The notes under the pieces: model-generated
What the model saw: only the letters and a program-made list of their open reading frames with translations
What the model was told of the DNA's origin: nothing
Database searches by the model: none
Shown here: one piece after another, positions 1-64,000 of the stretch
Layout: the number at the start of each line of letters is the position of its first letter
How positions within the stretch are numbered: the stretch's first letter is position 1
Translations under genes and position numbers: made by a program
Source: a phage
Length of the DNA: 64,000 bases
Reading direction: 5' to 3' (one strand)
Assembly (NCBI GenBank): GCA_036253055.1
Contig: GCA_036253055.1_4124.1

Positions 1-64
1 CATCCCTCACTCTGCTCGACTTTTAGTTTAGTATCGAGTTGGTCAGATATGTTAATGAAAACCA

Positions 65-289
65 TTAGTTCTTTTCCTTTCTTTCTATTTGTTTCATAAG
101 AACATTGATATACTCACCCGCAAACCTATTCTGATACTGCGTCCCCATGAATTCCAACATCCATACTTCAGCAACCTTTTCTTCAATTTCAGTCCATTGT
201 AAGTACATCATAGTGAAGTAAATGGTGTTCTCTTTTTTTCTGGCACTCTTAGCACGGGCCTCGTATTCAAAGTTATTAATGATGTTCAT
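65..289 (-). CDS. small hypothetical protein, paralog family A (LGTxYQ motif)
   Basis: ORF track 74 aa; ATG 287-289; C-terminal FMGTQYQ motif shared with six upstream paralogs. Confidence 0.5.
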   Translation of the reverse strand: MNIINNFEYEARAKSARKKENTIYFTMMYLQWTEIEEKVAEVWMLEFMGTQYQNRFAGEYINVLMKQIERKEKN

Positions 290-503
290 TACATTTGTCC
301 ATTATGTAATTAGTGAGTGCAACGATGTGCTCATGAACATAGCCTTCTTGGAAGTTAGTCCCCAGTACAGCCAACATGCGAATCTCGGTGGTGTTTATCC
401 TGTGTTCCCTTATAGATAAACATTCTTTTTGTGGAAGTGTAAAATATTTGTTTATTACAGCAATGATAATTTTATTCTTCTCTATATTACTTAAATGTTT
501 CAT
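276..503 (-). CDS. small hypothetical protein, paralog family A
   Basis: 75 aa; SD AGGAG upstream of ATG 501-503; LAVLGTNFQE motif; ATGA overlap with upstream gene. Confidence 0.55.
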   Translation of the reverse strand: MKHLSNIEKNKIIIAVINKYFTLPQKECLSIREHRINTTEIRMLAVLGTNFQEGYVHEHIVALTNYIMDKCNEHH

Positions 504-715
504 AGTTTGCTCCTGACGTATTTCTCAAGAGATGACAAATACTTTTCCTCATAATACTCCTGATAGTCTGTTCCCAAGAATGCACCCAAAAGTATTTCAT
601 TTTCCAATACCTCGGCTAAGTTTAAATCAGAAGTCTCTTCGTATATTATGAGGATTTCAAGTTGTCTGGCAGCGATGCGTTCAGTATATTGATATGATTT
701 TTCTAGAATAATCAT
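500..715 (-). CDS. small hypothetical protein, paralog family A
   Basis: 71 aa; FLGTDYQEYY motif; 4-nt overlaps both sides (translational coupling). Confidence 0.55.
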   Translation of the reverse strand: MIILEKSYQYTERIAARQLEILIIYEETSDLNLAEVLENEILLGAFLGTDYQEYYEEKYLSSLEKYVRSKL

Positions 716-924
716 AGTTTACTCTTAATGTGGTTCTGAAGTGCAATAAAGTATTCTCCTACATAATACTCCTGAAAGTCTGTATCCAAAAATGCACCCA
801 TAAGTAAATCCTTCTCCATTACCCTTGATAAGTTAAGATCTGCATTTGAAAGGTATATAAGTAATATTTCAGCCTGGACAGATTTAAAACGTTTCTTATA
901 TTCTTCAGGTGTTAATATAATCAT
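712..924 (-). CDS. small hypothetical protein, paralog family A
   Basis: 70 aa; FLDTDFQEYY motif; 4-nt overlaps. Confidence 0.55.
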   Translation of the reverse strand: MIILTPEEYKKRFKSVQAEILLIYLSNADLNLSRVMEKDLLMGAFLDTDFQEYYVGEYFIALQNHIKSKL

Positions 925-1130
925 AGTTTACTCTTAATATCTTCTATTAAAAATCGAATCCAATCTTGAACATACTCTTCCTGATGGTTTGTGTTCAGTA
1001 CAGCCAACATACGGATCTCTGCTCTTGCAACTTCAATTTCAGTTTTAGGAAGGTCTTTGCTGATATCCACCATTAAGTCCATGTATTTCAAGATAAGACC
1101 GTATGATTGGGTTCGTGTTATAGTTTTCAT
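921..1130 (-). CDS. small hypothetical protein, paralog family A
   Basis: 69 aa; LAVLNTNHQEEYV motif. Confidence 0.55.
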   Translation of the reverse strand: MKTITRTQSYGLILKYMDLMVDISKDLPKTEIEVARAEIRMLAVLNTNHQEEYVQDWIRFLIEDIKSKL

Positions 1131-1327
1131 TGTTTCCTCGTGGACAAAATTTCATTTTTCAATGTATCCACATATTTCGTTACCCATGCATCCTGATAGT
1201 TAGTTCCCAATGTAATCAAAAGGTATAACTCCATTCGTTCTACGTGTGAGTCTGTATTATAAATCTTTGTGAAGTTTTTACGTAACAGTGCTTGATATTC
1301 TTTTTCGGTTAATTTACGCATTTTCAT
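1127..1327 (-). CDS. small hypothetical protein, paralog family A
   Basis: 66 aa; ITLGTNYQDAWV motif. Confidence 0.55.
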   Translation of the reverse strand: MKMRKLTEKEYQALLRKNFTKIYNTDSHVERMELYLLITLGTNYQDAWVTKYVDTLKNEILSTRKQ

Positions 1328-1521
1328 AGTTTACTCGTTACATCTTCAATTAAATACCAAATCCAATCCTTGACATACCTTTCCTGATAGTTAGTCCCAA
1401 TGAATAGTGCCATAATTAATTCACGCTTATAGGCAATACCACGGTCATGTGACTTATACATTATCATAGCCATGTTATTGATAAGTCTTTCGTGGTGTTC
1501 TGCTTGAGTTAAAATACGCAT
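1324..1521 (-). CDS. small hypothetical protein, paralog family A (first gene of 7-gene operon)
   Basis: Start moved to ATG 1519-1521 (SD AAGGGAG 6 nt upstream); track start at 1551 lies in the promoter -10 region; FIGTNYQERYV motif. Confidence 0.5.
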   Translation of the reverse strand: MRILTQAEHHERLINNMAMIMYKSHDRGIAYKRELIMALFIGTNYQERYVKDWIWYLIEDVTSKL

Positions 1522-1770
1522 AGGGACTCCCTTGAAAATAATATCAATCATATAATATATGAATTGTATAAAAAGTCAATAACATTTTATTCGTAATACC
1601 CCTTTATCGAAGTCGCTAAGGTTACCCGCCCTTTAGCCCCCTACGCATTTTGCCATAGTCCAATCCCTTTTATTTTAAAAAAGTCAAGGGATTACCTATG
1701 CATTTTTTTAACGCATTATTTTAAAAACGCCTTGACTTTTTTCTGAATCAGTACTAGATCCCTTTACGCA

Positions 1771-1980
1771 TTAATCCTTCGTTACGCTAACGATTATCTG
1801 TGTATCCCCGTAGTCCTGCCATACTTCCACGCCATCCGTCGCCCTGGTTAGTCGTGCTGTCATCTGCTTAACAGTCTTAGGCTTTAGTGGAACCTGTTGC
1901 AGTACTGTACGCATAGCATCACTGACGTTATCATGTACGCCAGCAATAGTACCTAGAACGCTGTATACTGTATAGAACAT
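1771..1980 (-). CDS. hypothetical protein
   Basis: 69 aa; SD AGGAGGG 7 nt upstream of ATG 1978-1980. Confidence 0.5.
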   Translation of the reverse strand: MFYTVYSVLGTIAGVHDNVSDAMRTVLQQVPLKPKTVKQMTARLTRATDGVEVWQDYGDTQIIVSVTKD

Positions 1981-2048
1981 ATGTATGCCCTCCTGATATA
2001 GTTAAGGCCGCTAGAGAGCGGCCTATGATGTTTGGTGATGTGTAATGC

Positions 2049-2450
2049 TTACAGCCCTAAGATAGTGCGTGCTTCGTTACGTTCCGTCCATAGCTGCATG
2101 ATGTGAGCAAGTAAGTCCTTACTAATGTATCCGGTGTTCATAGCTTCACGGATAGATACATCATAAGCACCGAACCCCGTGCGAACGATACGCACATCAT
2201 TTAGGTTAGTGTTATAGATACCGCCAAGATCAACGGCTTCGAATACTGCATCAACTGAATACTCATTGTTACCATCGTTGAAGTTTTCTAGTGCAATAGT
2301 ATTGGATACCGCCCAACGTTTGCAGTTTCCAATGATGCGGCATTGTTCCGGTTGGAGAGTGCCATTACTTACAGCGTACTCCAGTGCATCTTTACCAAAA
2401 GTCCGAGCCAGTACTAAAACGTCAGCGAAGGAAGTGATTGAGAAGGTCAT
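2049..2450 (-). CDS. hypothetical protein
   Basis: Start moved to ATG 2448-2450 (track N-terminus is translated 5'UTR hairpin); promoter and hairpin at 2470-2532. Confidence 0.5.
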   Translation of the reverse strand: MTFSITSFADVLVLARTFGKDALEYAVSNGTLQPEQCRIIGNCKRWAVSNTIALENFNDGNNEYSVDAVFEAVDLGGIYNTNLNDVRIVRTGFGAYDVSIREAMNTGYISKDLLAHIMQLWTERNEARTILGL

Positions 2451-2504
2451 GATAAAACTCCTTAATTTAGGAGGGAGAACCATTTCCCCCTCTCTATGTA
2501 AAAC

Positions 2505-2532
2505 ATTATACTTGATTCTAAGTACAATGCAA
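2505..2532 (-). promoter_or_regulatory. sigma70-like early promoter (TTGCAT, 16 nt, TATAAT) for gene 2049..2450
   Basis: Minus strand reads TTGCAT-N16-TATAAT, then GTTTTACAT start region and GC-rich UTR hairpin 2470-2492. Confidence 0.6.
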
Positions 2533-2539
2533 GTACTTT

Positions 2540-2866
2540 TTACATTTTAATTCCTGGATTCAGGTAACGATGTGATCCGTATTCTGGATCGGTTTCGGTC
2601 CAGTACTGTAAATCGATAGTACCTTTAGCGTTAATCTTGTCTACCAGCTTATTCATCTTACTGTAGACTACTTCGCTAGGGATGTAGTGTAATCCTTTAT
2701 TATAGAAGTAGTGGTTAGCTTCACTATCGTTTAAGATATAGCGTGCACCGTTTGCGGTTTGTGCAACAATGAAAGAGTATTCTACTTCCCGATCATTACC
2801 ATCAACAGTAATGCGGTCGAAATTGGTACGGATGAAAGCTTTAACGATAGCGATTGAAGTACTCAT
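2540..2866 (-). CDS. hypothetical protein
   Basis: 108 aa; SD AGGAG upstream of ATG 2864-2866. Confidence 0.55.
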   Translation of the reverse strand: MSTSIAIVKAFIRTNFDRITVDGNDREVEYSFIVAQTANGARYILNDSEANHYFYNKGLHYIPSEVVYSKMNKLVDKINAKGTIDLQYWTETDPEYGSHRYLNPGIKM

Positions 2867-2966
2867 GGTGAATCTCCTAACTTTGTGGGCCGTCGCACCA
2901 TTGCCGCCCTACGAGATACATTATTGCAGTACTGATATACTTTGTCAATACTTTTTCTATTAAAAT

Positions 2967-3182
2967 TTATTTACAGAACTGTAGCCCGACTGTGTTCGGA
3001 TAGTACACACATCTTTCACGCTTACCGCTAAACGCAGATATCCAGGATAATTTGTATGCCACTGGTTCCGGTGCAAGAGGATTATTTGAATAATCGAGAA
3101 CTTTAACAATTAAACGGTCCCCAACATACCAGCCAGTTGACTCTTTGATACGGTCGATAATTTCTTGTTTGGTTAACGCCAT
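2967..3182 (-). CDS. hypothetical protein
   Basis: Track start 3215 is a GTG inside the UTR hairpin; ATG 3180-3182 preferred; start uncertain. Confidence 0.4.
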   Translation of the reverse strand: MALTKQEIIDRIKESTGWYVGDRLIVKVLDYSNNPLAPEPVAYKLSWISAFSGKRERCVYYPNTVGLQFCK

Positions 3183-3399
3183 TTTATATCTCGCTCTTTT
3201 GGAGGTGGGCTGCACTATTGCCGCCCTACGAGATACATTATCTCAGTACTGATATACTTTGTCAATACTTTTTTTGAAATAGTTTTGAGTACTGGCATTA
3301 CATCCACCAGCAGATAGTTACTCACCGTTATTAACTATCTTATAGATACTTCTCTGCACCCTGTGGGCTAGTTTTTGTCTATGCGTATATAATAGCAAA

Positions 3400-3429
3400 G
3401 GGACTGACCGGAGTCAATCCCTTTTTTTT
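3400..3429 (-). terminator. hairpin plus T-run (intrinsic terminator-like), overlapping a minus-strand promoter -35
   Basis: GGGACTGAC-CGGA-GTCAATCCC then TTTTTTTT; same element at 5326-5347, 8188-8209, 12213-12232. Confidence 0.5.
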
Positions 3430-3440
3430 ATTCTTTTTTG

Positions 3441-3641
3441 TTAGATGATTCTCCAATCTTCTACCAGGATTTTAATATACCGTACCAGTGATTCGAGTGA
3501 TTCCACTTCCCGATAATCGGTAGCCGTTTGCACTGTACAAGTACAGCCGATCAAGCCATTGCCAAGCTCTTTGATCTGTACATCGATGCAGTTGGCTTTT
3601 GCTTCATTCAGTACTGCAACCAATTCGTTAGCGATTGACAT
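3441..3641 (-). CDS. hypothetical protein
   Basis: 66 aa; SD AGGAG; verified by hand translation. Confidence 0.55.
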   Translation of the reverse strand: MSIANELVAVLNEAKANCIDVQIKELGNGLIGCTCTVQTATDYREVESLESLVRYIKILVEDWRII

Positions 3642-3729
3642 AATGTTTTACTCCTAAAGGTGCGGGAGAACTATTCCCCCGCTCTATGTAAAACATTATA
3701 CATTATCTTGTAGTACTGTCAAATAGTTT

Positions 3730-3987
3730 TTATGAAATATCTTCGATATAGTCGGCCCATGTCATTTGTTCAGTACTATCTAGTGCACCAGGATTATTTG
3801 GATCAAACCATTCGCCATCCCCTAAGTACATTGCAGCCGCTACCGCTTTATAGCCATTATAGGCGTTATTCCACTGCATAGCACGATAGATACGGCCTTT
3901 GATTGGTGTCTGTACTGGTAATGTTTTATGGTCTTCTACGTAGGCCATAGCTTGAGGATTTACCCGATATTGTGTGAACTGTTCCAT
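3730..3987 (-). CDS. hypothetical protein
   Basis: Track start is the promoter TTGACA read as TTG; ATG 3985-3987 used. Confidence 0.5.
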   Translation of the reverse strand: MEQFTQYRVNPQAMAYVEDHKTLPVQTPIKGRIYRAMQWNNAYNGYKAVAAAMYLGDGEWFDPNNPGALDSTEQMTWADYIEDIS

Positions 3988-4062
3988 TATGTTTCCCCTT
4001 GTAGTTAGTAAAGTTATTACATCAGTACTATCACGCATTGTCAATAGTACTGAAATAAAACT

Positions 4063-4287
4063 TTAGATTAGATTATTGATGCCGTTGATGGTAGACTCGC
4101 TTTCTTCTTTCTCCCATTGGCGGTAATACTTCCATGCTTCATGATAGGTGGCGATCAGTTCATCTTTTTGATCCTGAGTACATGCCAGTACTGAATCACT
4201 GTAAGCGGTGTTATAGATAGAATCAAATGATTTCTTCTCTTCTGCCAGGGTAGCTACTTCCCGCATCAGTTCATCAAAGTTAGCCAT
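4063..4287 (-). CDS. hypothetical protein
   Basis: 74 aa; SD AAGGAG. Confidence 0.55.
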   Translation of the reverse strand: MANFDELMREVATLAEEKKSFDSIYNTAYSDSVLACTQDQKDELIATYHEAWKYYRQWEKEESESTINGINNLI

Positions 4288-4370
4288 TTTAGTACTCCTT
4301 ATTAGTGGGGGAGGATATCTCCCCCTATGTAAAACATTATACTTTGTTTTACTTACAATGCAAGTACTTT

Positions 4371-4562
4371 TTAAATTTTATTTCCGATATAGTCCGGCCT
4401 GTTCTTTTCGGTCATACGCTTAAGCATTTTTTGCATATGGCTTATTGCTTGTAGTGTATCCTCTTCCAGCGATGAATCAAGATAATCAGGATCATTCTTC
4501 ACCTTACAATGATTATGATAGCGTAGTACTGCCAGTACTTTTTTAACTTCTTCTACTGTCAT
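4371..4562 (-). CDS. hypothetical protein
   Basis: 63 aa; ATGA overlap with upstream gene 4559..4831. Confidence 0.5.
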   Translation of the reverse strand: MTVEEVKKVLAVLRYHNHCKVKNDPDYLDSSLEEDTLQAISHMQKMLKRMTEKNRPDYIGNKI

Positions 4563-4831
4563 AATAAGTATTCCACTTCGTTTGCTTTCAGGTTAGTATC
4601 AATCATCAGTGGTTTTTTGTAGTCCACAAAACGATTAGTTTTCTCGATAGCGAAGCCCATATAATCCAGTTTGCTTACAGTACATTCATTCTTAAAAACT
4701 TCTTTCGCTGCATTGATGGCTGATTCAATTGATAACCGCCCATCTAAATTAATGTTACCAAATGATCCACCAGCAGAAGTAGGATTACCGTTCATATCTT
4801 TAATAATCATAGTAGCGGAGTAGCTGGACAT
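4559..4831 (-). CDS. hypothetical protein
   Basis: 90 aa; SD AAAGGAAAC. Confidence 0.55.
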   Translation of the reverse strand: MSSYSATMIIKDMNGNPTSAGGSFGNINLDGRLSIESAINAAKEVFKNECTVSKLDYMGFAIEKTNRFVDYKKPLMIDTNLKANEVEYLL

Positions 4832-4915
4832 AATTTTGTTTCCTTTTATTGGTGGGGAGAGCTATTCTCCCCTTGATGTAAACTATTATACAGTACTGAT
4901 ATACTTTGTCAATAC

Positions 4916-5137
4916 TTAATTACGTTTAAAATGATATGTACCGTTATCATCCTGTACGCCCCATACTGATTTACCATCAACACCAGTGAAGCCGGATTGT
5001 AATTCAATATGGAAACCGTTAGCATCAACGACGAAAACTTTTTTATTTTCATCCCGATAGCATTGATATTCTTCACCTGCTTTAAATGCTGCATCATTCA
5101 GAAGATTTGAAGCGTGAACGCAGGTCATAGTAGTCAT
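4916..5137 (-). CDS. hypothetical protein
   Basis: Track N-terminus MFYIERGK is translated promoter/hairpin; start moved to ATG 5135-5137 (SD AAGGAA). Confidence 0.5.
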   Translation of the reverse strand: MTTMTCVHASNLLNDAAFKAGEEYQCYRDENKKVFVVDANGFHIELQSGFTGVDGKSVWGVQDDNGTYHFKRN

Positions 5138-5361
5138 CGTCTTGATTCCTTTTAGTACCAGGGAGAACCATTTCCCCCTCTCGATATAAAACATTATACG
5201 CTCATTGAGATAGTTTGCAAGTACTTTTTATAAAATAGTTTTCAGTACTGAATACTTATATAATAGATACACTTCCGCACCCTATGGGTCAGTGAGTTAT
5301 CTCTCAATGAATATATAATAGCAAAGGGACTGACTGGAGTCAATCCCTTTTTTAATCTTTT

Positions 5362-5946
5362 TTATCGTGTTATAGTTATCGCGTTAACATCACGTTTTTT
5401 ATAGTACTGATTCCAGATATTGCGGGTTAAACCGTAATCAAGTACTTTAATCAAGCCGTTGCGATCCTGGCCGATATTCTGTTTTCTGATATCTCTTATC
5501 GTTAGTGTGGATAATGTATCATCAACGTGATTGAGAGCATCAGCGAAATGGTGATGGCGTTCTACCGTATTACGTTTAATATTGTACTTTAACTCATTGC
5601 ACGCGTTTACATGCTTTACACTGCCTTTGCTTGCAGTACTCAAACGATCCATAACAATAAACAGATTATCAGGATCGCATAAATGCATATGCACTTTAGC
5701 AAAGTACTGTTTAAGGTGCGGACGGTCATAATCTAAAAAATTCCATACCTTACATTCAGTTTCATTTTGTTCTACACCCGCATCACAATTCGCGACCTTA
5801 ATCACTAACCGATCATTTAAAGCGAATACAATACGGGAAGAACCCGCACCGACGATCTCCAGTCCAGCTAACCGACAAGCTGAAAGGATCTCTTTGTTGG
5901 TTTCCATTGCATGAAGTGAACGGATGAATTTAGTATAGTTACGCAT
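5362..5946 (-). CDS. protein kinase-like protein (Ser/Thr kinase fold)
   Basis: Gly-rich loop GAGSSRIVFA, VIKV lysine, catalytic-loop-like DIRKQN, DYG (DFG-like); start moved to ATG 5944-5946 (SD AAGGAG); track start was TTG. Confidence 0.6.
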   Translation of the reverse strand: MRNYTKFIRSLHAMETNKEILSACRLAGLEIVGAGSSRIVFALNDRLVIKVANCDAGVEQNETECKVWNFLDYDRPHLKQYFAKVHMHLCDPDNLFIVMDRLSTASKGSVKHVNACNELKYNIKRNTVERHHHFADALNHVDDTLSTLTIRDIRKQNIGQDRNGLIKVLDYGLTRNIWNQYYKKRDVNAITITR

Positions 5947-5977
5947 TGTGTTGACTCCTTGAGTTAATGAAACTATA

Positions 5978-6220
5978 TTACAGTACTTTACTATCAATGG
6001 CAACTACTTTTTTTACTTGAACTGCGTGGAATACTTCACTCGTATTTTTAGTACTGAATACTTTTGCCGTACCTTGTTCGACCGCAATACGATAGCGACC
6101 GTTAACGTCCACCATATTGATAAAGTCCGGTGTACTGAATGGAGTTACCCGGCATTTAAGAACGGTTAACAGTTCCACCAGCGTTGTAGTCTCTTTGATA
6201 CGTTTTTCTAAAGTAATCAT
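5978..6220 (-). CDS. hypothetical protein
   Basis: Track start is promoter TTGACA read as TTG; ATG 6218-6220 used. Confidence 0.45.
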   Translation of the reverse strand: MITLEKRIKETTTLVELLTVLKCRVTPFSTPDFINMVDVNGRYRIAVEQGTAKVFSTKNTSEVFHAVQVKKVVAIDSKVL

Positions 6221-6273
6221 TTTGTTTTCCCCGTGTTGGTATGCATTCATAGTACTAAAACATTTGAGTACTG

Positions 6274-6528
6274 TCAACGTGATATTAGTTTTATTTTTTT
6301 ATTGTATTGTTGGTGTTCATATAGATTAATTTTTCCAGTACTCTCGATCACTATTCTATTGTTAGTGTCTACATCGATAACACGTAGTTTCCCGTTGCTT
6401 AACTTCCTGGGTAATAGACTACCATTAATAAACTCATTAGCAAGCTGTACGGCCTTTGTGATGATTCTCTGTGGGGCTTTATAGTGTACCCGTAATACAT
6501 TATCGTTTGATAGTTGAACCTTAATCAT
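6274..6528 (-). CDS. hypothetical protein
   Basis: 84 aa; ATG 6526-6528. Confidence 0.5.
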   Translation of the reverse strand: MIKVQLSNDNVLRVHYKAPQRIITKAVQLANEFINGSLLPRKLSNGKLRVIDVDTNNRIVIESTGKINLYEHQQYNKKIKLISR

Positions 6529-6590
6529 TTTGTTTATCCTATAAAAAAGGCGGGAACTATTCCCGCCGTGTTGTTAGTACTGCAAAGTTA

Positions 6591-6986
6591 TTAGATAACC
6601 TGGCGGCGTTTACTGTATACTGTTACACGGTTTCCTTTACGGTCATGACGAATCTCTTTCTGGTTACGAATCAGTTCACTTGGACGCTTAAGGTTTGCCA
6701 GGTGATCCGCGTGAGTCCATGCATTTGCGTTAACTGTAACTTCAATATCAGAACCTTTCAAAAAGTCATCTTGAGCGTTCAGTACTTCAGCCAGTTCTTG
6801 AGCTTTCTTCAGTTCTGCTTCAGTAAGTACTGGTTCAGGTGAATTCACAATATCAGAGATCTCTTTGAACTGTACCGCCCAGCGTTGTCCTTTCGGTGCA
6901 TCTTTGCCCATGTCTTTAAATGTTTCACCTTCTTCACGGGCAACGATGCGAGCTTGTTCACGGGTAGCGAAGAATTTAGTAATCAT
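6591..6986 (-). CDS. hypothetical protein, paralog of 19008..19274
   Basis: Shares FATREQARIVAR..GxTFKDMG..RWAV and C-terminal HDRKGNRVTVYS with 19008..19274; start uncertain (6995 or 6986). Confidence 0.5.
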   Translation of the reverse strand: MITKFFATREQARIVAREEGETFKDMGKDAPKGQRWAVQFKEISDIVNSPEPVLTEAELKKAQELAEVLNAQDDFLKGSDIEVTVNANAWTHADHLANLKRPSELIRNQKEIRHDRKGNRVTVYSKRRQVI

Positions 6987-7085
6987 GGTGTACATCCTAT
7001 TAGTTAAGTTAATTAGTACTACAAGTTAGAGTCTATTATAAAGTACTATCTGGGCAATGTCAAATAGTACTTTAAATGGATTCTA

Positions 7086-7409
7086 TTACATGTCTTTCTT
7101 ACGTTTTACATCGTAGTAACGAACTGTAATTTCTTTGTTGATCTCTTCCTCGATGCGGTGAATAACTTTTTCTTTCGGGTTGAAACCTATTACAGTTTCT
7201 TTAATGATCTCCAAGCCCGTGTATTCGCCTTGTGTACCGTAACCGTAAGTAAAGGTTTCATGTCCCAGGTCTTCCCAGCGGTCACCAATCAATGCAGACA
7301 CGTAGCATGAGTGGTAAGTATTGCCGTGGCTATCAGTCCACCGATTAACTTTAATGTCAAAGGAGGTTACAATTTTCAATTCGACTTTCTGGGTAAGGAT
7401 CATAGTCAT
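7086..7409 (-). CDS. hypothetical protein, paralog of 14147..14470
   Basis: Shares WTDSxGNTYHSC..FTYGY motif with 14147..14470. Confidence 0.55.
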   Translation of the reverse strand: MTMILTQKVELKIVTSFDIKVNRWTDSHGNTYHSCYVSALIGDRWEDLGHETFTYGYGTQGEYTGLEIIKETVIGFNPKEKVIHRIEEEINKEITVRYYDVKRKKDM

Positions 7410-7496
7410 TTTAATTTCTCTCTTTTTGTTAGGAGGGGAACCATTCCCCTCACTTGATGTAAACTATTATACAGTACTAAGATACTTTGTCAATAC

Positions 7497-7631
7497 TTAT
7501 TTGTTTTCTTTTCGTAATTTCTTTTCAGCTTCAACTACATTACGATTTGTGCAAACCACTTCATCGGATAAATCTAACTTCCAGCCAGCCAGGGGATTGG
7601 TTGCTTTTTTAGTGTTGTTTGCTGCTTTCAT
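7497..7631 (-). CDS. small basic protein (44 aa), paralog of 13042..13188
   Basis: Not in track (<60 aa); hand-translated MKAANNTKKATNPLAGW...; SD AAGGAAAC; promoter module upstream. Confidence 0.45.
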   Translation of the reverse strand: MKAANNTKKATNPLAGWKLDLSDEVVCTNRNVVEAEKKLRKENK

Positions 7632-7698
7632 GATGTTTCCTTATTAATTAAGATGTAAACTATTATACAGTACTAAAAACTATTGTCAAACTATTTTA

Positions 7699-7899
7699 TC
7701 AAATTGTTTCCCATTTCATGTTACCCGCTTTACGCTGTGCAACAGGAATAAACATGTTATTAATGTTACTAATATAACCGACCTGTAAGTCACGCTGTGA
7801 ACCATACGCCCGACTTGCTGCATTTTTAGCACCGCGTTCTGATTTATAAACGCCGCTGGATACTGTAAATCCTACTACACCGAAAGTAAAATGTTTCAT
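7699..7899 (-). CDS. hypothetical protein
   Basis: 66 aa; SD GAGGAA. Confidence 0.5.
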   Translation of the reverse strand: MKHFTFGVVGFTVSSGVYKSERGAKNAASRAYGSQRDLQVGYISNINNMFIPVAQRKAGNMKWETI

Positions 7900-8223
7900 T
7901 TTGTATTCCTCTTTGTGGTTGATGTAAGTATTATACTCGTTTACTTGGTATTGTCAAACTATTTTATCAGGGGAGGTTTTCGTATGTCTTACTCCTGGAC
8001 TACTTAACGGGGAGTTACTTGTTTCGTTCCCCGTCCTGATGTAAAACATTATACGCTTATCATGATACTTTGCAAGTACTTTTTAAAAAATAGTTTTCAG
8101 TACTTGATAGTACTAGCCACCAGCATATAATAGATACATTTATGCACCCTGTGGGTTAGATTGTTTCTGTGCATATATAATAGCAAAGGGACTGACCGGA
8201 GTCAATCCCTTTTTTAAATCTTT

Positions 8224-8373
8224 TTAAACTTGTTTTGGGTTGCGATATGTGATAGCGTTCGGGTACATTTGTTTAATGTTATTCCATGCCTGGTTAACAT
8301 TGTAACCACTTGATCGAATCAGTTGGTTACTACCGACACCTTGAAACACTACTTCAAATAAGAATTCTTTCAT
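8224..8373 (-). CDS. small hypothetical protein (49 aa)
   Basis: Not in track; hand-translated; SD GAGGTGA; ATGA overlap with 8370..8543. Confidence 0.4.
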   Translation of the reverse strand: MKEFLFEVVFQGVGSNQLIRSSGYNVNQAWNNIKQMYPNAITYRNPKQV

Positions 8374-8543
8374 GCTTTCACCTCGCTATCTGCTTTGCCT
8401 TTACGCCAGGCCGTTGCTAATTGTTCGCGTTGCCATAAGTCGAGTGATACGTAAAGTTTTGCATTATCACCCTTCGGATATTCGCCAGTAGTACCAATCC
8501 GATAAAACAGATCTTTCAGTACTGATAATTCTACTTGGATCAT
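8370..8543 (-). CDS. small hypothetical protein (57 aa)
   Basis: Not in track; SD AGGAG; stop overlaps next start. Confidence 0.45.
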   Translation of the reverse strand: MIQVELSVLKDLFYRIGTTGEYPKGDNAKLYVSLDLWQREQLATAWRKGKADSEVKA

Positions 8544-8632
8544 TGTATTACTCCTGATTGTGTTAGTACTTCTACGATGGCATGAATGATCATAAGTACA
8601 GCTAACACAACAATCATCGGATTCATTTGCAT
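8540..8632 (-). CDS. hydrophobic micro-protein (30 aa, single TM)
   Basis: Hand-translated MQMNPMIVVLAVLMIIHAIVEVL...; SD AGGAG 8 nt upstream; coupled to downstream gene. Confidence 0.35.
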   Translation of the reverse strand: MQMNPMIVVLAVLMIIHAIVEVLTQSGVIQ

Positions 8633-8649
8633 AAGCTGTACTCCTTCTA

Positions 8650-8862
8650 TTAATCTTTCAGCCAATGATCTTGAATGAATTTTTCACAGAATCCCTGTTT
8701 CATAGATTCTAACAGGCGTTCACGGTGAGCGGCGGCATATTGCTCAGTACTATGCGTTACGCCAGGTTGATAACGTGAAACACCGTCCGGTCCGATATAT
8801 TGAACATCCCACGGTTTTTCGTTAGTATCAGACCATTTACGAACGATTAGTTGACCTTGCAT
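8650..8862 (-). CDS. hypothetical protein
   Basis: 70 aa; SD GAGGAAA; promoter and hairpin 8880-8939. Confidence 0.55.
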   Translation of the reverse strand: MQGQLIVRKWSDTNEKPWDVQYIGPDGVSRYQPGVTHSTEQYAAAHRERLLESMKQGFCEKFIQDHWLKD

Positions 8863-8879
8863 GTTTCTTTCCTCTTAGT

Positions 8880-8899
8880 GGGGAGAATCATTTCTCCCC
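8880..8899 (-). promoter_or_regulatory. conserved 5'UTR hairpin (GGGGAGAA-loop-TTCTCCCC) between promoter and SD
   Basis: Perfect 8-bp inverted repeat; recurs with small variations downstream of most early promoters. Confidence 0.55.
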
Positions 8900-8911
8900 T
8901 TCATGTAAACT

Positions 8912-8939
8912 ATTATACAGTACTAGATTACATTGTCAA
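8912..8939 (-). promoter_or_regulatory. sigma70-like early promoter (TTGACA, 16 nt, TG-extended TATAAT)
   Basis: Minus strand TTGACA..CAGTACTGTATAAT; one of about 40 near-identical modules in the window. Confidence 0.6.
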
Positions 8940-8945
8940 TAGTTT

Positions 8946-9269
8946 TTATTCACCTTGTTTGAATTTAGTTTTCTCCATTGATTCCATGATTGCAACCAAT
9001 ACAGCATGGATCTCACTTAACGCGGCATCACTAAAAGCATTAATGAATAGGCAATCATTCTCGCGAATATTTTTAATGTACTTATCAGCAGTGGTTGCGA
9101 ATTCATTCAACGGCAGATCAAATGCTTTATCCCATAATGGATGGCGTAACTGTAACAGTACTGGATTATCACGGTCACCAGGTGAGAAAGTGCCTGTAAT
9201 GAAACATACACCAGGGATACTTTCGAATTGACAACGAACTTCTTTTGTGATAGTAGTATGAATATACAT
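8946..9269 (-). CDS. hypothetical protein
   Basis: 107 aa; SD GAGGA. Confidence 0.5.
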   Translation of the reverse strand: MYIHTTITKEVRCQFESIPGVCFITGTFSPGDRDNPVLLQLRHPLWDKAFDLPLNEFATTADKYIKNIRENDCLFINAFSDAALSEIHAVLVAIMESMEKTKFKQGE

Positions 9270-9296
9270 TTATTTTTATCCTCTATTAAATTAATA

Positions 9297-9485
9297 TTAC
9301 AGTTTATGAATCAATTCTTTATCTAAGCGATAGCGAACATTATTGATTGTAACTGCATTGTTTTTAATGCTACGCTGTACAGGTCCACCAGCAATAACAA
9401 ACGTTGCCTTATTGCCCCGAACGATGATAGCACTTCCAGGATTACCAAAATCATCTTGTACTAAAATACTTGATAAGTTTTGCAT
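9297..9485 (-). CDS. hypothetical protein
   Basis: 62 aa; SD AAGGAAAG; promoter and hairpin 9503-9561. Confidence 0.5.
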   Translation of the reverse strand: MQNLSSILVQDDFGNPGSAIIVRGNKATFVIAGGPVQRSIKNNAVTINNVRYRLDKELIHKL

Positions 9486-9533
9486 TTGTCTTTCCTTGTA
9501 GTGGGGAGAACTATTCTCCCCTTCATGTAAACT

Positions 9534-9561
9534 ATTATACAGTACTTAAAACTAAATGCAA
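9534..9561 (-). promoter_or_regulatory. sigma70-like early promoter (TTGCAT, 16 nt, TATAAT) for gene 9297..9485
   Basis: Minus strand TTGCAT-N16-TATAAT; UTR hairpin GGGGAGAACTATTCTCCCC at 9503-9521. Confidence 0.6.
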
Positions 9562-9564
9562 GTA

Positions 9565-9921
9565 CTAGGATAAAATCATTATAGGATATTCACAGTTAAT
9601 CAGTACTTCAAAACCAAAACTTTCATACCATTCTTTAAGATTAAACTCGTTATCTTCTCCCGTATCGCATTCTAAGATGATACAATCTGAATCATCGGCG
9701 GCATCAATAAAGGCATTCATTAATTCAGTACCTTCACCGTTACCGCGATTATCGGGATCAACATAAAGAGAATCAATAAACGCTACACGATCATAATCAA
9801 GATCCGGTGCAACAATGCCACGTTTAACAAACCAGTACTGCAATTGTGCTACTTTGCCTTGTACTTGATAGCCAGTGATCTCACCATTGTCTGTAGTACG
9901 CGTGATATGTTGTATACCCAT
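9565..9921 (-). CDS. GNAT-family N-acetyltransferase-like protein
   Basis: Motif-A-like DNRGNGEGTELMNAFIDAA; 118 aa; SD GAGGA. Confidence 0.5.
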   Translation of the reverse strand: MGIQHITRTTDNGEITGYQVQGKVAQLQYWFVKRGIVAPDLDYDRVAFIDSLYVDPDNRGNGEGTELMNAFIDAADDSDCIILECDTGEDNEFNLKEWYESFGFEVLINCEYPIMILS

Positions 9922-9984
9922 GATTTCAATCCTCAGTTAAGATATAAAATATTATACACTAACTAACAGCACTGTCAATACTTT

Positions 9985-10242
9985 TTATCTCATAGATCTA
10001 TGCCAACAATTACGGGGATTGCGTTTGAATATGCTATCATGATCAGCCTGGCAAGTGATGCAGTACTTACACCCCTTAACGGCCAGGCGGCGATTCTCAG
10101 GGATTTTATCGCCGCAGTCGAGGCAATGTATCAGTGATTCTATTTGTGCGTTAATTTGCGTTCTAGCGTGGTTTACAGCGGCCTGAATCACTGCGTTAAT
10201 CTCGTCTTGCTCGGCCCCGTCATTCGCGAATCCAACAGCCAT
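9985..10242 (-). CDS. TraR/DksA-family C4 zinc-finger protein
   Basis: CLDCGDKIPENRRLAVKGCKYCITCQ fits the TraR/DksA C4 zinc-finger pattern. Confidence 0.6.
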   Translation of the reverse strand: MAVGFANDGAEQDEINAVIQAAVNHARTQINAQIESLIHCLDCGDKIPENRRLAVKGCKYCITCQADHDSIFKRNPRNCWHRSMR

Positions 10243-10405
10243 TATTTTAACCTCATTATAAAAATACTATAGTACTGTAATGCTACAATAATACTACTAG
10301 TACTGATTTTATTCAAACCGTATGATACTACATATTCCCCAGCATTACCACGAATGGTAACGCCTTTGTACTTTCTATATAATTTCAACTACGTTTATTG
10401 CCTTT

Positions 10406-10476
10406 GATCAAGATTTGATCAGAATTATACGCCTTATGCTAAATTGATCCAGTACTTTTTTGATCATTTATTGATC
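10406..10476. promoter_or_regulatory. cluster of five TTGATC (GATC) sites in 71 bp
   Basis: GATC at 10406, 10417, 10446, 10462, 10473, each preceded by TT. Confidence 0.45.
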
Positions 10477-10571
10477 GATATTATATAGTTACATTTGTGC
10501 ACCCTATGGGTTAGTGACGTTCTCGTCTTGATGTAAGTATTATGCCAGTACTGGCATAATTTGTCAATAGA

Positions 10572-10769
10572 TTATTTTAACTTTTTTCTGTCATTGATTA
10601 ATGCTTTCAGTACTATACTAATGATCTGCAATGATTCATCAATGACTATAAAATTATTTTCTTTCATTAGATGATAGTTACCATTGATTGTATATTCTAA
10701 GGAGTACTGTTTACGTTTAATTTTTGATAATGTTTCTATTTGTTTTTGTACTGATTTCATGCTAATCAT
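10572..10769 (-). CDS. hypothetical protein
   Basis: 65 aa ORF. Confidence 0.45.
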   Translation of the reverse strand: MISMKSVQKQIETLSKIKRKQYSLEYTINGNYHLMKENNFIVIDESLQIISIVLKALINDRKKLK

Positions 10770-10874
10770 TGTTAAACGTCCTGTAACGCATTCTAACGAG
10801 TTAAACGGTTTAGTACTGGCATTGTATAGGGTAAAGGATTAAAGCCCACCAGCGTTAACCAGTGGGCTATAATC

Positions 10875-11018
10875 TTACATCTTGCGGATAATCTTAACAG
10901 TATCTTTCACCGATTTACCGTCTTGCTGACATTGTTCGATCATCGCGTATTGTTCTGCGGTCAGATCCTCGCCAGTTTTTGCCAGTACTGCGTCGATGAA
11001 TGAATCCAGTGCGATCAT
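10875..11018 (-). CDS. small hypothetical protein (47 aa)
   Basis: Not in track; hand-translated MIALDSFIDAVLAKTGEDL... Confidence 0.4.
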   Translation of the reverse strand: MIALDSFIDAVLAKTGEDLTAEQYAMIEQCQQDGKSVKDTVKIIRKM

Positions 11019-11117
11019 TTTGTTTCTCTCTTAGGTTAAGTTAACTACTGTTTATAAAACTTATTATACAGTACTATCAAACTATGTCAATATCTTTAAT
11101 AGTACTGGTAATATATT

Positions 11118-11297
11118 TTAGCGGTAGTCGTCGTATGCTTTATTCACCTGGCGAATGTAACTTTCAAAGGCTTCGTCTACCGTTTCATACTCCCGAACAT
11201 AATCACCATAGGAAACTACATACATCCCTTTTTGATCTTCAAACGTCATGATGATAGAATCCAGGCCGATGATTTCAGTTTTTGCGATAATAGCCAT
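11118..11297 (-). CDS. small hypothetical protein (59 aa)
   Basis: Not in track (59 aa); SD AAGGAA; hand-translated MAIIAKTEIIG... Confidence 0.45.
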   Translation of the reverse strand: MAIIAKTEIIGLDSIIMTFEDQKGMYVVSYGDYVREYETVDEAFESYIRQVNKAYDDYR

Positions 11298-11380
11298 TTT
11301 AGTATTCCTTAGTAGTGTAGTTGATAAAAGTTATTATGCCAGTACTATCAATCATTGTCAATAGTACTGTGATAATATTT

Positions 11381-11593
11381 TTAGTTAATGATAGTCAGTG
11401 TAAAATTGTAATCCCCTGCCTGGTATAGTACTTTGTCGCCGAATGTACCAACACGTTTCATATTGCAATAGATACCCATAACACTTTTTACATCTTTGAT
11501 ATTCCGAACGCCTGTGATATCCTTGTTGAAATTTTCATGTTCAGAAAATAAAACTTGTTTTGCATTTTTCAGTACAGTGCAGATATTAGCCAT
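11381..11593 (-). CDS. hypothetical protein
   Basis: 70 aa. Confidence 0.5.
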   Translation of the reverse strand: MANICTVLKNAKQVLFSEHENFNKDITGVRNIKDVKSVMGIYCNMKRVGTFGDKVLYQAGDYNFTLTIIN

Positions 11594-11686
11594 TTTGATT
11601 TCTCTCTGTTTGTGGGGAGAACTATTCTCCCCTTGATGTAACTTATTATACAGTACTATAATCTATTGTCAAACTATTTTTTAATA

Positions 11687-12028
11687 TTATTCAAAATCTT
11701 CTGGACCGGACTGATAATCATCTTCACCGTATGCACTTTCTAACTTCTCGCCAGTGTGATCATCAGTTAGTGAGTCATCCTCATAGTTCACGTCTACGCC
11801 TACAATGTAAAACTGGCTATCGTCTGGATCATTGAAATTAATTTTCTGAATGTTTACAATAACGGTATTGATGCCCAGGACACCGCCATCAGCAGTTACA
11901 AAGTACTGATATTTTTCACAACCGCCTGAATTGAAACCGTAATTAATTTCGGCCCGACCATCATTTAAACGCAGTGCCTGGGCGATGATTTCATTTTCAA
12001 AGTTAGATTGAGCAATTGAGATAGTCAT
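11687..12028 (-). CDS. highly acidic hypothetical protein (candidate DNA mimic)
   Basis: 113 aa; D/E-rich C-terminus DDSLTDDHTGEKLESAYGEDDYQSGPEDFE; SD AAGGAAAC. Confidence 0.5.
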   Translation of the reverse strand: MTISIAQSNFENEIIAQALRLNDGRAEINYGFNSGGCEKYQYFVTADGGVLGINTVIVNIQKINFNDPDDSQFYIVGVDVNYEDDSLTDDHTGEKLESAYGEDDYQSGPEDFE

Positions 12029-12238
12029 GATTTGTTTCCTTATTACCAGGGGAAACCGTTTCCCCTTTCGATGTAAAACATTATACGCTTATTGAGATAG
12101 TTTGCAAGTACTTTTTAAAAATAGTTTTCAGTACTCAAACATTATATAATAGATACACTTATGCACCCTGTGGGCTAGTGAGCTATCTCTCAATGAATAT
12201 ATAATAGCAAAATGGCTGACCGGAGTCAACCACTTTTT

Positions 12239-12382
12239 TCATTTATTTTTAGCTTTTAGAATCGCCGCCTTTCGCGTCATGCCTTGCTTGATGTATTCCT
12301 GTACTTTCGCTTTACGTGCATTCGCTTTATTTGCTTTCGTAAACGCCGAACAACTTTTATAATTTAAGCCTGTTGGATTCAT
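12239..12382 (-). CDS. small basic protein (47 aa)
   Basis: Not in track; K/A-rich; hand-translated. Confidence 0.35.
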   Translation of the reverse strand: MNPTGLNYKSCSAFTKANKANARKAKVQEYIKQGMTRKAAILKAKNK

Positions 12383-12472
12383 TTAAATCACCATAAAGAA
12401 TAGATAGGTTACTAACAATGCCGCGATCAATGCACCGACCAGGGCCGAACTATAGTAAGCTAATGATTTCAT
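12383..12472 (-). CDS. hydrophobic micro-protein (29 aa, single TM)
   Basis: Hand-translated MKSLAYYSSALVGALIAALLVTYLFFMVI; ATGA overlap with upstream gene. Confidence 0.3.
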   Translation of the reverse strand: MKSLAYYSSALVGALIAALLVTYLFFMVI

Positions 12473-12621
12473 TTTTTAGCCTGAAAGTAATGTTTAATTT
12501 GTGCGGCGGTCAGTGCACAATTACGCAGGAAGTTTTCTGTATAACTGCGGCGAGTACTGAAAGAGAATTGACCTTTGCCGTTACCGATAGTAACATCAAA
12601 CCGAGCGTTGTATTGTTTCAT
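12469..12621 (-). CDS. small hypothetical protein
   Basis: Start moved to ATG 12619-12621; track N-terminus is translated UTR hairpin. Confidence 0.45.
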   Translation of the reverse strand: MKQYNARFDVTIGNGKGQFSFSTRRSYTENFLRNCALTAAQIKHYFQAKK

Positions 12622-12707
12622 TTTGATTCTCCTGTTATTGGGGAGAACCATTTCTCCCCTCTATGTAAAACATTATACGCGTTTAAAAACTAATTGCAAG
12701 TATTATT

Positions 12708-12959
12708 TTAAACTTTGTATTTTAAACTTTGTGCGACTAATTTCGCACGGTCAATCATATTCTGCCATTTTTGGATCTCTTCTGGTAGAAAACGATATTC
12801 ACCAATTACAATAGTGATACACTGGTCAGCCTTGTCGATGTATGTGGTATCAATCTCTACTTGAACGGGTACACGTTCGCCGTACTCAGTCCCTGGGATA
12901 ATGCAATCATTATCATAAGTTACAGTAGTAGCAGTGTCTTTGATTAAAATTGTTTCCAT
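12708..12959 (-). CDS. hypothetical protein
   Basis: 83 aa; SD GAGGAAAG. Confidence 0.55.
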   Translation of the reverse strand: METILIKDTATTVTYDNDCIIPGTEYGERVPVQVEIDTTYIDKADQCITIVIGEYRFLPEEIQKWQNMIDRAKLVAQSLKYKV

Positions 12960-13041
12960 TATACTTTCCTCGTTAGGTGTAAGGGGAACGTTTTCCCCTT
13001 CATGTAAACTATTATACAGTACTAAAAACTAATTGCAAGTA

Positions 13042-13188
13042 CTATTTTTTAGATTTACGCAAACTTTCTACCATCTCAGGAGTAAGGCCAGGCGGGTAGG
13101 AAACCACTTCATCAACGAAACGTAAAGGGAATACCCCAGCGAAAGGTGAACGTGCTTTCTTAGTATTACTCTTTTTTGATGCTTTCAT
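13042..13188 (-). CDS. small basic protein (48 aa), paralog of 7497..7631
   Basis: Not in track; hand-translated MKASKKSNTKKARSPFAGV...; shares MKA..N.KKA..P.AG N-terminus with 7497..7631. Confidence 0.45.
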   Translation of the reverse strand: MKASKKSNTKKARSPFAGVFPLRFVDEVVSYPPGLTPEMVESLRKSKK

Positions 13189-13257
13189 TTCATATTCCTT
13201 AATTAGTGGGGAGAATCATTTCTCCCCTTCATGTAAAACATTATACGCGTTTAAAAA

Positions 13258-13467
13258 CTAATTGCAAGTACTATTTGAAAGTAAATGCTCATACGCTGCA
13301 TTAACTACGTTTTCAATAACCGACTGTACAGAAAGATCCCCCACGTCCTGGCTATAGTAGAAATCGCTTACAGTGGTGTCATCGTATGCAAATACTTTAC
13401 CAGGTACTGCATCAATCACATACATATTAACCTTTAAGATGTCGATCTTATCCTGTACAGTAAGCAT
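13258..13467 (-). CDS. hypothetical protein
   Basis: 69 aa; 5-nt gap from upstream gene. Confidence 0.5.
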   Translation of the reverse strand: MLTVQDKIDILKVNMYVIDAVPGKVFAYDDTTVSDFYYSQDVGDLSVQSVIENVVNAAYEHLLSNSTCN

Positions 13468-13472
13468 ATTAA

Positions 13473-13745
13473 TTAACCTTTTAAGTACTGGCTTAAGTAG
13501 TCTTGTTGATCTTCGGTGATTGCAGCCATCTTCCCTAGTACTGGATTGATGATATAATCCCCTGTAACGTCCTGTAACGCATTCTCAGGCGGTTTAACGG
13601 CTGGGGTAGCCATAGCCATTGCCTGGACTTGTTCGACGCTGTAACGCTCATAAAGGCGGCATTCTTCCGGTGTTAACATAGCATCAGTACGCTTCATCGG
13701 TTTAATGATGCTTTCGATCTCATTCAGTACTTGATTAACGTTCAT
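13473..13745 (-). CDS. hypothetical protein
   Basis: 90 aa; SD GGGGA. Confidence 0.5.
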   Translation of the reverse strand: MNVNQVLNEIESIIKPMKRTDAMLTPEECRLYERYSVEQVQAMAMATPAVKPPENALQDVTGDYIINPVLGKMAAITEDQQDYLSQYLKG

Positions 13746-13796
13746 GGTATAATCCCCAATATAAGCGGCCTAAATCGACCGCTAACGATGTTTTGA

Positions 13797-14066
13797 TTAA
13801 TAGGTGTATGGTTGACGCTCAAACAATGAATAGACGTTATACGCCCCGCTTATGGGCTTCGCTGGTAAATCAATTTTATATTGTTCACGCTTAAAGATAA
13901 TAAAACGGCAATTGTTTTTAACATCAAAATTGATTGAACGTTCCAGGAGTTTACCATCGTGCACAAATACAAGATAACCGCTTGGTACTTGTTTTGTAGA
14001 ACTGGTTGCAACCATAGACCGACGAACATGTGTACCTGCATCGATTAAAGTACTGATATTTTTCAT
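13797..14066 (-). CDS. hypothetical protein
   Basis: 89 aa; SD AGAGGA. Confidence 0.5.
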   Translation of the reverse strand: MKNISTLIDAGTHVRRSMVATSSTKQVPSGYLVFVHDGKLLERSINFDVKNNCRFIIFKREQYKIDLPAKPISGAYNVYSLFERQPYTY

Positions 14067-14146
14067 TTTACTATCCTCTTAAGTTGATTTAATTTCTTTC
14101 TCCTATGCAGACACTATATCAAAGTATCTGCATAAAGTAAAGCTAA

Positions 14147-14470
14147 TTAAAGATCTTTTTTGCGTTTAACATTCTGTACAGTACAATGCAACGGGATATT
14201 AAGATCATTGCACAAACGATAGAGGGAGGTTTCAACAGTATCAAGCCCGTCTACTGATTCCTTTAAGAGTGATACCGCCGTTTGTTGATATGCATCCTCA
14301 TAGCCATAAGTAAATGATTCAACCGCCAGATCATTCAAGCCGTTATCCAGTTCAACGCTTACATGACAAGAATGATAAGTATTGCCATATGAATCAGTCC
14401 AACGTTTACCGTCAACATTGATTGCATGGATTGCAGCCAGGGAAACGGTGTTGATGATAGTTTTAGCCAT
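14147..14470 (-). CDS. hypothetical protein, paralog of 7086..7409
   Basis: WTDSYGNTYHSC..FTYGY motif; SD AAGGAA. Confidence 0.55.
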   Translation of the reverse strand: MAKTIINTVSLAAIHAINVDGKRWTDSYGNTYHSCHVSVELDNGLNDLAVESFTYGYEDAYQQTAVSLLKESVDGLDTVETSLYRLCNDLNIPLHCTVQNVKRKKDL

Positions 14471-14561
14471 TTTAGTATTCCTTAAATTAATATGTGTCGT
14501 CTTGATAAAATCTATTATGCCAGTACTATCAAACTATGTCAATAGTACTGTGATAATATTT

Positions 14562-14774
14562 TTACTTACTTTCTTTCGCTGCTTTATATGTTGCCACTGC
14601 CATAACCACATCAGCACGAACAAAGTTTTTAACCGTGTCACTGTAATAATTGATCGCATCATCTATATCTGCGAACGTCCGATACATACCGCACCAAGAT
14701 ACTTTATAACCTTCTTTCACTTCTACCAGTTTAACGATAGTCTTGTTAACTTTGATTTTAGTAATGATAGCCAT
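14562..14774 (-). CDS. hypothetical protein
   Basis: Start moved to ATG 14772-14774; track N-terminus is translated UTR hairpin. Confidence 0.5.
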   Translation of the reverse strand: MAIITKIKVNKTIVKLVEVKEGYKVSWCGMYRTFADIDDAINYYSDTVKNFVRADVVMAVATYKAAKESK

Positions 14775-14861
14775 TTTAGTTTCCTCATTATCAGGGAGAA
14801 CCATTTCTCCCCTTGATGTAATGTATTATACTTTATTCGATTTACTTTGCAAGTACTTTTT

Positions 14862-15089
14862 TTAATTTAATTCATCCAGGCAAAGGATACGCTCAACGCC
14901 CAAATCAGTTAAACTAATCGACGGCACTTGATAGGTTTCAATGTATGCTACACTTGCCCACTGACCGAACTCATTAACGGCCCAGGTATTCATTGCATTT
15001 TGCAATTCCGCACCTGCCTTGTTAGTAATGACTGCAACTACTTGTTCGTTGCCAGTAGTACCAGATACGCGAGTAATGATAATAGCCAT
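14862..15089 (-). CDS. hypothetical protein
   Basis: Track N-terminus MFYIERGK is translated promoter; start moved to ATG 15087-15089. Confidence 0.5.
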   Translation of the reverse strand: MAIIITRVSGTTGNEQVVAVITNKAGAELQNAMNTWAVNEFGQWASVAYIETYQVPSISLTDLGVERILCLDELN

Positions 15090-15319
15090 TGTTTTGATTC
15101 CTTTGATTTGGAAGGAGAACCGTTTCCCCCTCTCGATGTAAAACATTATACGCTAATCTCTTAATCGTGCAAGTACTTTTTATTACTTTTTGCAAAATAC
15201 TTTAAACGCTCTCAATCGCATTCTAACGACCTTAACGCCACCAGCTAGGGCGATGTATCAGATAATCAGTTTAATGCGTTAGAATCGATTCTAGGCGGTG
15301 CTGGTGGACTGGAATACTA

Positions 15320-15350
15320 CAGACACAAAAAAGCCCACTGTTTAAGGTGG
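15320..15350 (-). terminator. rho-independent terminator after gene 15375..15857
   Basis: Minus strand AGCCCACC-loop-GGTGGGCT followed by TTTTTTGTGT. Confidence 0.6.
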
Positions 15351-15374
15351 GCTAGTGATTCAGTACTTTAATTG

Positions 15375-15857
15375 TTATGCTTCAACTTTGCGATGAGCTT
15401 CGATCCATTCCTCGCGAGTCATACCGCTTTCTTTGATAGCGTCCAGTACTACCGCAATGCAGTTACCGCGTACAGGAATCAAATGTTCTTCCCCGTTATC
15501 AAGGACAACAGTAACACGTTCTTGAATCCATTTTTTAGGCTTAGATTCCGGCTTATCTTCACCGTACTTAACCGCCAGGGCTTTATGTGCCATTTCAATA
15601 ACCACTTCCAGATCTAAACCAGACACCGCCGCCTGAATACTTTCTATTGTTGCTTGCAGTTCTGCTTCACGGGCTTTTTTCTGTTCTTCCAGTTCTGCTA
15701 CCTTTTTGGCTTGTAGTTCTTTCGCTTCACTGTAAGCAATGTTAAAATTGTTGCGTACTGCTTTCATGGTATCATTATCCAGGTCAGCCAGCAATTCAGC
15801 AGCAATCACAGTATCGTTAGAAATCAGTGCTTTCAGAAATGATTTTACATTAGCCAT
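15375..15857 (-). CDS. possible H-NS-like nucleoid-associated protein
   Basis: N-terminal coiled coil (ELQAKKVAELEEQKKAREAELQ); C-terminus IPVRGNCIAVVLDAIKESGMTREEWI loosely resembles the H-NS DNA-binding region; start at ATG 15855-15857 (SD GAGGA). Confidence 0.35.
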   Translation of the reverse strand: MANVKSFLKALISNDTVIAAELLADLDNDTMKAVRNNFNIAYSEAKELQAKKVAELEEQKKAREAELQATIESIQAAVSGLDLEVVIEMAHKALAVKYGEDKPESKPKKWIQERVTVVLDNGEEHLIPVRGNCIAVVLDAIKESGMTREEWIEAHRKVEA

Positions 15858-16049
15858 TTTATAAATCCTCAATTAAAGTTTAAGTTAGTTTATCAAAGTT
15901 TGTTTGACGTGTCCAGTTTTTCATTCGACTTACTGGCGGTCTACTTAATGTTCCCCGTCTTGATGTAATACATTCTACGCTTTTCCCTGGTAATGTCAAC
16001 TACTTTTTTAAAACTATTTTCAAAGTATACCAGTACTACGATACTACAA

Positions 16050-16085
16050 AAACAAAAAAGCCCACTGTATAAGTGGGCTAGTGAT
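16050..16085 (-). terminator. rho-independent terminator after gene 16097..16396
   Basis: Minus strand AGCCCAC-loop-GTGGGCT followed by TTTTTTGTTTTTG. Confidence 0.6.
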
Positions 16086-16096
16086 TCAGTACTATA

Positions 16097-16396
16097 TTAT
16101 AAACAATTAATTACGCCAGTGAATGTAACTTTCTCTGTATCCATTACAGTAACCGAACCGCGTTTACTTTTTGCATCGTAATAGATGGTCGTGCTACCCT
16201 GATCATCTTCTTCATGGTACGGGCCATTAGCAAACATTGCAGGGGCCAGTTCCAGGGATTTGGTAACGATCTCAGCCGTTTCCTCGTTAGTCATTGCAAC
16301 AGTGCACTGAATGAATTTTTCTTTCTGTACATCAACGGAAGCGTTAACAGCGAAAGAGGAAACAGATAAAGCCAGGGCGATGATTGCAGTTTTCAT
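16097..16396 (-). CDS. secreted protein (signal peptide)
   Basis: N-terminus MKTAIIALALSVSSFAVNA; SD AAGGA; terminator downstream at 16050-16085. Confidence 0.55.
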   Translation of the reverse strand: MKTAIIALALSVSSFAVNASVDVQKEKFIQCTVAMTNEETAEIVTKSLELAPAMFANGPYHEEDDQGSTTIYYDAKSKRGSVTVMDTEKVTFTGVINCL

Positions 16397-16506
16397 TTGT
16401 ATATCCTTTGTTAGTACTAGGGAGTATTCCCGATTAGATGTAAAACATTATACGCGTTTAAAAACTATTATCAAGTACTTTAATATAAAAGTATTTGAAA
16501 AAAAGT

Positions 16507-16535
16507 CTTGACAACTGCATCCAGTACTGGCATAA
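16507..16535 (+). promoter_or_regulatory. plus-strand sigma70-like promoter (TTGACA, 17 nt, CATAAT) driving a short non-coding transcript
   Basis: TTGACA 16507-16512, CATAAT 16530-16535; followed by CCCACAGGGTGC motif and hairpin 16610-16640; no ORF. Confidence 0.45.
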
Positions 16536-16641
16536 TATCTACATAAAGACGAGATAGTCACTAACCCACAGGGTGCATAGATCCGTCTATTAAATGATTC
16601 AGTACTGCAAAATAAAGGGGATCGTTTGATCCCCCTGATTA

Positions 16642-16863
16642 TTACTTAGTAAGATATAAACAAAAATCACCTTTCTTTGATACTCCGCAAGTGTAACGCG
16701 ATGAATAGTTAGAAACGTCTTGTACTTCTGCAATGACGAGCGTATCATCATTTAACTCATCGCAAAAACATACTGCGGGATCTTCTACGCCGATATTGTC
16801 GGCATGTTCCCGCATAGATTTAACCAGTGCTTCAAGCTGGGAAAGAGTAGTGATATTAGCCAT
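16642..16863 (-). CDS. hypothetical protein
   Basis: 73 aa; SD TAAGGAG. Confidence 0.55.
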   Translation of the reverse strand: MANITTLSQLEALVKSMREHADNIGVEDPAVCFCDELNDDTLVIAEVQDVSNYSSRYTCGVSKKGDFCLYLTK

Positions 16864-16947
16864 TGTAAAACTCCTTATTAGTGGGGAGAACCATTTCCCC
16901 CTTGATGTAAACTATTATATAGTACTGGAAACTATTTGCAAGTACTT

Positions 16948-17136
16948 TTAATTAAATTCCATAAAATCATTTTCAACGTGCACAACAATCTGATTATTTT
17001 TAAAGGACGCAGAAAACTCTATACAATCATAAACCGCTTTTTCTGTTACCAGACTATGAGCACCAATCGGATTAATTGGGGATTGAATTGTTTCAATCTC
17101 GTTACCCTGCTCATTTACAATTAAAATATTAAACAT
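16948..17136 (-). CDS. hypothetical protein
   Basis: 62 aa; SD AGGAG. Confidence 0.5.
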   Translation of the reverse strand: MFNILIVNEQGNEIETIQSPINPIGAHSLVTEKAVYDCIEFSASFKNNQIVVHVENDFMEFN

Positions 17137-17210
17137 TGTCGTTACTCCTGGATAGTGTTAACTCGATGTAAACAATTATACAGTACTGGAAACTAATTGC
17201 AAGTACTTTT

Positions 17211-17414
17211 TTAATTTAATTGCTTTAAAACAAAATCAAAGACACCACGCACATCATTGATCATCGCCTGGCGGTTAGCAGGTAACGCATCAGGATCGCC
17301 ACTATCCCAGGCATTAATGAAGCCACTTAAATCATGGAATACTTTATTCCGTAACCCGATCAACTGCAATTCTTTTTCTTCAAGCTCTTTGATACGTTCA
17401 ATTAAATCACTCAT
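17211..17414 (-). CDS. hypothetical protein
   Basis: Start moved to ATG 17412-17414 (SD GAGGA). Confidence 0.45.
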   Translation of the reverse strand: MSDLIERIKELEEKELQLIGLRNKVFHDLSGFINAWDSGDPDALPANRQAMINDVRGVFDFVLKQLN

Positions 17415-17431
17415 TAGATAATCCTCAGTAC

Positions 17432-17716
17432 TCAATTGTAAGATCCACATCGTTCGCAGTAGTGTTCATCTTCCTCATCTTCTACCACTTGCCCGATGAA
17501 ATGATCTACTTTCGCTTTCAGGTTATTATAATCGTTTTCTACTTCCTGTAAACGTTCCTGGTAGTATTCCAGGGCTTCAACAAATGCAGCTTCCTCTGAT
17601 TTTGCTTGCATCGATAAATTCATCCCGCGTGTTTCATCATATAGCCAAAAACCATCGGTGCATTCAGTTATAGATAACGTGTTAGTCAGTACTTTACTAT
17701 TAATTACTTTGCTCAT
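17432..17716 (-). CDS. hypothetical protein
   Basis: 94 aa; C-terminal CERCGSY; SD GAGGA. Confidence 0.5.
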   Translation of the reverse strand: MSKVINSKVLTNTLSITECTDGFWLYDETRGMNLSMQAKSEEAAFVEALEYYQERLQEVENDYNNLKAKVDHFIGQVVEDEEDEHYCERCGSYN

Positions 17717-17801
17717 TAGATAATCCTCATTAAAGGCGGGAACTATTCCCGCTCTCGATATAAAGTATTATACGTTAATCTAATTACTTTGCAAGTACTT
17801 T

Positions 17802-18038
17802 TTAGTGCTTTTTATAAAACATCTCAGCGGTGATATTTTTACCCGTTGGTTGTACTTTATCCAGGATCTTTTGGTGTGCACTACGCCCGAAAGAATAAGA
17901 ACCGTAAACCGTTAGCCAGTAGTCGCCATTTTGGTTTACATGTACCGCACAATAAGGAACGCCCCGCGAATCGTCACCAATGAAGTGTGATACTGTACCC
18001 GTTACGTTTGGCGTTGTAGTTTTGATTTGTTCGATCAT
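17802..18038 (-). CDS. hypothetical protein
   Basis: Start moved to ATG 18036-18038 (SD AGGAG); track start lies in the UTR hairpin. Confidence 0.5.
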   Translation of the reverse strand: MIEQIKTTTPNVTGTVSHFIGDDSRGVPYCAVHVNQNGDYWLTVYGSYSFGRSAHQKILDKVQPTGKNITAEMFYKKH

Positions 18039-18096
18039 TTCTCTTACTCCTGGGATATAGGCGGGAACCATTCCCCGCCATTGATTCAGTACTGAA

Positions 18097-18708
18097 TTAA
18101 TATTCGATAGATTCTACTACATCGTCGATAACGTTAAATTGATATTCGTTACCCTCAATCAGTCCTACAATGTTTTCAGTAGTAAACTGGTCTTCATAAG
18201 CATTTTCTAAATCACGGTACAGCTTACAAGATAATTCTCGGATAGTATCAGTCAGTAAGTTTTCCAGATCCTCAGCCAATGCAGCCTGTTTTACAGTTAA
18301 ATCAGTGTAGCGAGTATCAACGCAACCGCCTACCGTGTTTTCGTGAGCGTAGCGTGATTGGGAACGTTCTACACTCATTTCCAAATCATCTTCGTTCAAC
18401 AGGTGACGGATGGAACGATATTTCGTTAACGCCTTAACCTTGCGTAAAAACTTCTCAGCGTCAACGTGGTCAGTACTGATTGATGCACCGTCACCTTGCG
18501 ACCAAAAACCACTGTATTGCAATTCAGCTTCATCTATGCCGTATTCTGGCAGTACTGTTTCTTTATAGTATTCCAGTACTGATTCAGCAAAGAAATTATC
18601 CTCACTTGCACGTTCCCGATCCCGAACCAGTTCGATAGCCGCCGCTTGTTGTTCTGCGTTCAGTTCAGAAAAATCCATAACGAAAGTAGTAGTAGTGATA
18701 GTTTTCAT
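18097..18708 (-). CDS. acidic hypothetical protein
   Basis: 203 aa; acidic; SD GAGGG. Confidence 0.5.
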   Translation of the reverse strand: MKTITTTTFVMDFSELNAEQQAAAIELVRDRERASEDNFFAESVLEYYKETVLPEYGIDEAELQYSGFWSQGDGASISTDHVDAEKFLRKVKALTKYRSIRHLLNEDDLEMSVERSQSRYAHENTVGGCVDTRYTDLTVKQAALAEDLENLLTDTIRELSCKLYRDLENAYEDQFTTENIVGLIEGNEYQFNVIDDVVESIEY

Positions 18709-19007
18709 TTTGTAACCCTCATTCAGTAGTTGATGTAAGTATTATACGCTTTTAAAAACAATTGTCAAACTATTTTATCAGGGGAGTTTTTCGTGTGCCT
18801 TACTCCTGGGCTACTTAACGGGAAGTTACTTATTTCGTTCCCCGTCCTGATGTAAAACATTATACGCCTTTAAACATAGTTTGCAAGTACTTTTTGAAAA
18901 TAGTTTTTATCTCTTTCATATAGATACATTCCCGCACCCTATGGGCTATCGCCTTGTGTCCGGCTTGTAAGTATTATCTCACTAAGCCGGATAACGGTCA
19001 AGTACTT

Positions 19008-19274
19008 TTATTCAAGTACTGCAATCTTTTTAGTACTGTACACAGTAACGCGGTTGCCCTTGCGGTCGTGCTTTATTTCTACCACGCGACGCGATACACT
19101 ATCAGGACGCTTTAAAGCAGATAGCCAGTACTGAATTGATCGGGCTGTACTTTGCTTTACTACGGCCCAACGTTTACCACGTTCAGATTGTACGCCCATA
19201 TCTTTAAACGTTGCCCCGTCCTGGCGTGCTGCAATCCGAGCTAGTTCACGCGTCGCAAAATATGTAATAGTCAT
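19008..19274 (-). CDS. hypothetical protein, paralog of 6591..6986
   Basis: Start moved to ATG 19272-19274 (SD AGGGG); shared FATRELARIAAR and HDRKGNRVTVYS motifs. Confidence 0.5.
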   Translation of the reverse strand: MTITYFATRELARIAARQDGATFKDMGVQSERGKRWAVVKQSTARSIQYWLSALKRPDSVSRRVVEIKHDRKGNRVTVYSTKKIAVLE

Positions 19275-19357
19275 GCTGTTACCCCTATCGTTGATGTACA
19301 AAAAGAACTTTATTATAAAGTACTATCACCGTGCAATAGTACTTTTAATCTATTCTC

Positions 19358-19597
19358 TTACATTCCAACCATCGCCGCACGGATCGCAGTAGTACTATAC
19401 TTAAAGCCGTCCGGTGTTTTATCTTGTCCAGTCTGTTCTAAAAATAGCATCATATGACGGGCCGCATCATTACGATTAGTGTTAGCGGCAATAAAGTCCT
19501 GGGCCAACCGGTATAATGATTCGTCGTTATTAATCCAAAGGCTTACATTCCATTGAGTTTTGTTTTTGTGTCCTAAGAACATTTTTGATTTAGCCAT
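19358..19597 (-). CDS. hypothetical protein
   Basis: Start moved to ATG 19595-19597; track N-terminus is translated promoter. Confidence 0.45.
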   Translation of the reverse strand: MAKSKMFLGHKNKTQWNVSLWINNDESLYRLAQDFIAANTNRNDAARHMMLFLEQTGQDKTPDGFKYSTTAIRAAMVGM

Positions 19598-19691
19598 TTT
19601 TAAATCCTCTTTATTATAGTGGGGAACTATTCCCCACCTGATGTAAAACATTATACGCTTTTAAACTTAGTTTGCAAGTACTTTATTAAAC

Positions 19692-20054
19692 TTATTCGTA
19701 AATCTTGCCACTGTCAGCCCATACCAGGAAACGAGGCATATTATCCCATGCATCTTGTTTTAAGTTTAAGCCGTGTAATACTTCTGTACTTTCCATTCCT
19801 GGTACTGGCTTGCTATACACTGCAAACATTTCGCCCATGTACTGATAAGCCATCGTTAAATCAGTCTGGATCATCTTATGGATCATTGCATCCAGCATTG
19901 CAGTAGCGGCATACTGTTCACGCTTAAGCGGCAGCATTGCAATCAATTCCCGATAAGCTGCAATGTGAATCCGTACAGTCTCAGCGGGAAGATCTTTCAT
20001 CTCTTCACGGAAAGAAACCAGGTTAAGCATGATAGTATTGATTTGAGTCGCCAT
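19692..20054 (-). CDS. hypothetical protein
   Basis: Start moved to ATG 20052-20054; track N-terminus MFYIESGN is translated promoter. Confidence 0.5.
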   Translation of the reverse strand: MATQINTIMLNLVSFREEMKDLPAETVRIHIAAYRELIAMLPLKREQYAATAMLDAMIHKMIQTDLTMAYQYMGEMFAVYSKPVPGMESTEVLHGLNLKQDAWDNMPRFLVWADSGKIYE

Positions 20055-20417
20055 CGTTTTAATCTCTTTTAAAGTGTAGCGGGAAGTGTTCCCGCTCTCG
20101 ATGTAAAACATTCTACACCTTTCCCAATACTTTGCAAGTACTTTCTACAAATACTTTTAAAATAGTTTTCTTTCTATATAGGGGAACTATCTTTCAGTAC
20201 TGCAACCATCCAGGGGAACTATCTTTCTATATAGTAGTACTATGATTCAGTACTGAATCAATCCACCAAATCATCCCGATACCCCGTAAAACGGCCTCAG
20301 ACGCATTCTAACGCATTAATACACCTAAGCTATACATTTGCACCATTCCAATCATTCCAGGGCTTTACAGGCCGTTTAAACGCGTTAAATTATTTTCAAT
20401 TATTTTGTTTTTAGCTA

Positions 20418-20445
20418 TTGACTCAGTACTAAAAAAGCGTATAAT
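20418..20445 (+). promoter_or_regulatory. plus-strand sigma70 consensus promoter (TTGACT, 16 nt, TATAAT) in ORF-free region
   Basis: Perfect -10 TATAAT 20440-20445; no ORF downstream. Confidence 0.45.
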
Positions 20446-20880
20446 TACTACATAGACGCGAGAAAGCGGATACCCCAGGGGGTGGGAAGATCCGTCCAAA
20501 ATTCAAGATATAAAAAAAGGATACACTCCCGCACCCTAGCAGGTTAACGCACTTTCTCAGTACTGAATTATAGTACCATAGTCCGGCCCAGGATGGCAAG
20601 CAAATTAATTAAAACTTTTTTCATCCAGGGTATTGCTTTATTTTTCCAGTACTGTATAATAGTTCCATCAAGTCGAGAAAGACTCAAGCCCACCGGGTGC
20701 ATAGTTACGCCCAAAATTCAGTACTGAAAAAATTTTTAAAAATATCCGTCCAGGCCGTTGACATTGCCCCCAGTTTATAAGATAATGATTCCAGATTCAG
20801 AAAAATCTAACTCCAGATACTGCGGGGAAACTATCCCCACGCGGTAGGGGAACTATTGGAAAAAACAAAATAAAATTTTG

Positions 20881-21030
20881 ATTTAGCCGTCTATACTTCC
20901 AGACGTGTAACCATCTAGCCGTTTAGCCGTCCAAACGTCTAGCAATCCAGCCATCCAGAAATCTAGCCGTTTAGCCGTCTAGATGGATAGCCATCTTTAC
21001 TTCCAGACTTCTGGAGGGCTAGACATATCT
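20881..21030. repeat. iteron-like direct repeats (TAGCCGT units; 17-mer CTAGCCGTTTAGCCGTC twice)
   Basis: TAGCCGT at 20884, 20916, 20924, 20964, 20972; ACTTCCAGAC twice; in ORF-free region. Confidence 0.5.
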
Positions 21031-21701
21031 ACGTCCAAAATCCACCCAGGGTAACTACGCCCAAAATCCGTCAGTACTATACCATAGATCTATCTTTTGA
21101 AAGGGAGTATTCAGTACTGTCATCATAGCCCTCACTATGTTACCCTAGGAGGATGAAGACTATCATGTAGTACTGAATACTGTTAGAGGGAATCCACCAG
21201 CACAAGCTGGTGGCATAATGCTTTAGATTAAAATCAGTACTGACACCATTCTGTTAATATCAGTACTGTTATTACGATTTTCATATGAGGTTCAAAAAGA
21301 TGTACCACCACAGGAGGAACTATCTTTTCTGTACTGTCTCACGACAGGAGGTAGAGTAAATGAATTGTTCGCAGCAACTCATCACCCTATGTAGAACATT
21401 ATACAGTACTGAATCATAATGTCAATAGCTTTCTTTCATTATTCAGTACTGAAATCGTATAATCTGTATCGCTACAAAACTCATTATATCCCACAAATCC
21501 TATATGTCCCAACGTAAATTTCAACTTTCGAAGATCCAACTTTTATTTCATAGGTACTCCAAAATTTTTAGGATCGAGATTTAGGATGGAGTACTAACCA
21601 ACTTTTTGCTGGAGCCTCAAGGGGTAATTGAATTTTACCCCGAAGGGTAAAAGGGTAATTGAAATTAAGGTGAAAGTAATAATTCAGTACTAATCATTGC
21701 G

Positions 21702-21928
21702 TGATTACTTTTGATTACATTTGATGTAATTTGCAAAATGGAAAAGGAGCTTGGAAACTACAAAGTACGGCAGACTTCCTCTGCCTACTTAGTGGCATAT
21801 CAGTACTGCTACGTTCTTGATTAAACGTGAACATTCCTGTACTCTAGTACTCACTACTGATCACTACAGTGATTATAAATGATTACTTAAATGTTTATAT
21901 ATGATTACTTATGACTACCTATGATTAC
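21702..21928. repeat. cluster of TGATTAC direct repeats
   Basis: TGATTAC at about 21702, 21713, 21880, 21902, 21922, plus variant ATGACTAC. Confidence 0.4.
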
Positions 21929-21968
21929 GGGGTTTAGCCTGGGGAGAATCCTAGTGATCGCATTTGTC

Positions 21969-22008
21969 CAGGCTGAATTTTAACATATGCAACATATGTT
22001 AAAGCCTG
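21969..22008. repeat. large imperfect palindrome centred on TTAACATATG-CAA-CATATGTTAA
   Basis: Perfect 10-bp arms 21980-21989 and 21993-22002, flanked by CAGGCT/AGCCTG. Confidence 0.55.
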
Positions 22009-22044
22009 TATAATGCTTCCACTACGGAGCTTCCCCTAGCTATA

Positions 22045-22236
22045 TTACTTCCTATATATAATCATTAAGATATAGTAGTACTGATTATACTGTACATTCT
22101 CTTTAATATTATAAGGGTCTATAGCAATCTCGGTACATCTGTTAAATGCATATCTATTAAATGCCAGTGGAATTATAGATCTAATCCATACTTGTTCATT
22201 TTCTTTTAGTTTACTTATATAGAAGTTTTTATACAT
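22045..22236 (-). CDS. small protein, paralog family B (about 60 aa)
   Basis: 63 aa; C-terminal YYYILMIIYRK. Confidence 0.5.
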   Translation of the reverse strand: MYKNFYISKLKENEQVWIRSIIPLAFNRYAFNRCTEIAIDPYNIKENVQYNQYYYILMIIYRK

Positions 22237-22251
22237 AGTATTCTCTATTAA

Positions 22252-22434
22252 TTAATATGATAGTACTAGTGTTAGTACTGAGCACAATTGTTCTTTGTAG
22301 TTCTTAGGGTATATAGAATCTTTTATGCACTCATTGAAGTGCCATAGGTATAATCTTGGGTCGCATTCTTTATATATTCTTACGGGGACGAATGTTAGTT
22401 TTCTTATATAGAATTCTTTATGTTCTTTATTCAT
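22252..22434 (-). CDS. small protein, paralog family B
   Basis: MNKEHKEFYIRKL N-terminus. Confidence 0.5.
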   Translation of the reverse strand: MNKEHKEFYIRKLTFVPVRIYKECDPRLYLWHFNECIKDSIYPKNYKEQLCSVLTLVLSY

Positions 22435-22439
22435 ATTAG

Positions 22440-22625
22440 TTAGTGTCTGTATATAAGTAATAGTAAGAATACGTACTGCACATCTTCATCTTTAGTATTG
22501 AGTACTGTACGTATTGCGTCATTAAACAAGAATATAGTACTTGGGTCATGAGAATTTAAAGGGGTTCTGGGTACGGCATGTTTGTAGTTCCCTTTAACAA
22601 ATTGTGTGTAGTATTCTCTATGCAT
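22440..22625 (-). CDS. small protein, paralog family B
   Basis: MHREYYTQF...LLLLIYRH. Confidence 0.5.
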   Translation of the reverse strand: MHREYYTQFVKGNYKHAVPRTPLNSHDPSTIFLFNDAIRTVLNTKDEDVQYVFLLLLIYRH

Positions 22626-22626
22626 A

Positions 22627-22812
22627 TTAGTACCTATATATTAGGGCGAGAATGTAGTACAATTCATATGGAATGTAATTTGGGGTGATCGCACACTGTG
22701 TATGGTAAATGAATTGTTCGGTATTTTTCTTATCCTTGATATCTATTGGGATTAGTGGTATAAGCATTTGGGAGTTTAGATCCAGATGGCTTAAGTAGAA
22801 TTCTTTATGCAT
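22627..22812 (-). CDS. small protein, paralog family B
   Basis: MHKEFYLSHL...YYILALIYRY. Confidence 0.5.
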   Translation of the reverse strand: MHKEFYLSHLDLNSQMLIPLIPIDIKDKKNTEQFIYHTQCAITPNYIPYELYYILALIYRY

Positions 22813-22821
22813 ATTGTTCTC

Positions 22822-23010
22822 TTAGAATACGAAAGCTAGGTACAGGGTATGATACAGTACTCGATGGTAGCTGTCAAAATCTAGTATACATGCTTTAGTG
22901 CACATAGTAAAATACACTTTATCATTTTGTGCATTGATACCGCGAGGTTTATCTAATAGATTAGTTCTGAGGTACATTGGGAAATATTTTGTGTAGTATT
23001 CTTTATGCAT
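22822..23010 (-). CDS. small protein, paralog family B
   Basis: Start moved to internal MHKEYY (ATG 23008-23010) to match family length. Confidence 0.45.
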   Translation of the reverse strand: MHKEYYTKYFPMYLRTNLLDKPRGINAQNDKVYFTMCTKACILDFDSYHRVLYHTLYLAFVF

Positions 23011-23011
23011 G

Positions 23012-23194
23012 TTAGTACCTGAATATAAGTAGGATAGTGTTATATAGCTGGTCATAACTACTACTATTTTCTATACTTCGTTCTATGCAGTTATTGAATC
23101 CCAGTACTGCCAAATCGTTATCCAGAGGGACTTTATATCTGGCGTAGTGTTCAAAAATGCTGGGGAGAAATTGTGTGTAGTATTCTTTGTGCAT
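23012..23194 (-). CDS. small protein, paralog family B
   Basis: MHKEYYTQF...ILLIFRY. Confidence 0.5.
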   Translation of the reverse strand: MHKEYYTQFLPSIFEHYARYKVPLDNDLAVLGFNNCIERSIENSSSYDQLYNTILLIFRY

Positions 23195-23195
23195 A

Positions 23196-23381
23196 TTAGT
23201 ACCTATATATTAGTAAAAGGATGTGATACAGTACTCGATTATAGTCTTCAATATATATCGAGGATTTAGTGCACTGAATGAAGTAGTCTTTTTCGTAGTT
23301 TTTTTCTATACCCAATGGTTCTGTTGGTACAAGGTGTTGGAGATACATTGGGAGTTTCTCTATGTAGTATTCTTTATGCAT
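23196..23381 (-). CDS. small protein, paralog family B
   Basis: MHKEYYIEKLPMYLQ...LLLIYRY. Confidence 0.5.
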   Translation of the reverse strand: MHKEYYIEKLPMYLQHLVPTEPLGIEKNYEKDYFIQCTKSSIYIEDYNRVLYHILLLIYRY

Positions 23382-23382
23382 G

Positions 23383-23571
23383 TTAGTACTTAAATGTTAG
23401 GGCGAGGATGTAATACAGTTTATATGTTCTATCCTCATACATTAGGGTGTACTTAGTACATTCCTGGAACATTGTTTTTGCGTCATCTTTTATGCCCAAT
23501 GCAACGTTTGGTATATGGCTCTGTAGATACATTGGGAGTTTCTCTATGTAGTATTCTTTGTGGTTATTCAT
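23383..23571 (-). CDS. small protein, paralog family B
   Basis: MNNHKEYYIEKLPMYLQ...ILALTFKY. Confidence 0.5.
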   Translation of the reverse strand: MNNHKEYYIEKLPMYLQSHIPNVALGIKDDAKTMFQECTKYTLMYEDRTYKLYYILALTFKY

Positions 23572-23572
23572 A

Positions 23573-23755
23573 TTAGTACCTGAATGTTAGCATTACTACG
23601 TAGTACAGCATATATGGATTATCATCGTATATGAGCGTGTACTTAGTACATTGTTGGAACATTATCTTTGCGTGATCTTTTATTCCTATTGGTTCTGTTG
23701 GTATATGGTGCTGGAGATGCATAGGGATTTTATCCCTGTAGTATTCTTTGTGCAT
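23573..23755 (-). CDS. small protein, paralog family B
   Basis: MHKEYYRDKIPMHLQ...VVMLTFRY. Confidence 0.5.
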   Translation of the reverse strand: MHKEYYRDKIPMHLQHHIPTEPIGIKDHAKIMFQQCTKYTLIYDDNPYMLYYVVMLTFRY

Positions 23756-23765
23756 GTTGTTCTCT

Positions 23766-23948
23766 TTAGTACTTATATATTAGGAGTAAAATGTTATAGT
23801 ACTGGTTCATTGCGTCATCATTTTCTATAGCACGTTTTACGCTATTCATGTAGTTAGATCGAGCGGCACGAGTTATGAGAAGAACTTTGTATGCAGCAAA
23901 GTATTTTTGCTGCACGGGTAGTTTAGAGATATAGTATTCTTTATACAT
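23766..23948 (-). CDS. small protein, paralog family B
   Basis: Start moved to internal MYKEYY (ATG 23946-23948). Confidence 0.45.
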   Translation of the reverse strand: MYKEYYISKLPVQQKYFAAYKVLLITRAARSNYMNSVKRAIENDDAMNQYYNILLLIYKY

Positions 23949-24612
23949 AGTTTGTAATATACGTAATGAGGTGATGCATTTTCTTATTAGTACTGATAAT
24001 TTCCTGTACATGTTTTGTCAGATTGTACGCGTTTTTATAGAGTACTGGATTATCGATTACAGTACTGTACATGAATAGTTCTTCTTCCTGTAGTTCTTTG
24101 TGTTCTAGTTCTTTGAGGAAATCTACAATTGATTTAGTTTCTTCTGTACGTTGTGCTTGCCAGAAGTGCATATTCTCGTGTACTTTTTTTGAACCCATAT
24201 TGTATATGCCACCCATTTGGAATTGTGCTGTATTGACATCGTGGGAGGTGTTACAATTCCCGAAGAAGTATGTATTCCCGAAGTATAGCATTAAAGTGCA
24301 CGGGGTATTATCCAACTGCATATGGATGATGAAGGATGCGTTCTTTAGTACCTTTGTGCTCGTATTAGTACTCAATACTTTTAAATCAGTATTATAGATA
24401 TTCATATAATGAACAGCTATATTATTTTTTTTCATATACAAATCAAGGTTCTTTGATACGTTAACACCATTTGTACTGGATTTTTCCTTTTTATTTCGTT
24501 TCTTTAGTACATTCGGGTGATACGTATATGCAGATGTAACTGATTCTGCCTGAATACTATTGAGGTACTTAAAGTGCTTAAGGTATTGTTTGCTGTGTGC
24601 ATTAAGTTTCAT
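23941..24612 (-). CDS. hypothetical protein (223 aa) inside the family-B array
   Basis: ORF track; AT-rich; no motif recognised; overlaps next gene start by 8 nt. Confidence 0.45.
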   Translation of the reverse strand: MKLNAHSKQYLKHFKYLNSIQAESVTSAYTYHPNVLKKRNKKEKSSTNGVNVSKNLDLYMKKNNIAVHYMNIYNTDLKVLSTNTSTKVLKNASFIIHMQLDNTPCTLMLYFGNTYFFGNCNTSHDVNTAQFQMGGIYNMGSKKVHENMHFWQAQRTEETKSIVDFLKELEHKELQEEELFMYSTVIDNPVLYKNAYNLTKHVQEIISTNKKMHHLITYITNYV

Positions 24613-24622
24613 TTGGTTTCCT

Positions 24623-24802
24623 TTATATAGATGCCAGGGCGAGGATTTCCCTGTAGGGATTATCTTGTGTTAGTACAGCATAAATGCAGCTATTGAGATT
24701 AATATTTTTAGTACTTTTTGTTCCTAGGTTGTAGTAATCAACGAAGGTGTCGTACATGAAACGGTCTTTTATGGTTATACGTTCTATATAGAATTGTTGC
24801 AT
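24623..24802 (-). CDS. small protein, paralog family B (59 aa)
   Basis: Not in track (<60 aa); hand-translated MQQFYIERITIKD...YREILALASI; SD AAGGAA. Confidence 0.45.
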   Translation of the reverse strand: MQQFYIERITIKDRFMYDTFVDYYNLGTKSTKNINLNSCIYAVLTQDNPYREILALASI

Positions 24803-24810
24803 AGTATTCC

Positions 24811-24993
24811 TTAAATAGCGATTAGTTTCATTACTTCTCTGTATGTGTACTTTTCGTTTTGTGCATCTCTTGTGACGACATATAGGAAGGTGTGTTTATC
24901 TTTTTTGTTCCCGCAATTGTAGAAAATATTGAACTTATTGAAGTTGAATCTTTCGGCGTGTTGTAGTTTAGTTAAATAGAATTCTATGTTCAT
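24811..24993 (-). CDS. small protein, paralog family B (subfamily 2)
   Basis: MNIEFYLTKL...YTYREVMKLIAI. Confidence 0.5.
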   Translation of the reverse strand: MNIEFYLTKLQHAERFNFNKFNIFYNCGNKKDKHTFLYVVTRDAQNEKYTYREVMKLIAI

Positions 24994-25001
24994 TTTCTTC
25001 C

Positions 25002-25187
25002 TTACATTTCAATAAGTTTAAGTACTGCTCGGTACGTGTACTTAGTTGTTAGTGCTTCTTTAATAGAAATACAGAAGTAATGTTGTTTGTCTCTTATACT
25101 GCCGCGTTTGTAGTACCACACATGGGAGTTGTGACTGTACTTGTCTCTGTCGGATAGTTGTTGGTAGTAGTAGCTTATATGATTCAT
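25002..25187 (-). CDS. small protein, paralog family B (subfamily 2)
   Basis: ...YTYRAVLKLIEM. Confidence 0.5.
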   Translation of the reverse strand: MNHISYYYQQLSDRDKYSHNSHVWYYKRGSIRDKQHYFCISIKEALTTKYTYRAVLKLIEM

Positions 25188-25239
25188 TATAATGTAATTA
25201 GCCTTACTATATTAAAGTACTCGGTCCCTGGTGTACCTT

Positions 25240-25434
25240 TTAGAACTTAAAGATGAGGTTCAGGATAGAGCGGTACTTAGTTGCAGGGAACGTATGTTCT
25301 ATTGCATCACGTGTCTCCATCCTGAAATCGTAATTGTAATATAGATTATTCTTTCTCATAGGTCGTGCTAAAGAGAATGATAGCTGTTCTTGCTTGTGTA
25401 GTTTACTACAATAGAAATCTTTATGATTATTCAT
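25240..25434 (-). CDS. small protein, paralog family B (subfamily 2)
   Basis: MNNHKDFYCSKL... Confidence 0.45.
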   Translation of the reverse strand: MNNHKDFYCSKLHKQEQLSFSLARPMRKNNLYYNYDFRMETRDAIEHTFPATKYRSILNLIFKF

Positions 25435-25636
25435 AGAAATATATTAGTCCTATTAAACCTGAGTACTGAATATTTTTGTTATTGCATTCGATTGCTTCTA
25501 GAGTACTACGTATACAATTATTAAAGCAATCTCTGGCGTGTGGTGTATCTATACTTAAAGGTGATACACTCCTTAGAAACAATTGTTCTTCGTTGCTAAG
25601 GTATTTGGTGTAGAATTCTTTATGTTCAGTATTCAT
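25427..25636 (-). CDS. small protein, paralog family B
   Basis: MNTEHKEFYTKYL... Confidence 0.45.
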   Translation of the reverse strand: MNTEHKEFYTKYLSNEEQLFLRSVSPLSIDTPHARDCFNNCIRSTLEAIECNNKNIQYSGLIGLIYFYE

Positions 25637-25637
25637 A

Positions 25638-25847
25638 TTAGTACTCGATTAATAGTGTTAAGATGAAATAGTACTGCATAGACTCGTTACCTTCAAGGAA
25701 ATTCCTTATGAGGTTATTTCTGACTGAGTTAAGCAGAAGTGCCGAACGTTTTGCATTTGCAAGTATAATTTGTTGATGCTCTATGCTATTCTGTTCACCT
25801 TTTGACAGAGCACATAGGTAGTACTGCATAATTTGTTCTTGGGTCAT
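25638..25847 (-). CDS. small protein, paralog family B (divergent)
   Basis: 69 aa; ...YYFILTLLIEY. Confidence 0.4.
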   Translation of the reverse strand: MTQEQIMQYYLCALSKGEQNSIEHQQIILANAKRSALLLNSVRNNLIRNFLEGNESMQYYFILTLLIEY

Positions 25848-26089
25848 ATAGATGCCAGTACTAAAAGGTTAATGAATCGTTTACTTTCGTCAGGGTTTTG
25901 AAGTCCCTCAAAGATGTCCTCTATAAAGCAATTCAACATAAGTGCATTTGTTGGGGTAGTACTTTTTTTGAGGGTATTGATTGCACAGAATTTTGAGAGG
26001 AAGAATGCGAAGTCTTCTGCGTTCATGTAGCTCATATAGTTCTTAGTACTTTGGCTAAGTGCTTGGTAGTGATCTATTACATTGTTCAT
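25844..26089 (-). CDS. small hypothetical protein (first gene of array)
   Basis: 81 aa; 4-nt overlap with downstream gene. Confidence 0.4.
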   Translation of the reverse strand: MNNVIDHYQALSQSTKNYMSYMNAEDFAFFLSKFCAINTLKKSTTPTNALMLNCFIEDIFEGLQNPDESKRFINLLVLASI

Positions 26090-46158: not shown

Positions 46159-46353
46159 CTAATCCTCGCTGAAGACAACAATAAGGAATGACACGAATAA
46201 TGCCGCATAACAAGGAGCTATCTTCATGTACCACGGGACTTCATAATACCATGTACCCAATTCATCCCACGAAAAGAGTATACTCAAACCGAAGCCGATT
46301 AGCGATAGTACAATAAAAGAAATCCAGAAACGCGTTGAATATACTAATAACAT
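46159..46353 (-). CDS. small membrane protein
   Basis: 64 aa hydrophobic; SD AAAGGAAC. Confidence 0.45.
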   Translation of the reverse strand: MLLVYSTRFWISFIVLSLIGFGLSILFSWDELGTWYYEVPWYMKIAPCYAALFVSFLIVVFSED

Positions 46354-46391
46354 GTTATGTTCCTTTGTGTAACCGAAGTCAACCCTTTCCT

Positions 46392-46907
46392 TTAATAATT
46401 ATTCATTTCATCTTTGATTTGTTCTTCAATTTCGTCGAACATATCAGTACTAGATTCGTTCTTACTACTTACGTTCTGCATATCTTTAACGTACTGTGGA
46501 CATTCAACATCAGTAAACTTATACCACGTAGGCTTCATCTGGAGCTTCTCAATCAAACGATCACGAGACATTTTAATCTCTGACTCCGTTGGTACGTAGT
46601 CATTACAAAACTCAGCAGGGAAGCCGCTAATGTCGTTTACTTCAGTGTTTTGAATCTTCATACCACGACGCAGACATTCGTTGACAATATCAATATGACG
46701 CTTCTGTAAGTACAATAACTTGTCGTAAAAGAATGTCACATGACCTGAACCTAACAGATAAGTACTATTAATTTTGAAATCACGTACACGCTTACGTGCT
46801 TGAACGTGTTTTTGTACAGCACCAAATACACGTGGGAGTTCACGATATTCAGCCATCAGATGTTGGTCAGCAAGTTCTTTAACGTGTACTAAGTTAATGC
46901 GTGTCAT
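46392..46907 (-). CDS. denV: pyrimidine-dimer DNA glycosylase (T4 endonuclease V-like) with C-terminal extension
   Basis: N-terminus [34 protein letters not shown]...RVRDFKI...[10 protein letters not shown] closely matches T4 DenV as recalled; about 30 extra acidic C-terminal residues. Confidence 0.85.
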
Positions 46908-46974
46908 GTATTCATCCTCTCGTCTTGATGAAATAATTATAGCAAAAAGGGCTGACCGAAGTCAACCCTTTTCT

Positions 46975-47244
46975 TTATTCAATGATCCCCAACTTCACAA
47001 TCTCATACCCGTCCAGATAGCCGTAGGAACACTCAGGTGTTTCATAAGATGAACCATCATGGATGCCCTGGCATTGACTTTTGGAATTCTCAAGCAATCG
47101 TTGCAGTACTGATACGTCATCAAGAACGTAATACAAGTTAGCATATAGGTCAGTTACAATACAGTACTCCAACATATCAAATGTATCAATCGAAATTTCA
47201 ACCTTAGCAAATCGTTTCTTTTCTTTATTATACAGTGCGTACAT
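46975..47244 (-). CDS. hypothetical protein
   Basis: Start moved to ATG 47242-47244 (SD GGAGA); track start was TTG. Confidence 0.4.
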   Translation of the reverse strand: MYALYNKEKKRFAKVEISIDTFDMLEYCIVTDLYANLYYVLDDVSVLQRLLENSKSQCQGIHDGSSYETPECSYGYLDGYEIVKLGIIE

Positions 47245-47245
47245 A

Positions 47246-47617
47246 TTAATCTCCATAATCAAGTTTAACTAACTTACCACCCAGATACCCAAAGTTTTCT
47301 GGCTTCGCATCTGAATAGAAGAAGTCAGTACTCAACTCTGATTTAGATGCTAATGCACACAACTCCACCCAAAATAAACCCCTATGTTGCACTGGCTTAC
47401 AACGTTTCTGTACAGTTACTAGTCCAGTACATGATGACCACAACGTAGGACAGATACTACTATCACTACGATTGGAGTACTGCATCCACGAACGTTCATT
47501 GAGGTTAGCTATCATCCCTGTTAAGAATAGCTTCCAACTTTTAAAGGTTGGAATCTTGATAGCATATTCCCCAATGAGGATAACAGTTCGTGTTGCACCT
47601 TTCAAATCTATATTCAT
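47246..47617 (-). CDS. minimal or truncated protein kinase-like protein
   Basis: YAIKIP (VAIK-like), DAKPENFG (HRDLKPEN-like), KLDYGD (DFG-like) then stop; start uncertain (ATG 47615-47617 or GTG 47662). Confidence 0.35.
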   Translation of the reverse strand: MNIDLKGATRTVILIGEYAIKIPTFKSWKLFLTGMIANLNERSWMQYSNRSDSSICPTLWSSCTGLVTVQKRCKPVQHRGLFWVELCALASKSELSTDFFYSDAKPENFGYLGGKLVKLDYGD

Positions 47618-47625
47618 ATTTTTAA

Positions 47626-47877
47626 TTAGAAGAACACAAACCAAGTCCAGAACAAATTCCACATTACAAATAAAGACATAGTGGTTTTATGTACAATATC
47701 AGCAGTACTGGTCCATCCTCCACCGTGTCCTATTCCATTTATGAATAGAACTAAGAACAAGATACCATTTACTACAATAGTACATACTAAGTACACAAAT
47801 ACATTCCATGCAAGTCCAGGGGATACTAAAGTAAATGGTAAAACTATTAGTAGTATTAGAACTAATAATATTTTCAT
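47626..47877 (-). CDS. small membrane protein
   Basis: 83 aa hydrophobic; SD GAGG. Confidence 0.45.
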   Translation of the reverse strand: MKILLVLILLIVLPFTLVSPGLAWNVFVYLVCTIVVNGILFLVLFINGIGHGGGWTSTADIVHKTTMSLFVMWNLFWTWFVFF

Positions 47878-47916
47878 TTATCGCCTCACTTAATTAACGT
47901 GACATATCACGTAATA

Positions 47917-48093
47917 TTAGTACGAATCAGATTCCCAGTACTCGATTGCTTCTTTCAGCAATTCTTTAGCACGTTGTTTTGCAATGCGAGCGGGAAACTG
48001 ATATGTGTACATTAACTGACGCTTCACTTCATTCAGTGAAAGCTGTTCATGGTACAGTGCATCCATCAGTCGATTACGAGTACGTAGTTTCAT
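47917..48093 (-). CDS. small hypothetical protein (58 aa)
   Basis: Not in track; hand-translated MKLRTRNRLMDALYHEQLSLNEV...; SD AAGGATAA. Confidence 0.4.
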   Translation of the reverse strand: MKLRTRNRLMDALYHEQLSLNEVKRQLMYTYQFPARIAKQRAKELLKEAIEYWESDSY

Positions 48094-48104
48094 ATAAGTT
48101 ATCC

Positions 48105-48659
48105 TTATTTCAAAGAATCATAGTAAGCAGTGTCAAAGATTGGAGTCATAATAACATAGTCAATACGGTCAATGTAAGTTGAACTCCACATTTCTGGTTT
48201 GTCATATAACTGACGCTCGCGTTCATTCATACGAGTCAGTACTTCTTCCAATTTACTACGTGAATCCATCAATGTATTACTCGAACCATAAGTGAAGTAC
48301 TCAGTCCAATGATATTCATATTCAGTACTGATAGATTGAATAGTACCATCTTTGAAATGAGCTAAGGCATAACCTTTCTCTACAAAGTTATCAGGTGGAA
48401 GAACACCATCTGGATTAGTTTTCAATGCTTGTGCTAACTTTTCTTTAATTTCAGTTAACGTGCATACTGAACGAATGTTCTTCAGGTTTGATACTTGAAA
48501 ATCACTGTACTTTCCAAAGAAAAAGACACGCCAATCTTTAGGTTCATTATCAGATACGGTAGCATCAGGGTGATGGGCGAGTAAACGAAGAAGGCCAGCT
48601 TTATGACCGTTAATGTAGATTTCATGGATGTGGTTAGCAGTTTTCTTAAAAGTAATCAT
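48105..48659 (-). CDS. hypothetical protein
   Basis: 184 aa; SD GAGGAA; early-type promoter and hairpin at about 48670-48730. Confidence 0.55.
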   Translation of the reverse strand: MITFKKTANHIHEIYINGHKAGLLRLLAHHPDATVSDNEPKDWRVFFFGKYSDFQVSNLKNIRSVCTLTEIKEKLAQALKTNPDGVLPPDNFVEKGYALAHFKDGTIQSISTEYEYHWTEYFTYGSSNTLMDSRSKLEEVLTRMNERERQLYDKPEMWSSTYIDRIDYVIMTPIFDTAYYDSLK

Positions 48660-48735
48660 GGTAGTTCCTCGATTGTAGGGATGAGAAGTTCATCCCCTTG
48701 ATAAGCATTATACAGTACTGAATGTGTTTGTCAAC

Positions 48736-49116
48736 TCAAAATAAATTCATTTCATGTGCGTATTGTGGTTCAAGATAAGATAAGTTTTTGAAACTGTCTT
48801 TCAATTCCGCATCATCTACGTACACAGTACCAGGTACATTCCCCATAGTGAAGCCAACCCAAACAGTCATGTTTCCAGTTCCTAAGCGGGGCATTGATAG
48901 CGTCCCATCAGGTGAAACATCAAACGCTACACTAAAGTCATCCGTTACAACTTCCGAACCATTTTCCAGAATAATACAACCACGTTCTTTAAGCTTCTGA
49001 ATGTGGATAGCAGCCTCTACAGCACGTTTAAAGTTATAGTAAGACTCTTTATCCTCAAACATAGATTGTTTAACCAGACGCTTGTTTAGCTCGGTTACTT
49101 TGTACATTTGTCGCAT
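48736..49116 (-). CDS. hypothetical protein
   Basis: Start moved to ATG 49114-49116 (TAATG overlap); uncertain. Confidence 0.4.
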   Translation of the reverse strand: MRQMYKVTELNKRLVKQSMFEDKESYYNFKRAVEAAIHIQKLKERGCIILENGSEVVTDDFSVAFDVSPDGTLSMPRLGTGNMTVWVGFTMGNVPGTVYVDDAELKDSFKNLSYLEPQYAHEMNLF

Positions 49117-49370
49117 TATTTCAACACCCATAGTGGTAGGATTTCATATGAACCTGGAGGTGCTGGATTGATAATCTCAGGGTATTCAGTACTGTTAGGA
49201 TTACCACCAGCATTGAACTCAGCAAGTAATAATTCGAGTTCATTCCTATCATGTACAACAAACACGCAATATCCAGTTCCTTCTTCAAGAACTGTAGTTG
49301 AACCCGCACAATCCCATACGGTATCAATACATAATAATTCTTTAGTGTTTTTATTACGCAACGCAAACAT
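49116..49370 (-). CDS. hypothetical protein
   Basis: 84 aa; SD AGGAGA. Confidence 0.5.
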   Translation of the reverse strand: MFALRNKNTKELLCIDTVWDCAGSTTVLEEGTGYCVFVVHDRNELELLLAEFNAGGNPNSTEYPEIINPAPPGSYEILPLWVLK

Positions 49371-49379
49371 ATATGTCTC

Positions 49380-49724
49380 CTATCGATTCGGCATATTCTT
49401 TCGTAGTCGCAAGAGAAATTCAACCACTGACCATGTTGTAATGAAGGCAATATAAGTTGCAAGGAATCCAGTAAGAATAAATGCAACCAGCGTACTACCA
49501 TTTGGGGAATCAGTTTTAATGCCGATGACACCATCGGCTACAGTGAAACATGTAGCCATTAATGTGTAACCTACGTACAACACAAAGAAAAACTCATTCT
49601 CCATTGAAGGATAGAAACGGTTAAACACTTTATAAAATTTAAAGTACAGTAGGATTATACCAACAAAGGCATAGAATGTAAACAGTGTTGTTATAATATA
49701 TGAGATTAGGTTCAAATTATACAT
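49380..49724 (-). CDS. small multi-pass membrane protein, paralog family C (second cluster)
   Basis: Start moved to ATG 49722-49724 (SD GGAG); C-terminal RKNMPNR as in the 39.8-42.6 kb array. Confidence 0.45.
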   Translation of the reverse strand: MYNLNLISYIITTLFTFYAFVGIILLYFKFYKVFNRFYPSMENEFFFVLYVGYTLMATCFTVADGVIGIKTDSPNGSTLVAFILTGFLATYIAFITTWSVVEFLLRLRKNMPNR

Positions 49725-49725
49725 A

Positions 49726-50067
49726 TCAACGCTCCGGTAGATTATCACGTAATGTTTTAATTCGATGATACATTTTCATACCAATATTACCAAAGATACC
49801 ATATCCAAGTACTAAAATGTATGCAATAAGCATAGTAATAATTACTATAGTACCAAAACTATAATGTACACTACTGATACCCATTGTAGTTTCAACGATT
49901 ATTTGAGAAACTGAAAGAATCAAAAGTACAACTACAATTGGATGATTTGGGTACATTCGGTTGAACAACGTTTTGTACTTAAAGAAGCACAGTACTCCAC
50001 CGAATAAGAAGTAAACAATGTAAATGCAAGCAACAGCATAGGCAAACATGTTAGTGTAATAAATCAT
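49726..50067 (-). CDS. small multi-pass membrane protein, paralog family C
   Basis: Start moved to ATG 50065-50067 (SD AAGGA); C-terminal RDNLPER. Confidence 0.45.
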   Translation of the reverse strand: MIYYTNMFAYAVACIYIVYFLFGGVLCFFKYKTLFNRMYPNHPIVVVLLILSVSQIIVETTMGISSVHYSFGTIVIITMLIAYILVLGYGIFGNIGMKMYHRIKTLRDNLPER

Positions 50068-50076
50068 TACCAATCC

Positions 50077-50415
50077 TTACTTTTCAGGGATATTAGAACG
50101 CCATATATCAATGCGATGAACTAGTCCAAAGAACAACCATACTGGAACGGCAGCTATCATAACAACAAATGAAAACCCAGTCAACACCGATACCAGATTT
50201 AATTCATCAGTACTATACCCACATATCAGTACTTCTAATATTCCCCACGTACAGGCACAAAACATCAAGAATGAAATTGGGGCATCATAGTAGATACGTT
50301 CATATAAAGTAGTATATCGGAAGAATGCAATAATATAGCAAAACATATAATACACCCAAACCAAAGATACTACATAAAATGATACTTTGTTTATTAATTC
50401 AAAATATTGTTCCAT
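50077..50415 (-). CDS. small multi-pass membrane protein, paralog family C
   Basis: 112 aa; C-terminal RSNIPEK. Confidence 0.5.
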   Translation of the reverse strand: MEQYFELINKVSFYVVSLVWVYYMFCYIIAFFRYTTLYERIYYDAPISFLMFCACTWGILEVLICGYSTDELNLVSVLTGFSFVVMIAAVPVWLFFGLVHRIDIWRSNIPEK

Positions 50416-50417
50416 TT

Positions 50418-50699
50418 TTACCCCAATATATATTCAGAGAGTAATGTATTAGCTTCATCTTTGTTCTTAAGGTAATACATGTAATATAGATTCGGTTCAC
50501 CATCTTTAGTACTCAAATCGAAGTACTTTAAACTATGTACTTTCATAGTAAAAACAAATAATGACTTAAAACCAATCTCACCGTACTTAATAAACAGTTC
50601 ATCCAAATGAATGTAACTTTTTGATTTGGATAATTCTTTAACGTCTGCATCAATTTCAGATAAAAGATGCTTACCTATTAAGTTTTCAAATGAACGCAT
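50418..50699 (-). CDS. hypothetical protein
   Basis: 93 aa; SD AAAGGA. Confidence 0.5.
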   Translation of the reverse strand: MRSFENLIGKHLLSEIDADVKELSKSKSYIHLDELFIKYGEIGFKSLFVFTMKVHSLKYFDLSTKDGEPNLYYMYYLKNKDEANTLLSEYILG

Positions 50700-50760
50700 G
50701 ATTTTATCCTTTACCGCAATTTTTATGGTTTATTAAGAATACACCAGAACATCAGTTCTG

Positions 50761-51402
50761 TCAATAAAAAACTGGATCTTCTTCAGTAATTGGTATTTCT
50801 CTACGCACATCACACGAAAGAGGATCAGTAATGAATACATTCCCATCTTTATCCATCATTACATTACTTGAATGAATGTCTGGTACAAAACGCCCGTGAA
50901 ACTCTTTCATGATGTTAGCAGCGACCGTTGCAATAGCAATCTCTTCAGAATTACCACGCATATCATTCACTGAAGTAGCGTACTGACCAGCATGTGCATA
51001 AGAATATAAATCTCCAATTTTAGTACTAACAAAGTCATCATAATTATTTTTTTGTTTAATTATAGGATAGTACTTGTCCATCTCATACCATCCAAAGTTT
51101 CCTTGTTCGTTGGCACTGTAGATCACTGGAAGAAACTTGGTTCCTGCGTTTTCAATGCAGTACTTTGCATAAGCACGAAAACCATCCCAGCGTGAAGTGG
51201 TTACTTTAAATGCACGCCCAGGATAGTTTTTATGTTCAACTACTACAGAGTACATCCCCATTCCAAGCAAAGTAAGTCCAGCAGCTTTAACTTGTGGAAA
51301 GATTACGCGTTCAGCATAAGGAATATCAAACTCCATCGCACAACGAGTTTTTGATGGACGCAAAATGTCAATTAAAGTTTTGAATATTTCTTGCTTAGTC
51401 AT
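50761..51402 (-). CDS. protein kinase-like / phosphotransferase-like protein
   Basis: Start moved to ATG 51400-51402 (SD GAGGA); catalytic-loop-like DIHSSNVMM and ITDP (DFG-position). Confidence 0.45.
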   Translation of the reverse strand: MTKQEIFKTLIDILRPSKTRCAMEFDIPYAERVIFPQVKAAGLTLLGMGMYSVVVEHKNYPGRAFKVTTSRWDGFRAYAKYCIENAGTKFLPVIYSANEQGNFGWYEMDKYYPIIKQKNNYDDFVSTKIGDLYSYAHAGQYATSVNDMRGNSEEIAIATVAANIMKEFHGRFVPDIHSSNVMMDKDGNVFITDPLSCDVRREIPITEEDPVFY

Positions 51403-51471
51403 TACTTTATCCTCTGTAGTTAATATCAACATCATAACAAAAAAGGCTGACCGAAGTCAACCCTTTTATTA

Positions 51472-51891
51472 TCATTTACAGTTTTCTATAACTATTGCAC
51501 GTTTTAGTATTTTACTTTCATAAACATACTTAAGATGACCTTCTTCACGAATACGATTGAACACATATCCTAGTTTATCTTTTAGTACTGAAGCGGTATC
51601 AATGTCAAGATTAACTTCAACCCCTCCTGTTAATTTAACTTTATATGTAAAGCTAAAAGCATCACCAGATTCAACCAATGGGACTACTTGTTCATACGTA
51701 TTCAACATAACTCGTTCATCATTAACTAAATTATATATTACAATATCACAAGTTTTTACCCCAATTTCCTCTAATGTAGGAGCATTATCTACTATAACAT
51801 CTTTTACTGTATTTGCAACCTGTTTAGCATCTGCTGCATATACATTAAAACTAAAAAGTACTAAAATAATACTTAAAAAAATCTTTTTCAT
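51472..51891 (-). CDS. secreted protein (signal peptide)
   Basis: N-terminus MKKIFLSIILVLFSFNVYA; SD AAGGA. Confidence 0.55.
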   Translation of the reverse strand: MKKIFLSIILVLFSFNVYAADAKQVANTVKDVIVDNAPTLEEIGVKTCDIVIYNLVNDERVMLNTYEQVVPLVESGDAFSFTYKVKLTGGVEVNLDIDTASVLKDKLGYVFNRIREEGHLKYVYESKILKRAIVIENCK

Positions 51892-51900
51892 TATATATCC

Positions 51901-52224
51901 TTATTTTATTTTACACGTCATATCGGGTTGTGCTGGTTTATTATTTTTAAACGGATTAGGTTTTTTATCTTTCTTTTTATCTTTTAAAGGTTTTTTGTCT
52001 TCTTTTTTATCTTTATCTTTGTCTTTTTTATTGTTATCAGGTTCAGATTGAGTATTACATTGTGCTGGTGATGGGTTCGTCGGGTTACAGCTATTGTCGG
52101 GTGGGAGTTTTACTTCTTTACAATTGTAAAATAGTAAACTTTTATTTGTGGTTAAATTATGAAAACGATAATTACGTTCATTATTATAATAAATTGTTTT
52201 AGTACTTTCAATGTCATTGCACAT
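51901..52224 (-). CDS. Lys-rich, Cys-containing hypothetical protein
   Basis: 107 aa; KKDKDKDKKEDKK tract; weak SD. Confidence 0.4.
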   Translation of the reverse strand: MCNDIESTKTIYYNNERNYRFHNLTTNKSLLFYNCKEVKLPPDNSCNPTNPSPAQCNTQSEPDNNKKDKDKDKKEDKKPLKDKKKDKKPNPFKNNKPAQPDMTCKIK

Positions 52225-52234
52225 TGCTACTGAA

Positions 52235-52486
52235 TCACCGGAACTCTTTTTCTATTCCCATTACATCAGTCTTACGCTCAGATAGTATACCTGAAGTATA
52301 TGAATCTTTGTTATCAAATGCATTAAATCCAATAGTTGTGTCGATGTCGTGTATTATTCCTTTTGTGTATGAAGTGGTATAGAAATCCCCATTTCTGAAA
52401 TCCTGTCTTGCTACGGAGCAATGATAATCTGCACCATAACTAGTACTGGAAAATAATACAATTCCAAATATAATATATTTTTTCAT
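52235..52486 (-). CDS. small secreted protein (signal peptide)
   Basis: Start moved to ATG 52484-52486 (SD GAGGG); N-terminus MKKYIIFGIVLFSSTSYG. Confidence 0.5.
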   Translation of the reverse strand: MKKYIIFGIVLFSSTSYGADYHCSVARQDFRNGDFYTTSYTKGIIHDIDTTIGFNAFDNKDSYTSGILSERKTDVMGIEKEFR

Positions 52487-52558
52487 TGTAATCCCTCTTC
52501 TTAATTCCTCTTTTATATTTACAAAAAAAAGGTTGACCGAAGTCAACCTTTTAAATGT

Positions 52559-54046
52559 TTATTTTTTATCCTTTCCAACACCACTGTCGTACTCTTTGAA
52601 TGAGTTATCAAGTGTAGTTAGTGCATACTCATATGCTTCTGGTGATTCAATGTCAACATCATCTGCACCATTTACTAAATCAGCCCACGCCTTTTGAAGT
52701 TTACGAGCATTGTTACCAACATTATCTTTAATCCAACTAATGTTTTTGTTGATACTTTTACGATCAGCACCTGCTTTTTTGCCAATCTCGGATATCCACA
52801 TCATTAGCTTTTGAAGTTCATGAATTGATTTATCGGTCATTTCAAGATGTTCTTCTTCCATACCTTCGGAATCAGATGAACCAACGTCAATTCCATGTTT
52901 AGCTAATAGTTTACCAAGTTCAAAGAATGCAGCTTCAGCAGGGAAGTCATAACCTTTCTCTTTGTAGTTATTCCATGCACTATCAAACTCGTCAACAAAA
53001 CGGTTAGCATAATCTGGATTTTTAACTAATGCTTTATATACTGCCATTGCATGTTCAAAACCTTCTTTATCTGACCCAAACTCTTCCATCTCAGGACGAT
53101 GAATGTATCCATCCATATCAACGGTATCAGGTATTTCTTCTTGCTCAGGCTCAACATCTTTCTGTTCAACTGCACCCTCTTCATCTGCACGCTTTAGATA
53201 ACCATCTGGTGTTACCTTCTCACCATGTTCTGCTTCATACTTTTTCATAGTGTTGAATGCAGCATCCATAGCTGTTACGAAGCGACTTTTCTCACCTTGT
53301 ACATAAGATTTAAGTGCACTGTTAACTGCATCTGATACGAGCTTAACCTTATCGTCTTTACCTTCTAAACGGTTTTCAAGTTTAGCCAGTACATTCTTGA
53401 CTTGCTGGGCATTAGCACGGTCTGCTTTACCAATATTATCAAAAGTTTTAAGAATACCATCAAGACTTGCTTCACCCTGTTCAGGTTCTTTGGAATCTTC
53501 TTTGTGTGTACCTTCAAGTGCACGCATGATAGTACTGAATACTTCAGTTGGTTCAGTGCTCTTATTACCTTTCATTACATCAAGTACAGCTTGTGCTTTA
53601 CCTTTGAGTTCTTCTTTAGGAACTGCCTGTAGTGCTTTGACAATACCCTGAATCAACTGTGGTTTGTTAGCAAAGATCTTACCTAAGTTATCTGATAACT
53701 CTTTAACAGGGTTAGCAGCTTTAGGTACTTCTGCTTTTGGTTCTTCTTTAGGAACTGCTTGTTCTTTCTCAGCACGTTCCATATCAGCAAGGCGTTGTTT
53801 TTGTGTTGCGTTAAGAAGACCTAATGAGTTAACATAACGTAGCTTTTCTAGCTCAGTCATGTTCTCAGTACTCTTAACTTCACCTGCTTCTGCGTTTGCT
53901 TTACCAGCTAGACCAGTTCCTTGGTTACGTGACCCACGTGAACCTTGACCTGCTTGATAACTATTTGGACGGCGGTTGCGTTCACTCCATTTATCAGAGT
54001 GACCAGCCATGTTACCACCATTTTTATCAGTAAAATTACTTGGCAT
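52559..54046 (-). CDS. large K/E-rich hypothetical protein, paralog of 54316..54699
   Basis: About 495 aa; start uncertain (ATG 54046, 54061 or 54070); shares YxxSLGLL and KALQxVPKEE-like segments with 54316..54699. Confidence 0.5.
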   Translation of the reverse strand: MPSNFTDKNGGNMAGHSDKWSERNRRPNSYQAGQGSRGSRNQGTGLAGKANAEAGEVKSTENMTELEKLRYVNSLGLLNATQKQRLADMERAEKEQAVPKEEPKAEVPKAANPVKELSDNLGKIFANKPQLIQGIVKALQAVPKEELKGKAQAVLDVMKGNKSTEPTEVFSTIMRALEGTHKEDSKEPEQGEASLDGILKTFDNIGKADRANAQQVKNVLAKLENRLEGKDDKVKLVSDAVNSALKSYVQGEKSRFVTAMDAAFNTMKKYEAEHGEKVTPDGYLKRADEEGAVEQKDVEPEQEEIPDTVDMDGYIHRPEMEEFGSDKEGFEHAMAVYKALVKNPDYANRFVDEFDSAWNNYKEKGYDFPAEAAFFELGKLLAKHGIDVGSSDSEGMEEEHLEMTDKSIHELQKLMMWISEIGKKAGADRKSINKNISWIKDNVGNNARKLQKAWADLVNGADDVDIESPEAYEYALTTLDNSFKEYDSGVGKDKK

Positions 54047-54133
54047 TTGATTTCTCTCCATAGATTTCATTTTTTTCTCTATGTCTATATTTATAGTATA
54101 AAGAAAAGGCTGACCGAAGTCAACCTTATTTTG

Positions 54134-54247
54134 TTACTTAGATTGTTCTTGTGCAGGTGGATTTACTTTTTGATCCACTACATAGAATACACCACCAACC
54201 AGTACTGCGGCGATGAGTGCAGCAACTACAAATTTTAAACCTTGCAT
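54134..54247 (-). CDS. hydrophobic micro-protein (37 aa, single TM)
   Basis: Hand-translated MQGLKFVVAALIAAVLVGGVFYVVDQK...; SD GAGGT. Confidence 0.35.
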   Translation of the reverse strand: MQGLKFVVAALIAAVLVGGVFYVVDQKVNPPAQEQSK

Positions 54248-54315
54248 ATATGATACCTCAGTTATATTGAGAAGTTATGATACAACAAAGGGCTGACCTT
54301 AGTCAACCCTTTTTA

Positions 54316-54699
54316 TTACTTCTTGAACTTATGTTTTTCACTTTCGATTGCATTCACGATTTCATCATGAATTTTACGAAGATTGTGAGTTTTCTTTAGA
54401 GATTCATGTAATGCACGGAATGCAGAGTGTACAGTTGCTTTAAAGTGCTCTTTAGGAGTTACTTTAAGTTTCTCGATAATATCACGTACATAGATTGGGT
54501 GATCCTCAAACACACGATTAAGCTCATGACCTAGTGATTCTAGGCTAAATGCTTTTTCACGGGATGGACGATCATGTGCAAGACTTTGGTCTGGTTTTAG
54601 AAGACCTAGTGAATCTAGATACTTGTTCTTATGTGCATTGTCTAGACCAGAAATATCAACATCATGTGATGGATCTTTCTTATTCCATTTATCAACCAT
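54316..54699 (-). CDS. hypothetical protein, paralog of N-terminal part of 52559..54046
   Basis: 127 aa; SD AGGAG. Confidence 0.5.
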   Translation of the reverse strand: MVDKWNKKDPSHDVDISGLDNAHKNKYLDSLGLLKPDQSLAHDRPSREKAFSLESLGHELNRVFEDHPIYVRDIIEKLKVTPKEHFKATVHSAFRALHESLKKTHNLRKIHDEIVNAIESEKHKFKK

Positions 54700-54814
54700 T
54701 TTTATAACTCCTATAAGAGATAAATTTTACTATAATATTTATAGTTCCGTTGTCATTTATATAGAATGACATAAAACATTATATCATAATAAGAATGGTT
54801 GTCCCAAAGTTAAA

Positions 54815-55258
54815 TTAGTACTGATCAAGTTCAGATGTAAAAATGAATGCATCCATGTCTTCCAACGTAAGTTTTAAGTCTGGTACGTACTTAAGAATAA
54901 CGCACTCTGGCTTCTTAATAGCAGCTTGATAAGCAGCAATGGCAAGGGATTCCAACTGCTGTGCTGTATAATTTTTACGTTCTGCATTAAAAACTTTGTT
55001 TTTGATATCACCACCTGGGAGTTTTTCAAACTCACGCATAACTGCGGTAAGAACATCGTCAGCAGTGTTACTATATACCCATTGGGGTAATTGCATTACA
55101 TTATAAATCACACCACTATCATCCATCAAAGAGATCCATTTATATCCATCACTCGCACTAAACAAACGCCCTTTTAGTACTGTGTTATTAGTTAAATTTA
55201 CAAATGCAAAAATATCTTGTTCGTTAAGTTCAATACTATTAACATTTACCCAACTCAT
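54815..55258 (-). CDS. hypothetical protein
   Basis: Start moved to ATG 55256-55258. Confidence 0.45.
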   Translation of the reverse strand: MSWVNVNSIELNEQDIFAFVNLTNNTVLKGRLFSASDGYKWISLMDDSGVIYNVMQLPQWVYSNTADDVLTAVMREFEKLPGGDIKNKVFNAERKNYTAQQLESLAIAAYQAAIKKPECVILKYVPDLKLTLEDMDAFIFTSELDQY

Positions 55259-55271
55259 TACGATTCCCCAT

Positions 55272-55844
55272 TCATAAATCACGAACAATATTCATTAAAC
55301 ACAATTTAGGTTTTATAGCATTCAACACCCATATGCATTCTTTGTAAGTAGCTATTATATCATCTAAATGCTCAGTTACAATGCTTTCTTGAAAATATTC
55401 TTCATCATTGAGCTTTGCTAATTTAGTAACATCACACGTAGGCACTATAGGTCTGGATTGTACACCCATTCCATTATTGATATTAGTGAAATGTACAAAA
55501 TGGTACTTCACAACACCTTTATCTAGATTTACTATACATGACAAGTTTTCCAACTCAGTTAGTTCTTTACTACAAGTAACATTAATGAAACCAGTATTAT
55601 AGGCTCTATAATCATCTACTGATATCTCAAAATCATTACGCTGAAATATAAGTGAAATGAGTTTGTCCAGTGGTTTTACATTCATATATTTTAATGAATT
55701 TACGTATGATACTTCAATCTTAGATGAAATTATTTTTTTACTAAGTGCAGTCAATTCTTTATTAGATTTACCTGTTAATACTATAGGTTTAAACCTAGAA
55801 CTCTTATTTTTCTTTGATACTTTAAAACGACCTTTACGATTCAT
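55272..55844 (-). CDS. hypothetical protein
   Basis: Start moved to ATG 55842-55844 (SD GAGGAAA); track start was GTG. Confidence 0.45.
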   Translation of the reverse strand: MNRKGRFKVSKKNKSSRFKPIVLTGKSNKELTALSKKIISSKIEVSYVNSLKYMNVKPLDKLISLIFQRNDFEISVDDYRAYNTGFINVTCSKELTELENLSCIVNLDKGVVKYHFVHFTNINNGMGVQSRPIVPTCDVTKLAKLNDEEYFQESIVTEHLDDIIATYKECIWVLNAIKPKLCLMNIVRDL

Positions 55845-55851
55845 ATTTTCC

Positions 55852-56073
55852 TCAATTAATAATTTCACATTTAACGTGTGGTTTATATAACATAATTAAC
55901 CCATTTTTAAGTACAATGATTGTTCCTCGGTCAGTAATAGAAACGTTTTTAATTATACTTTTTTTATATGTTTCAACATATTTCTCTTCGTAATTTATAC
56001 ATTTAACATATTCTTTTTGTTTAGCACTTACAACAGTACTGAATAATATCAGTACAAGTACTATATATTTCAT
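55852..56073 (-). CDS. small secreted protein (signal peptide)
   Basis: N-terminus MKYIVLVLILFSTVVSA. Confidence 0.5.
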   Translation of the reverse strand: MKYIVLVLILFSTVVSAKQKEYVKCINYEEKYVETYKKSIIKNVSITDRGTIIVLKNGLIMLYKPHVKCEIIN

Positions 56074-56125
56074 TACTATACCTTATAAACAAAAAGGAAT
56101 TCATTTAAGAATTCCTATTTTACAA

Positions 56126-56419
56126 TCATTTATCTAACATACCATTGTGTAAACGTTCATATACTTCAGTTCGACGCAAATTCACAATATCTTCTGCGTA
56201 TTTTAATGTAAATGCCCATGCTTTTGGATGTACGTTAAGCTTCATACGAATTCGATTTTTCATCAACTCTCCACTTAAACGAATAAATTCGTGTACACCA
56301 CGACTACCGTATTCAGTAATTAAATCATTAATGTACATATCACGAAGAGTTTCATCTGCACATTCTTTAACCATTTCTACGTCAGCGACGATGCTTTCAT
56401 TAACTGAAGTACTGATCAT
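56126..56419 (-). CDS. hypothetical protein
   Basis: 97 aa; SD AAGGT. Confidence 0.5.
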   Translation of the reverse strand: MISTSVNESIVADVEMVKECADETLRDMYINDLITEYGSRGVHEFIRLSGELMKNRIRMKLNVHPKAWAFTLKYAEDIVNLRRTEVYERLHNGMLDK

Positions 56420-56430
56420 TTTAATTTACC

Positions 56431-56697
56431 TTATTTAAATTCGACTGTAATTTTATCACCTTCAACTACGAACTTACAGTTGTAGCGACGTGCCATATCC
56501 ATGTACATATGCTCAGAGTACCAGGGAACATCAATAATCGGATGCTCTGCGTATTGTAGAACTTCACGGTCGCCAACTGTAGTGATGACGAAAGAAATGT
56601 TCATCTCTCGTAAAAACAGTTCAGCACCAGGAGAACGATTAATAAATTCAGTATCATTACGTAAAGTAAATCCATTATATTGTAATTTAAGCTTCAT
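56431..56697 (-). CDS. hypothetical protein
   Basis: 88 aa; SD GAGGA. Confidence 0.5.
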   Translation of the reverse strand: MKLKLQYNGFTLRNDTEFINRSPGAELFLREMNISFVITTVGDREVLQYAEHPIIDVPWYSEHMYMDMARRYNCKFVVEGDKITVEFK

Positions 56698-56711
56698 ATG
56701 TTATCCTCTAT

Positions 56712-57056
56712 TCAATACCATTCTTTAAAACCATTAAGTTCGGCTATGTGAGTAATTATAACACATATAACATTCAGGTCAAGTATAATTTGATCATAAT
56801 TTAATTTTATACGATCATCATTATATGCCCTAAAGACTACATCGTAATCAAAGAAATTTGCGTTTTCATCATTCATTGAAACGATTCGGTATCTACGTCT
56901 TCCATCTGTATTGAATATTGTTAAACACTGTTGAAACTTTCTCATTAACTGTTTAGATAGGATATTATAATATTCAATATCTTTTTGTGAATTACGTGGG
57001 TCATCAGGAAGATAGAATGAAACAAATTTCTTTAATTCTATTTGAGTTTTATCCAT
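56712..57056 (-). CDS. hypothetical protein
   Basis: 114 aa; SD GAGGT. Confidence 0.5.
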   Translation of the reverse strand: MDKTQIELKKFVSFYLPDDPRNSQKDIEYYNILSKQLMRKFQQCLTIFNTDGRRRYRIVSMNDENANFFDYDVVFRAYNDDRIKLNYDQIILDLNVICVIITHIAELNGFKEWY

Positions 57057-57489
57057 ATATTACCTCATGTGTTTCTCTTTTACTTTGTCGGAACTCATCC
57101 TTTGCTTCCTTAACTGACATGATACGAACTAATTTAGCACTACCGCAATAGTACTGAACCTGATTACGACCAATGTCTACATGGTGGTCTGGAACTTCAT
57201 ATACAGATATAGCAAACCCAGCACGATGCAATTTACCTAAGTCCATAGTGAAGAATCTGAACAAATCTTTCAAACTTTGACAGCCAAATACCCATCCACT
57301 TTTGATTGAATAGATCCCATCCTCAGTTGGTTCAGGTTGGAATTGAGAAGGTGTAGTCATGAGCAAACGGTCAAATCCATTTTTAGTACTGTATCTGGTT
57401 GAATACCGTGCAAACGGACCTACAGTTCGTGCAGGATCTAAGTTAGGTTCAATGTAACTAAATTTAAGTTCAAAACGATATACATACAT
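57049..57489 (-). CDS. hypothetical protein
   Basis: 146 aa; SD AGAGGA. Confidence 0.5.
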   Translation of the reverse strand: MYVYRFELKFSYIEPNLDPARTVGPFARYSTRYSTKNGFDRLLMTTPSQFQPEPTEDGIYSIKSGWVFGCQSLKDLFRFFTMDLGKLHRAGFAISVYEVPDHHVDIGRNQVQYYCGSAKLVRIMSVKEAKDEFRQSKRETHEVIYG

Positions 57490-57543
57490 AATTAAAATCC
57501 TCTAATTTATTAAGAGAATTATAACAAAAAAGGCTGACCGAAG

Positions 57544-57735
57544 TCAACCTTTGTTTTGAAGTTCTTGAACTAATTGTCGTACTTCGTTAATATTTTTACA
57601 CTGCTTTACAGTGAAGTAATCATACTTACGACCATAGGTTCTTGGGTCATCACCTTCCATATACTGCTGCACATCAAAGATTTGTAAGTAGGGATGCTGC
57701 ATAACACGAATATTATCACCTTGATAAATCAACAT
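57544..57735 (-). CDS. small hypothetical protein
   Basis: Start moved to ATG 57733-57735 (SD AAGGA). Confidence 0.4.
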   Translation of the reverse strand: MLIYQGDNIRVMQHPYLQIFDVQQYMEGDDPRTYGRKYDYFTVKQCKNINEVRQLVQELQNKG

Positions 57736-57739
57736 AATA

Positions 57740-58090
57740 TCAATCCTTATATTTACACAAGCCACCAAAACTAGTTTCTTTAGCACCACGACGCATCATA
57801 ACTAATTTAGCATATTGTGTACCATTACTATCTTCATATACATCTACTTCAATAAACGCTAAGAAGTTAGGGTCTGTGTCGTTAGAAAACTCAGTGAAGC
57901 TAATGTCGCCTACTGTATGCTCTTTAACAAACGTATATGATTGTCCATCAATATATACAATATCTCTATCGTCACTATCACCTTGATAGATATGTTTAAT
58001 ATTACCATCTGTACAAACTAAACCTTCCAATGGTTCAGCATATGACAATCCACACATTAACATACATACAAAAAATAAAATAATTTTCAT
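57740..58090 (-). CDS. secreted protein (signal peptide)
   Basis: N-terminus MKIILFFVCMLMCGLSYA; SD GGAGGAAA. Confidence 0.55.
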   Translation of the reverse strand: MKIILFFVCMLMCGLSYAEPLEGLVCTDGNIKHIYQGDSDDRDIVYIDGQSYTFVKEHTVGDISFTEFSNDTDPNFLAFIEVDVYEDSNGTQYAKLVMMRRGAKETSFGGLCKYKD

Positions 58091-58092
58091 GA

Positions 58093-58470
58093 TTATTTTC
58101 CTCCAACGTTAAGTGATTTCTTGTACTGATATTCTTTATAAGTACTATACCATATATCACCAACGTAAATCAAGTACCACGTAGCAGGATAAAGAGCCAA
58201 TCCAGTACTGATATATACGAACTTTTGGTCAAGGACATCAAATACATACAGAAGGAAAGTTACTCCCATAATGCAAGAACAAATTAACCACAAGTTATAA
58301 GCAATCGAATCGCAAGCAAAAATAGAATCAAGCTTAGAAATTAGGACATATTTGTTTGTTAAAATGAAATGAATTACTGCAACTAAACAATATCCTGCCA
58401 TAAAAATAGAAATTAAAAAAGACAGAATAATTGGAATATTCAACAACAAAAGTAAAATAGTGTTTACCAT
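58093..58470 (-). CDS. multi-pass membrane protein
   Basis: 125 aa hydrophobic. Confidence 0.45.
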   Translation of the reverse strand: MVNTILLLLLNIPIILSFLISIFMAGYCLVAVIHFILTNKYVLISKLDSIFACDSIAYNLWLICSCIMGVTFLLYVFDVLDQKFVYISTGLALYPATWYLIYVGDIWYSTYKEYQYKKSLNVGGK

Positions 58471-58481
58471 TTTTTTAAGTC

Positions 58482-58841
58482 CTATATTTCACAGTGTAAG
58501 TTCAATTTATCTATATCTAGGTCACGGCGTACCGATGAGTCCAAGTAAATTACTATATAGATATCACCATTACCAGTTCTTGGGTCTACAATTAATATTA
58601 CGTTTGCTAATGTACCAGAATCATCTCTATAAGTCGAGATTTTTTTATTACCGATAATACTTTCTACTTTAAAACGATAAATCACACCATCAACAACTAT
58701 ATTTTTACCATTTCTAGGGTCGTTAGTCAATACATGCCACGTTCCCTTAGTACTACGACAATATGTTTCTGCTGCTGCACCATAACTAAAACATGAAAAT
58801 AATGCACACACAAGTGCTATTAATTTTATATAACTCTTCAT
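58482..58841 (-). CDS. secreted protein (signal peptide)
   Basis: N-terminus MKSYIKLIALVCALFSCFSYGAAA. Confidence 0.5.
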   Translation of the reverse strand: MKSYIKLIALVCALFSCFSYGAAAETYCRSTKGTWHVLTNDPRNGKNIVVDGVIYRFKVESIIGNKKISTYRDDSGTLANVILIVDPRTGNGDIYIVIYLDSSVRRDLDIDKLNLHCEI

Positions 58842-58919
58842 AACAAACCTCTAACGAGAAATACTTCTGTACTATATATATGTACAGAAGTATTTAATAC
58901 TATAGAGATATTTTCACTG

Positions 58920-59246
58920 TTACATCTTATTCGTGAACTTGAATTTGATAATATCAATCCAAATTTTAACATTTCCTGCAAATAGTGCTTTGATTAGCCA
59001 CATAATTGCAACAAAGTTCTCAACTAAATCCAAAGTTTTAACTACTGCACCGAGTGGGAAGATAAAACTCAAAACCCATACAATTACTGAAACCACAACG
59101 ACTGTATAGAAAATACGCACAATCGGTGAATCAAGCATAAACAACTCAGAGAACTCTTTTTTATCATTATCATCAGTAATAAAGCATTCGTAAACCAGAA
59201 GCCAAATCAGAATTAAAGACGGAATTGAAATTAGTACTGATAGCAT
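58920..59246 (-). CDS. membrane protein
   Basis: 108 aa; SD GAGGT; early-type promoter at about 59270-59310. Confidence 0.5.
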   Translation of the reverse strand: MLSVLISIPSLILIWLLVYECFITDDNDKKEFSELFMLDSPIVRIFYTVVVVSVIVWVLSFIFPLGAVVKTLDLVENFVAIMWLIKALFAGNVKIWIDIIKFKFTNKM

Positions 59247-59303
59247 ATTTTTTACCTCAAGTTTAAGTGTTAAGTTTCAGACTACAGGAACCATTATACA
59301 GTA

Positions 59304-59546
59304 CTACGAACGTTTGTCAACATTTGTTTCTTCAATAAGCATAAGATAACTTAACACGAAGAGTAATACCGAAATAATATCAATAACTGTAAAGCTCACT
59401 GGAATGATAATAGACACCAGTACTAATGCCACGTTTAGCAAGAATACAGTAGTGAGATCTACCATCGTTCGTCTAGTGGCTAATGCCACTAGTGTAGGAT
59501 AGAACATAAACAATAGTGCAACAACAAAACTTAGTACTAGATACAT
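59304..59546 (-). CDS. membrane protein
   Basis: 80 aa hydrophobic; SD AAGGTGA. Confidence 0.5.
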   Translation of the reverse strand: MYLVLSFVVALLFMFYPTLVALATRRTMVDLTTVFLLNVALVLVSIIIPVSFTVIDIISVLLFVLSYLMLIEETNVDKRS

Positions 59547-60199
59547 TTCTTTTTCACCTTAATAAAATTATAACACAAAACCACATCAACATCTGGTTCA
59601 TCATACAAGTACTCAAAACGTTCTTTACTTCGTTTAGTACCGATATACTCACCATTCTTATGCCAACGCCATCCACCATCCTTTGGTTGTTCAGACTTAA
59701 GTACTGGGTGATAGCACAGGACAATTTCTTCTGGACCTTCAATTAGGTTCTTGTACTTATTCATAATCTGTTCAAGCGTATCTGCTACACCATAAGATGG
59801 ATGCATAAGATAAGACTCAGGACGTGGACGTCCACTTGGTAGAATATCATCAGTACTATTAAAGATAGCACGGAAGTCTTCAGATGTGTATAGACTTCCA
59901 TCTTCATGGATCATTGGGTATTCATCCACTACATCGTAATCAGTGAAGTGTTCAATTGCATGTCCAGGTCGATAACCTGCAAGGATACCTGCATGTTTAG
60001 TCTGGACAATAGTCATAACAGATGTATTGTTGTTTACAGTTGGATCATGAATTTCAGCCCAGAACGGATGATTTGGGTCAAAAGTTGCATTTACCAATGT
60101 ACACTCACCAATGTAATCAAACATAGTTTCCTTGAAGTTTAAAGAAACCCCACGTAATGCCCAGTCAGGTGAAGTGATGAAATTAAGATTAACTAACAT
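59537..60199 (-). CDS. hypothetical protein
   Basis: Start moved to ATG 60197-60199 (SD GAGGA); track start was TTG. Confidence 0.45.
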   Translation of the reverse strand: MLVNLNFITSPDWALRGVSLNFKETMFDYIGECTLVNATFDPNHPFWAEIHDPTVNNNTSVMTIVQTKHAGILAGYRPGHAIEHFTDYDVVDEYPMIHEDGSLYTSEDFRAIFNSTDDILPSGRPRPESYLMHPSYGVADTLEQIMNKYKNLIEGPEEIVLCYHPVLKSEQPKDGGWRWHKNGEYIGTKRSKERFEYLYDEPDVDVVLCYNFIKVKKKCI

Positions 60200-60230
60200 A
60201 AGTATCCTCAGATGCAATTTTTTGATGTGG

Positions 60231-60446
60231 TTATTGTATCAAAGATGTATCTATTTGTACAACATTTATTGTAACTATTTCGTACATATAGTCAGGTGCA
60301 TTGAACTCAGCATACCACTCAATGATCTCACAGGCAGCATCAACTTGGTTGTTCGCATTAACACGTCTTGCATAGGTACTAGACATTTTATATCTACCAT
60401 TTACATACACGTTATATACACCATGACACCACCACATCTTAGTCAT
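60231..60446 (-). CDS. hypothetical protein
   Basis: 71 aa; start uncertain. Confidence 0.4.
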   Translation of the reverse strand: MTKMWWCHGVYNVYVNGRYKMSSTYARRVNANNQVDAACEIIEWYAEFNAPDYMYEIVTINVVQIDTSLIQ

Positions 60447-60657
60447 TTATGCTAGGCCATACTTTGTATTGTAAGTTCTGGTATTGAAATTTACCAATTT
60501 CATTTTTCTTACGGAATGATTCATCTACTTGAATTTCCGCATCGTACTGACCATCAGCCTGTACAACGTACTTAAATTCTTCTACGTGTGAAAAACGTTG
60601 ACCTTCACCTTCTGGTTTATAGACTTGTACTAAACCTTCAACTAGATATAAATTCAT
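60439..60657 (-). CDS. hypothetical protein
   Basis: 72 aa. Confidence 0.45.
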   Translation of the reverse strand: MNLYLVEGLVQVYKPEGEGQRFSHVEEFKYVVQADGQYDAEIQVDESFRKKNEIGKFQYQNLQYKVWPSIND

Positions 60658-60660
60658 TTA

Positions 60661-60882
60661 TCATTCCTCATCACTTTCAGTTAGCATAATGCTATGTACA
60701 GTTTCCACATAGCGGTGTGTTTTGGGTGTGTTATACTTTGTAATTTCATCAAACAATTTAAACAGTGCATCTACTTCACTAAGAGCACGAATGAATACAT
60801 CCATCTTGGTGACTACTCTGGAAAACCCGCGTATGTTATTAAATTCAGAGACGTGTTCATACACAACATAGTATCTATTCAT
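60661..60882 (-). CDS. hypothetical protein
   Basis: 73 aa. Confidence 0.45.
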   Translation of the reverse strand: MNRYYVVYEHVSEFNNIRGFSRVVTKMDVFIRALSEVDALFKLFDEITKYNTPKTHRYVETVHSIMLTESDEE

Positions 60883-61397
60883 ATATTAAAAAGTTCCATG
60901 AATTCATTGAATAAAGAAGTTCTAATGCACATAACAAATTCAAAGTCAACATCGATGGTGTCAAGTAGTTTGAACAACTTTGGTACTAATGGATCATTCA
61001 CCTCAAAGTTATGAATCAAACTTTGTTGAAACACATTTTCTTCAGTACTATAATCAATAACAAAATATTCAGCAATACCAGGTGGTGTGTAAACATCATA
61101 TAAAATATGGCGGTGATGATTTGTTTTAGAACTAGGGGAATATATAAGTTCTATTTCATAAGATTTATCAGCACTGCGTGCGTAACAAACAATATCAGTA
61201 CTTGTTATTTCTGAACCATCACTTCTCTCTGAAAAACAAACATCAGCATAGCGTTTTCCAGAGAGATTCAAAAGATCATGAGTTGTTTTACCATAACAGA
61301 AATCAGTTTCAATGCGTATCACATCTTGATATTCAATTGGTCTTGTATCGCGGCGTTCACGATTAAACACTAATTTCAACAACTCATTAATATCCAT
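60879..61397 (-). CDS. hypothetical protein
   Basis: 172 aa; TAATG coupling with upstream gene. Confidence 0.5.
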   Translation of the reverse strand: MDINELLKLVFNRERRDTRPIEYQDVIRIETDFCYGKTTHDLLNLSGKRYADVCFSERSDGSEITSTDIVCYARSADKSYEIELIYSPSSKTNHHRHILYDVYTPPGIAEYFVIDYSTEENVFQQSLIHNFEVNDPLVPKLFKLLDTIDVDFEFVMCIRTSLFNEFMELFNI

Positions 61398-61597
61398 TAC
61401 TTAGTCTCAATAACCTTTAGATTTACAAAGTCACCTTTAACCTTCATACATTTGTATTCAGTGCGAGTTTCATCACCAGCATCACGAGGCCAATGAGTTG
61501 CAGAGTAACACTGATCAGGTGTTTTATATACACCTTCACCAACGGTGCGAGTGATTTCACCATTAGTTAGTACTACTGCAAGATATAAAGTAAACAT
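61397..61597 (-). CDS. hypothetical protein
   Basis: 66 aa; SD TAAGGA. Confidence 0.5.
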   Translation of the reverse strand: MFTLYLAVVLTNGEITRTVGEGVYKTPDQCYSATHWPRDAGDETRTEYKCMKVKGDFVNLKVIETK

Positions 61598-61605
61598 ATT
61601 AGTCC

Positions 61606-61752
61606 TTAGAATAATTTATTAATAATAATAGCACCCAAACCAAGTACTGCAATAATTGCAGATACCCACATTACCGCGTTCACTGCACCTGTGAGTTCTT
61701 TATCAAACTCTCGGCACTTCTTGCGGTAATCTTCCCACTCTTTGTTATTCAC
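61606..61752 (-). CDS. small protein with C-terminal TM helix (48 aa), GTG start
   Basis: Not in track; SD AGGAG 7 nt upstream of GTG 61750-61752, which overlaps the upstream TGA (GTGA coupling). Confidence 0.35.
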   Translation of the reverse strand: MNNKEWEDYRKKCREFDKELTGAVNAVMWVSAIIAVLGLGAIIINKLF

Positions 61753-61964
61753 ACTACCACTCCTAATAGGTCGGTAGCTTTCTTGAGAACTACATCAATC
61801 GTTTCCAGTACTGCACCTTTGTGTTCAATTGATACAATATTATTATAAGTATCAAGGTCCAAGTACTCCATATATTCTGTTTTGAATACACGAACTTCAG
61901 TACTGGTGATTTTAATATCACAACCTTTATCCCAAATAACCTGCATCATTTCATTGGTAGTCAT
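61749..61964 (-). CDS. hypothetical protein
   Basis: 71 aa; SD AAGGT. Confidence 0.5.
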   Translation of the reverse strand: MTTNEMMQVIWDKGCDIKITSTEVRVFKTEYMEYLDLDTYNNIVSIEHKGAVLETIDVVLKKATDLLGVVV

Positions 61965-62239
61965 TATTCAACCTTATCATAAACAAGTTTGTGTGTGCTT
62001 AGTACTTTGTTGTGATGTCCAGGGCATTCATATACATACAATCGCTCCTGACGTTTTTCCCAACCACCACAGATACGACCTGATTGTGTACATATTTCAT
62101 ACTCGTTAATAAAAGACTTGCCTGTGAATGTACAATCCTGACGAACTAAGTCTTTTGCACTAAACCTGCCGTCATCATTACATGCTGTAAGAAACATTGT
62201 ACAGAATACAAAGACAACTGTCAATAGTTTTTTAATCAT
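61964..62239 (-). CDS. putative lipoprotein
   Basis: N-terminus MIKKLLTVVFVFCTMFLTAC with lipobox-like LTAC. Confidence 0.5.
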   Translation of the reverse strand: MIKKLLTVVFVFCTMFLTACNDDGRFSAKDLVRQDCTFTGKSFINEYEICTQSGRICGGWEKRQERLYVYECPGHHNKVLSTHKLVYDKVE

Positions 62240-62604
62240 TGAATATCACCCCAACGGAAACCTTTCATATAATTCAAATTCACCTCAACTAGTTCATGTG
62301 TTTTTGTACACCAAATGGAGAGAGTTTTTGTAACATCACCAGGTTCAGATTCATAATTCACACAATAACCTTCAATGCGTAGAGTTTTGTTAGTCCAATG
62401 TTCCCACTCAATCCAAATTTCATTTGGATAATAAACCATATCTTCTTTGAACGTATGGAATTGATCCATTGGTAAATGACCTTTAACTTCAATTACTTCA
62501 GCACTTCGAGCCAGTTTTTCAAGCTTGTACTTTATTTCAGCAAGATATTCTTCATCATTCAGACGAGTGAATAAATCTGTTGCACGGGTTGTATCAAGGC
62601 TCAT
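62236..62604 (-). CDS. hypothetical protein
   Basis: 122 aa; ATGA overlaps both sides. Confidence 0.5.
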   Translation of the reverse strand: MSLDTTRATDLFTRLNDEEYLAEIKYKLEKLARSAEVIEVKGHLPMDQFHTFKEDMVYYPNEIWIEWEHWTNKTLRIEGYCVNYESEPGDVTKTLSIWCTKTHELVEVNLNYMKGFRWGDIQ

Positions 62605-62852
62605 TGTTGTACTCCATTAATCACTGAAGTGTTGATTCGTGTTTTTCCGCTAGTGTATCCAGTACTGGTGTTTGCATTAGGACAATAAACTGTATACAAC
62701 GTTGCACCAGCACCTTCCTGTTGCATACGATAAATCTTACATCCTGCTTCTTTTAATTCAGTAGGGAGTTCAAAATCACTTGTGCGTTCTTTGGTTGAAG
62801 CATCACATGCAGTGAGTAAAAATGCGACGAGTACTGCTACAATGTATTTCAT
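62601..62852 (-). CDS. putative lipoprotein
   Basis: N-terminus MKYIVAVLVAFLLTAC (lipobox-like LLTAC); SD GGAGGT. Confidence 0.5.
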   Translation of the reverse strand: MKYIVAVLVAFLLTACDASTKERTSDFELPTELKEAGCKIYRMQQEGAGATLYTVYCPNANTSTGYTSGKTRINTSVINGVQQ

Positions 62853-63160
62853 TAACGAACCTCCACTTCTTGAGAAAGAGCATGAGTCAGTGCATTTGAG
62901 TTCGAACCATTCATTTCACGCTGACATACAAACATAATGGCATCTTGTACTGAACCTGCGATTTCATACTCACGACCTTCTGGATCAGTTACCAGATGTT
63001 CAACGATACAACCACCTCTCAGTACAGAAGCACCAGTACTTACACTAATTCTGTAACCTAAGAAATCAAACTGCATACATGCGTCAGTAGGTTTCATCCA
63101 ATAACCGCTGTTTTGATTCAAATCGATGATTACAAAACCTTGAGTGTTAGTTTGAAACAT
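62852..63160 (-). CDS. hypothetical protein
   Basis: 102 aa; SD GAGGAA; early-type promoter and hairpin at 63170-63290. Confidence 0.5.
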   Translation of the reverse strand: MFQTNTQGFVIIDLNQNSGYWMKPTDACMQFDFLGYRISVSTGASVLRGGCIVEHLVTDPEGREYEIAGSVQDAIMFVCQREMNGSNSNALTHALSQEVEVR

Positions 63161-63278
63161 AGTTAATTCCTCATTTAATTTAAAAGGGCGGGAACGCAGT
63201 GACGAGTACGATTATGCTGTCTTTCCTTTCACTGCATTCCCTTTGATATAAACATTATACTGCTATTATTCAGTACTG

Positions 63279-63557
63279 TTAATCGATATAAGTACCTTTT
63301 TTAACATCACAGACTTCTTCCATCCAATGTGGATTTTCGTTTTTATCAGTGAAGATTTGTTCTGCTTCTTCTTTTGTTTCAGCTAGGACAATACGATCCC
63401 CTTCATCCAAATCACGGATACGATACACTTTCAGTTCTTGTTTCTTCTCAAGGATATTACACAGTTCACGTGCTTTTTCTTCATCGCACTTCCCTTCATT
63501 AGCATAAAACCAAATTGCTTTTTTAATAAGGTCACGTTCTTCTTTAGAAAAAGACAT
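63279..63557 (-). CDS. hypothetical protein
   Basis: Start moved to ATG 63555-63557 (SD AGGAAA); promoter at about 63590-63640. Confidence 0.45.
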   Translation of the reverse strand: MSFSKEERDLIKKAIWFYANEGKCDEEKARELCNILEKKQELKVYRIRDLDEGDRIVLAETKEEAEQIFTDKNENPHWMEEVCDVKKGTYID

Positions 63558-63727
63558 AATATTTCCTATCATTTGTTAAAGTGGATTTCGTTTGATATAA
63601 ACATTATACAGTACTGATATCTTCTGTCAAGTATTAATCACCAAAAATCATCATATACCCAAAGCAAGCAACACAGATGACTAAAACTAACAATACCAAC
63701 GATAGCCTCTAACATCATTTTATATCC

Positions 63728-63928
63728 TTAATCGATAATTTTATATTCACGATGACCATAGAAGCCAGCTTCAAGGATGCGATTACCATCAGCATCTTCC
63801 AAGTCCCAACCACGGGATGTTTCGGCAATAATAGTCATGATGTGACCTCTTGGGAAAATTCCACTCAGAGTGGATACATCCTCAAGTAATTGAACTTTCT
63901 TTCCAACATTGGAATTCGGTTTAAACAT
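63728..63928 (-). CDS. hypothetical protein
   Basis: Start moved to ATG 63926-63928 (SD AAGGG); uncertain. Confidence 0.4.
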   Translation of the reverse strand: MFKPNSNVGKKVQLLEDVSTLSGIFPRGHIMTIIAETSRGWDLEDADGNRILEAGFYGHREYKIID

Positions 63929-64000
63929 TTTATGGCCCTTATTCATTGATCACATCAAGTACTTTGTCCAGCTTTTTACCAATACTTTCCTTTGGTTTCT

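Follow-up and report, generated by a model that had tools for sequence, protein, structure and literature searches.

A tandem array of tiny paralogous proteins beside the terminal repeat of an Asteriusvirus genome, with a gene set reshuffled between sister phages

Genes 37-60 of Bacillus phage SPO1 and the pre-early genes of coliphage T5 are host-takeover or early modules located at terminal repeats. Multigene families near genome termini are also found in African swine fever virus (ASFV; i.e., MGF100/110/360/505) and poxviruses (i.e., the host-range families or "gene accordions"), and some of the MGF and poxvirus genes have a demonstrated role in immune evasion. The LTR genes of Kayvirus likewise form an early module at terminal repeats, and in phage K the LTR transcripts are seen by 2 min (PMC9241854). 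In the related phage CBB, short hypothetical ORFs located behind RpoD-like promoters are interpreted as early genes for host takeover, and late structural genes are marked by an ATAAATA-type motif (PMC5259590). Jumbo phages also harbor expanded families, such as the zinc-ribbon family of Bacillus phage G, which has roughly 35 copies proposed to be transcription factors or DNA-binding proteins (PMC7824862), and the lineage-specific RCC1-like family of Asteriusvirus (PMC7247149).

We analyzed a 64,000-nt stretch of DNA (hereafter, the window). As predicted, its source is a phage, namely, an Asteriusvirus jumbo coliphage of the 121Q/G17/PBECO4 group, whose host is E. coli. The minus strand at 22045..26089 carries 17 small ORFs in succession and one unrelated 223-aa ORF, as listed here.

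26113..26141, minus strand: predicted operon promoter, TTGACA-17 nt-TATAAT, perfect sigma-70 consensus
25844..26089, minus strand: m17, 81 aa, operon gene 1; possible remote family member only
25638..25847, minus strand: m16, 69 aa, subfamily C (..MQYYFILTLLIEY); 4-nt overlap with m17; 13.9 bits
25427..25636, minus strand: m15, 69 aa, subfamily A; phrog_11711 E 1.3e-13; 49.7 bits
25240..25434, minus strand: m14, 64 aa, subfamily A; 8-nt overlap with m15; phrog_11711 E 4.7e-22
25188..25239, minus strand: intergenic gap, 52 nt, the sole sizeable gap of the array
25002..25187, minus strand: m13, 61 aa, subfamily B; leave-one-out 19.5 bits
24811..24993, minus strand: m12, 60 aa, subfamily B; leave-one-out 14.5 bits
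24623..24802, minus strand: m11, 59 aa, subfamily B; 17.1 bits; equals 121Q gene 255
23941..24612, minus strand: p223, 223 aa, separating the B and A blocks; phrog_29152
23766..23948, minus strand: m10, 60 aa, subfamily A; internal ATG; 8-nt overlap with p223; 46.3 bits
23573..23755, minus strand: m09, 60 aa, subfamily A; leave-one-out 55.7 bits
23383..23571, minus strand: m08, 62 aa, subfamily A; extra copy, missing in 121Q and G17
23196..23381, minus strand: m07, 61 aa, subfamily A; phrog_11711 E 1.6e-28; 71.2 bits; structure-prediction member
23012..23194, minus strand: m06, 60 aa, subfamily A; PHROG comparison and leave-one-out HMM
22822..23010, minus strand: m05, 62 aa, subfamily A; start at internal ATG; leave-one-out HMM
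22627..22812, minus strand: m04, 61 aa, subfamily A; leave-one-out HMM
22440..22625, minus strand: m03, 61 aa, subfamily A; leave-one-out HMM
22252..22434, minus strand: m02, 60 aa, subfamily A; PHROG comparison and leave-one-out HMM
22045..22236, minus strand: m01, 63 aa, subfamily A; final operon gene; PHROG comparison and leave-one-out HMM
21769..21789, minus strand: hairpin GGCAGAGGAAGTCTGCC

The 17 small ORFs are all intact, both here and in verified relatives, and no array members were found elsewhere in the 64-kb window. Sixteen encode 59 to 69 aa, and the promoter-proximal m17 encodes 81 aa. For the two ORFs with listed lengths of 77 and 81 aa (22822..23055 and 23766..24011), the starts are internal ATGs, which yield 62 aa (m05) and 60 aa (m10) and agree with the 121Q annotation. 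The 59-aa ORF at 24623..24802, absent from the ORF track, is real, since it is annotated in 121Q and G17. The original prediction described about 18 consecutive paralogs that overlap or are separated by 1 to 10 nt. The tandem array was confirmed, but it comprises 16 demonstrable paralogs in three subfamilies (A, B, and C) and one doubtful member (m17), and the row of small ORFs is interrupted in mid-array by p223. Most spacings fall between -8 and +10 nt, the exceptions being one 15-nt gap and the 52-nt gap.

Paralogy was evaluated with a leave-one-out HMM test, for which 200 composition-preserving shuffles and 968 other window ORFs served as the background. Sixteen of the 17 ORFs scored 13.9 to 71 bits, while the best background score was ≤12.3 bits; for m16, the values were 13.9 bits versus ≤10.3 bits. 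These 16 ORFs form one paralogous family whose similarity exceeds chance. Profile-profile comparison linked subfamily A to subfamily B (the YTYREVMKLIAI group; probability, 95%; E, 4e-8) and to subfamily C (the m16 class; probability, 93.6%; E, 2e-7). m17 scored 4.2 bits, which does not place it in the family, and hhalign gave a probability of only 34.5% between the m17/121Q-gene-249 class and subfamily C; m17 is thus a possible remote member. In the PHROG comparison, 6 of the 10 queried proteins matched phrog_11711 (E, 1.6e-28 to 1.6e-06), a family without annotation (i.e., of unknown function) that subfamily A members match end to end. Since phrog_11711 does not capture subfamily B, subfamily C, or m17, the membership of B and C derives solely from profile comparison. 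The PHROG 11711 family is confined to the genus Asteriusvirus, and the expansion of a tiny protein family noted originally is lineage specific.

Across 48 orthogroup representatives, the conserved positions are an invariant Tyr6, Leu10, Phe35-x2-Cys38-[Thr/Ile]39-x3-[Leu/Ile]43, Tyr52, and hydrophobic residues at 55/56/58/59, while variability is high (entropy, >3 bits) in loop 16-34 and on the helix surfaces. Core positions are still conserved between deep paralogs that are 25 to 50% identical. Structure prediction for one member, a check suggested with the original prediction, gave a confident small helical domain with a hypervariable loop (AlphaFold on m07, based on a 17-sequence alignment of paralogs; pLDDT, 93; helices 3-7, 12-15, 28-43, and 47-59). 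The conserved positions follow an i/i+3/i+4/i+7 pattern, and the model supports a buried scaffold with a hypervariable loop and surface. The anticipated pattern of conserved termini and a variable core therefore holds in part: the scaffold is conserved and the loop and surface are hypervariable, but the core retains Phe35, Cys38, and positions 39 and 43. Because the alignment shows these positions to be genuine rather than AT-rich codon bias, and because none of the relatives carries one long gene at this location, neither of these simpler accounts explains the array. The proteins have no transmembrane segment (maximum 19-residue hydropathy, 1.02), and their pI values range from 5.1 to 9.6, about half of them being basic (8.8 to 9.6). 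We found no relatives of the family in Pfam, PADLOC, or PDB, no structural match to the m07 model, and no sequence or fold likeness to known anti-defense, anti-sigma, or host-shutoff proteins.

p223 belongs to phrog_29152 (function unknown). It occupies the same position between the B and A blocks in all genomes and metagenomic contigs examined, is closely spaced with its neighbors (a 10-nt gap upstream and the 8-nt overlap with m10 downstream), and covaries with the array (40% identity in JNE01, versus 86 to 96% for the flanks). These features would suit a p223 effector directed or regulated by the paralogs, the small proteins being its interchangeable specificity/adaptor subunits or inhibitors. 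We consider this arrangement quite unlikely, as p223 has no Pfam or PADLOC match, no recognizable domain, and no usable AlphaFold model (pLDDT, 38), its codivergence may reflect only a location inside a replaced island (see below), and nothing ties one p223 to 16 partners.

The array is predicted to be a single operon behind the perfect sigma-70 promoter, which is followed by AAGGAG 7 nt 5' of the first ATG. The -35 box, 17-nt spacing, and AAGGAG are kept in 12 Asteriusvirus genomes, in which the -10 box is mostly TACTAT. The window contains 16 perfect sigma-70 sites (0.11 expected), 12 of which lie within the terminal-repeat region rich in small genes. Judging from the promoter sequence alone, the operon is probably early. 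At the gene junctions, a C-terminal Arg/Lys-Tyr-stop (AGG/AAG TAC TAA) encodes a Shine-Dalgarno-like AGGTAC ahead of the next gene. With one gene counted per orthogroup, penultimate Arg/Lys codons were AGG/AAG in 21 cases and others in 2, against an internal ratio of 58 to 277 (odds ratio, 50; Fisher p = 3e-13), and the gap after such genes is mostly 1 to 4 nt. Translational coupling of the array genes in vivo would be consistent with this arrangement. The C-terminal motif that was thought to be conserved is indeed present, but part of its conservation is a nucleotide-level constraint and not a protein-function signal, because it embeds a ribosome-binding site.

The array lies outside a 20.7-kb direct terminal repeat (DTR), 256 bp from its boundary; the physical right genome end of G17 (DTR, 20,668 bp) maps to window position 21,789. 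In fEgEco12 (DTR, 20,993 bp), the boundary is 303 bp from the array. Like the SPO1, T5, Kayvirus, and CBB modules, the array is located at the genome end that bears the terminal repeat and comprises numerous tiny genes without a known function that have strong host-type promoters and ribosome-binding sites. However, the genes of those modules are mostly unrelated, usually lie within the repeat, and often have a promoter each, whereas the array is one paralogous family of 16 to 17 copies in a single predicted operon outside the repeat. No sequence or fold likeness to proteins of those modules was found.

An adjoining tandem array of about 11 to 12 RCC1-like paralogs lies on the opposite strand (i.e., divergent) in all genomes. 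Its genes have a different motif without a -35 box (TTAAATATAGTATAAT) and are preceded by terminators. Two RCC1-like proteins of phAPEC6, gp549 and gp551, are part of the virion (PMC7247149), and both of the directly adjoining arrays vary between sister phages (also according to the fEgEco12 paper), so the small proteins could conceivably be assembly chaperones or partners of these virion proteins. This is very improbable: the arrays are on opposite strands behind dissimilar promoter motifs (sigma-70 consensus versus a -35-less motif), no array members occur in the phAPEC6 virion proteome (PMC7247149), and the alleles are uncoupled, in that the RCC1a of the window shares 96% identity with that of JNE01, a phage with a replaced array, and about 30% with that of 121Q, a phage whose array is 98 to 100% identical. 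As in the phage G zinc-ribbon and RCC1-like families, one small domain has given rise to tens of copies of conjectural function. Unlike those families, the array has a predicted all-helical fold without a metal-binding motif, and its copies lie strictly in tandem within a single predicted operon, with cassette exchange.

The array was present in every genome examined, and in the comparison of related phages suggested with the original prediction, copy number and content vary: 14 genomes have 14 to 22 members each, from >45 orthogroups. At the 52-nt gap, one additional member (orthogroup x05) is present in G17, phAPEC6, and others. 121Q gene 259 is a chimera in which a w08 5' part meets a w07 3' part within an identical segment of 35 bp, a footprint that attributes one copy-number difference (m08 versus 121Q) to unequal crossover in this 5' segment. 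TRF detected a 190-bp period (2.3 copies) at 23323..23752. Compared with JNE01, 21,985..25,623 is essentially unalignable, while the flanks have 86 to 91% nucleotide identity; member proteins in this stretch are 26 to 59% identical, and flanking proteins are 86 to 96% identical. The alignment thus delineates a hypervariable, sharp-edged replaced island. m16 is 90% identical to JNE01, and m17, absent from 121Q and G17, is 78 to 81% identical to JNE01/Turkey5 (i.e., an allele of that type). Several members are 98 to 100% identical across phages.

Diversifying selection, as originally proposed, was not borne out, because dN/dS was <1 throughout (0.27 pooled within orthogroups; 0.28 to 0.62 for the youngest paralogs, with dS already 0.7 to 1.6); no gene-wide positive selection was found within orthogroups or between the youngest paralogs. 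The copy number, free to vary from 14 to 22, and the lack of a known function would fit evolutionary debris, i.e., neutral small-ORF duplications without individual function kept by hitchhiking. We disfavor this account as scarcely credible, given the intact ORFs, the low dN/dS within orthogroups, the core conserved despite paralog divergence, and the maintained start sites, ribosome-binding sites, and promoter. Purifying selection, the occurrence of the array in all Asteriusvirus genomes, and the near-identical members would also suit a service to the phage's own program, as small transcription/replication regulators or nucleoid/DNA-organizing factors; jumbo phages expand small regulator families (PMC7824862), and about half of the members are basic. 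Such a role is nevertheless unlikely. No helix-turn-helix, zinc-ribbon, or other nucleic acid-binding signatures were found in the array proteins, the spread of pI values indicates no uniform DNA-binding character, and it is unusual for core regulators to be replaced wholesale, as the set is between JNE01-type and 121Q-type phages, whose flanks are 86 to 91% identical.

We tentatively favor the view that the array is an early family evolving by birth and death, whose soluble scaffold proteins are putative binders of host or defense targets. Host sigma-70 RNA polymerase would initiate at the consensus promoter (26141..26113) and transcribe leftward across the 17 small genes and the 223-aa gene, ending near the terminal-repeat boundary. 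Translational coupling, with the upstream AGG/AAG TAC TAA supplying AGGTAC for the next ATG at 1- to 4-nt gaps, would mean that the array proteins are made together. Each product would be a soluble helical mini-domain of ~60 residues that keeps its hydrophobic core and differs from its paralogs in the loop and exposed helix faces. Unequal homologous recombination via conserved 5' and 3' gene ends would add, delete, and swap whole cassettes (i.e., birth and death), and every retained paralog would be under purifying selection and therefore not redundant.

The ASFV MGF and poxvirus families offer a parallel, since they too are tandem paralogs adjoining terminal repeats, with copy number and content varied among isolates by recombination between paralogs and with individual members under purifying selection; they differ in virus realm and host, in having unrelated proteins, and in unit size, which is much smaller here (60 aa). 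New here are the operon promoter and its position relative to the boundary, the embedded AGGTAC, the copy-number survey, the crossover footprint, and the JNE01 island. The presence of the array in every genome and its 98 to 100% conserved members are equally compatible with a phage housekeeping role and with a role in an arms race. Since sister phages carry reshuffled versions of the gene set, the array most likely supplies a variable kit of early, host-directed proteins. Its products may bind and neutralize different host proteins or defense components soon after DNA entry, as a host-takeover or counter-defense kit whose composition would vary by phage.

The region of the window spanning the array (22,000..26,200) matched 36 phage records in a megablast search, every one of them a jumbo phage of E. 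coli or Salmonella from the 121Q/PBECO4/G17 group (genus Asteriusvirus); G17, Sharanji, and 121Q exhibited 97% identity across query bases 1/45 to 3681 (~87% of the query). The counterpart of the array in 121Q consists of genes 249 to 265, each annotated as a "hypothetical protein"; beyond them, on the opposite strand, come successive RCC1-like genes labeled "putative DNA condensation." The tandem array of the original prediction is real: 17 consecutive small ORFs (m01 to m17) and one ORF of 223 aa (p223) occupy this stretch of the minus strand.

Features of the array and its surroundings (window coordinates)
20140..22045, ORF-poor stretch of ~1.9 kb between the last gene of the terminal repeat and the array, with no credible ORF
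21425..21398, perfect sigma-70 promoter inside the ORF-poor stretch
21,789, position of the last base of G17, at hairpin GGCAGAGGAAGTCTGCC, from the alignment to G17
22045..26089, minus strand, array of small ORFs, from m17 (first gene, 25844..26089) to m01 (last gene, 22045..22236)
23941..24612, minus strand, p223, a 223-aa ORF between the blocks of subfamilies B and A
26113..26141, minus strand, operon promoter upstream of m17, TTGACA-17 nt-TATAAT, 12/12 match to the sigma-70 consensus
26191..39155, plus strand, 11 to 12 RCC1-like (beta-propeller) paralogs in tandem

All 17 small ORFs could be aligned over their full length, with Tyr6 invariant and Leu57 near-invariant. In a leave-one-out test, an HMM built from 16 ORFs was used to score the 17th, and the controls were that sequence shuffled 200 times and 968 stop-to-stop ORFs from elsewhere in the window. 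Sixteen of the 17 ORFs scored 13.9 to 71 bits, while the control maximum never exceeded 12.3 bits; the promoter-proximal m17 (81 aa) failed, with 4.2 bits. Profile-profile comparisons (one representative per orthogroup from 14 genomes) connected subfamily A (m01 to m10, m14, and m15) over the whole length with both subfamily B (m11 to m13; probability, 95%; E = 4e-8) and subfamily C (m16; probability, 93.6%; E = 2e-7), and the first-gene class (m17 and 121Q gene 249) matched subfamily C with a probability of just 34.5%. The predicted count of about 18 paralogs comes down to 16 (12 in A, three in B, and one in C), with m17 only a possible remote member and p223 unrelated. The listed sizes need correction for two ORFs (given as 77 and 81 aa), whose starts are internal ATGs that yield the family N-terminus and agree with the 121Q annotation. 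The family HMM detected no further member on either strand of the 64 kb.

Two simpler explanations were rejected. Similarity due to AT-rich composition alone is excluded by the shuffle and background-ORF controls, and a single long gene or polyprotein is excluded by the related phages, all of which have separate small genes in mixed reading frames. A DNA-level tandem repeat is not the primary feature either, as TRF picked up only the m07-m09 stretch.

The PHROG profile phrog_11711 (62 positions; no functional annotation) was matched over its full length by m07, m06, m01, m15, m14, and m02 (E = 1.6e-28 to 1.6e-06), and m12, m16, and m17 had no match to it at an E value of ≤0.01. As judged from these profile searches, subfamily A matches phrog_11711 from end to end, and B, C, and m17 lie outside it. 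A Pfam scan of 8 of the 17 small ORFs and p223 returned nothing at or near threshold, including HTH and other domains, and the best hit of a PDB sequence profile search (E = 0.027) was a designed repeat protein, which is no relative. PADLOC models of defense systems revealed nothing relevant to the array proteins, and neither similarity to known anti-defense proteins nor an aca-like HTH regulator was detected; the array is not recognizable by similarity as an anti-CRISPR-type anti-defense locus (Pfam on the 8 of 17 small ORFs and p223; PADLOC).

The family is confined to one lineage. Among 5.8 billion protein clusters, word-indexed searching matched 44 proteins; HMMER, run exhaustively on 1.84 billion representatives, recovered 33 clusters only (each 41 to 81 aa), and tblastn located the family in 36 phage records, Asteriusvirus without exception. 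No megablast match was obtained in 5,426 complete E. coli genomes. Metagenomic contigs with divergent members keep the layout (i.e., RCC1-like genes, an array with a central gene of 221 to 222 aa, a ~2-kb gap, and small genes). A homologue search with p223 found Asteriusvirus-type proteins only, and its AlphaFold model (22 homologues) had a pLDDT of 38.

The array is organized as an operon. Its promoter is followed by AAGGAG, 7 nt ahead of the m17 ATG. Perfect sigma-70 sites number 16 in the window, compared with 0.11 expected, and 12 of them fall within 3.7 to 21.4 kb. In 12 genomes, the sequence ahead of the first array gene preserves the −35 box, the 17-nt spacer, and AAGGAG; the −10 box there is mostly TACTAT (TACAAT in JNE01 and TAGAAT in Turkey5). 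Spacings within the operon range from −8 to +15 nt except for one 52-nt gap, and it is precisely at this position that G17, phAPEC6, and others carry an extra array member.

The gene ends also carry a translational signature. Many members end with Arg/Lys-Tyr-stop, encoded by AGG/AAG TAC TAA and followed after 1 nt by the next ATG, an arrangement that puts AGGT 6 nt ahead of the next start codon. The bias of the penultimate codon is clear: with one gene counted per orthogroup (49 genes), penultimate Arg/Lys codons were AGG/AAG in 21 cases and other codons in 2, versus 58 and 277, respectively, at internal positions (odds ratio, 50; Fisher p = 3e-13). After an xAG/xGG penultimate codon, the gap to the next gene is mostly 1 to 4 nt; other endings are associated with an overlap with the next gene or a gap of 5 to 19 nt, and the window spacers after m11 to m13 (8 to 10 nt) hold TAAGGAA-type ribosome-binding sites. 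We infer from these patterns that the biased C-terminal codons serve as a putative ribosome-binding site for the next gene, and the conserved C-terminus would partly reflect this signal.

The neighboring RCC1-like genes carry different upstream signals. Ahead of most of them come a GCCAGTAC..GTACTGGC hairpin with a T run, resembling a terminator, and then a conserved TTAAATATAGTATAATGAATAAAGGAGG, with no −35 box. In the related phage CBB, RpoD-like promoters were given to short, presumed early host-takeover genes and an ATAAATA-type motif to late structural genes (PMC5259590). The virion proteome of phAPEC6 contains the RCC1-like proteins gp549 and gp551, and none of the array products gp540c to gp548c was detected in it (PMC7247149). 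A search by locus tag of the JP4 virion-proteome supplement gave no hit. The promoter classes, the CBB assignment, and the phAPEC6 proteome together suggest that the array is transcribed early by the host polymerase and the RCC1-like genes late. One alternative is that the family members are chaperones of the adjacent RCC1-like proteins. From phage to phage, the RCC1-like alleles form a pronounced mosaic; the first gene, for example, is 96 to 99% identical to those of G17, E9.1, and JNE01 and ~30% identical to those of 121Q, phAPEC6, and fEgEco12. The two gene sets lie on different strands under different promoter classes and their allele patterns are uncoupled, revealing neither co-regulation nor co-variation, and we therefore regard the chaperone role as the least likely of the alternatives considered.

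An AlphaFold2 model of m07, for which the 17 paralogs served as the alignment, had a pLDDT of 93 and a pTM of 0.76 and consists of two short N-terminal helices (residues 3 to 7 and 12 to 15), a loop, and two long helices (28 to 43 and 47 to 59). Among 48 orthogroup representatives, low entropy was observed at positions 5, 6, 10, 15, 35, 38, 39, 43, 52, 55, 56, 58, and 59. Those in the long helices are spaced i/i+3/i+4/i+7, which indicates one buried face. Entropy of >3 bits and indels occurred at positions 16 to 34 and at all other helix positions. None of the 17 ORFs contains a transmembrane-grade stretch (maximum mean Kyte-Doolittle value over 19 residues, ≤1.02), which eliminates membrane, holin, or superinfection-exclusion peptides as candidates; the hydrophobic C-terminal stretch spans only ~10 residues and was modeled as a packed helix. 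The pI values lie between 5.1 and 9.6, and ~10 to 21% of the residues in each protein are aromatic. The helix model, the entropy pattern, and the hydropathy thus predict small soluble domains in which the core is constant and the surface varies.

A census of the array (family HMM over 14 genomes, with matches clustered at 75% identity) yielded >45 orthogroups and copy numbers from 14 (Salmonella phage SD-15) to 21 or 22 (BF17 and the unverified CMSTMSU record). Whole genes are inserted, deleted, or replaced from genome to genome, and the gene order is otherwise collinear. For the window, this census gives 17 members, of which m08 occurs otherwise in TH47 only and m16 and m17 in JNE01 and Turkey5 only. 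One junction retains a trace of the exchange process: in 121Q gene 259, the first codons and their upstream context are those of m08, the next 35 bp are identical in m07 and m08, and the remainder is m07. Its structure identifies it as the product or reciprocal of an unequal crossover gaining or losing one 189-bp unit. Nucleotide identity to JNE01 is 86 to 89% at 18,095..21,985 and 91% at 25,623..28,627, and between 21,985 and 25,623 (exactly m01 to m15 and p223) just two stubs of ~72% identity were alignable. Proteins inside this island are 26 to 59% identical to those of JNE01 (p223, 40%), versus 86 to 96% for flanking proteins. By these alignments, the window array is a mosaic, with a JNE01-type promoter-proximal end and the rest of the 121Q/G17 type.

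The diversifying selection put forward in the original prediction was not borne out. Nei-Gojobori dN/dS in 37 orthogroups was 0.27 when pooled (pS, 0.093; pN, 0.026), and with few alleles, no positive selection on codons was demonstrable; the few values of >1 each came from <8 substitutions. The youngest paralogs gave dN/dS values of 0.28 to 0.62 at dS values near saturation (0.7 to 1.6). These results indicate that the array genes are real and individually constrained, and the diversity stems mainly from cassette turnover and old divergence. CMSTMSU (MH494197) and TH47 (MT446416) were excluded from the selection analysis. Several array members look frameshifted or truncated in these two records, for which sequencing error is likelier than pseudogenes since both are UNVERIFIED in GenBank.

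The array lies next to the terminal repeat. The G17 record begins and ends with copies of one sequence at an offset of 350,149, which gives the direct terminal repeat a length of 20,668 bp; the G17 paper gives ~20 kb and the Sharanji report 20,668 bp. The repeat start maps near window position 1,619 and the G17 end to 21,789, so that the array, which begins at 22,045, is located in the unique region 256 bp past the repeat. In fEgEco12, the last array gene is separated by 303 bp from the start of the repeat, which has an experimentally supported length of 20,993 bp. Every gene from 1 to 26,089 is oriented leftward. The palindrome (T)CAGTACTG(A) occurs at least 15 times in the ORF-poor stretch at the boundary, which is dense in TCAGTACTGA palindromes and short direct repeats and includes GGACGGCTAAACGGCTAGA-type direct repeats with a 24-bp period at 20913..20983. 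Neither tRNA genes (whole window) nor Rfam families (19,500..26,500) were detected. We consider this stretch a candidate region for the control of packaging, cleavage, or replication.

Within the repeat region, ~28 copies of TATAATGTTTTACATC (2495..21403, minus strand) precede nearly all of the small genes, and many copies combine a perfect TTGACA with an AGTACTG spacer element; with ≤3 mismatches, the window holds 33 matches versus 3.2 expected. This motif, which generates spurious "MFYIE.." ORF starts and plus-strand "..DVKHYT.." ORFs, appears to represent a family of repeated early promoters in which the transcribed start is conserved. The array promoter lacks the downstream element of this family. 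Three perfect TTGACA-N16-TATAAT promoters with the CAGTACTG spacer element lie outside the repeat (48707..48734, 59293..59320, and 63603..63630, minus strand). Among ten terminal-repeat proteins, Pfam and PHROGs provided functional hints only for a GNAT acetyltransferase (118 aa; 9565..9921, minus strand; Pfam E = 5.6e-10) and a 213-aa protein (5362..6003, minus strand) with a protein-kinase match below the gathering score (E = 0.002 to 0.003). A second tandem array, running off the window start (65..1551, minus strand), comprises seven paralogs of 66 to 75 aa with ATGA-type overlaps and an LGTNYQExYV motif; it was rejected as a relative of the present family (hhalign probability, 0.4%). Its G17 version has 15 consecutive genes (G17_00599 to G17_00613) ending ~100 bp ahead of the right repeat copy, and the repeat is thus flanked by small-paralog arrays on both sides. 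All-against-all BLASTP of the window ORFs also revealed adjacent paralogous pairs at 49726..50415 (113/112 aa) and 52559..54699 (503/127 aa), both on the minus strand. The GC skew flips from negative to positive near 22 kb and back near 40 kb. The latter flip coincides with the coding-strand change at ~39.2 kb; the former lies ~4 kb ahead of the strand change at 26.1 kb, leaving the minus-strand array in positive skew.

Tentatively, and with slightly less than even confidence, we read the array as an early, translationally coupled operon of soluble scaffold proteins evolving by birth and death, whose variable surfaces would most plausibly bind host or defense targets. The members could instead be partners of p223, which sits within the array and diverges with it in the island, or phage-internal regulators. 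Extending the target-binding reading, the array may be a natural phage mini-binder library on one 60-residue helical scaffold, diversified by conserved-end cassette exchange, with each cassette neutralizing a different host factor or defense system; we regard this extension as rather doubtful. In such a library, the conserved gene ends would double as translation-coupling signals and recombination joints, and the second array on the other repeat flank would mean that one kit enters behind the repeat whichever DNA end leads.

The array would work in a way similar to two known systems. The repeat-end host-takeover modules of the SPO1, T5, and Kayvirus type are transcribed within minutes, and their products shut off or redirect host functions. 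The array resembles them in its strong host-type promoter (TTGACA-17-TATAAT) with AAGGAG; however, it lies outside the direct terminal repeat that contains their genes and is a single paralogous family without a sequence or fold relative, and it is not a member of those families. The multigene families of African swine fever virus (MGF) and poxviruses, some members of which have a role in host range or immune evasion, are likewise tandem paralogs by terminal repeats that are gained, lost, and replaced from isolate to isolate through recombination. This likeness is an analogy in mode of working and not one of membership; if the mini-binder library is true, the array would be the bacteriophage counterpart of these families. 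We place the array with the lineage-specific expansions of large phages and with their early modules of small genes.

Among the papers found to mention Asteriusvirus, none was a transcriptome or functional study of such a phage and no title points to the array, and the array is not described in the papers examined on Asteriusvirus, CBB, or jumbo-phage comparative genomics. Its genes are already known as deposited hypothetical proteins grouped in a PHROG; what is new is the definition of a family with three subfamilies, the anatomy of the operon and its promoter, the putative ribosome-binding site embedded in the gene ends, the repeat-boundary position, the crossover footprint, and the sharp-edged island.

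Asteriusvirus jumbo phages are therapy candidates under characterization, and >80% of their genes have no assigned function. Being compact and sharply delimited, the locus is an experimentally tractable block of this jumbo-phage dark matter. It offers, behind a single strong promoter, sixteen proteins of 60 residues that are predicted to be soluble and whose fold is predicted with confidence, and the cassettes that can be gained, lost, or swapped are already evident from natural variation. Whatever the function, a putative Shine-Dalgarno sequence in the last two sense codons provides a clean example of dual coding that can mislead motif-based inference on protein termini. If the members are target-specific inhibitors, they would supply a wealth of new small modulators acting on E. 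coli proteins or defense systems as well as a natural scaffold for binder engineering, and terminal multigene families would be common to the large DNA viruses of bacteria and eukaryotes.

Follow-up and report, generated by a model that had tools for sequence, protein, structure and literature searches.

The locus at positions 22045..26089 of the window (the whole stretch of 64,000 nucleotides of phage DNA analyzed here) raises the question of how a single ORF of 223 codons (23941..24612, minus strand) came to lie among 17 genes of only 59–81 codons, which follow each other closely on the minus strand with junctions of −8 to +52 nt, and what its product may do. A sequence-only reading had correctly placed this ORF in the middle of an array of a 60-aa protein family and had offered two explanations, namely, an insertion that split the array and a functional partner of the small proteins.

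Organization of the Small-Gene Array

The 223-aa ORF begins with ATG, ends with TAA, and is the orthologue of 121Q gp256, G17_00061, and phAPEC6 gp544c. A Shine–Dalgarno sequence, AAGGA (24619..24623, minus strand), can be read 6 nt ahead of its ATG and shares nucleotides with the stop codon of the small gene on the upstream side. At its 3′ end, the slight overlap with the next family member noted previously was found to be 8 nt long (ATGTATAA, 23941..23948, minus strand), with the start codon of the small gene at 23948..23946 and the stop codon of the 223-aa ORF at 23943..23941; the same 8-nt overlap is present in the G17 annotation. This stop/start arrangement suggests that translation of the next small gene (23766..23948) may be coupled to that of the 223-aa ORF. 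According to the G17 and 121Q annotations, the true start of the latter is the ATG at 23948 (MYKEYY...). An overlap of 71 nt, which follows from the longest mechanical ORF (81 aa, start 24011), was rejected because this ORF exceeds the annotated length of the gene in those two phages.

All small genes belong to the same operon as the 223-aa ORF: seven lie upstream (59–81 aa, 24623..26089, minus strand) and ten downstream (60–63 aa, 22045..23948, minus strand). An all-against-all phmmer comparison of the 17 small proteins grouped the ten downstream genes into one subfamily (A, phrog_11711) and the three genes directly upstream of the 223-aa ORF (24623, 24811, and 25002) into subfamily B. Further upstream, 25240 and 25427 grouped with the downstream subfamily A, and 25638 and 25844 were outliers, so that the layout can be written as A-like / B-B-B / 223 / A × 10. 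The earlier description of the ORF as a divider between two subfamilies is therefore accurate for its immediate surroundings (three B genes directly upstream and ten A genes downstream) but does not extend to the whole array, given the A-like genes and the two outliers on the upstream side.

The number of small genes varied by whole-gene units among close relatives (22045..26089 of the window compared with L001, L004, L006, and L007). Three genes at 23383..23948 were absent from phAPEC6 and the SD phages, and G17 had one extra small gene near 25190–25240. Such copy-number variation fits unequal recombination, which would have taken place between paralogues. A near-consensus promoter, TTGACA-17-TATCAT, was also seen at 22849..22877 (minus strand) inside the gene 22822..23010; the last four small genes might be transcribed from it on their own.

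Coding Status and Distribution of the 223-aa Gene

At the base composition of the window, 0.006 ORFs as long as the 223-aa ORF are expected by chance. A tblastn search with this ORF retrieved 36 phage records, in 33 of which it was full-length (100% coverage, 39–97% identity). In about 30 relatives, the most distant with 41% identity, the ORF was intact and its position unchanged. The dN/dS ratio calculated by the Nei–Gojobori method was 0.23–0.47 (pairs with dS > 0.19). These data show that the 223-aa ORF truly encodes a protein and evolves under purifying selection. The gene is already known as an annotated hypothetical protein in 121Q (gp256), G17 (G17_00061), phAPEC6 (gp544c), A4 (A4_254), and JNE01, whereas its paralogy with the ORF at 39136..39798 (minus strand), considered below, is new. 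The profile of phrog_29152 was matched over the full length of the protein (E-value = 6.8e-151, positions 1–223 of 223). The members of phrog_29152 (121Q gp256, PBECO4, G17_00061, and phAPEC6 gp544c, all Asteriusvirus hypothetical proteins) represent the same gene, with 92–97% identity and the same operon position. A literature search found no paper on the 223-aa gene, the small-gene array, or the timing of Asteriusvirus transcription.

Megablast of the region 21500–27000 returned 37 phage records, including G17, Sharanji, PBECO4, 121Q, and phAPEC6; all of them were Asteriusvirus jumbo phages that infect Escherichia or Salmonella (85–97% identity), and the window itself comes from an Asteriusvirus jumbo coliphage of the 121Q/PBECO4/G17 type. 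In a set of 5.8 billion proteins clustered at 90% identity, the 223-aa family comprised 22 clusters, and a profile search of 1.84 billion representatives recovered only seven at E ≤ 1e-3. A second profile search added EJP2-type homologues with 24–27% identity. The 22–29 family clusters in the 5.8-billion set all came from coliphage-like contigs, and the gene was thus shown to be confined to Asteriusvirus-type jumbo phages.

The sequence-only reading would have been contradicted by close relatives in which the array is present and the ORF is absent or non-coding. In all good-quality relatives, the ORF was intact, and it was broken only in deletion-riddled or unverified records. The former are those of the Salmonella phages SD-1, SD-2, SD-6, and SD-15, in which the gene is disrupted by four different internal deletions (99, 176, 258, and 193 nt, respectively); relative to the window, SD-15 has at least 12 clean deletions of 42–1886 bp over 30 kb, in many genes. 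The four SD records are 22–38 kb shorter than 121Q, and their remaining sequence is 95–98% identical; the deletions may reflect genuine genome reduction or assembly artefacts. The CMSTMSU record is labeled "UNVERIFIED" and contains frameshifts. Because these records are deletion-riddled or unverified, they were not used as evidence of dispensability, and the SD deletions were rejected as a sign of counter-selection against the 223-aa gene, since the records are deletion-riddled throughout.

Synteny of the Locus and Origin of the Gene

The GC and GC3 contents of the 223-aa gene (0.336 and 0.375, respectively) were the same as those of the pooled small genes (0.339 and 0.381), and a foreign origin by base composition was rejected. 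The synteny check in related genomes that had been proposed earlier revealed that the same locus is occupied in JNE01, EJP2, and two metagenomic contigs, L013 and L014. In JNE01, whose protein is 41% identical, the gene holds the same place in the array, preceded by six small genes and followed by at least nine. The syntenic interval of EJP2 is bounded on one side by a conserved 139-aa gene (19692..20111 of the window) and on the other by the RCC1-like array, which starts there in the divergent direction; this interval contains only the family homologue EJP02_511, directly behind the promoter, and no small genes. Three tandem family paralogues of 213, 213, and 168 aa occupy this interval in L013 (E-values against the family HMM of 7e-65, 5e-15, and 4e-7), and L014 has two. 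It should be noted that the 157-aa product called in L014 at 253..903 (P0028) is N-terminally truncated, and its frame extends upstream to MKLNKHQQRYNKFF...; once extended, P0028 measures about 217 aa and represents the family at full length. An HMM of 117 members of the small family matched 16–17 ORFs in the JNE01 and A4 loci and none in the EJP2, L013, and L014 loci.

Consequently, the 223-aa family is the common occupant of the locus, whereas only the 121Q/PBECO4/JNE01 clade has the 60-aa genes. The family looks like the older resident because its homologues are found at the same locus, together with the promoter, in EJP2, L013, and L014, which have no 60-aa genes. The comparison of these loci strongly suggests that the 223-aa gene was the original resident around which the 60-aa genes gathered, or else that the relatives lost their 60-aa genes. 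On either history, we strongly infer that the gene would not have entered an existing array. The proposal of an insertion that split the array is thus contradicted by the GC content, by the position kept in JNE01, and by the homologues in the array-less loci.

A Distant Paralogue and the RCC1-Like Array

Upstream of the operon, on the plus strand, lies an array of RCC1-like beta-propeller paralogues (26191..39155) with matches to Pfam WD40_RLD and RCC1. It comprises about eleven paralogues with a common N-terminus (MLPFGRMI.YGNI), and two of its genes near 37991–39155 appear split or truncated. The ORF of 220 codons at 39136..39798 (minus strand; phrog_34359) is the last gene of a minus-strand operon converging on the last RCC1-like gene, with a 20-nt overlap of the 3′ ends. 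Comparison by hhalign of the alignment of its orthologues (A7) with the 223-aa family alignment (A5) identified it as a distant paralogue of the 223-aa ORF (probability 89%, E-value = 2.4e-6, 141 columns; residues 47–203 against 50–209). The phmmer links between the two groups run via P0039, EJP02_494, and EJP02_495, and L13_6304, a bridging sequence along with P0039, matches the profiles of both the phrog_29152 and phrog_34359 groups. The two proteins share a length of about 220 aa, a basic N-terminal tail, and the motifs SK.F..L..K..IK..Y and FQYS(T/L)I at the same positions. However, they are only about 18% identical, lie at opposite ends of the RCC1-like array in different minus-strand operons, and are listed in PHROGs as separate families. 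Together, phrog_29152 and phrog_34359 were shown to form a fast-diverging, lineage-specific paralogue family.

In EJP2, EJP02_494, 495, and 496 stand in tandem at the end of the array where the window has the 220-aa paralogue, and EJP02_511 stands at the other; EJP2 and the metagenomic relatives have two to four family copies at the borders of the RCC1-like array. Family genes were found at these borders in the window, EJP2, L013, and SD-15, and family members bracket the RCC1-like array in each lineage examined. The 220-aa paralogue is directly preceded by seven tandem genes (39841..42621, minus strand) whose products, very hydrophobic paralogues of 104–141 aa, are apparently multi-pass membrane proteins; the equivalent array in EJP2 is EJP02_486-493.

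Mass spectrometry of phAPEC6 virions detected the RCC1-like proteins gp003-010, gp549, and gp551 (PMC7247149, Table 1), and the orthologues of the RCC1-like array products of the window are thus virion proteins in that phage. The orthologue of the 223-aa protein, gp544c, is absent from this list of 62 virion proteins, which represents one phage and one experiment, and the small proteins were likewise undetected in phAPEC6 virions (PMC7247149).

Predicted Structure and Family Searches

The AlphaFold model of the 223-aa protein, obtained after four distant homologues (24–27% identity) had been added to the alignment, had a pLDDT of 78 and a pTM of 0.70; the five models spanned pLDDT values from 53 to 78, and a shallower alignment of 20 close orthologues only gave an unusable model (pLDDT 39). 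Residues 50–223 were mostly above 80, and residues 15–48 were below 50. The N-terminal part is modeled as a helix (5–18), a basic linker, and a second helix (54–62), which are followed by strands 66–72, 92–100, 103–110, 113–118, 131–134, 142–145, and 148–151 and by the C-terminal helices 157–171, 176–183, 189–206, and 212–222. In every full-length paralogue, the net charge of residues 1–50 is +8 to +14, and 4–12 of these residues are aromatic. The best-conserved motifs in the divergent family are MKL....(K)(H/Q)Y...F(K), IPC, and (T/S)EEE(L/M)FQ(Y)S(T/L)(I/V)I.NP.LY.

Foldseek comparison of the model with the PDB gave nothing below an E-value of 0.8, and a search of BFVD returned one unnamed viral protein. 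The Pfam, PADLOC, and PDB sequence-profile searches yielded no match, in keeping with the earlier remark that no motif could be recognized; the PADLOC anti-phage defence models found no families for four family members. The label "prefoldin subunit 5", which one source gives to P0021, was rejected, since no prefoldin family was among the Pfam matches of 20 members. The nearest known systems considered for the protein include RWD/UBC-like alpha+beta sandwich domains (for example, RNF25 RWD, 2day; RWDD3, 4y1l; KNL1, 4nf9; Kre28, 9s5n; CENP-O, 7pb8). Pfam RWD and UQ_con gave no match even at E-values up to 10. As for the marks of catalytic E2 proteins, the HPN motif is missing, and the distant homologues lack C120. 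The globular domain may be novel or RWD-like.

Promoter, Terminal Repeat, and Expected Timing

Upstream of the first gene of the operon, 24 nt ahead of its start region, lies a sigma-70 promoter of perfect consensus, TTGACA-17-TATAAT (26113..26141, minus strand). The pattern TTGACA-N17-TAnnAT was found at the same place in G17, JNE01, A4, SD-15, and UB and directly upstream of a family gene in EJP2 and L013. Altogether, the window contains 42 sigma-70 sites with no more than one mismatch to the 12-base consensus, 17 of them perfect, compared with 4.4 ± 2.9 in shuffled sequences; the perfect sites have the form TTGACA-16/17-TATAAT. The sites are nearly all on the minus strand, mostly at 2.9–21.4 kb and 43–64 kb, and none lies inside the RCC1-like array (26.2–39.1 kb).

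The boundary of a putative direct terminal repeat was placed at 21769..21789, where a GC-rich hairpin, GGCAGAGGAAGTCTGCC, adjoins it, by mapping the end of the G17 record to the window. The right end of that record is identical (100%) to G17 18885–20668 and maps to window position 21789, and the repeat end mapped in this way agrees with the length of the direct terminal repeat of phage Sharanji (20,668 bp; PMC11895373). If the termini match those of G17, the sequence 1..21789 of the window would be terminal-repeat sequence. From this boundary to the end of the operon, the unique region measures 256 bp; given the G17 end at 21789 and the Sharanji repeat, the operon would be the transcription unit with which the unique region opens beside the left terminal repeat.

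A stretch of about 1.9 kb (20112..22044), which separates the array from the 139-aa gene, is without a convincing ORF, and an equivalent ORF-free gap is present in EJP2, L013, and L014. Searches of 20112..22044 for RNA genes revealed no tRNA and no Rfam match; the gap holds a perfect promoter (21425..21398, minus strand) and terminator-like hairpins.

Early genes read by the host RNA polymerase are expected to follow a conserved sigma-70 promoter of consensus type, and the operon has one. Judged by this promoter sequence, the 223-aa gene is probably early and read by the host polymerase; the literature search found no Asteriusvirus transcriptome. The data also suggest that the product is non-structural. 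Small early gene clusters behind consensus host promoters are known in large lytic phages from the early regions of T4 and the pre-early regions of T5. The resemblance lies in many short, fast-evolving, lineage-specific genes, near-perfect sigma-70 promoters, and a location beside or within the terminal repeat. However, there is no sequence relationship between the T4/T5 regions and this operon.

Alternative Explanations and Proposed Role

A foreign insertion into a pre-existing 60-aa array would account for the A-type small genes found on both sides of the block of three B genes and the 223-aa gene. Nevertheless, this origin is very improbable: besides the matching GC and GC3 contents and the family members in lineages without the array, there are no flanking repeats, integrase, or other mobile-element signs, and a paralogue exists elsewhere in the same genome. 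It might also be supposed that the 223-aa ORF is an enlarged relative of the 60-aa proteins, either with a homologous C-terminal helical region of about 60 residues or as the source from which the small genes were derived. A weak collinear resemblance (L..EE.LF..S...P / NK...L..I..Y) is consistent with this, the small-family HMM repeatedly placed its positions 12–61 on residues 172–219 (domain scores of 2–5.5 bits), and, in relatives, tandem full-length paralogues fill the space taken here by small genes. However, no test was significant: hmmsearch with the HMM of the 17 small proteins against the 223-aa protein gave an E-value of 0.39, the 117-member HMM scored 5.5 bits or less, and hhalign of the small family against the 223-aa family gave P values of 0.33–0.44 for three profile pairs. 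The 223-aa ORF is thus not detectably related to the 60-aa family by these comparisons, and such kinship is quite doubtful.

Partnership with the 60-aa proteins, with the 223-aa protein retained in the operon as a scaffold, regulator, chaperone, or part of a complex, is in turn favored by the single promoter and the predicted co-transcription, by the close junctions (10 nt and −8 nt) with the stop/start overlap, and by the embedded arrangement kept from 121Q-type phages to JNE01 at 41% identity. It is at odds with EJP2, L013, and L014, which keep the family at the locus without 60-aa genes, and with the small genes flanking it, which vary in number and identity among close relatives while the 223-aa gene is constant. 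Because the family occurs without the small genes, an obligate partnership is impossible; of the earlier proposal, a facultative one survives, which we consider unlikely. The bracketing of the virion-protein array offers another pointer, as the role of the protein could be tied to the RCC1-like proteins, whose assembly it would assist as a chaperone or whose array it would regulate. Family members bracket the array in the window, EJP2, and L013, and the RCC1-like proteins are virion-associated, but the 223-aa gene is on the opposite strand behind a host-type promoter, such promoters are lacking in the RCC1 array, the protein was undetected in phAPEC6 virions, and it has no similarity to known fibre or propeller chaperones. 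A role of this kind is therefore improbable.

The reading that we favor, and to which we assign an about even chance, is that the 223-aa protein is an early accessory protein, transcribed by the host polymerase and acting by binding rather than by catalysis, whose gene is a long-standing resident of the locus. The gene would be co-transcribed with the small genes from the conserved sigma-70 promoter. The basic, aromatic N-terminal tail of about 50 residues might bind a polyanionic target, for example, nucleic acid. A protein partner might be bound by the globular module, which spans about 170 residues and has an antiparallel sheet packed on a four-helix C-terminal bundle. Binding would possibly be stoichiometric; no catalytic motif was found in the protein, and it matched no enzyme or defence family. 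Its role may tentatively be placed in accessory host takeover or counter-defence early in infection. A far more speculative extension, to which we attach very little probability, is a new fold class of early jumbo-phage effector: the protein would be an RWD/E2-like non-catalytic decoy or adaptor directed against a host ubiquitin-like/E2-dependent defence or another conjugation or signalling module, with the basic tail as a tether to nucleic acid and the 60-aa genes as shed, amplified copies of the C-terminal helical domain.

These phages have genomes of 350 kb, in which about 83% of the genes are without known function (PMC7247149). For one such gene, an anonymous ORF has become a defined object: its product is conserved, probably early, and non-virion, its domains are modeled with confidence, and it has no structural relatives. 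Together with the 220-aa paralogue and the subfamilies of small genes, the 223-aa gene now forms a defined set for experiments. The paralogue family marks both borders of the RCC1-like virion-protein array, and the locus gives a picture of small-gene arrays that would have grown around older resident genes near the terminal repeat.

Follow-up and report, generated by a model that had tools for sequence, protein, structure and literature searches.

The locus considered here raises two questions: whether a short minus-strand gene of a jumbo coliphage encodes a true counterpart of the T4 endonuclease V (DenV), and what is to be made of the acid-rich stretch that follows the part of the protein shared with T4. 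We propose that denV of this 121Q-type coliphage encodes a glycosylase specific for cyclobutane pyrimidine dimers (CPD) with AP-lyase activity, and that its tail is an optional add-on, most likely a selected tethered peptide; we assign this joint reading a probability of roughly 0.88.

The Gene, Its Source, and Its Annotation

The window, that is, the whole stretch of 64,000 nt that was analyzed, corresponds to positions 92,244-156,243 of the record of Escherichia phage 121Q, on the reverse strand. Phage 121Q is a Rak2-like jumbo myovirus of the genus Asteriusvirus with a genome of 348,532 bp, and a megablast search with window positions 46000-47400 matched it (NC_025447) over the full length at 99.9% DNA identity. 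This is a stretch of small genes, and in the part inspected for strand (roughly window 44000-49500) nearly all of them lie on the minus strand. Within this region, the ORF list contains a single frame that spans exactly 46392..46907 on the minus strand, with its ATG at 46907-46905 and its TAA at 46394-46392; the 171 codons that precede the stop yield a protein of 171 aa. The ORF that the original prediction had placed here therefore exists, and all of the protein strings quoted in that prediction are found in its translation.

The coding sequence is gene 217 of 121Q. The predicted protein is 100% identical to 121Q gp217 and also to the protein of phage SP27, and RefSeq labels the former "endonuclease V N-glycosylase UV repair enzyme"; relatives are likewise annotated as endonuclease V. 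Thus, both the gene and its assignment were already known. In keeping with this, a T4 endonuclease V glycosylase is listed among the repair genes of Rak2-like jumbo phages (PMC7824862; PMC5259590). The denV of 121Q-type jumbo coliphages is a known, annotated UV-repair gene that is ordinary apart from its optional acidic tail. Genome annotations and comparative work on jumbo phages already state that phages of this type encode an enzyme of their own that incises DNA at UV dimers in one step. The same protein, in a 171-aa or 167-aa form, is encoded in 19 independent phage records, which argues that the C-terminal extension is not an artefact of sequencing or gene calling. No NCBIfam model matched DenV or its three neighboring ORFs, and no tRNA gene or Rfam family reached threshold anywhere in window positions 1-64000.

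Catalytic Core and Family Membership

Several lines of evidence place the first 131 codons (46515..46907, minus strand) in the family of the T4 enzyme, a pyrimidine-dimer DNA glycosylase/AP lyase. First, a phmmer search against all PDB chains gave 2END as the best match (E=2.4e-54), with residues 1-131 aligned to residues 1-131 without a gap, and the only entries returned were those of T4 endonuclease V (2END, 1ENI/J/K, 2FCC, and 1VAS). The ungapped alignment contains 85 identities in 131 positions (64.9%), so that the original statement that the first 130 or so residues follow T4 DenV holds. The protein also passes the Pfam family PF03013 (Pyr_excise) with 55.8 bits against a gathering cut-off of 23, and the profile of PHROG 1183 ("endonuclease V N-glycosylase UV repair enzyme") aligns to it with an E value of 8.7e-59, 137 of the 139 positions of the profile being covered. 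The similarity of the core to the T4 endonuclease V family is far beyond chance. A Pfam match to DUF6376 over residues 104-167 reached 17.4 bits, below its cut-off of 27.3, and was rejected.

Second, the residues on which the T4 enzyme depends are retained. The mechanism of endonuclease V is known from the T4 structures 2END and 1VAS and from mutagenesis: Thr2 provides the alpha-amino nucleophile, Glu23 is catalytic, and Arg3, Arg22, Arg26, Arg117, and Lys121 contact the DNA. The 121Q-type protein keeps all of these, together with Trp128 and Tyr129, and its N-terminus reads MTRINL, which places the threonine directly behind the initiator methionine as in T4. Across an alignment of 90 homologs there are 36 invariant columns, among them T2, R3, R22, E23, R26, and R117, and K121 is conserved in at least 90%. 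The original prediction had named a failure to reach significant identity with T4 DenV, or the absence of the catalytic threonine and glutamate, as what would overturn it; the alignment is highly significant, and both Thr2 and Glu23 are present.

Third, the predicted structure agrees with the T4 fold. The AlphaFold2 model of the 171-aa protein (mean pLDDT 91, pTM 0.79) has helices at residues 14-36, 64-80, and 108-124, and a Foldseek comparison of this model with the PDB found 2END at E=7e-17, with a target-normalized TM score of 0.94 and an rmsd of 1.2 A over 133 columns. Nothing other than T4 endonuclease V was matched in that search with an E value below 2. The compact all-alpha fold with three main helices is thus matched by an AlphaFold2 prediction rather than by a solved structure.

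The core departs from T4 in one place that may matter. The aromatic stretch WYKYY of T4 (residues 128-132), which has been implicated in dimer binding, reads WYKFT here, a form common to all Rak2-like orthologs: W128, Y129, and K130 are kept, Y131 is replaced by F, and Y132 is replaced by T. Because the stretch is only partly kept, substrate handling could differ in detail from that of the T4 enzyme.

It might be argued that a protein derived from DenV has lost its repair activity and been reused, for example, as a DNA-binding regulator. We consider this highly improbable given that the catalytic and DNA-contact residues are all present and nearly all invariant in the 90 homologs, that the predicted fold is unchanged, and that the core is under strong purifying selection (pN/pS of 0.10 among nine Asteriusvirus genes). 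Rather, the ORF very probably specifies a functional pyrimidine-dimer glycosylase/AP lyase of the DenV type. Homology, key residues, and the fold match to the T4 enzyme together make it a sound inference that the gene gives the phage a capacity to repair UV damage, as originally predicted. Full-text literature searches, which were not aimed specifically at activity assays, returned none for this protein.

By comparison with T4, we infer the following enzymatic activity for the 121Q-type protein. After removal of the initiator methionine, the alpha-amino group of Thr2 would attack C1' of the 5' pyrimidine of the dimer, giving an imino (Schiff-base) intermediate. Glu23 would assist both cleavage of the glycosyl bond and the beta-elimination that nicks the strand, while Arg3, Arg22, Arg26, Arg117, and Lys121 would grip the kinked DNA, with the base opposite the dimer flipped out. 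Base-excision repair would then be completed by host or phage enzymes.

Expression Signals and a Repeated Cassette

The gene has a plausible sigma-70-type promoter and ribosome-binding site of its own. The candidate promoter, TTGACT-N18-TATAAT with an upstream TG (46936..46965, minus strand), matches the consensus at 11 of 12 positions and lies 30-60 bases upstream of denV on the same strand. A Shine-Dalgarno sequence can be read in the GAGAGGA region (46915..46920, minus strand), with its AGGA 7 nt before the ATG. Overlapping the promoter is a terminator-like hairpin, AAAAGGGTTGACTTCGGTCAGCCCTTTTT, with a UUCG loop and a T-run (46944..46973, minus strand; -20.4 kcal/mol, z=-6.0), and this hairpin looks like the terminator of the gene upstream of denV. 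The -35 box of the denV promoter lies inside the stem, so that the RNA hairpin of termination and the DNA -35 box of initiation would use the same bases.

This arrangement is not confined to denV. A core, GGGTTGACTTCGG, occurs in 12 copies in the window at no more than two mismatches, all on the minus strand, against 0.47 copies expected by chance, and the cassette copies at 45674 and 43506 fold as well as the copy at denV. The repeated cassette, AAAGGGTTGACTTCGGTCAGCCCTTTTTGCTATAAT, is found at 46944-46973, 45662-45690, and 43494-43522 on the minus strand, in each case as a hairpin with a UUCG loop of about -19 to -20 kcal/mol; its stem carries the -35 box, and a TGnTATAAT promoter follows 18 nt downstream. 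The core also occurs at 51451, 52537, 54114, 57538, 3408, 8196, and 12220. The repetition suggests that denV belongs to a large set of small cassettes, each with a terminator at its end and a promoter of its own at its start. In the related phage CBB, RpoD-like promoters are concentrated in a region of short early ORFs that includes the endonuclease V gene CBB_519 (PMC5259590). By analogy, denV would be transcribed early by the host RNA polymerase.

Anatomy of the C-Terminal Tail

The T4 enzyme (PDB 2END, 1VAS, and 2FCC) and the 121Q-type protein are alike in their first 131 residues (65% identity, the MTRINL start, the key residues, and the all-alpha fold predicted here) and unlike beyond them. 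The T4 protein ends at residue 138 (..WYKYYGKAIYA) and has a pI of 9.4, whereas the 121Q-type protein continues through a linker and an acidic motif to residue 171 and has a pI of 6.2. The difference in length is 33 aa, and residues 132-171 have no counterpart in T4. The original prediction of about 30 extra acidic residues was therefore correct as to the extension itself and not as to its size and composition: it comprises 40 residues, and these are acid-rich rather than acidic throughout. The 40 residues include 11 D/E and three K/R (net charge -8, pI 4.05), with nine of the D/E in the last 30, whereas the core has a net charge of +6 and a pI of 9.4.

Alignments of 28 homologs, and of nine Asteriusvirus genes together with that of Xanthomonas phage XbC2, resolve the tail into three parts. 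The first (codons 132-144; 46476..46514, minus strand) replaces the YGKAIYA of T4 and is common to Rak2-like DenV proteins, most of which end at 144-147 residues. The 144-aa forms, which stop at about its end, include those of Klebsiella phages RaK2, K64-1, and Muenster, Cronobacter phage GAP32, Pectobacterium phage CBB, and Escherichia phages PBECO4, SHEFM2K, and phAPEC6. These are orthologs at 67-96% identity, share residues 132-144, and have their genes in the same region, one of small genes of the early type; they differ from the 121Q-type protein in lacking the linker and the end motif, and in SHEFM2K the membrane ORF that follows denV is missing as well.

The second part (codons 145-156; 46440..46475, minus strand) is a Ser/Asn-rich linker of variable length that evolves neutrally, with a pN/pS of about 1.0 and indels such as a 4-aa deletion in ph0011 and the absence of 13 aa from the 158-aa forms P0003 and P0004. 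The third (codons 157-171; 46395..46439, minus strand) is an acidic, amphipathic end motif with the consensus (F/Y)(D/E)xIExQIK(D/E)EMNNY, which is conserved in Asteriusvirus, in P0008, and in the P0009/XbC2 proteins; it reads YEDVERQIKEEMNNY in XbC2, YENIERQIKEEMNNY in the metagenomic P0009, and YEDIEQQIKDEMNLE in P0008. Within Asteriusvirus, pN is 0.021 for the motif, 0.017 for the core, and 0.090 for the linker, and against XbC2, which belongs to Mimasvirus, the corresponding values are 0.19, 0.14, and 0.34. When the motif is treated as a helix, its hydrophobic moment is 0.48, a value reached by eight of 5000 shuffled sequences, and F157, I160, I164, and M168 fall on one face. The extended proteins of XbC2 (179 aa), P0009, and P0008 share the three-part tail with the 121Q-type protein; their cores are 69-72% identical to its core, their linkers are longer and unrelated, and their neighboring genes are different.

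The tails of the two extended proteins that were modeled are predicted differently. In the AlphaFold model of the 171-aa protein, the tail is one helix (residues 138-169, pLDDT 72-85). In the model of P0009, an ortholog of the XbC2 type with a longer linker, the helix also begins at residue 138 and is confident to residue 155; the linker is then disordered (pLDDT below 50), and the end motif forms a helix at 164-177 (pLDDT 50-57) that is not confidently docked. The pattern of the P0009 model fits a helix-forming peptide that is tethered without stable docking on the core.

Tethered acidic C-terminal peptides are known from other DNA-metabolism proteins, namely, the C-terminal tip of Escherichia coli SSB and the tail of T7 gp2.5, and the eukaryotic glycosylases NEIL1 and UNG2 have disordered tails. 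The DenV tail resembles those of the SSB type in architecture alone, in that a variable flexible linker leads to a conserved acidic motif, which is short and in DenV mostly has an aromatic residue at its end. In keeping with this layout, the linker evolves at a pN/pS of about 1 with indels, the motif is conserved, and the P0009 linker is modeled as disordered. The DenV tail differs from these peptides in that it shares no sequence similarity with them, in that its motif is predicted to be helical and amphipathic, and in that the motif is present on no other 121Q protein. The likeness is considered here only as a functional analogy.

Distribution of the Tail and Plasticity of the denV 3' End

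The full form of 171 aa (or 167 aa) is encoded in 19 of the closest phage records; in about 16 others, which are Asteriusvirus-like, the match ends at residue 135-143. The tail is therefore present in about half of the Asteriusvirus records, with 121Q, G17, and Sharanji as tail-bearing examples and PBECO4, SHEFM2K, phAPEC6, and slurp01 as tail-less ones. A neighbor-joining tree built from the core alone splits the tail-bearing proteins into three clades, which diverge from one another by about 30% in the catalytic core and all of which have tail-less sisters. This distribution implies either repeated loss of the tail or exchange of 3' ends. Since tail-less forms make up about half of the records and occur in all three clades, the tail must be dispensable.

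The 3' end of the gene is where related genomes diverge. Compared with SHEFM2K, the window carries about 355 extra nt, which begin within the last part of denV and reach as far as the promoter of the conserved gene that comes next, and this segment holds the tail, a degenerate copy of the cassette core GGGTTGACTTCGG (46373..46385, minus strand), and gp218. The degenerate copy lies just past the denV stop codon, does not fold, and marks the break in homology with other Asteriusvirus genomes: in other tail-bearing genomes, homology is lost exactly there, and megablast matches begin at window position 46372 (position 373 of the query). The gp218 ORF (46159..46353, minus strand) has 64 codons and two hydrophobic segments predicted to span the membrane, is absent from SHEFM2K, and gave no family match. 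Because it has its own ribosome-binding site and no clear promoter, it is probably cotranscribed with denV, by read-through of the degenerate cassette copy that does not fold.

The neighbors of denV differ among eight Asteriusvirus genomes (loci L008-L015) and include an HNH endonuclease, a DNA N6-adenine methyltransferase, a protein with an AAA-ATPase domain, and gp216/gp218. Such differences in closely related phages suggest that the denV cassette sits in a highly plastic region, and the finding that tail-bearing genomes have different neighbors suggests that the tail travels with denV and not with gp218. Extensions unrelated to this tail are found on the DenV proteins of other jumbo phages (P0013, P0017, P0023, and P0070).

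In Salmonella phage SD-2_S15 (P0005, OR699181.1), the DenV protein has 242 aa and is an in-frame fusion of the first 137 or so DenV residues with a homolog of gp219 (cf. window 45693-46052), which would reflect either a deletion across the denV 3' end or an assembly error. The MAFFT placement of this fusion suggested that the tail itself derives from the downstream gp219, an origin that was rejected after BLASTP gave no alignment. On the side of denV toward which transcription proceeds, about 1 kb away and beyond the three small ORFs gp218-gp220, lies a Cys-rich ORF of 487 aa (43881-45344, minus strand) that is annotated as "endonuclease" in 121Q and as "homing endonuclease" in SHEFM2K.

Searches for the Tail in Other Proteins

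The 40-aa tail alone gave no candidates in a word-indexed protein database and no matches in an exhaustive phmmer search against 1.84 billion cluster representatives. When the last 25 residues were compared with 50,697 phage records by tblastn, only the 19 Asteriusvirus denV genes were found, and no other phage gene was detected at that sensitivity. For the whole 121Q genome (the window and six loci), every stop-to-stop segment that was 30 aa or longer was searched for the motif, both with regular expressions and with an HMM of 19 positions, and DenV was the sole match. The next-best candidate, inside a membrane ORF at 40946..41260, had an E value of 0.17 for the whole genome (0.025 against a smaller ORF set) and was judged to be due to chance. 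The single-strand-binding protein of 121Q has no acidic tail. Because the motif is found only on DenV in 121Q, it is not a docking peptide shared by several phage proteins, and the sequence points to no partner. No description of a C-terminal extension of DenV was found in the searchable literature.

Possible Functions of the Tail

In the reading that we favor, the tail would pair a flexible linker of variable length with an acidic amphipathic helix that is conserved. This helix may bind a partner protein, or it may settle transiently on the basic face with which the enzyme itself binds DNA, where it would tune non-specific scanning of DNA. The contrast between the fixed amphipathic end motif and the freely changing linker, seen across three clades, argues that the tail is under selection. 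Against this, the tail is dispensable and the sample is small; the support for selection on the motif is also statistically weak because only 15 codons are involved and because the motif is conserved at the nucleotide level as well, with strongly AT-biased codons. We put at about even odds the proposition that the tail is a selected tethered peptide, whether it serves in partner recruitment or in transient autoregulation of the basic face. More tentatively, and as somewhat less than an even bet, we suggest that the linker and (F/Y)(D/E)xIExQIK(D/E)EMNNY form a portable regulatory peptide, repeatedly gained and lost on jumbo-phage DenV proteins under selection, that would either bring the glycosylase to a DNA-metabolism partner of phage or host origin or gate its electrostatic scanning. 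We know of no such peptide regulation in this glycosylase family.

The plasticity of the locus invites another explanation, in which the tail is functionless, was added to the denV 3' end by illegitimate or cassette-mediated recombination at an indel hot spot, and persists because it is harmless. The roughly 355 extra nt relative to SHEFM2K do begin inside the end of denV and bring a small membrane ORF with them, homology between genomes breaks at the degenerate cassette directly after the stop codon, and the flanking genes vary from genome to genome. The unrelated extensions in P0013, P0017, P0023, and P0070, the SD-2_S15 fusion to gp219, a linker with a pN/pS of about 1, and the frequency of tail-less forms all point the same way. 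Against neutral accretion stand the significant amphipathicity of the end motif and the near identity of its 13-15 residues in three clades that diverge by about 30% in the core, with an intervening linker that is free in both length and sequence; we regard such accretion as less likely than not. The tail could instead be an intramolecular regulator, its acidic helix folding back to mimic DNA in the basic groove of the core, which would lower non-specific affinity and tune one-dimensional scanning, a mode of search for which the T4 enzyme is known. The opposite charges of core (pI 9.4, net +6) and tail (pI 4.05, net -8), which bring the whole protein to a pI of 6.2, agree with this, as does the modeling of the tail of the 171-aa protein as a helix at pLDDT 72-85. 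We consider it quite improbable, however, given that the end helix of P0009 is modeled at a pLDDT of only 50-57 behind a disordered linker, so that AlphaFold sees no stable docking.

If the tail is a peptide for recruitment or autoregulation, it would provide a small and tractable case of a minimal DNA glycosylase acquiring regulation, and the existence of tail-bearing and tail-less natural phages allows a direct comparison. T4 endonuclease V has been explored as a topical treatment of UV-damaged skin, and natural variants with altered DNA scanning would thus be of some applied interest.

Elsewhere in 121Q, gene 11 (locus L005, 10502-10930) encodes a hypothetical protein of 142 aa, unrelated in sequence to the DenV tail, with an extremely acidic C-terminus (..GVEDQDDEEYYDDEEDSQY) that has a net charge of -11 in its last 20 residues and ends in an aromatic residue; it adjoins a UvsW-like helicase inside the replication/recombination cluster.

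Follow-up and report, generated by a model that had tools for sequence, protein, structure and literature searches.

Among the phage genes that are least understood are those for small membrane proteins; where a role is known, such proteins often settle conflicts of the kind seen in superinfection exclusion, lysis timing and counter-defence. T4 Imm is a small inner-membrane superinfection-exclusion protein with two helices, encoded by a single-copy gene. Class I holins such as lambda S105 are small and cross the membrane with three helices, N-out/C-in, ending in a basic tail. On the side of the large eukaryotic DNA viruses, the ASFV MGFs and the poxvirus host-range families are multigene families. 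PeSLs (promoter-early stem-loops), composite terminator/promoter elements, have been described in T4-type phages (Arbiol 2010, PMC2839356; Comeau 2014, PMC4122927). For jumbo phages, the genome of Pectobacterium phage CBB was published with a list of 43 'conserved putative membrane proteins' and no further analysis of them (PMC5259590).

Here we describe 11 small genes lying in two clusters within a window of 64,000 nucleotides, the whole stretch of DNA analysed. Like T4 Imm, they encode small phage proteins predicted to lie in the inner membrane and sit in an early-type gene region, and a functional analogy with Imm is the one we favour; they differ in having three helices and 11 copies, Imm being shorter, two-helix and single-copy. 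As clustered and diverged paralogs that differ in copy number and, within a giant viral genome, vary more than its core genes, they also recall the ASFV and poxvirus families, but this likeness is an evolutionary analogy only, with no homology and with other hosts and protein types.

Gene content of the two clusters

The window belongs to a 121Q-like Asteriusvirus jumbo coliphage, and its positions 48000-52000 are 100% identical to 121Q. Several jumbo coliphages were isolated with possible use in therapy or biocontrol in view. A preliminary description of this DNA reported three adjacent genes of 112-114 aa, about 7 kb from a first cluster whose architecture they share, in a family of 11 members. 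We found the three genes back to back on the minus strand, corresponding to 121Q gp209, gp208 and gp207, which are annotated there as hypothetical. With their upstream neighbors they are as follows.

49380..49724, minus strand: B1 (gp209), 114 aa, predicted three-helix membrane protein, C-terminus LRLRKNMPNR
49726..50067, minus strand: B2 (gp208), 113 aa, predicted three-helix membrane protein, C-terminus LRDNLPER
50077..50415, minus strand: B3 (gp207), 112 aa, predicted three-helix membrane protein, C-terminus WRSNIPEK
50418..50699, minus strand: gp206, 93 aa soluble protein heading the gp206-B3-B2-B1 unit; phrog_37917, a function-unknown family
50761..51435, minus strand: gp205, T7 Gp0.7-like protein kinase of the host-takeover type, first gene past a PeSL-like element

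B1-B3 are real genes, translationally coupled and under purifying selection. A Shine-Dalgarno site precedes each of them and the intergenic gaps are 1-9 nt; the B1 start lies 1 nt past the B2 stop with its GGAG site 8 nt upstream, and the stop of gp206 falls 2 nt ahead of the B3 start. The dN/dS values are 0.30 for B1 (comparison with BF17), 0.14 for B2 and 0.17 for B3, and 21 phage records carry a 100% identical B2, against 83-85% identity in the BF17 group. Homologs of gp206 occur in BF17, phage A4, Turkey5 and EJP2, and in the first three of these a size-matched gene immediately precedes the B-lineage gene, as gp206 does here. The kinase gene matches phrog_15752 (E = 1.2e-98) and is labelled protein kinase in the 121Q record.

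The other cluster is an array of eight genes, A1-A8 (39841-42621), at a measured distance of 6.8 kb from B1-B3.

39841..40212, minus strand: A1 (gp232), 123 aa family member (family HMM 3.2e-20)
40214..40576, minus strand: A2 (gp231), 120 aa family member (iterative HMM and family HMM)
40578..40946, minus strand: A3 (gp230), 122 aa family member (iterative HMM and family HMM)
40946..41260, minus strand: A4 gene, 104 aa family member, reading frame intact in the window
41260..41598, minus strand: A5 (gp227), 112 aa family member, C-terminus LRAKVPDARY
41595..41942, minus strand: A6 (gp226), 115 aa family member, C-terminus LRNKIPEE
41942..42292, minus strand: A7 (gp225), 116 aa family member (B-seeded HMM, hhalign)
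42280..42621, minus strand: A8 (gp224), 113 aa family member, paralog of A7 (47% identical)
42687..43457, minus strand: gp223, NrdC.10-like P-loop/AAA ATPase

In NC_025447 the A4 gene is split into gp228 and gp229, with a one-base homopolymer difference at 41097. An apparent loss of A2 in CRJP21 was rejected, the gene being intact there and simply unannotated. The assignment of gp223 comes from tblastn matches to T4-type NrdC.10, its Pfam AAA matches being sub-threshold or barely at threshold. Each of the 11 proteins has three hydrophobic spans, and a scan of all window open reading frames with the family HMM returned exactly 11 members. The gene sizes, spacing, shared architecture and total given in the preliminary description all stand. 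A third cluster was sought by HMM in the remaining ~284 kb of the 121Q record, and nothing was found at E<=10.

Homology between the clusters

Pairwise alignment, by which the preliminary description had proposed that its grouping of the clusters into one family be judged, is marginal. In an 11-sequence blastp database the best match between the clusters was B3-A1 (E = 1e-3, 23% over 112 aa), followed by B1-A6 (E = 0.06), and the remainder were not significant. PHROGs likewise distributes the 11 genes over seven families without cross hits, placing B1, B2 and B3 in phrog_19285 (E = 3.3e-4, 1.4e-58 and 3.9e-59, respectively) and the A genes in six others (19454, 19046, 27396, 33258, 26405 and 27618), and the mean column identity of a 78-member family alignment is just 15%. 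Such figures would suit convergence, that is, unrelated small membrane proteins that have come to be alike in hydrophobic composition and length.

Profiles built from ten related phages argue against this reading and carried the grouping where pairwise alignment was borderline. Single linkage of phmmer matches joined B1-B3 with A6-A8 at E<=1e-5 and all 11 genes in one component at E<=1e-3, with no reversed-sequence decoy hits at E<=1e-4. The linking sequence is the B-position gene of Turkey5 (7024-7359), an intermediate with hits on both sides, to B1 (8e-8) and to the A7/8 ortholog of phage A4 (5e-8). When an HMM was seeded with B-position genes alone, it scored A7 at 2.9e-12 and A6 at 2.7e-10 in iteration 2, and A8 at 5.8e-7, all before the profile contained any window A gene; it first recruited A1 at iteration 3 (3.6e-5), later reached all A genes and converged on 88 array proteins, recruiting no other small membrane protein of the same loci. 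Reversed decoys matched in composition and hydrophobic segments never scored below 0.004, whereas the real A genes scored from 1e-12 to 1e-21, and the converged family HMM scores B1, B2 and B3 at 1.5e-20, 2.3e-16 and 6.3e-21. In hhalign comparisons, B aligns with A6 at 96.2% probability (E = 2.3e-9), with A7/8 at 96.1% (E = 3e-9) and with A2 at 75-86%, and A3 with A2 at 86-88% and with A1 at 87-91%, against <=0.2% for reversed controls. Two short motifs, FFK after helix 1 and a C-terminal R-x-K/N-x-P-E/D, moreover occupy the same alignment columns in both clusters. We regard the homology of the B cluster and the A array as established by the transitive and profile searches with decoy controls, although it is visible only to such sensitive methods; convergence is largely rejected and strikes us as most improbable.

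Conserved motifs and predicted topology

The C-terminal motif R-x-N-x-P-E had been described as common to both clusters. In its exact form it occurs only in B2 (RDNLPE) and B3 (RSNIPE), B1 having RKNMPN, and in none of the eight A genes. A relaxed form, R-x-[NK]-x-P-[EDN], does extend across the clusters, fitting B1, A6 (RNKIPE) and A5 (RAKVPD); the C-termini of A7 and A8 are without the motif proline, and the tails of A1-A4 are basic, of an H/R...KKRKR type. The relaxed motif is a real signature rather than a product of chance, since it lies within the final 14 residues of 20 of the 78 family members, and its sole match among 789 other open reading frames is itself a family member, from KP13-7, not among the 78. 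A second motif, F-F-K/R, marks the cytoplasmic end of helix 1 (YFKF in B1, FFKY in B2, FFRY in B3). In the 78-member alignment an F of this motif is nearly invariant, and there is a consensus R about seven residues from the C-terminus.

All 11 proteins are predicted to cross the inner membrane with three helices, N-out/C-in. K+R residues average 0.31 at the N-terminus, 2.33 in loop 1, 0.36 in loop 2 and 4.32 at the C-terminus, and the AF2 model of B3 (pLDDT 73.8) has helices at 2-31, 35-41, 45-65 and 74-107, three of them long. Proteins of the family are about 105-125 aa in length, the window members being 104-123 aa. Inserted in the host inner membrane in this way, they would have conserved cytoplasm-facing parts (W-F-F-K/R after helix 1 and a C-terminal L-R-x-K/N-I/L-P-E/D), the helices and the periplasmic loop being the variable parts.

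Distribution of the family

Matches to the family amounted to 52 representatives among 1.84 billion proteins, and every named one came from a 121Q-group (Asteriusvirus) Escherichia jumbo phage or an E. coli assembly. A word-indexed search of 5.8 billion proteins gained little diversity, with 11 clusters for the B profile and 14 for the whole-family profile. The 11-gene family was found only in Rak2-like jumbo phages, to which it appears to be restricted. Pfam, NCBIfam, PADLOC and the PHROGs other than the family's own gave only scattered, sub-threshold matches to membrane families such as DUF350, SLAC1 and PycTM, which we set aside as unrelated, and there was no match for the family in PADLOC as a defence database. 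An HMM search of PDB sequences found nothing significant (the best, at E = 0.0028, was a designed binder), and a PDB fold search found nothing specific. Searches of the literature on 121Q, PBECO4, RaK2, Sharanji and Asteriusvirus transcriptomics turned up no functional or expression data for genes of the family.

Some of these proteins have entries under other names. UniProt L7TI41, a 'Transmembrane protein' of phage PBECO4, is a family protein or an ortholog of one, and the same holds for members of the seven phrogs and the 'putative membrane proteins' of CBB. The databases present seven unrelated families of unknown function; our comparisons unite them, newly here, as one three-helix superfamily of Rak2-like jumbo phages, with a predicted topology, motifs, a copy-number history and hypervariable islands. 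B1-B3 belong to it by profile match with decoy control, by length, helices and K+R distribution, and by F-F-K/R and the C-terminal R.

Evolution of the clusters

A phylogeny had been proposed to establish whether the clusters are monophyletic. In a neighbor-joining (NJ) tree, B1-B3 and the B-position orthologs do form one clade, but with bootstrap values of 18-77% and deep nodes below 20%, so the monophyly of the B branch would rest mainly on HMM ranking. This branch is represented by a separate single gene in RaK2/KP13-7, PHA46/fENko, XbC2, EJP2 and phage A4. On these comparisons the B branch is old, and its local tandem triplication preceded the 121Q/BF17 split.

The A array is likewise an old set with conserved order. 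Each of its genes has a positional ortholog in RaK2 (bootstrap 98 for the A4 gene and 99 for A5), and RaK2, Turkey5 and phage A4 carry one-to-one positional orthologs of A1-A8 with the gene order kept; A1 has orthologs in BF17 as well as in these three. The A7/A8 pair (blastp E = 5e-35), of which the BF17 group has one gene, is the sole comparatively recent duplication. Relatives carry 1 to 3 B genes and 4 to 11 A genes. Purifying selection acts on every copy (dN/dS 0.10-0.37).

Both clusters form hypervariable islands: from one phage to another that is otherwise near-identical, they differ far more than the sequences on either side. Between 121Q and phage A4 the arrays are 24-67% identical and the flanks 92-99%, and the entire array of phage A4 differs from that of 121Q as a block, its members grouping with the Turkey5 alleles. 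In the one case of cassette replacement examined, that of CRJP21 (window 42906-45402), both breakpoints fall within genes and none at PeSL-like elements; the NrdC.10 allele is swapped (58.9% identity) and the A array is ~100% identical.

The preliminary description attributed the second cluster to repeated duplication or transposition. Duplication is borne out, though as an old process, but there was no sign of a recent transposition: there is no DNA-level similarity between paralogs, no cluster-specific flanking repeat and no further copy in 121Q. Dispersal into two clusters most plausibly came about through recombination in a hyperplastic early region, with no mobile element.

Putative early promoters and PeSL-like elements

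Upstream of both clusters we identified candidate signals for host RNA polymerase, together with a hairpin at the far end of the A array.

51398..51483, minus strand: PeSL-like terminator/promoter, core 51441-51465, heading the kinase-gp206-B3-B2-B1 unit; repeat families D1 and D2
50736..50764, minus strand: sigma-70-like promoter by consensus match, TTGACA-17-TATTCT, intergenic between the kinase gene and gp206; its spacer contains an inverted repeat
43453..43538, minus strand: PeSL-like terminator/promoter, core 43496-43520, heading the NrdC.10 and A-array unit
42651..42679, minus strand: sigma-70-like promoter by consensus match, TTGACA-17-TACTAT, intergenic between the NrdC.10-like gene and A8; its spacer contains an inverted repeat
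39811..39834, no strand assigned: 10-bp perfect hairpin separating the stop of A1 from the start of gp233, where the array transcript may end

The total of sigma-70-like consensus matches in the region is not above chance, and the case for the two promoters rests on their intergenic position. The hairpin of the element at 51398..51483 has a folding energy of -19.1 kcal/mol (z -4.5), with a UUCG loop and a U-run, TTGACT in its stem and TATGAT downstream; that at 43453..43538 has -19.6 kcal/mol (z -5.7) and TTGACT-18-TATAAT. There are eight copies of the repeat in the window, against 0 expected, with TATAAT or TATGAT following the stem TTGACT by 17-18 nt. In sequence these are repeated intergenic hairpin terminators overlapping sigma-70 early promoters, which is what characterizes a PeSL. 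The T-run of the hairpin at 39811..39834 is on the plus strand only, and the array genes are on the minus strand.

As in T4-type phages, a repeated, strong intergenic terminator hairpin is combined with a sigma-70 early promoter amid small variable genes; the elements here differ in belonging to a Rak2-like jumbo phage and apparently in sequence. We infer that host RNA polymerase transcribes both clusters early, with a PeSL-like element and then an internal sigma-70-like promoter ahead of each. To judge from the PeSL-like elements, modular shuffling of the T4 type may also operate in Rak2-like jumbo phages.

Possible functions

On balance, a homologous three-helix family that is transcribed early and serves as a battery of envelope-modifying proteins is probably the best explanation of the locus as a whole. 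By analogy, a cell-envelope role in superinfection exclusion or counter-defence would be expected: each paralog would have its own membrane target, the battery would exclude superinfecting phages or blunt membrane-associated host defences, and the conserved cytoplasmic motifs would give a shared topology or docking. Pfam Imm_superinfect did not match any of 78 family members. The 'superinfection immunity protein' of phage Hallingskeid (L008 8634-8909) falls outside the three-helix family by iterative HMM. A more specific version, which we hold to be decidedly improbable, would make the 11 paralogs a diversifying battery of membrane inhibitors, each directed against a different membrane-associated host defence effector or competitor DNA-entry route, with whole arrays swapped as cassettes from one phage lineage to another and the C-terminal L-R-x-K-I-P-E docking a common phage or host partner. 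A fixed co-operating set would account for the conserved A1-A8 order, the one-to-one orthology across genera and the purifying selection no less well than a battery shaped by an arms race.

Such a set is the basis of an unlikely alternative, in which the paralogs would not be independent effectors but subunits or co-adapted partners of one phage-built membrane assembly, such as a hetero-oligomeric pore, a scaffold or an anchor, possibly with the NrdC.10-like ATPase. The same-order orthologs of A1-A8 in RaK2, Turkey5 and phage A4, the selection on every paralog and the divergence of the phage A4 array as a block between conserved flanks are all in keeping with it, as is the NrdC.10-like gene, which adjoins the array directly upstream in all 11 relatives examined; the cytoplasmic motifs could then be a common docking site. 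An array size that varies from 4 to 11 genes would, however, be unusual in a fixed complex, and the T4-type phages RB3 and nt-1 carry NrdC.10 with no three-helix gene array beside it. The CRJP21 swap of NrdC.10 next to an unchanged A array makes tight co-adaptation with the ATPase unlikely.

We consider it very unlikely that the paralogs are holin- or antiholin-like proteins of lysis timing, although, like class I holins, they are small (104-123 aa) and are predicted to have three helices, N-out/C-in, and a basic, K/R-rich tail at the cytoplasmic C-terminus (4.3 K+R on average), and although no holin is assigned in the 121Q annotation as examined. The family departs from holins in having 11 copies in two clusters, amid early-type genes behind sigma-70-like promoters, with no endolysin neighbor. 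All annotated lysozyme genes of the 121Q record are distant, gp532 being at 254 kb and gp586/587 at 315-318 kb, whereas the clusters are at 106 and 114-116 kb, so that more than 100 kb separate them from the endolysin gp532. At E<=0.1 Pfam gave no holin family for any of 78 members, NCBIfam gave none either, and gene order conserved over long evolutionary distances is atypical of holins.

The family also offers 11 short genes open to direct testing. In an Asteriusvirus stretch that is otherwise 92-99% conserved, no loci vary more than these two clusters, a pattern that makes them candidates for deciding phage-phage or phage-host compatibility among jumbo coliphages.

Genomic setting of the two clusters

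The window is 99.7% identical over 26 kb (70 mismatches, 6 gaps) to NC_025447 and on that basis is Escherichia phage 121Q (KM507819/NC_025447), an Asteriusvirus jumbo phage of 348.5 kb, or a very close relative. Across 48000-52000 the identity to 121Q is 100%, and 46 phage records match that region. The three small genes under study (B cluster) and the first array (A array) are as follows.

B1 (gp209): 49380-49724, minus strand, 114 aa, hypothetical in the 121Q annotation
B2 (gp208): 49726-50067, minus strand, 113 aa, hypothetical in the 121Q annotation
B3 (gp207): 50077-50415, minus strand, 112 aa, hypothetical in the 121Q annotation
A1-A8 (gp232 to gp224): 39841-42621, minus strand, array that follows gp223 immediately in the direction of transcription

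The three ORFs, their sizes, and their 6.8-kb distance from the first array agree with the preliminary description. The gene gp223 (NrdC.10-like gene) encodes a P-loop ATPase homologous to T4 NrdC.10. A Shine-Dalgarno site precedes each of B1, B2, and B3, and the stop-to-start distances of 1-9 nt point to translational coupling. A hydropathy scan placed three hydrophobic spans at similar positions in the 11 proteins, its filter missing A5. At position 41097, in gene A4 (40946-41260), the window has an A6 homopolymer (a nucleotide run, not the gene) and an intact 104-aa ORF; NC_025447 has an A7 homopolymer there, which breaks the ORF into gp228/gp229, and the difference probably reflects either an artefact of that record (sequencing or annotation) or strain variation.

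Homology of the B cluster and the A array

Blastp related the B genes to one another (B1-B2 2e-5, B2-B3 1e-9, B1-B3 6e-3) and A7 to A8 (5e-35), and pairwise similarity between the clusters, predicted for a common family, was barely present: the strongest pair, B3-A1, had E=1e-3 against a database of 11 sequences, and the majority lacked significance. In PHROGs, B1-3 fall in phrog_19285 and the A genes in six other phrogs, with no cross hits. We therefore compared the syntenic loci of ten relatives (A4, PHA46, RaK2, BF17, KP13-7, Turkey5, Hallingskeid, EJP2, XbC2, and fENko-Kae01), using 357 small coding-strand ORFs and, as decoys, reversed sequences that retain composition and hydrophobic segment structure. 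Single linkage with phmmer at E<=1e-5 gave one 35-member component holding B1-3 and A6-A8, the key bridge being a Turkey5 B-position gene (L007 7024-7359) that matches B1 (8e-8) and the phage A4 A7/8 ortholog (5e-8), itself matching window A7 at 4e-26. Linkage at E<=1e-3 connected all 11 genes; no reversed decoy was hit at E<=1e-4.

Seeded with 11 B-position genes alone, an HMM first matched isolated single genes of other genera (RaK2 3561-3884, 1e-11; PHA46 11677, 5e-10; fENko 9676 and XbC2 12464, 4e-9) and next reached A-array genes of other phages. The following iteration, with the window A genes absent from the profile, recovered A7 (2.9e-12), A6 (2.7e-10), and A8 (5.8e-7), and more weakly A2 (1.9e-4), A4 (2.1e-4), and A5 (7e-4). 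The search converged at 88 proteins, every one at an array position, and left out every other small membrane protein encoded at the compared loci; the best decoy scored 0.004. By hhalign, the B-lineage profile aligned with the A7/8 group (96.1% probability, E=3e-9, 101 columns) and the A6 group (96.2%, E=2.3e-9), reversed controls giving <=0.2%; A5, A4, and A2 were intermediate (35-86%), and A3 and A1 connected mainly via A2 and A3 (86-91%). Together with their decoy controls, these linkage, HMM, and hhalign results establish the proposed homology of the B cluster and the A array, and show that the 11 genes B1-B3 and A1-A8 make up one superfamily. On the strength of the decoys, we reject convergence without homology. 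The family forms a chain in which the B branch lies close to the centre.

Among all window ORFs the converged HMM found exactly 11 members, and in the other 284 kb of the 121Q record none even at E<=10. An exhaustive search of 1.84 billion representative proteins returned only 52 at E<=1e-3 (89-132 aa; the match spans essentially the whole protein in all but one, where it covers about three quarters). All named cluster members checked belong to Escherichia jumbo phages of the 121Q group (Asteriusvirus) or to E. coli assemblies with contigs of up to ~350 kb, and T4-type phages have NrdC.10 but no array of this family. The family is thus restricted to Rak2-like jumbo phages. Other small predicted membrane proteins of the window, at 58093-58470, 58920-59246, 59304-59546, and 47626-47877 (minus), lie outside it (zero HMM hits at E<=10). 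EJP2 encodes a 114-aa member, EJP02_437 (WEM33498.1), ~48 genes upstream of its NrdC.10-like gene and outside the locus used for comparison; further dispersed copies therefore occur in other phages, at positions other than those of 121Q.

Protein features

The R-x-N-x-P-E motif, described as common to both clusters, is exact only in B2 and B3 among the 11 genes, so that the description overstates it. B1 has RKNMPN, and the only A-array genes to fit a relaxed R-x-[NK]-x-P-[EDN] are A6 (RNKIPE) and A5 (RAKVPD); the A7 and A8 C-termini are without the motif proline, and A1-A4 end in basic KKRKR-like tails. The relaxed motif is nonetheless a true family signature, because it is present in 20 of 78 members and its sole match among 789 other ORFs of the same loci is itself a family member, from KP13-7, that the 78-member set had left out.

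An AF2 model of B3 (24-sequence alignment, mean pLDDT 73.8) predicts helices at 2-31, 35-41 (short, cytoplasmic), 45-65, and 74-107. Averaged across the 78 members, K+R residues are few before helix 1 (0.31) and in loop 2 (0.36) and more numerous in loop 1 (2.33) and the C-terminal tail (4.32); from this distribution and the positive-inside rule, we infer inner-membrane proteins with N-out/C-in topology. Conserved are W-F-F-K/R at the cytoplasmic end of helix 1 (F nearly invariant), a G opening the periplasmic loop, and a C-terminal L-R-x-K/N-I/L-P-E/D, so placed that the conserved parts would mostly face the cytoplasm. Pfam, NCBIfam, PADLOC, PDB-sequence, and fold searches of the family gave no informative match.

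Evolutionary history

In a neighbour-joining tree of the 78 members, the A genes cluster by array position across BF17, phage A4, Turkey5, and RaK2, showing the array to be old and ordered. A RaK2 ortholog lies inside the gene-A4 and gene-A5 groups (bootstrap 98-99); the array and its order are therefore older than the Asteriusvirus-Alcyoneusvirus split. The sole comparatively recent duplication is A7/A8, of which BF17 carries one. B1-B3, their BF17 orthologs, phage A4 13977, and Turkey5 6692 and 7725 form a single clade, with weak support (18-77%) in a tree whose deep nodes lack resolution. Scored with the B-only HMM, every A gene falls below the single genes of RaK2, PHA46, fENko, and XbC2, a ranking that identifies the B branch as an old separate lineage, locally triplicated: 121Q/BF17 and Turkey5 carry three copies, and most genera one. 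The triplication is older than the 121Q-BF17 split (dS ~0.55-0.70). The repeated duplication proposed in the preliminary description is thus correct but ancient; its alternative, transposition, is unsupported, as there is no DNA-level similarity among paralogs and no repeat specifically flanking the B cluster, and these comparisons gave no evidence of a recent event.

Selection and variability

Against BF17, dN/dS is 0.14-0.30 for B1-3, 0.10-0.37 for A1-A7, and 0.04 for the NrdC.10-like gene. All copies are under purifying selection, and family members are functional genes for which that selection is relaxed. The flanks are 92-99% identical to phage A4 (NrdC.10-like 99%, denV 94%, gp212 95%, gp214 98%), against only 24-67% for the A genes and 26-36% for its B-lineage homolog versus B2 and B3 (B1 not scored); relative to BF17, A1 (63%), A2 (73%), and B1 (72%) stand out among neighbours at 92-97%. 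Such low identity amid conserved neighbours marks both clusters, in these alignments, as hypervariable islands between close relatives.

In CRJP21 both clusters are ~100% identical to the window, and the segment corresponding to 42906-45402 (L020 7266-9555), comprising the endonuclease gene gp221 and most of the NrdC.10-like gene, is replaced. Modules of this region thus exchange independently, and the endonuclease gene within the swapped segment suggests nuclease-associated cassette exchange. Two alleles of the NrdC.10-like ATPase (>=95% and about 58% aa identity) occur in Asteriusviruses that are otherwise ~97-99% identical. Nearby, gp204 (51472-51891, minus; 139 aa) is probably exported, to judge by its typical N-terminal signal peptide (MKKIFLSIILVLFSFNVYA/AD); it is unmatched in PHROG and Pfam and only 41% identical to BF17, its neighbours being at 86-97%.

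Expression context

A 25-nt core, AAGGGTTGACTTCGGTCAGCCCTTT, occurs in eight minus-strand copies between 43.5 and 57.5 kb, where none is expected by chance.

Cores resembling PeSL (promoter-early stem-loop) elements, all minus strand:
43496-43520
45664-45688
46946-46970
51441-51465
52527-52551
54104-54128
54287-54311
57528-57552

The core folds into an 8-bp stem capped by a UUCG loop, and a U-run comes after it (-19 kcal/mol; z -4.5 and -5.7); the stem carries TTGACT (-35 box), and TATAAT or TATGAT lies 17-18 nt downstream. The repeat shares the design, a terminator hairpin combined with a promoter, of the composite PeSL cassettes known from T4-type phages, where they have been linked to the modular shuffling of hyperplastic regions (PMC2839356; PMC4122927). 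The copies punctuate the early minus-strand gene block: that at 51441-51465 heads a unit of the kinase gene gp205, gp206, B3, B2, and B1, and that at 43496-43520 the NrdC.10-like gene followed by A8 to A1. Intergenic sigma-70-like promoters with an inverted repeat in the spacer precede the B cluster (50764-50736) and the A array (42679-42651), these calls being consensus matches whose overall counts are no higher than chance. Both clusters would be transcribed early by the host polymerase.

At 39811-39834, a perfect 10-bp hairpin (ATCCAGTACT/AGTACTGGAT) separates the stop codon of A1 from the start of gp233; inverted repeats (GTACT...AGTAC) are likewise present in the promoter spacer upstream of A8, so the two may represent a shared regulatory or processing motif. 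A long plus-strand array of RCC1-repeat ('regulator of chromosome condensation'-like) paralogs (~22000-39155, e.g. 38259-39155) runs towards the A array on the opposite strand; arrays of this type, variable in copy number, occur in all relatives' loci compared.

Possible function

The family is proposed to act at the cell envelope. A holin-like role agrees with the protein architecture but not with the copy number, location, or promoter context. The conserved gene order and one-to-one orthology speak for the main alternative, a co-adapted hetero-oligomeric membrane assembly. We favour an envelope-modifying battery, in which the 11 proteins would act in superinfection exclusion or interfere with membrane-linked defences, because the genes lie in an early-type context beside a T7 Gp0.7-like kinase, vary in copy number, and diverge in an island-like manner. 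These genes were already in databases as hypothetical or transmembrane proteins; new are their unification into one family, the account of how it evolved, the recognition of both clusters as hypervariable islands, and their PeSL-like context.

Follow-up and report, generated by a model that had tools for sequence, protein, structure and literature searches.

Two neighbouring genes in a 64 kb stretch of phage DNA (hereafter, the window), which shares about 99.7% identity with Escherichia phage 121Q (Asteriusvirus), encode virion proteins, apparently minor ones, and, to judge from their sequences, are an old duplicate pair. We tentatively propose, with a probability of roughly 0.4, that the 495-aa and 127-aa products are low-copy proteins that reside inside the head or are ejected from it, and that they belong to a family of virion-packaged accessory proteins of RaK2-like jumbo phages. 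In itself, the pair matters little: both genes have already been annotated in a sequenced phage, and the presence of their products in virions has been published. What the present analysis adds is the linking of two PHROG families into one small family of RaK2-like jumbo phages, the recognition of an unusually conserved disordered N-terminal segment as the signature of this family, and the description of the large protein as a mosaic of exchangeable cassettes.

Results

Two paralogous genes

The 495-aa and 127-aa open reading frames correspond to gp201 and gp199 of phage 121Q, respectively, each annotated there as 'virion structural protein' (Table 1). If the large frame is read from its first ATG, it spans 52559-54070 (503 aa); we prefer the start at 54046 because a GGAGAG ribosome-binding site is located 7 nt upstream of it and the resulting N-terminus, 'MP..F..KNG', is conserved across genera. 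The gene pair lies outside the structural gene block, near a gene for a T7 gp0.7-like kinase, and the surrounding block of small genes is probably early.

The initial annotation, made from the window alone, held that the two proteins are paralogous and that the smaller matches the N-terminal region of the larger. This is borne out, and the alignment between them is significant: with compositional adjustment, BLASTP yields E=1e-7 (22% identity over 110 residues), the Smith-Waterman score is 84 compared with 36.0 +/- 5.5 in shuffles, and reciprocal phmmer searches of all 614 open reading frames of the window return the partner as the sole match (E about 5e-5). PHROG 16530 matches the small protein at 1.8e-55 and the large protein, over residues 1-180, at 4.7e-38; the large protein is also matched, at 1.7e-250, by PHROG 20398. 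Both PHROGs carry just the label 'virion structural protein', and their separate definitions do not show that the shared N-terminal module links them. The pairwise identity of the two proteins is weak (22-24%), and a second 'AVPKEE' of the large protein (103-110) sits within a low-complexity Pro/Glu/Lys-rich linker, so that one could suspect an artefact of composition between two charged, helical sequences rather than homology. However, none of the 2000 shuffles reaches the observed score, and the compositionally adjusted BLASTP search agrees with this result, as does the match of a single PHROG profile to both proteins at the 1e-38 level or better. Furthermore, bridging sequences, e.g., P0078 and P0081, combine the N-terminus of the large protein with a helical domain like that of the small paralogue, and the AlphaFold2 models of the two proteins display matching helix patterns. 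Given these results, the artefact reading is refuted and retains only a minute probability.

The shared region comprises codons 58-178 of the large gene and includes both motifs originally singled out. The first, Y(V/L)(N/D)SLGLL, appears as YVNSLGLL (71-78) in the large protein, aligned to YLDSLGLL (27-34) in the small one; the second, an ALQAVPKEE-like segment, appears as IVKALQAVPKEE (135-146) aligned to IIEKLKVTPKEH (74-85). The pairwise BLASTP alignment places the first motif in another register, but multiple alignments agree with the initial annotation. Across alignments that contain 13 to 49 members of the family, residues K68, Y71, L75, G76, L121, F125, P129, I135, and L139 are invariant, whereas conservation is at least 90% at P143, K144, E145, and K148. 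In the whole 350-kb genome of a near-identical phage (98.6% identical), a family HMM detected no further paralogue (next match, E=0.8), and no stray cassettes were found elsewhere in that genome.

Table 1. Features of the paralogous gene pair and its surroundings (positions in the window)
Feature	Position	Strand	Description
Hairpin terminator	52527..52552	(-)	AAAAGGTTGAC-TTCG-GTCAACCTTTT then T run; 3' of large gene's stop; -16.8 kcal/mol, z = -5.4
Large paralogue, 495 aa (121Q gp201)	52559..54046	(-)	55 kDa, pI 5.14; all-helical modules on disordered linkers
Cassette D, residues 405-488	52583..52834	(-)	Best-modelled helical module, pLDDT 80-95
Cassette C, residues 320-384	52895..53089	(-)	Without counterpart in phAPEC6, JP4, and UB orthologues
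Cassette B, residues 195-275	53222..53464	(-)	Four-helix module
Region shared with small paralogue, codons 58-178	53513..53875	(-)	YVNSLGLL helix, Pro/Glu/Lys-rich linker, four-helix domain with IVKALQAVPKEE
N-terminal tail of large protein, codons 1-57	53876..54046	(-)	Predicted disordered, pLDDT below 50; Gly/Arg/Asn/Ser-rich
TATAAATA, T4-type late-promoter motif	54088..54095	(-)	41 nt upstream of large gene's ATG at 54046
Sigma-70-like match	54095-54123		TTGACT, 17 nt, TATACT; -35-like box inside hairpin terminator
Hairpin terminator	54106..54127	(-)	AAGGTTGAC-TTCG-GTCAGCCTT; belongs to 9-copy repeat in window
37-aa ORF between paralogues (121Q gp200 equivalent)	54134..54247	(-)	One hydrophobic helix, MQGLKFVVAALIAAVLVGGVFYVV...
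Sigma-70-like match	54277-54306		TTGACT, 18 nt, TATCAT; between paralogues, by 37-aa ORF
Hairpin	54287..54312	(-)	GGGTTGAC-TAAG-GTCAGCCC then T-rich tail; directly 3' of small gene's stop; -17.6 kcal/mol, z = -5.8
Small paralogue, 127 aa (121Q gp199)	54316..54699	(-)	YLDSLGLL helix + four-helix domain
Sigma-70-like match	54729..54756	(-)	ATGACA, 16 nt spacer, TATAGT; overlaps late motif; 10/12 consensus positions
TATAAATA, T4-type late-promoter motif	54736..54743	(-)	36 nt upstream of small gene's ATG

Late-promoter motifs and terminators

Each of the two genes is flanked by a T4-type late-promoter motif, TATAAATA, and a hairpin terminator, an arrangement that would make each a separate late transcription unit. 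The motif occurs only twice in the window, compared with 12.8 +/- 3.2 expected copies, and both copies precede exactly these two genes. The same depletion, about four-fold, holds for the whole near-identical phage genome, with 14 sites against about 60 expected; 13 of them are followed within 150 nt by an ATG-initiated open reading frame, and the genes behind them include those for the major head protein, the baseplate hub, and the tail lysozyme. The hairpin behind the small gene is absent from the list produced by a simple terminator scan and was found by sequence and folding energy.

Among the homologues in other phages, Munch_040 is also preceded by TATAAATA, and in CBB, a T4-late-like ATAAATA motif is reported to precede structural genes (PMC5259590). 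Upstream of the CBB homologue of the pair, CBB_38, inspection reveals instead a sigma-70-like TTGACA...TATAAT pair. Sigma-70-like matches in the region analysed here are weak evidence because they are no more numerous than in shuffles. The pair at CBB_38, together with the overlaps at both promoters here, implies that expression is possibly not exclusively late.

Helical cassettes behind a conserved disordered tail

The large protein had been described as K/E-rich, charged, and probably helical, a description with which its composition (K 11.1%, E 11.1%) and its AlphaFold2 model (about 55% helix, no beta strand) agree. With a net charge of -19, the protein as a whole is strongly acidic, and the model (pTM 0.28) consists of modules joined by long disordered acidic linkers. 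Because the predicted helices are at most 20 residues long and are arranged in short, linker-joined bundles, there is no long coiled coil. In hhalign comparisons among modules N1, N2, B, C, and D, all probabilities are at or below 2%, so the modules are mutually unrelated rather than internal repeats. Even phages with about 90% DNA identity differ by gains and losses of C-terminal cassettes. With a pI of 9.05, the small protein is basic; it contains 11 His residues and lacks the disordered N-terminus of the family.

Among 1.84 billion proteins, the family accounts for 32 clusters, each of which comes from RaK2-like jumbo phages. It is defined by a core of about 160-180 aa in which a basic disordered tail is followed by a YxxSLGL helix, a linker rich in Pro, Glu, and Lys, and a four-helix domain. 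Both proteins of the pair contain the helix and the four-helix domain with the conserved L, F, P, I, L and PKE positions. The tail of the large protein is basic (pI about 10) and follows the consensus MPxxFxxKNGGxxAGHSDKW...GSRGSRNQGTG, of which the small protein keeps only 'DKW'. By sequence identity, no other segment of the family is as well conserved as the tail: residues 1-52 of the large protein are 63% identical to both CBB_38 and Munch_040, whereas the four-helix domain is only 31% (CBB_38) and 16% (Munch_040) identical. An HMM of the tail, searched over the 350-kb genome for a targeting peptide common to several proteins, matches the large protein only (next match, E=0.72); being present in one protein per genome, the tail is not a general capsid-targeting peptide like that of T4. 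Every genome examined encodes at least one tail-bearing member, and none of these genomes has a tail-less member without a tail-bearing one. In RaK2, the product of ORF276, which adjoins the large homologue, does not belong to the family.

Searches with the large and small proteins and eight other family members yielded no credible match in Pfam, NCBIfam, or PDB sequences, with the below-threshold hits to Tau95 and Phage_80a_gp11 being dismissed. Similarly, the weak phmmer matches of residues 370-466 to designed ankyrins (best E=5.7e-4) were rejected, as no stretch passes on its own and the large protein has no Pfam Ank match. The label 'chromosome segregation protein' (SMC) attached to the phAPEC6 orthologue also finds no support: neither Pfam nor NCBIfam detects an SMC/ATPase family, and the AlphaFold2 model shows short helical bundles. 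When both models were compared with PDB folds, the best E-values were 0.68 and 4.0, and a BFVD fold search with the large model returned its own family alone.

Presence in virions

Virion proteomics, the check suggested for the original proposal of a virion protein, bears it out through published mass spectrometry of related phages. Of the phAPEC6 orthologues, gp035c is represented in virions by 8 unique peptides (28.8% coverage) and gp037c by 5 peptides (48%) (PMC7247149); the orthologues JP4_543 and JP4_541 were both detected in JP4 virions (PMC12648861), and the homologue CBB_38 in CBB virions by 9 peptides (56.6% coverage) (PMC5259590). The annotations of RaK2 and 121Q match this assignment. 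In the JP4 data, each protein is represented by only 2-4 peptides, and the label-free abundance relative to the major capsid protein, drawn from a single shallow dataset and not normalised, is about 0.8% for the small protein and about 0.25% for the large one. Both are thus minor components of JP4 virions, which argues against a major role in an inner body. Our literature search turned up no direct study of these proteins, no Asteriusvirus transcriptome, and no high-resolution structure.

Discussion

A tentative role inside the head

Our reading of these proteins as internal or ejected takes into account the virion proteomes, the late signals, the conserved basic tail, the turnover of the cassettes, the pattern of tail loss, and the position of the genes. 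In T4, the internal-protein and alt genes lie outside the head gene cluster. We also count in favour of an internal role the all-helical models, which lack the beta-rich domain expected of decoration or fibre proteins, and the unassigned inner body, a rod seen in bubblegrams of phAPEC6 heads (PMC7247149). Under the proposed scheme, the family core would bring the protein into the head while the prohead is being built. To do so, it would bind a partner in the core, portal, or shell, the packaged DNA (through the basic tail), or both; at infection, the protein would exit together with the DNA. The additional cassettes of the 495-aa protein, acidic and all-helical, would be its variable cargo. 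The 127-aa protein, from which the basic tail has been lost, would be the version without cargo, and may require its tail-bearing paralogue for incorporation, possibly through the helical domain that the two share.

One close parallel is provided by the internal proteins of T4, small to medium virion-carried accessories that are dispensable for assembly, packaged via an N-terminal element, and delivered with the DNA; one of them, IPI, counters a host nuclease (PMC9958956). Similarly, the pair described here combines a shared N-terminal region and late-promoter motifs with a variable C-terminal part. However, no sequence, profile, or fold similarity to IPI, IPII, IPIII, or Alt is detectable in Pfam, PHROG, NCBIfam, or PDB. 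The T4 targeting sequence consists of about 10 residues, is common to IPII and IPIII, and is removed by gp21, whereas the conserved N-terminal element here extends over 50-80 residues and is confined to a single protein in each genome. Furthermore, the T4 internal proteins are present in about 360 copies each, in contrast to the apparently minor components analysed here. More generally, Pfam, PDB, and BFVD searches return no sequence or structure match to known internal or ejection proteins. The phiKZ-type processing site is S/A/G-x-E; an informal inspection of the shared region across the family, by eye, found no convincing conserved site of this kind or of the L/I-x-E kind.

It is also conceivable, although we consider it doubtful, that the conserved tail and the helical core constitute a packaging-and-delivery handle specific to RaK2-like phages, with the swapped cassettes being injected cargo that acts on the host, for example, against defence, and the tail-less paralogue riding along by pairing. 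Such a platform would be analogous to the T4 capsid-targeting-sequence system, yet unrelated to it. The T4 targeting sequence has already been used to load foreign proteins into heads; if the N-terminal module is indeed a packaging handle, it could become a tag for the same purpose in jumbo phage heads and would point to candidates for the internal head proteins of these phages.

Alternative roles

Among the alternative readings, a place on the outside of the particle survives best, unlikely as we hold it to be. The proteins would then be peripheral accessories, either adaptors or anchors of the hair-like fibres on capsid and tail, or neck or tail proteins, and the cassettes would mediate surface or host interaction. 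Indeed, phAPEC6 and CBB bear unusual fibres, the protein components of which are largely unassigned; a stoichiometry limited by vertices, neck, or tail would be consistent with the low abundance in JP4; and host-interaction proteins, too, typically show cassette turnover. Nevertheless, fibre features of the beta-rich, Ig-like, collagen-like, or trimeric coiled-coil kind are missing from the models, the genes are far from the tail and fibre gene blocks, and it is hard to explain why the best-conserved part of a surface protein would be a basic disordered tail.

We consider it less probable that the proteins are associated with the DNA for packaging or condensation, with the tail binding the genome and organising or neutralising it, possibly as part of the inner body, and with no effector role after ejection. 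The basic tail with its GSRGSRNQGTG stretch and the basic small protein would suit such a function, and an inner-body rod is present in phAPEC6. However, the apparent copy number is low, the large protein is acidic, the small paralogue lacks the basic tail, and PDB fold searches recognised no DNA-binding fold. Inner bodies built of multiple proteins are known from phiKZ and its relatives, also jumbo phages, and phAPEC6, a close relative of the phage from which the window derives, shows an inner body as well. Yet no phAPEC6 protein is similar to any inner-body protein of phiKZ (PMC7247149), BFVD and PDB fold searches for such homology give only the family itself, and the abundance of the proteins here is apparently low.

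Least probable among the roles considered is that of late-expressed chaperone-like or scaffold-like assembly factors that are left in purified particles merely as residues or contaminants. The low abundance and few peptides in JP4 would be in line with this, and a scaffold-like 371-aa protein is also found in JP4 virions at a similar level. However, the proteins were detected by several independent laboratories in several genera, with substantial coverage in phAPEC6 and CBB, and they contain no long coiled coil. The initial annotation had offered a scaffold as one possibility, and the pair does resemble a T4 gp22-type prohead scaffold in being charged, K/E-rich, helical, and late-expressed. 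Nevertheless, as the head matures, T4 gp22 is broken down into small peptides (PMC9958956), whereas the proteins described here persist in mature virions. The scaffold proposal is thus not supported, and the genes lie far from the major capsid gene, beside which another scaffold candidate sits, and do not adjoin the head-assembly genes. The T4 scaffold gene, gp22, is located immediately upstream of the major capsid gene, and it is in this position, behind a TATAAATA motif, that the K/E-rich 371-aa protein is encoded.

A paralogous pair encoding virion proteins

The two proteins studied here, of 495 and 127 aa, are best interpreted as late-made, low-copy virion accessory proteins. Over region 52000-55500, identity is 99.7% with Escherichia phage 121Q, a jumbo myovirus (348.5 kb; genus Asteriusvirus), and 88-99% with about 35 related coliphages. 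Both ORFs are present where the initial annotation had placed them, and their 121Q equivalents, gp201 (large) and gp199 (small), are annotated as 'virion structural protein', with the 37-aa gp200 between them; all three belong to a long series of small genes on the minus strand, among them genes for a T7 gp0.7-like protein kinase and for endonuclease V. For the large ORF, we favour the 495-aa reading because ATG 54046 is preceded, 7 nt upstream, by a GGAGAG ribosome-binding site and conservation of the 'MP..F..KNG' start extends from E. coli phages as far as Pectobacterium phage CBB. The upstream ATG 54070, with neither ribosome-binding site nor conserved start sequence, is used in some database calls (e.g., P0001, 503 aa), adding MKSMERNQ.

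The initial annotation considered the two proteins paralogous unless their alignment proved insignificant; the similarity is significant by several methods: BLASTP (E=1e-7), Smith-Waterman (score 84 vs 36 +/- 5.5 for 2000 shuffles, 0/2000 as high), and the family profile PHROG 16530, which matches both (1.8e-55 and 4.7e-38). Among 614 window ORFs, each matches only its partner (E about 5e-5). When up to 49 family members are aligned, the two motifs originally noticed coincide with columns that are invariant or nearly so (K68, Y71, L75, G76, L121, F125, P129, I135, L139, P143-K144-E145); a second 'AVPKEE' of the large protein (residues 103-110) is a low-complexity sequence in a variable-length Pro/Glu/Lys-rich linker. 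Run against a complete genome of 350 kb (98.6% identical), a shared-module HMM matched these two genes and no others: within one genome, this is a two-member pair and not a larger family.

Features of the locus and of related loci
Feature	Position	Strand	Details
Large ORF	52559-54046	minus	495 aa
Small ORF	54316-54699	minus	127 aa
Intervening ORF	54134-54247	minus	single hydrophobic helix (MQGLKFVVAALIAAVLVGGVFYVVDQKVNPPAQEQSK); hairpin on each side; gp036c in phAPEC6
Upstream start extension	54047-54070	minus	
TATAAATA sites	54088-54095; 54736-54743	minus (coding strand)	41 and 36 nt upstream of start codons
GGTTGAC-TTCG-GTCAGCC hairpin	12214, 43500, 45668, 46950, 51445, 52531, 54108, 54291, 57532	minus	18-nt matches
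Protein kinase gene	50761-51435	minus	Munch counterpart: L014 4304-4894
Two small genes	51901-52224; 52235-52486	minus	
Large-protein C-terminus	52559-52600	minus	
FPAEAAFFELGKLLAKHGIDVGSSD segment	52895-52960	minus	residues about 370-402
Disordered N-terminus	residues 1-57		AlphaFold2, large protein
Two helices	residues 65-96		AlphaFold2, large protein
Disordered linker	residues 97-112		AlphaFold2, large protein
Four-helix domain	residues 113-177		AlphaFold2, large protein
Three more helical modules	residues 195-274, 320-383, 405-487		AlphaFold2, large protein
phAPEC6 gp035c	L002 2059-3312		417-aa orthologue
371-aa K/E-rich protein gene	OR844650.1, about 119.9-121.1 kb (L009)		gp22 scaffold position

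Protein architecture and evolution

The large protein is charged (K and E, 11.1% each) and, in an AlphaFold2 model built with a 49-sequence alignment, all-helical (mean pLDDT 71.5), as anticipated from its sequence; the pTM of 0.28 indicates that its modules have no fixed mutual arrangement. The further helical modules are separated by disordered acidic linkers. Compared with one another, the modules of the protein are not repeats. Charge is polarised, with a pI of about 10 for the N-terminal tail (the disordered N-terminus) and a net charge of -19 for the whole protein. The predicted model of the small protein shows counterparts of the large one's first helix and four-helix domain; the small protein is basic (pI 9.05) and contains 11 histidines. 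Pfam, NCBIfam, PDB-sequence and fold searches gave no match for any family member. The FPAEAAFFELGKLLAKHGIDVGSSD segment weakly matches designed ankyrin repeat proteins (best phmmer E, 5.7e-4); we reject an ankyrin repeat array, the segment having one ankyrin-like helix-turn motif only. The 121Q-type large protein ends in ...EYDSGVGKDKK and most orthologues in ...YENGNVTPWEKDIMSKYGK; the phAPEC6 DNA alignment shows a 27-nt in-frame gap and local divergence immediately before the stop codon.

The family is narrowly distributed: only 32 clusters were recovered when 1.84 billion representative proteins were searched with a profile, and all tblastn matches fell in RaK2-like jumbo phages of Escherichia, Klebsiella, Salmonella, Erwinia, Yersinia, Serratia, Pectobacterium, Cronobacter and Xanthomonas. 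Its best-conserved segment is the predicted-disordered N-terminus: between 121Q and CBB_38 or Munch_040, residues 1-52 are 63% identical, compared with 31% and 16% for the four-helix domain. The family consensus reads MPxxFxxKNGGxxAGHSDKWSDxNRRxNSxxAGxGSRGSRNQGTGxxGKANT...DTSKMxPEEKLKYFxSLGL. The tail as a shared targeting peptide was considered and rejected. The 127-aa paralogue has lost the tail, retaining 'DKW' alone, and two bridging sequences (P0078, P0081) join a tail to a helical domain like that of the small paralogue. In two-member genomes (Asteriusvirus; the Munch/SE_PL/7t3 group) one copy has the tail and the other lacks it, and single members always have it. Divergent members are mostly short (156-202 aa) and tailed, and long forms occur in the 121Q and RaK2 branch only, a distribution suggesting that the short form is probably ancestral. 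Beyond the shared N-terminal core (N), the large protein is built as a mosaic of C-terminal cassettes (A-E): N+B+C+D in this window (495 aa), N+A+B+C+D in JNE01 (606 aa), N+B+D in phAPEC6 and JP4 (417 aa), N+A+B+D in UB (515 aa) and N+E+A+D' in K64-1 (564 aa). Such differences arise among phages with about 90% DNA identity, and we found no large-protein cassettes elsewhere in the genome.

Virion presence and late expression

That these are virion proteins, as initially proposed with proteomics as the check, agrees with published virion proteomes. ESI-MS/MS of phAPEC6 virions detected gp035c (8 unique peptides, 28.8% coverage) and the 127-aa gp037c (5 peptides, 48%) (PMC7247149); JP4_543 and JP4_541 were both found in JP4 (PMC12648861), and CBB_38, the sole CBB homologue (172 aa), was covered to 56.6% by 9 peptides (PMC5259590). 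In JP4, label-free abundances of 5.1e6 (small) and 1.6e6 (large), where the major capsid protein reaches 6.6e8 (PMC12648861), make both look like minor components in this one shallow dataset. RaK2 ORF275 is likewise annotated as a virion structural protein.

The motif TATAAATA is the T4 late-promoter consensus. The window contains 2 copies vs 12.8 +/- 3.2 expected, one ahead of each paralogue, and the rest of the surrounding region has none. A 350-kb relative has 14 sites vs about 60 expected; for 13 of them, an ATG ORF begins no more than 150 nt downstream. The genes behind the sites encode, among others, the major head protein and, directly upstream of it, the K/E-rich 371-aa protein, as well as a baseplate hub protein, a tail-lysozyme-like protein and large putative tail or baseplate components. 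Stray late-promoter motifs appear to have been purged from the genome: nearly all copies in the relative sit just ahead of a gene, in many cases a virion gene, and the 7-mer ATAAATA is also strongly avoided in the window. The distant homologue Munch_040 has TATAAATA about 40 nt upstream, and the CBB authors described a T4-late-like motif of the same kind ahead of structural genes (PMC5259590). Each gene of the pair is followed by a stable hairpin with a T-rich tail (-12 to -18 kcal/mol; z -4 to -5.8). Thus, with TATAAATA upstream and a hairpin downstream of each, the genes form two independent late units. Sigma-70-like boxes overlap both promoters, and a TTGACA...TATAAT pair lies upstream of CBB_38, so that earlier expression may also occur.

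Possible functions

We tentatively place the proteins inside the head, to be released alongside the DNA (probability about 0.4), because of their flexible all-helical architecture, conserved basic tail, distance from the structural block and cassette turnover, and because phAPEC6 heads contain internal material not yet assigned to proteins (PMC7247149). The closest functional analogy is with T4 internal proteins (PMC9958956); none of the membership tests run here placed the pair in that class. A peripheral or fibre-associated protein is less likely, and a purely DNA-organising role or a residual assembly factor less likely still. The label 'chromosome segregation protein' (SMC/SbcC-like) given to phAPEC6 gp035c is unsupported, the family being without a detectable SMC/ATPase domain, and probably stems from low-complexity charged-helix matches. 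The initial annotation had also offered a scaffold, which is unlikely because the proteins occur in mature virions, contain no long coiled coil (the check it proposed) and have a better candidate beside the capsid gene, the 371-aa protein. The latter is probably coiled-coil, has its own TATAAATA motif and, as JP4_337, was detected in JP4 virions in amounts comparable to those of the pair (9.0e6; PMC12648861). Overall, the original observation was correct and its interpretation reasonable, if only partly supported; with both genes already annotated and their proteins in published proteomes, the pair is of modest interest.

Neighbouring genes and repeated hairpins

In 121Q-type phages and in the distant phage Munch alike, the family member is followed by the kinase gene, 1-2 kb further downstream, which suggests conserved local synteny of the virion protein and kinase genes. 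Of the two small genes immediately downstream of the pair, one encodes a KDKDKKEDKK low-complexity stretch and the other starts MKKYIIFGIVLFSSTSYG, signal-peptide-like in appearance. The hairpin GGTTGAC-TTCG-GTCAGCC occurs 9 times in the window vs 0 expected, and also 3' of homologues in RaK2, Munch and phAPEC6. Judged from its sequence, it would form the stem of a terminator, in which TTGACT could double as the -35 box of a promoter whose -10-like hexamer lies downstream. The element is similar to the 'PeSL' cassettes of T4-like phages, composite terminator/promoter units by which genes are shuffled (PMC4122927).
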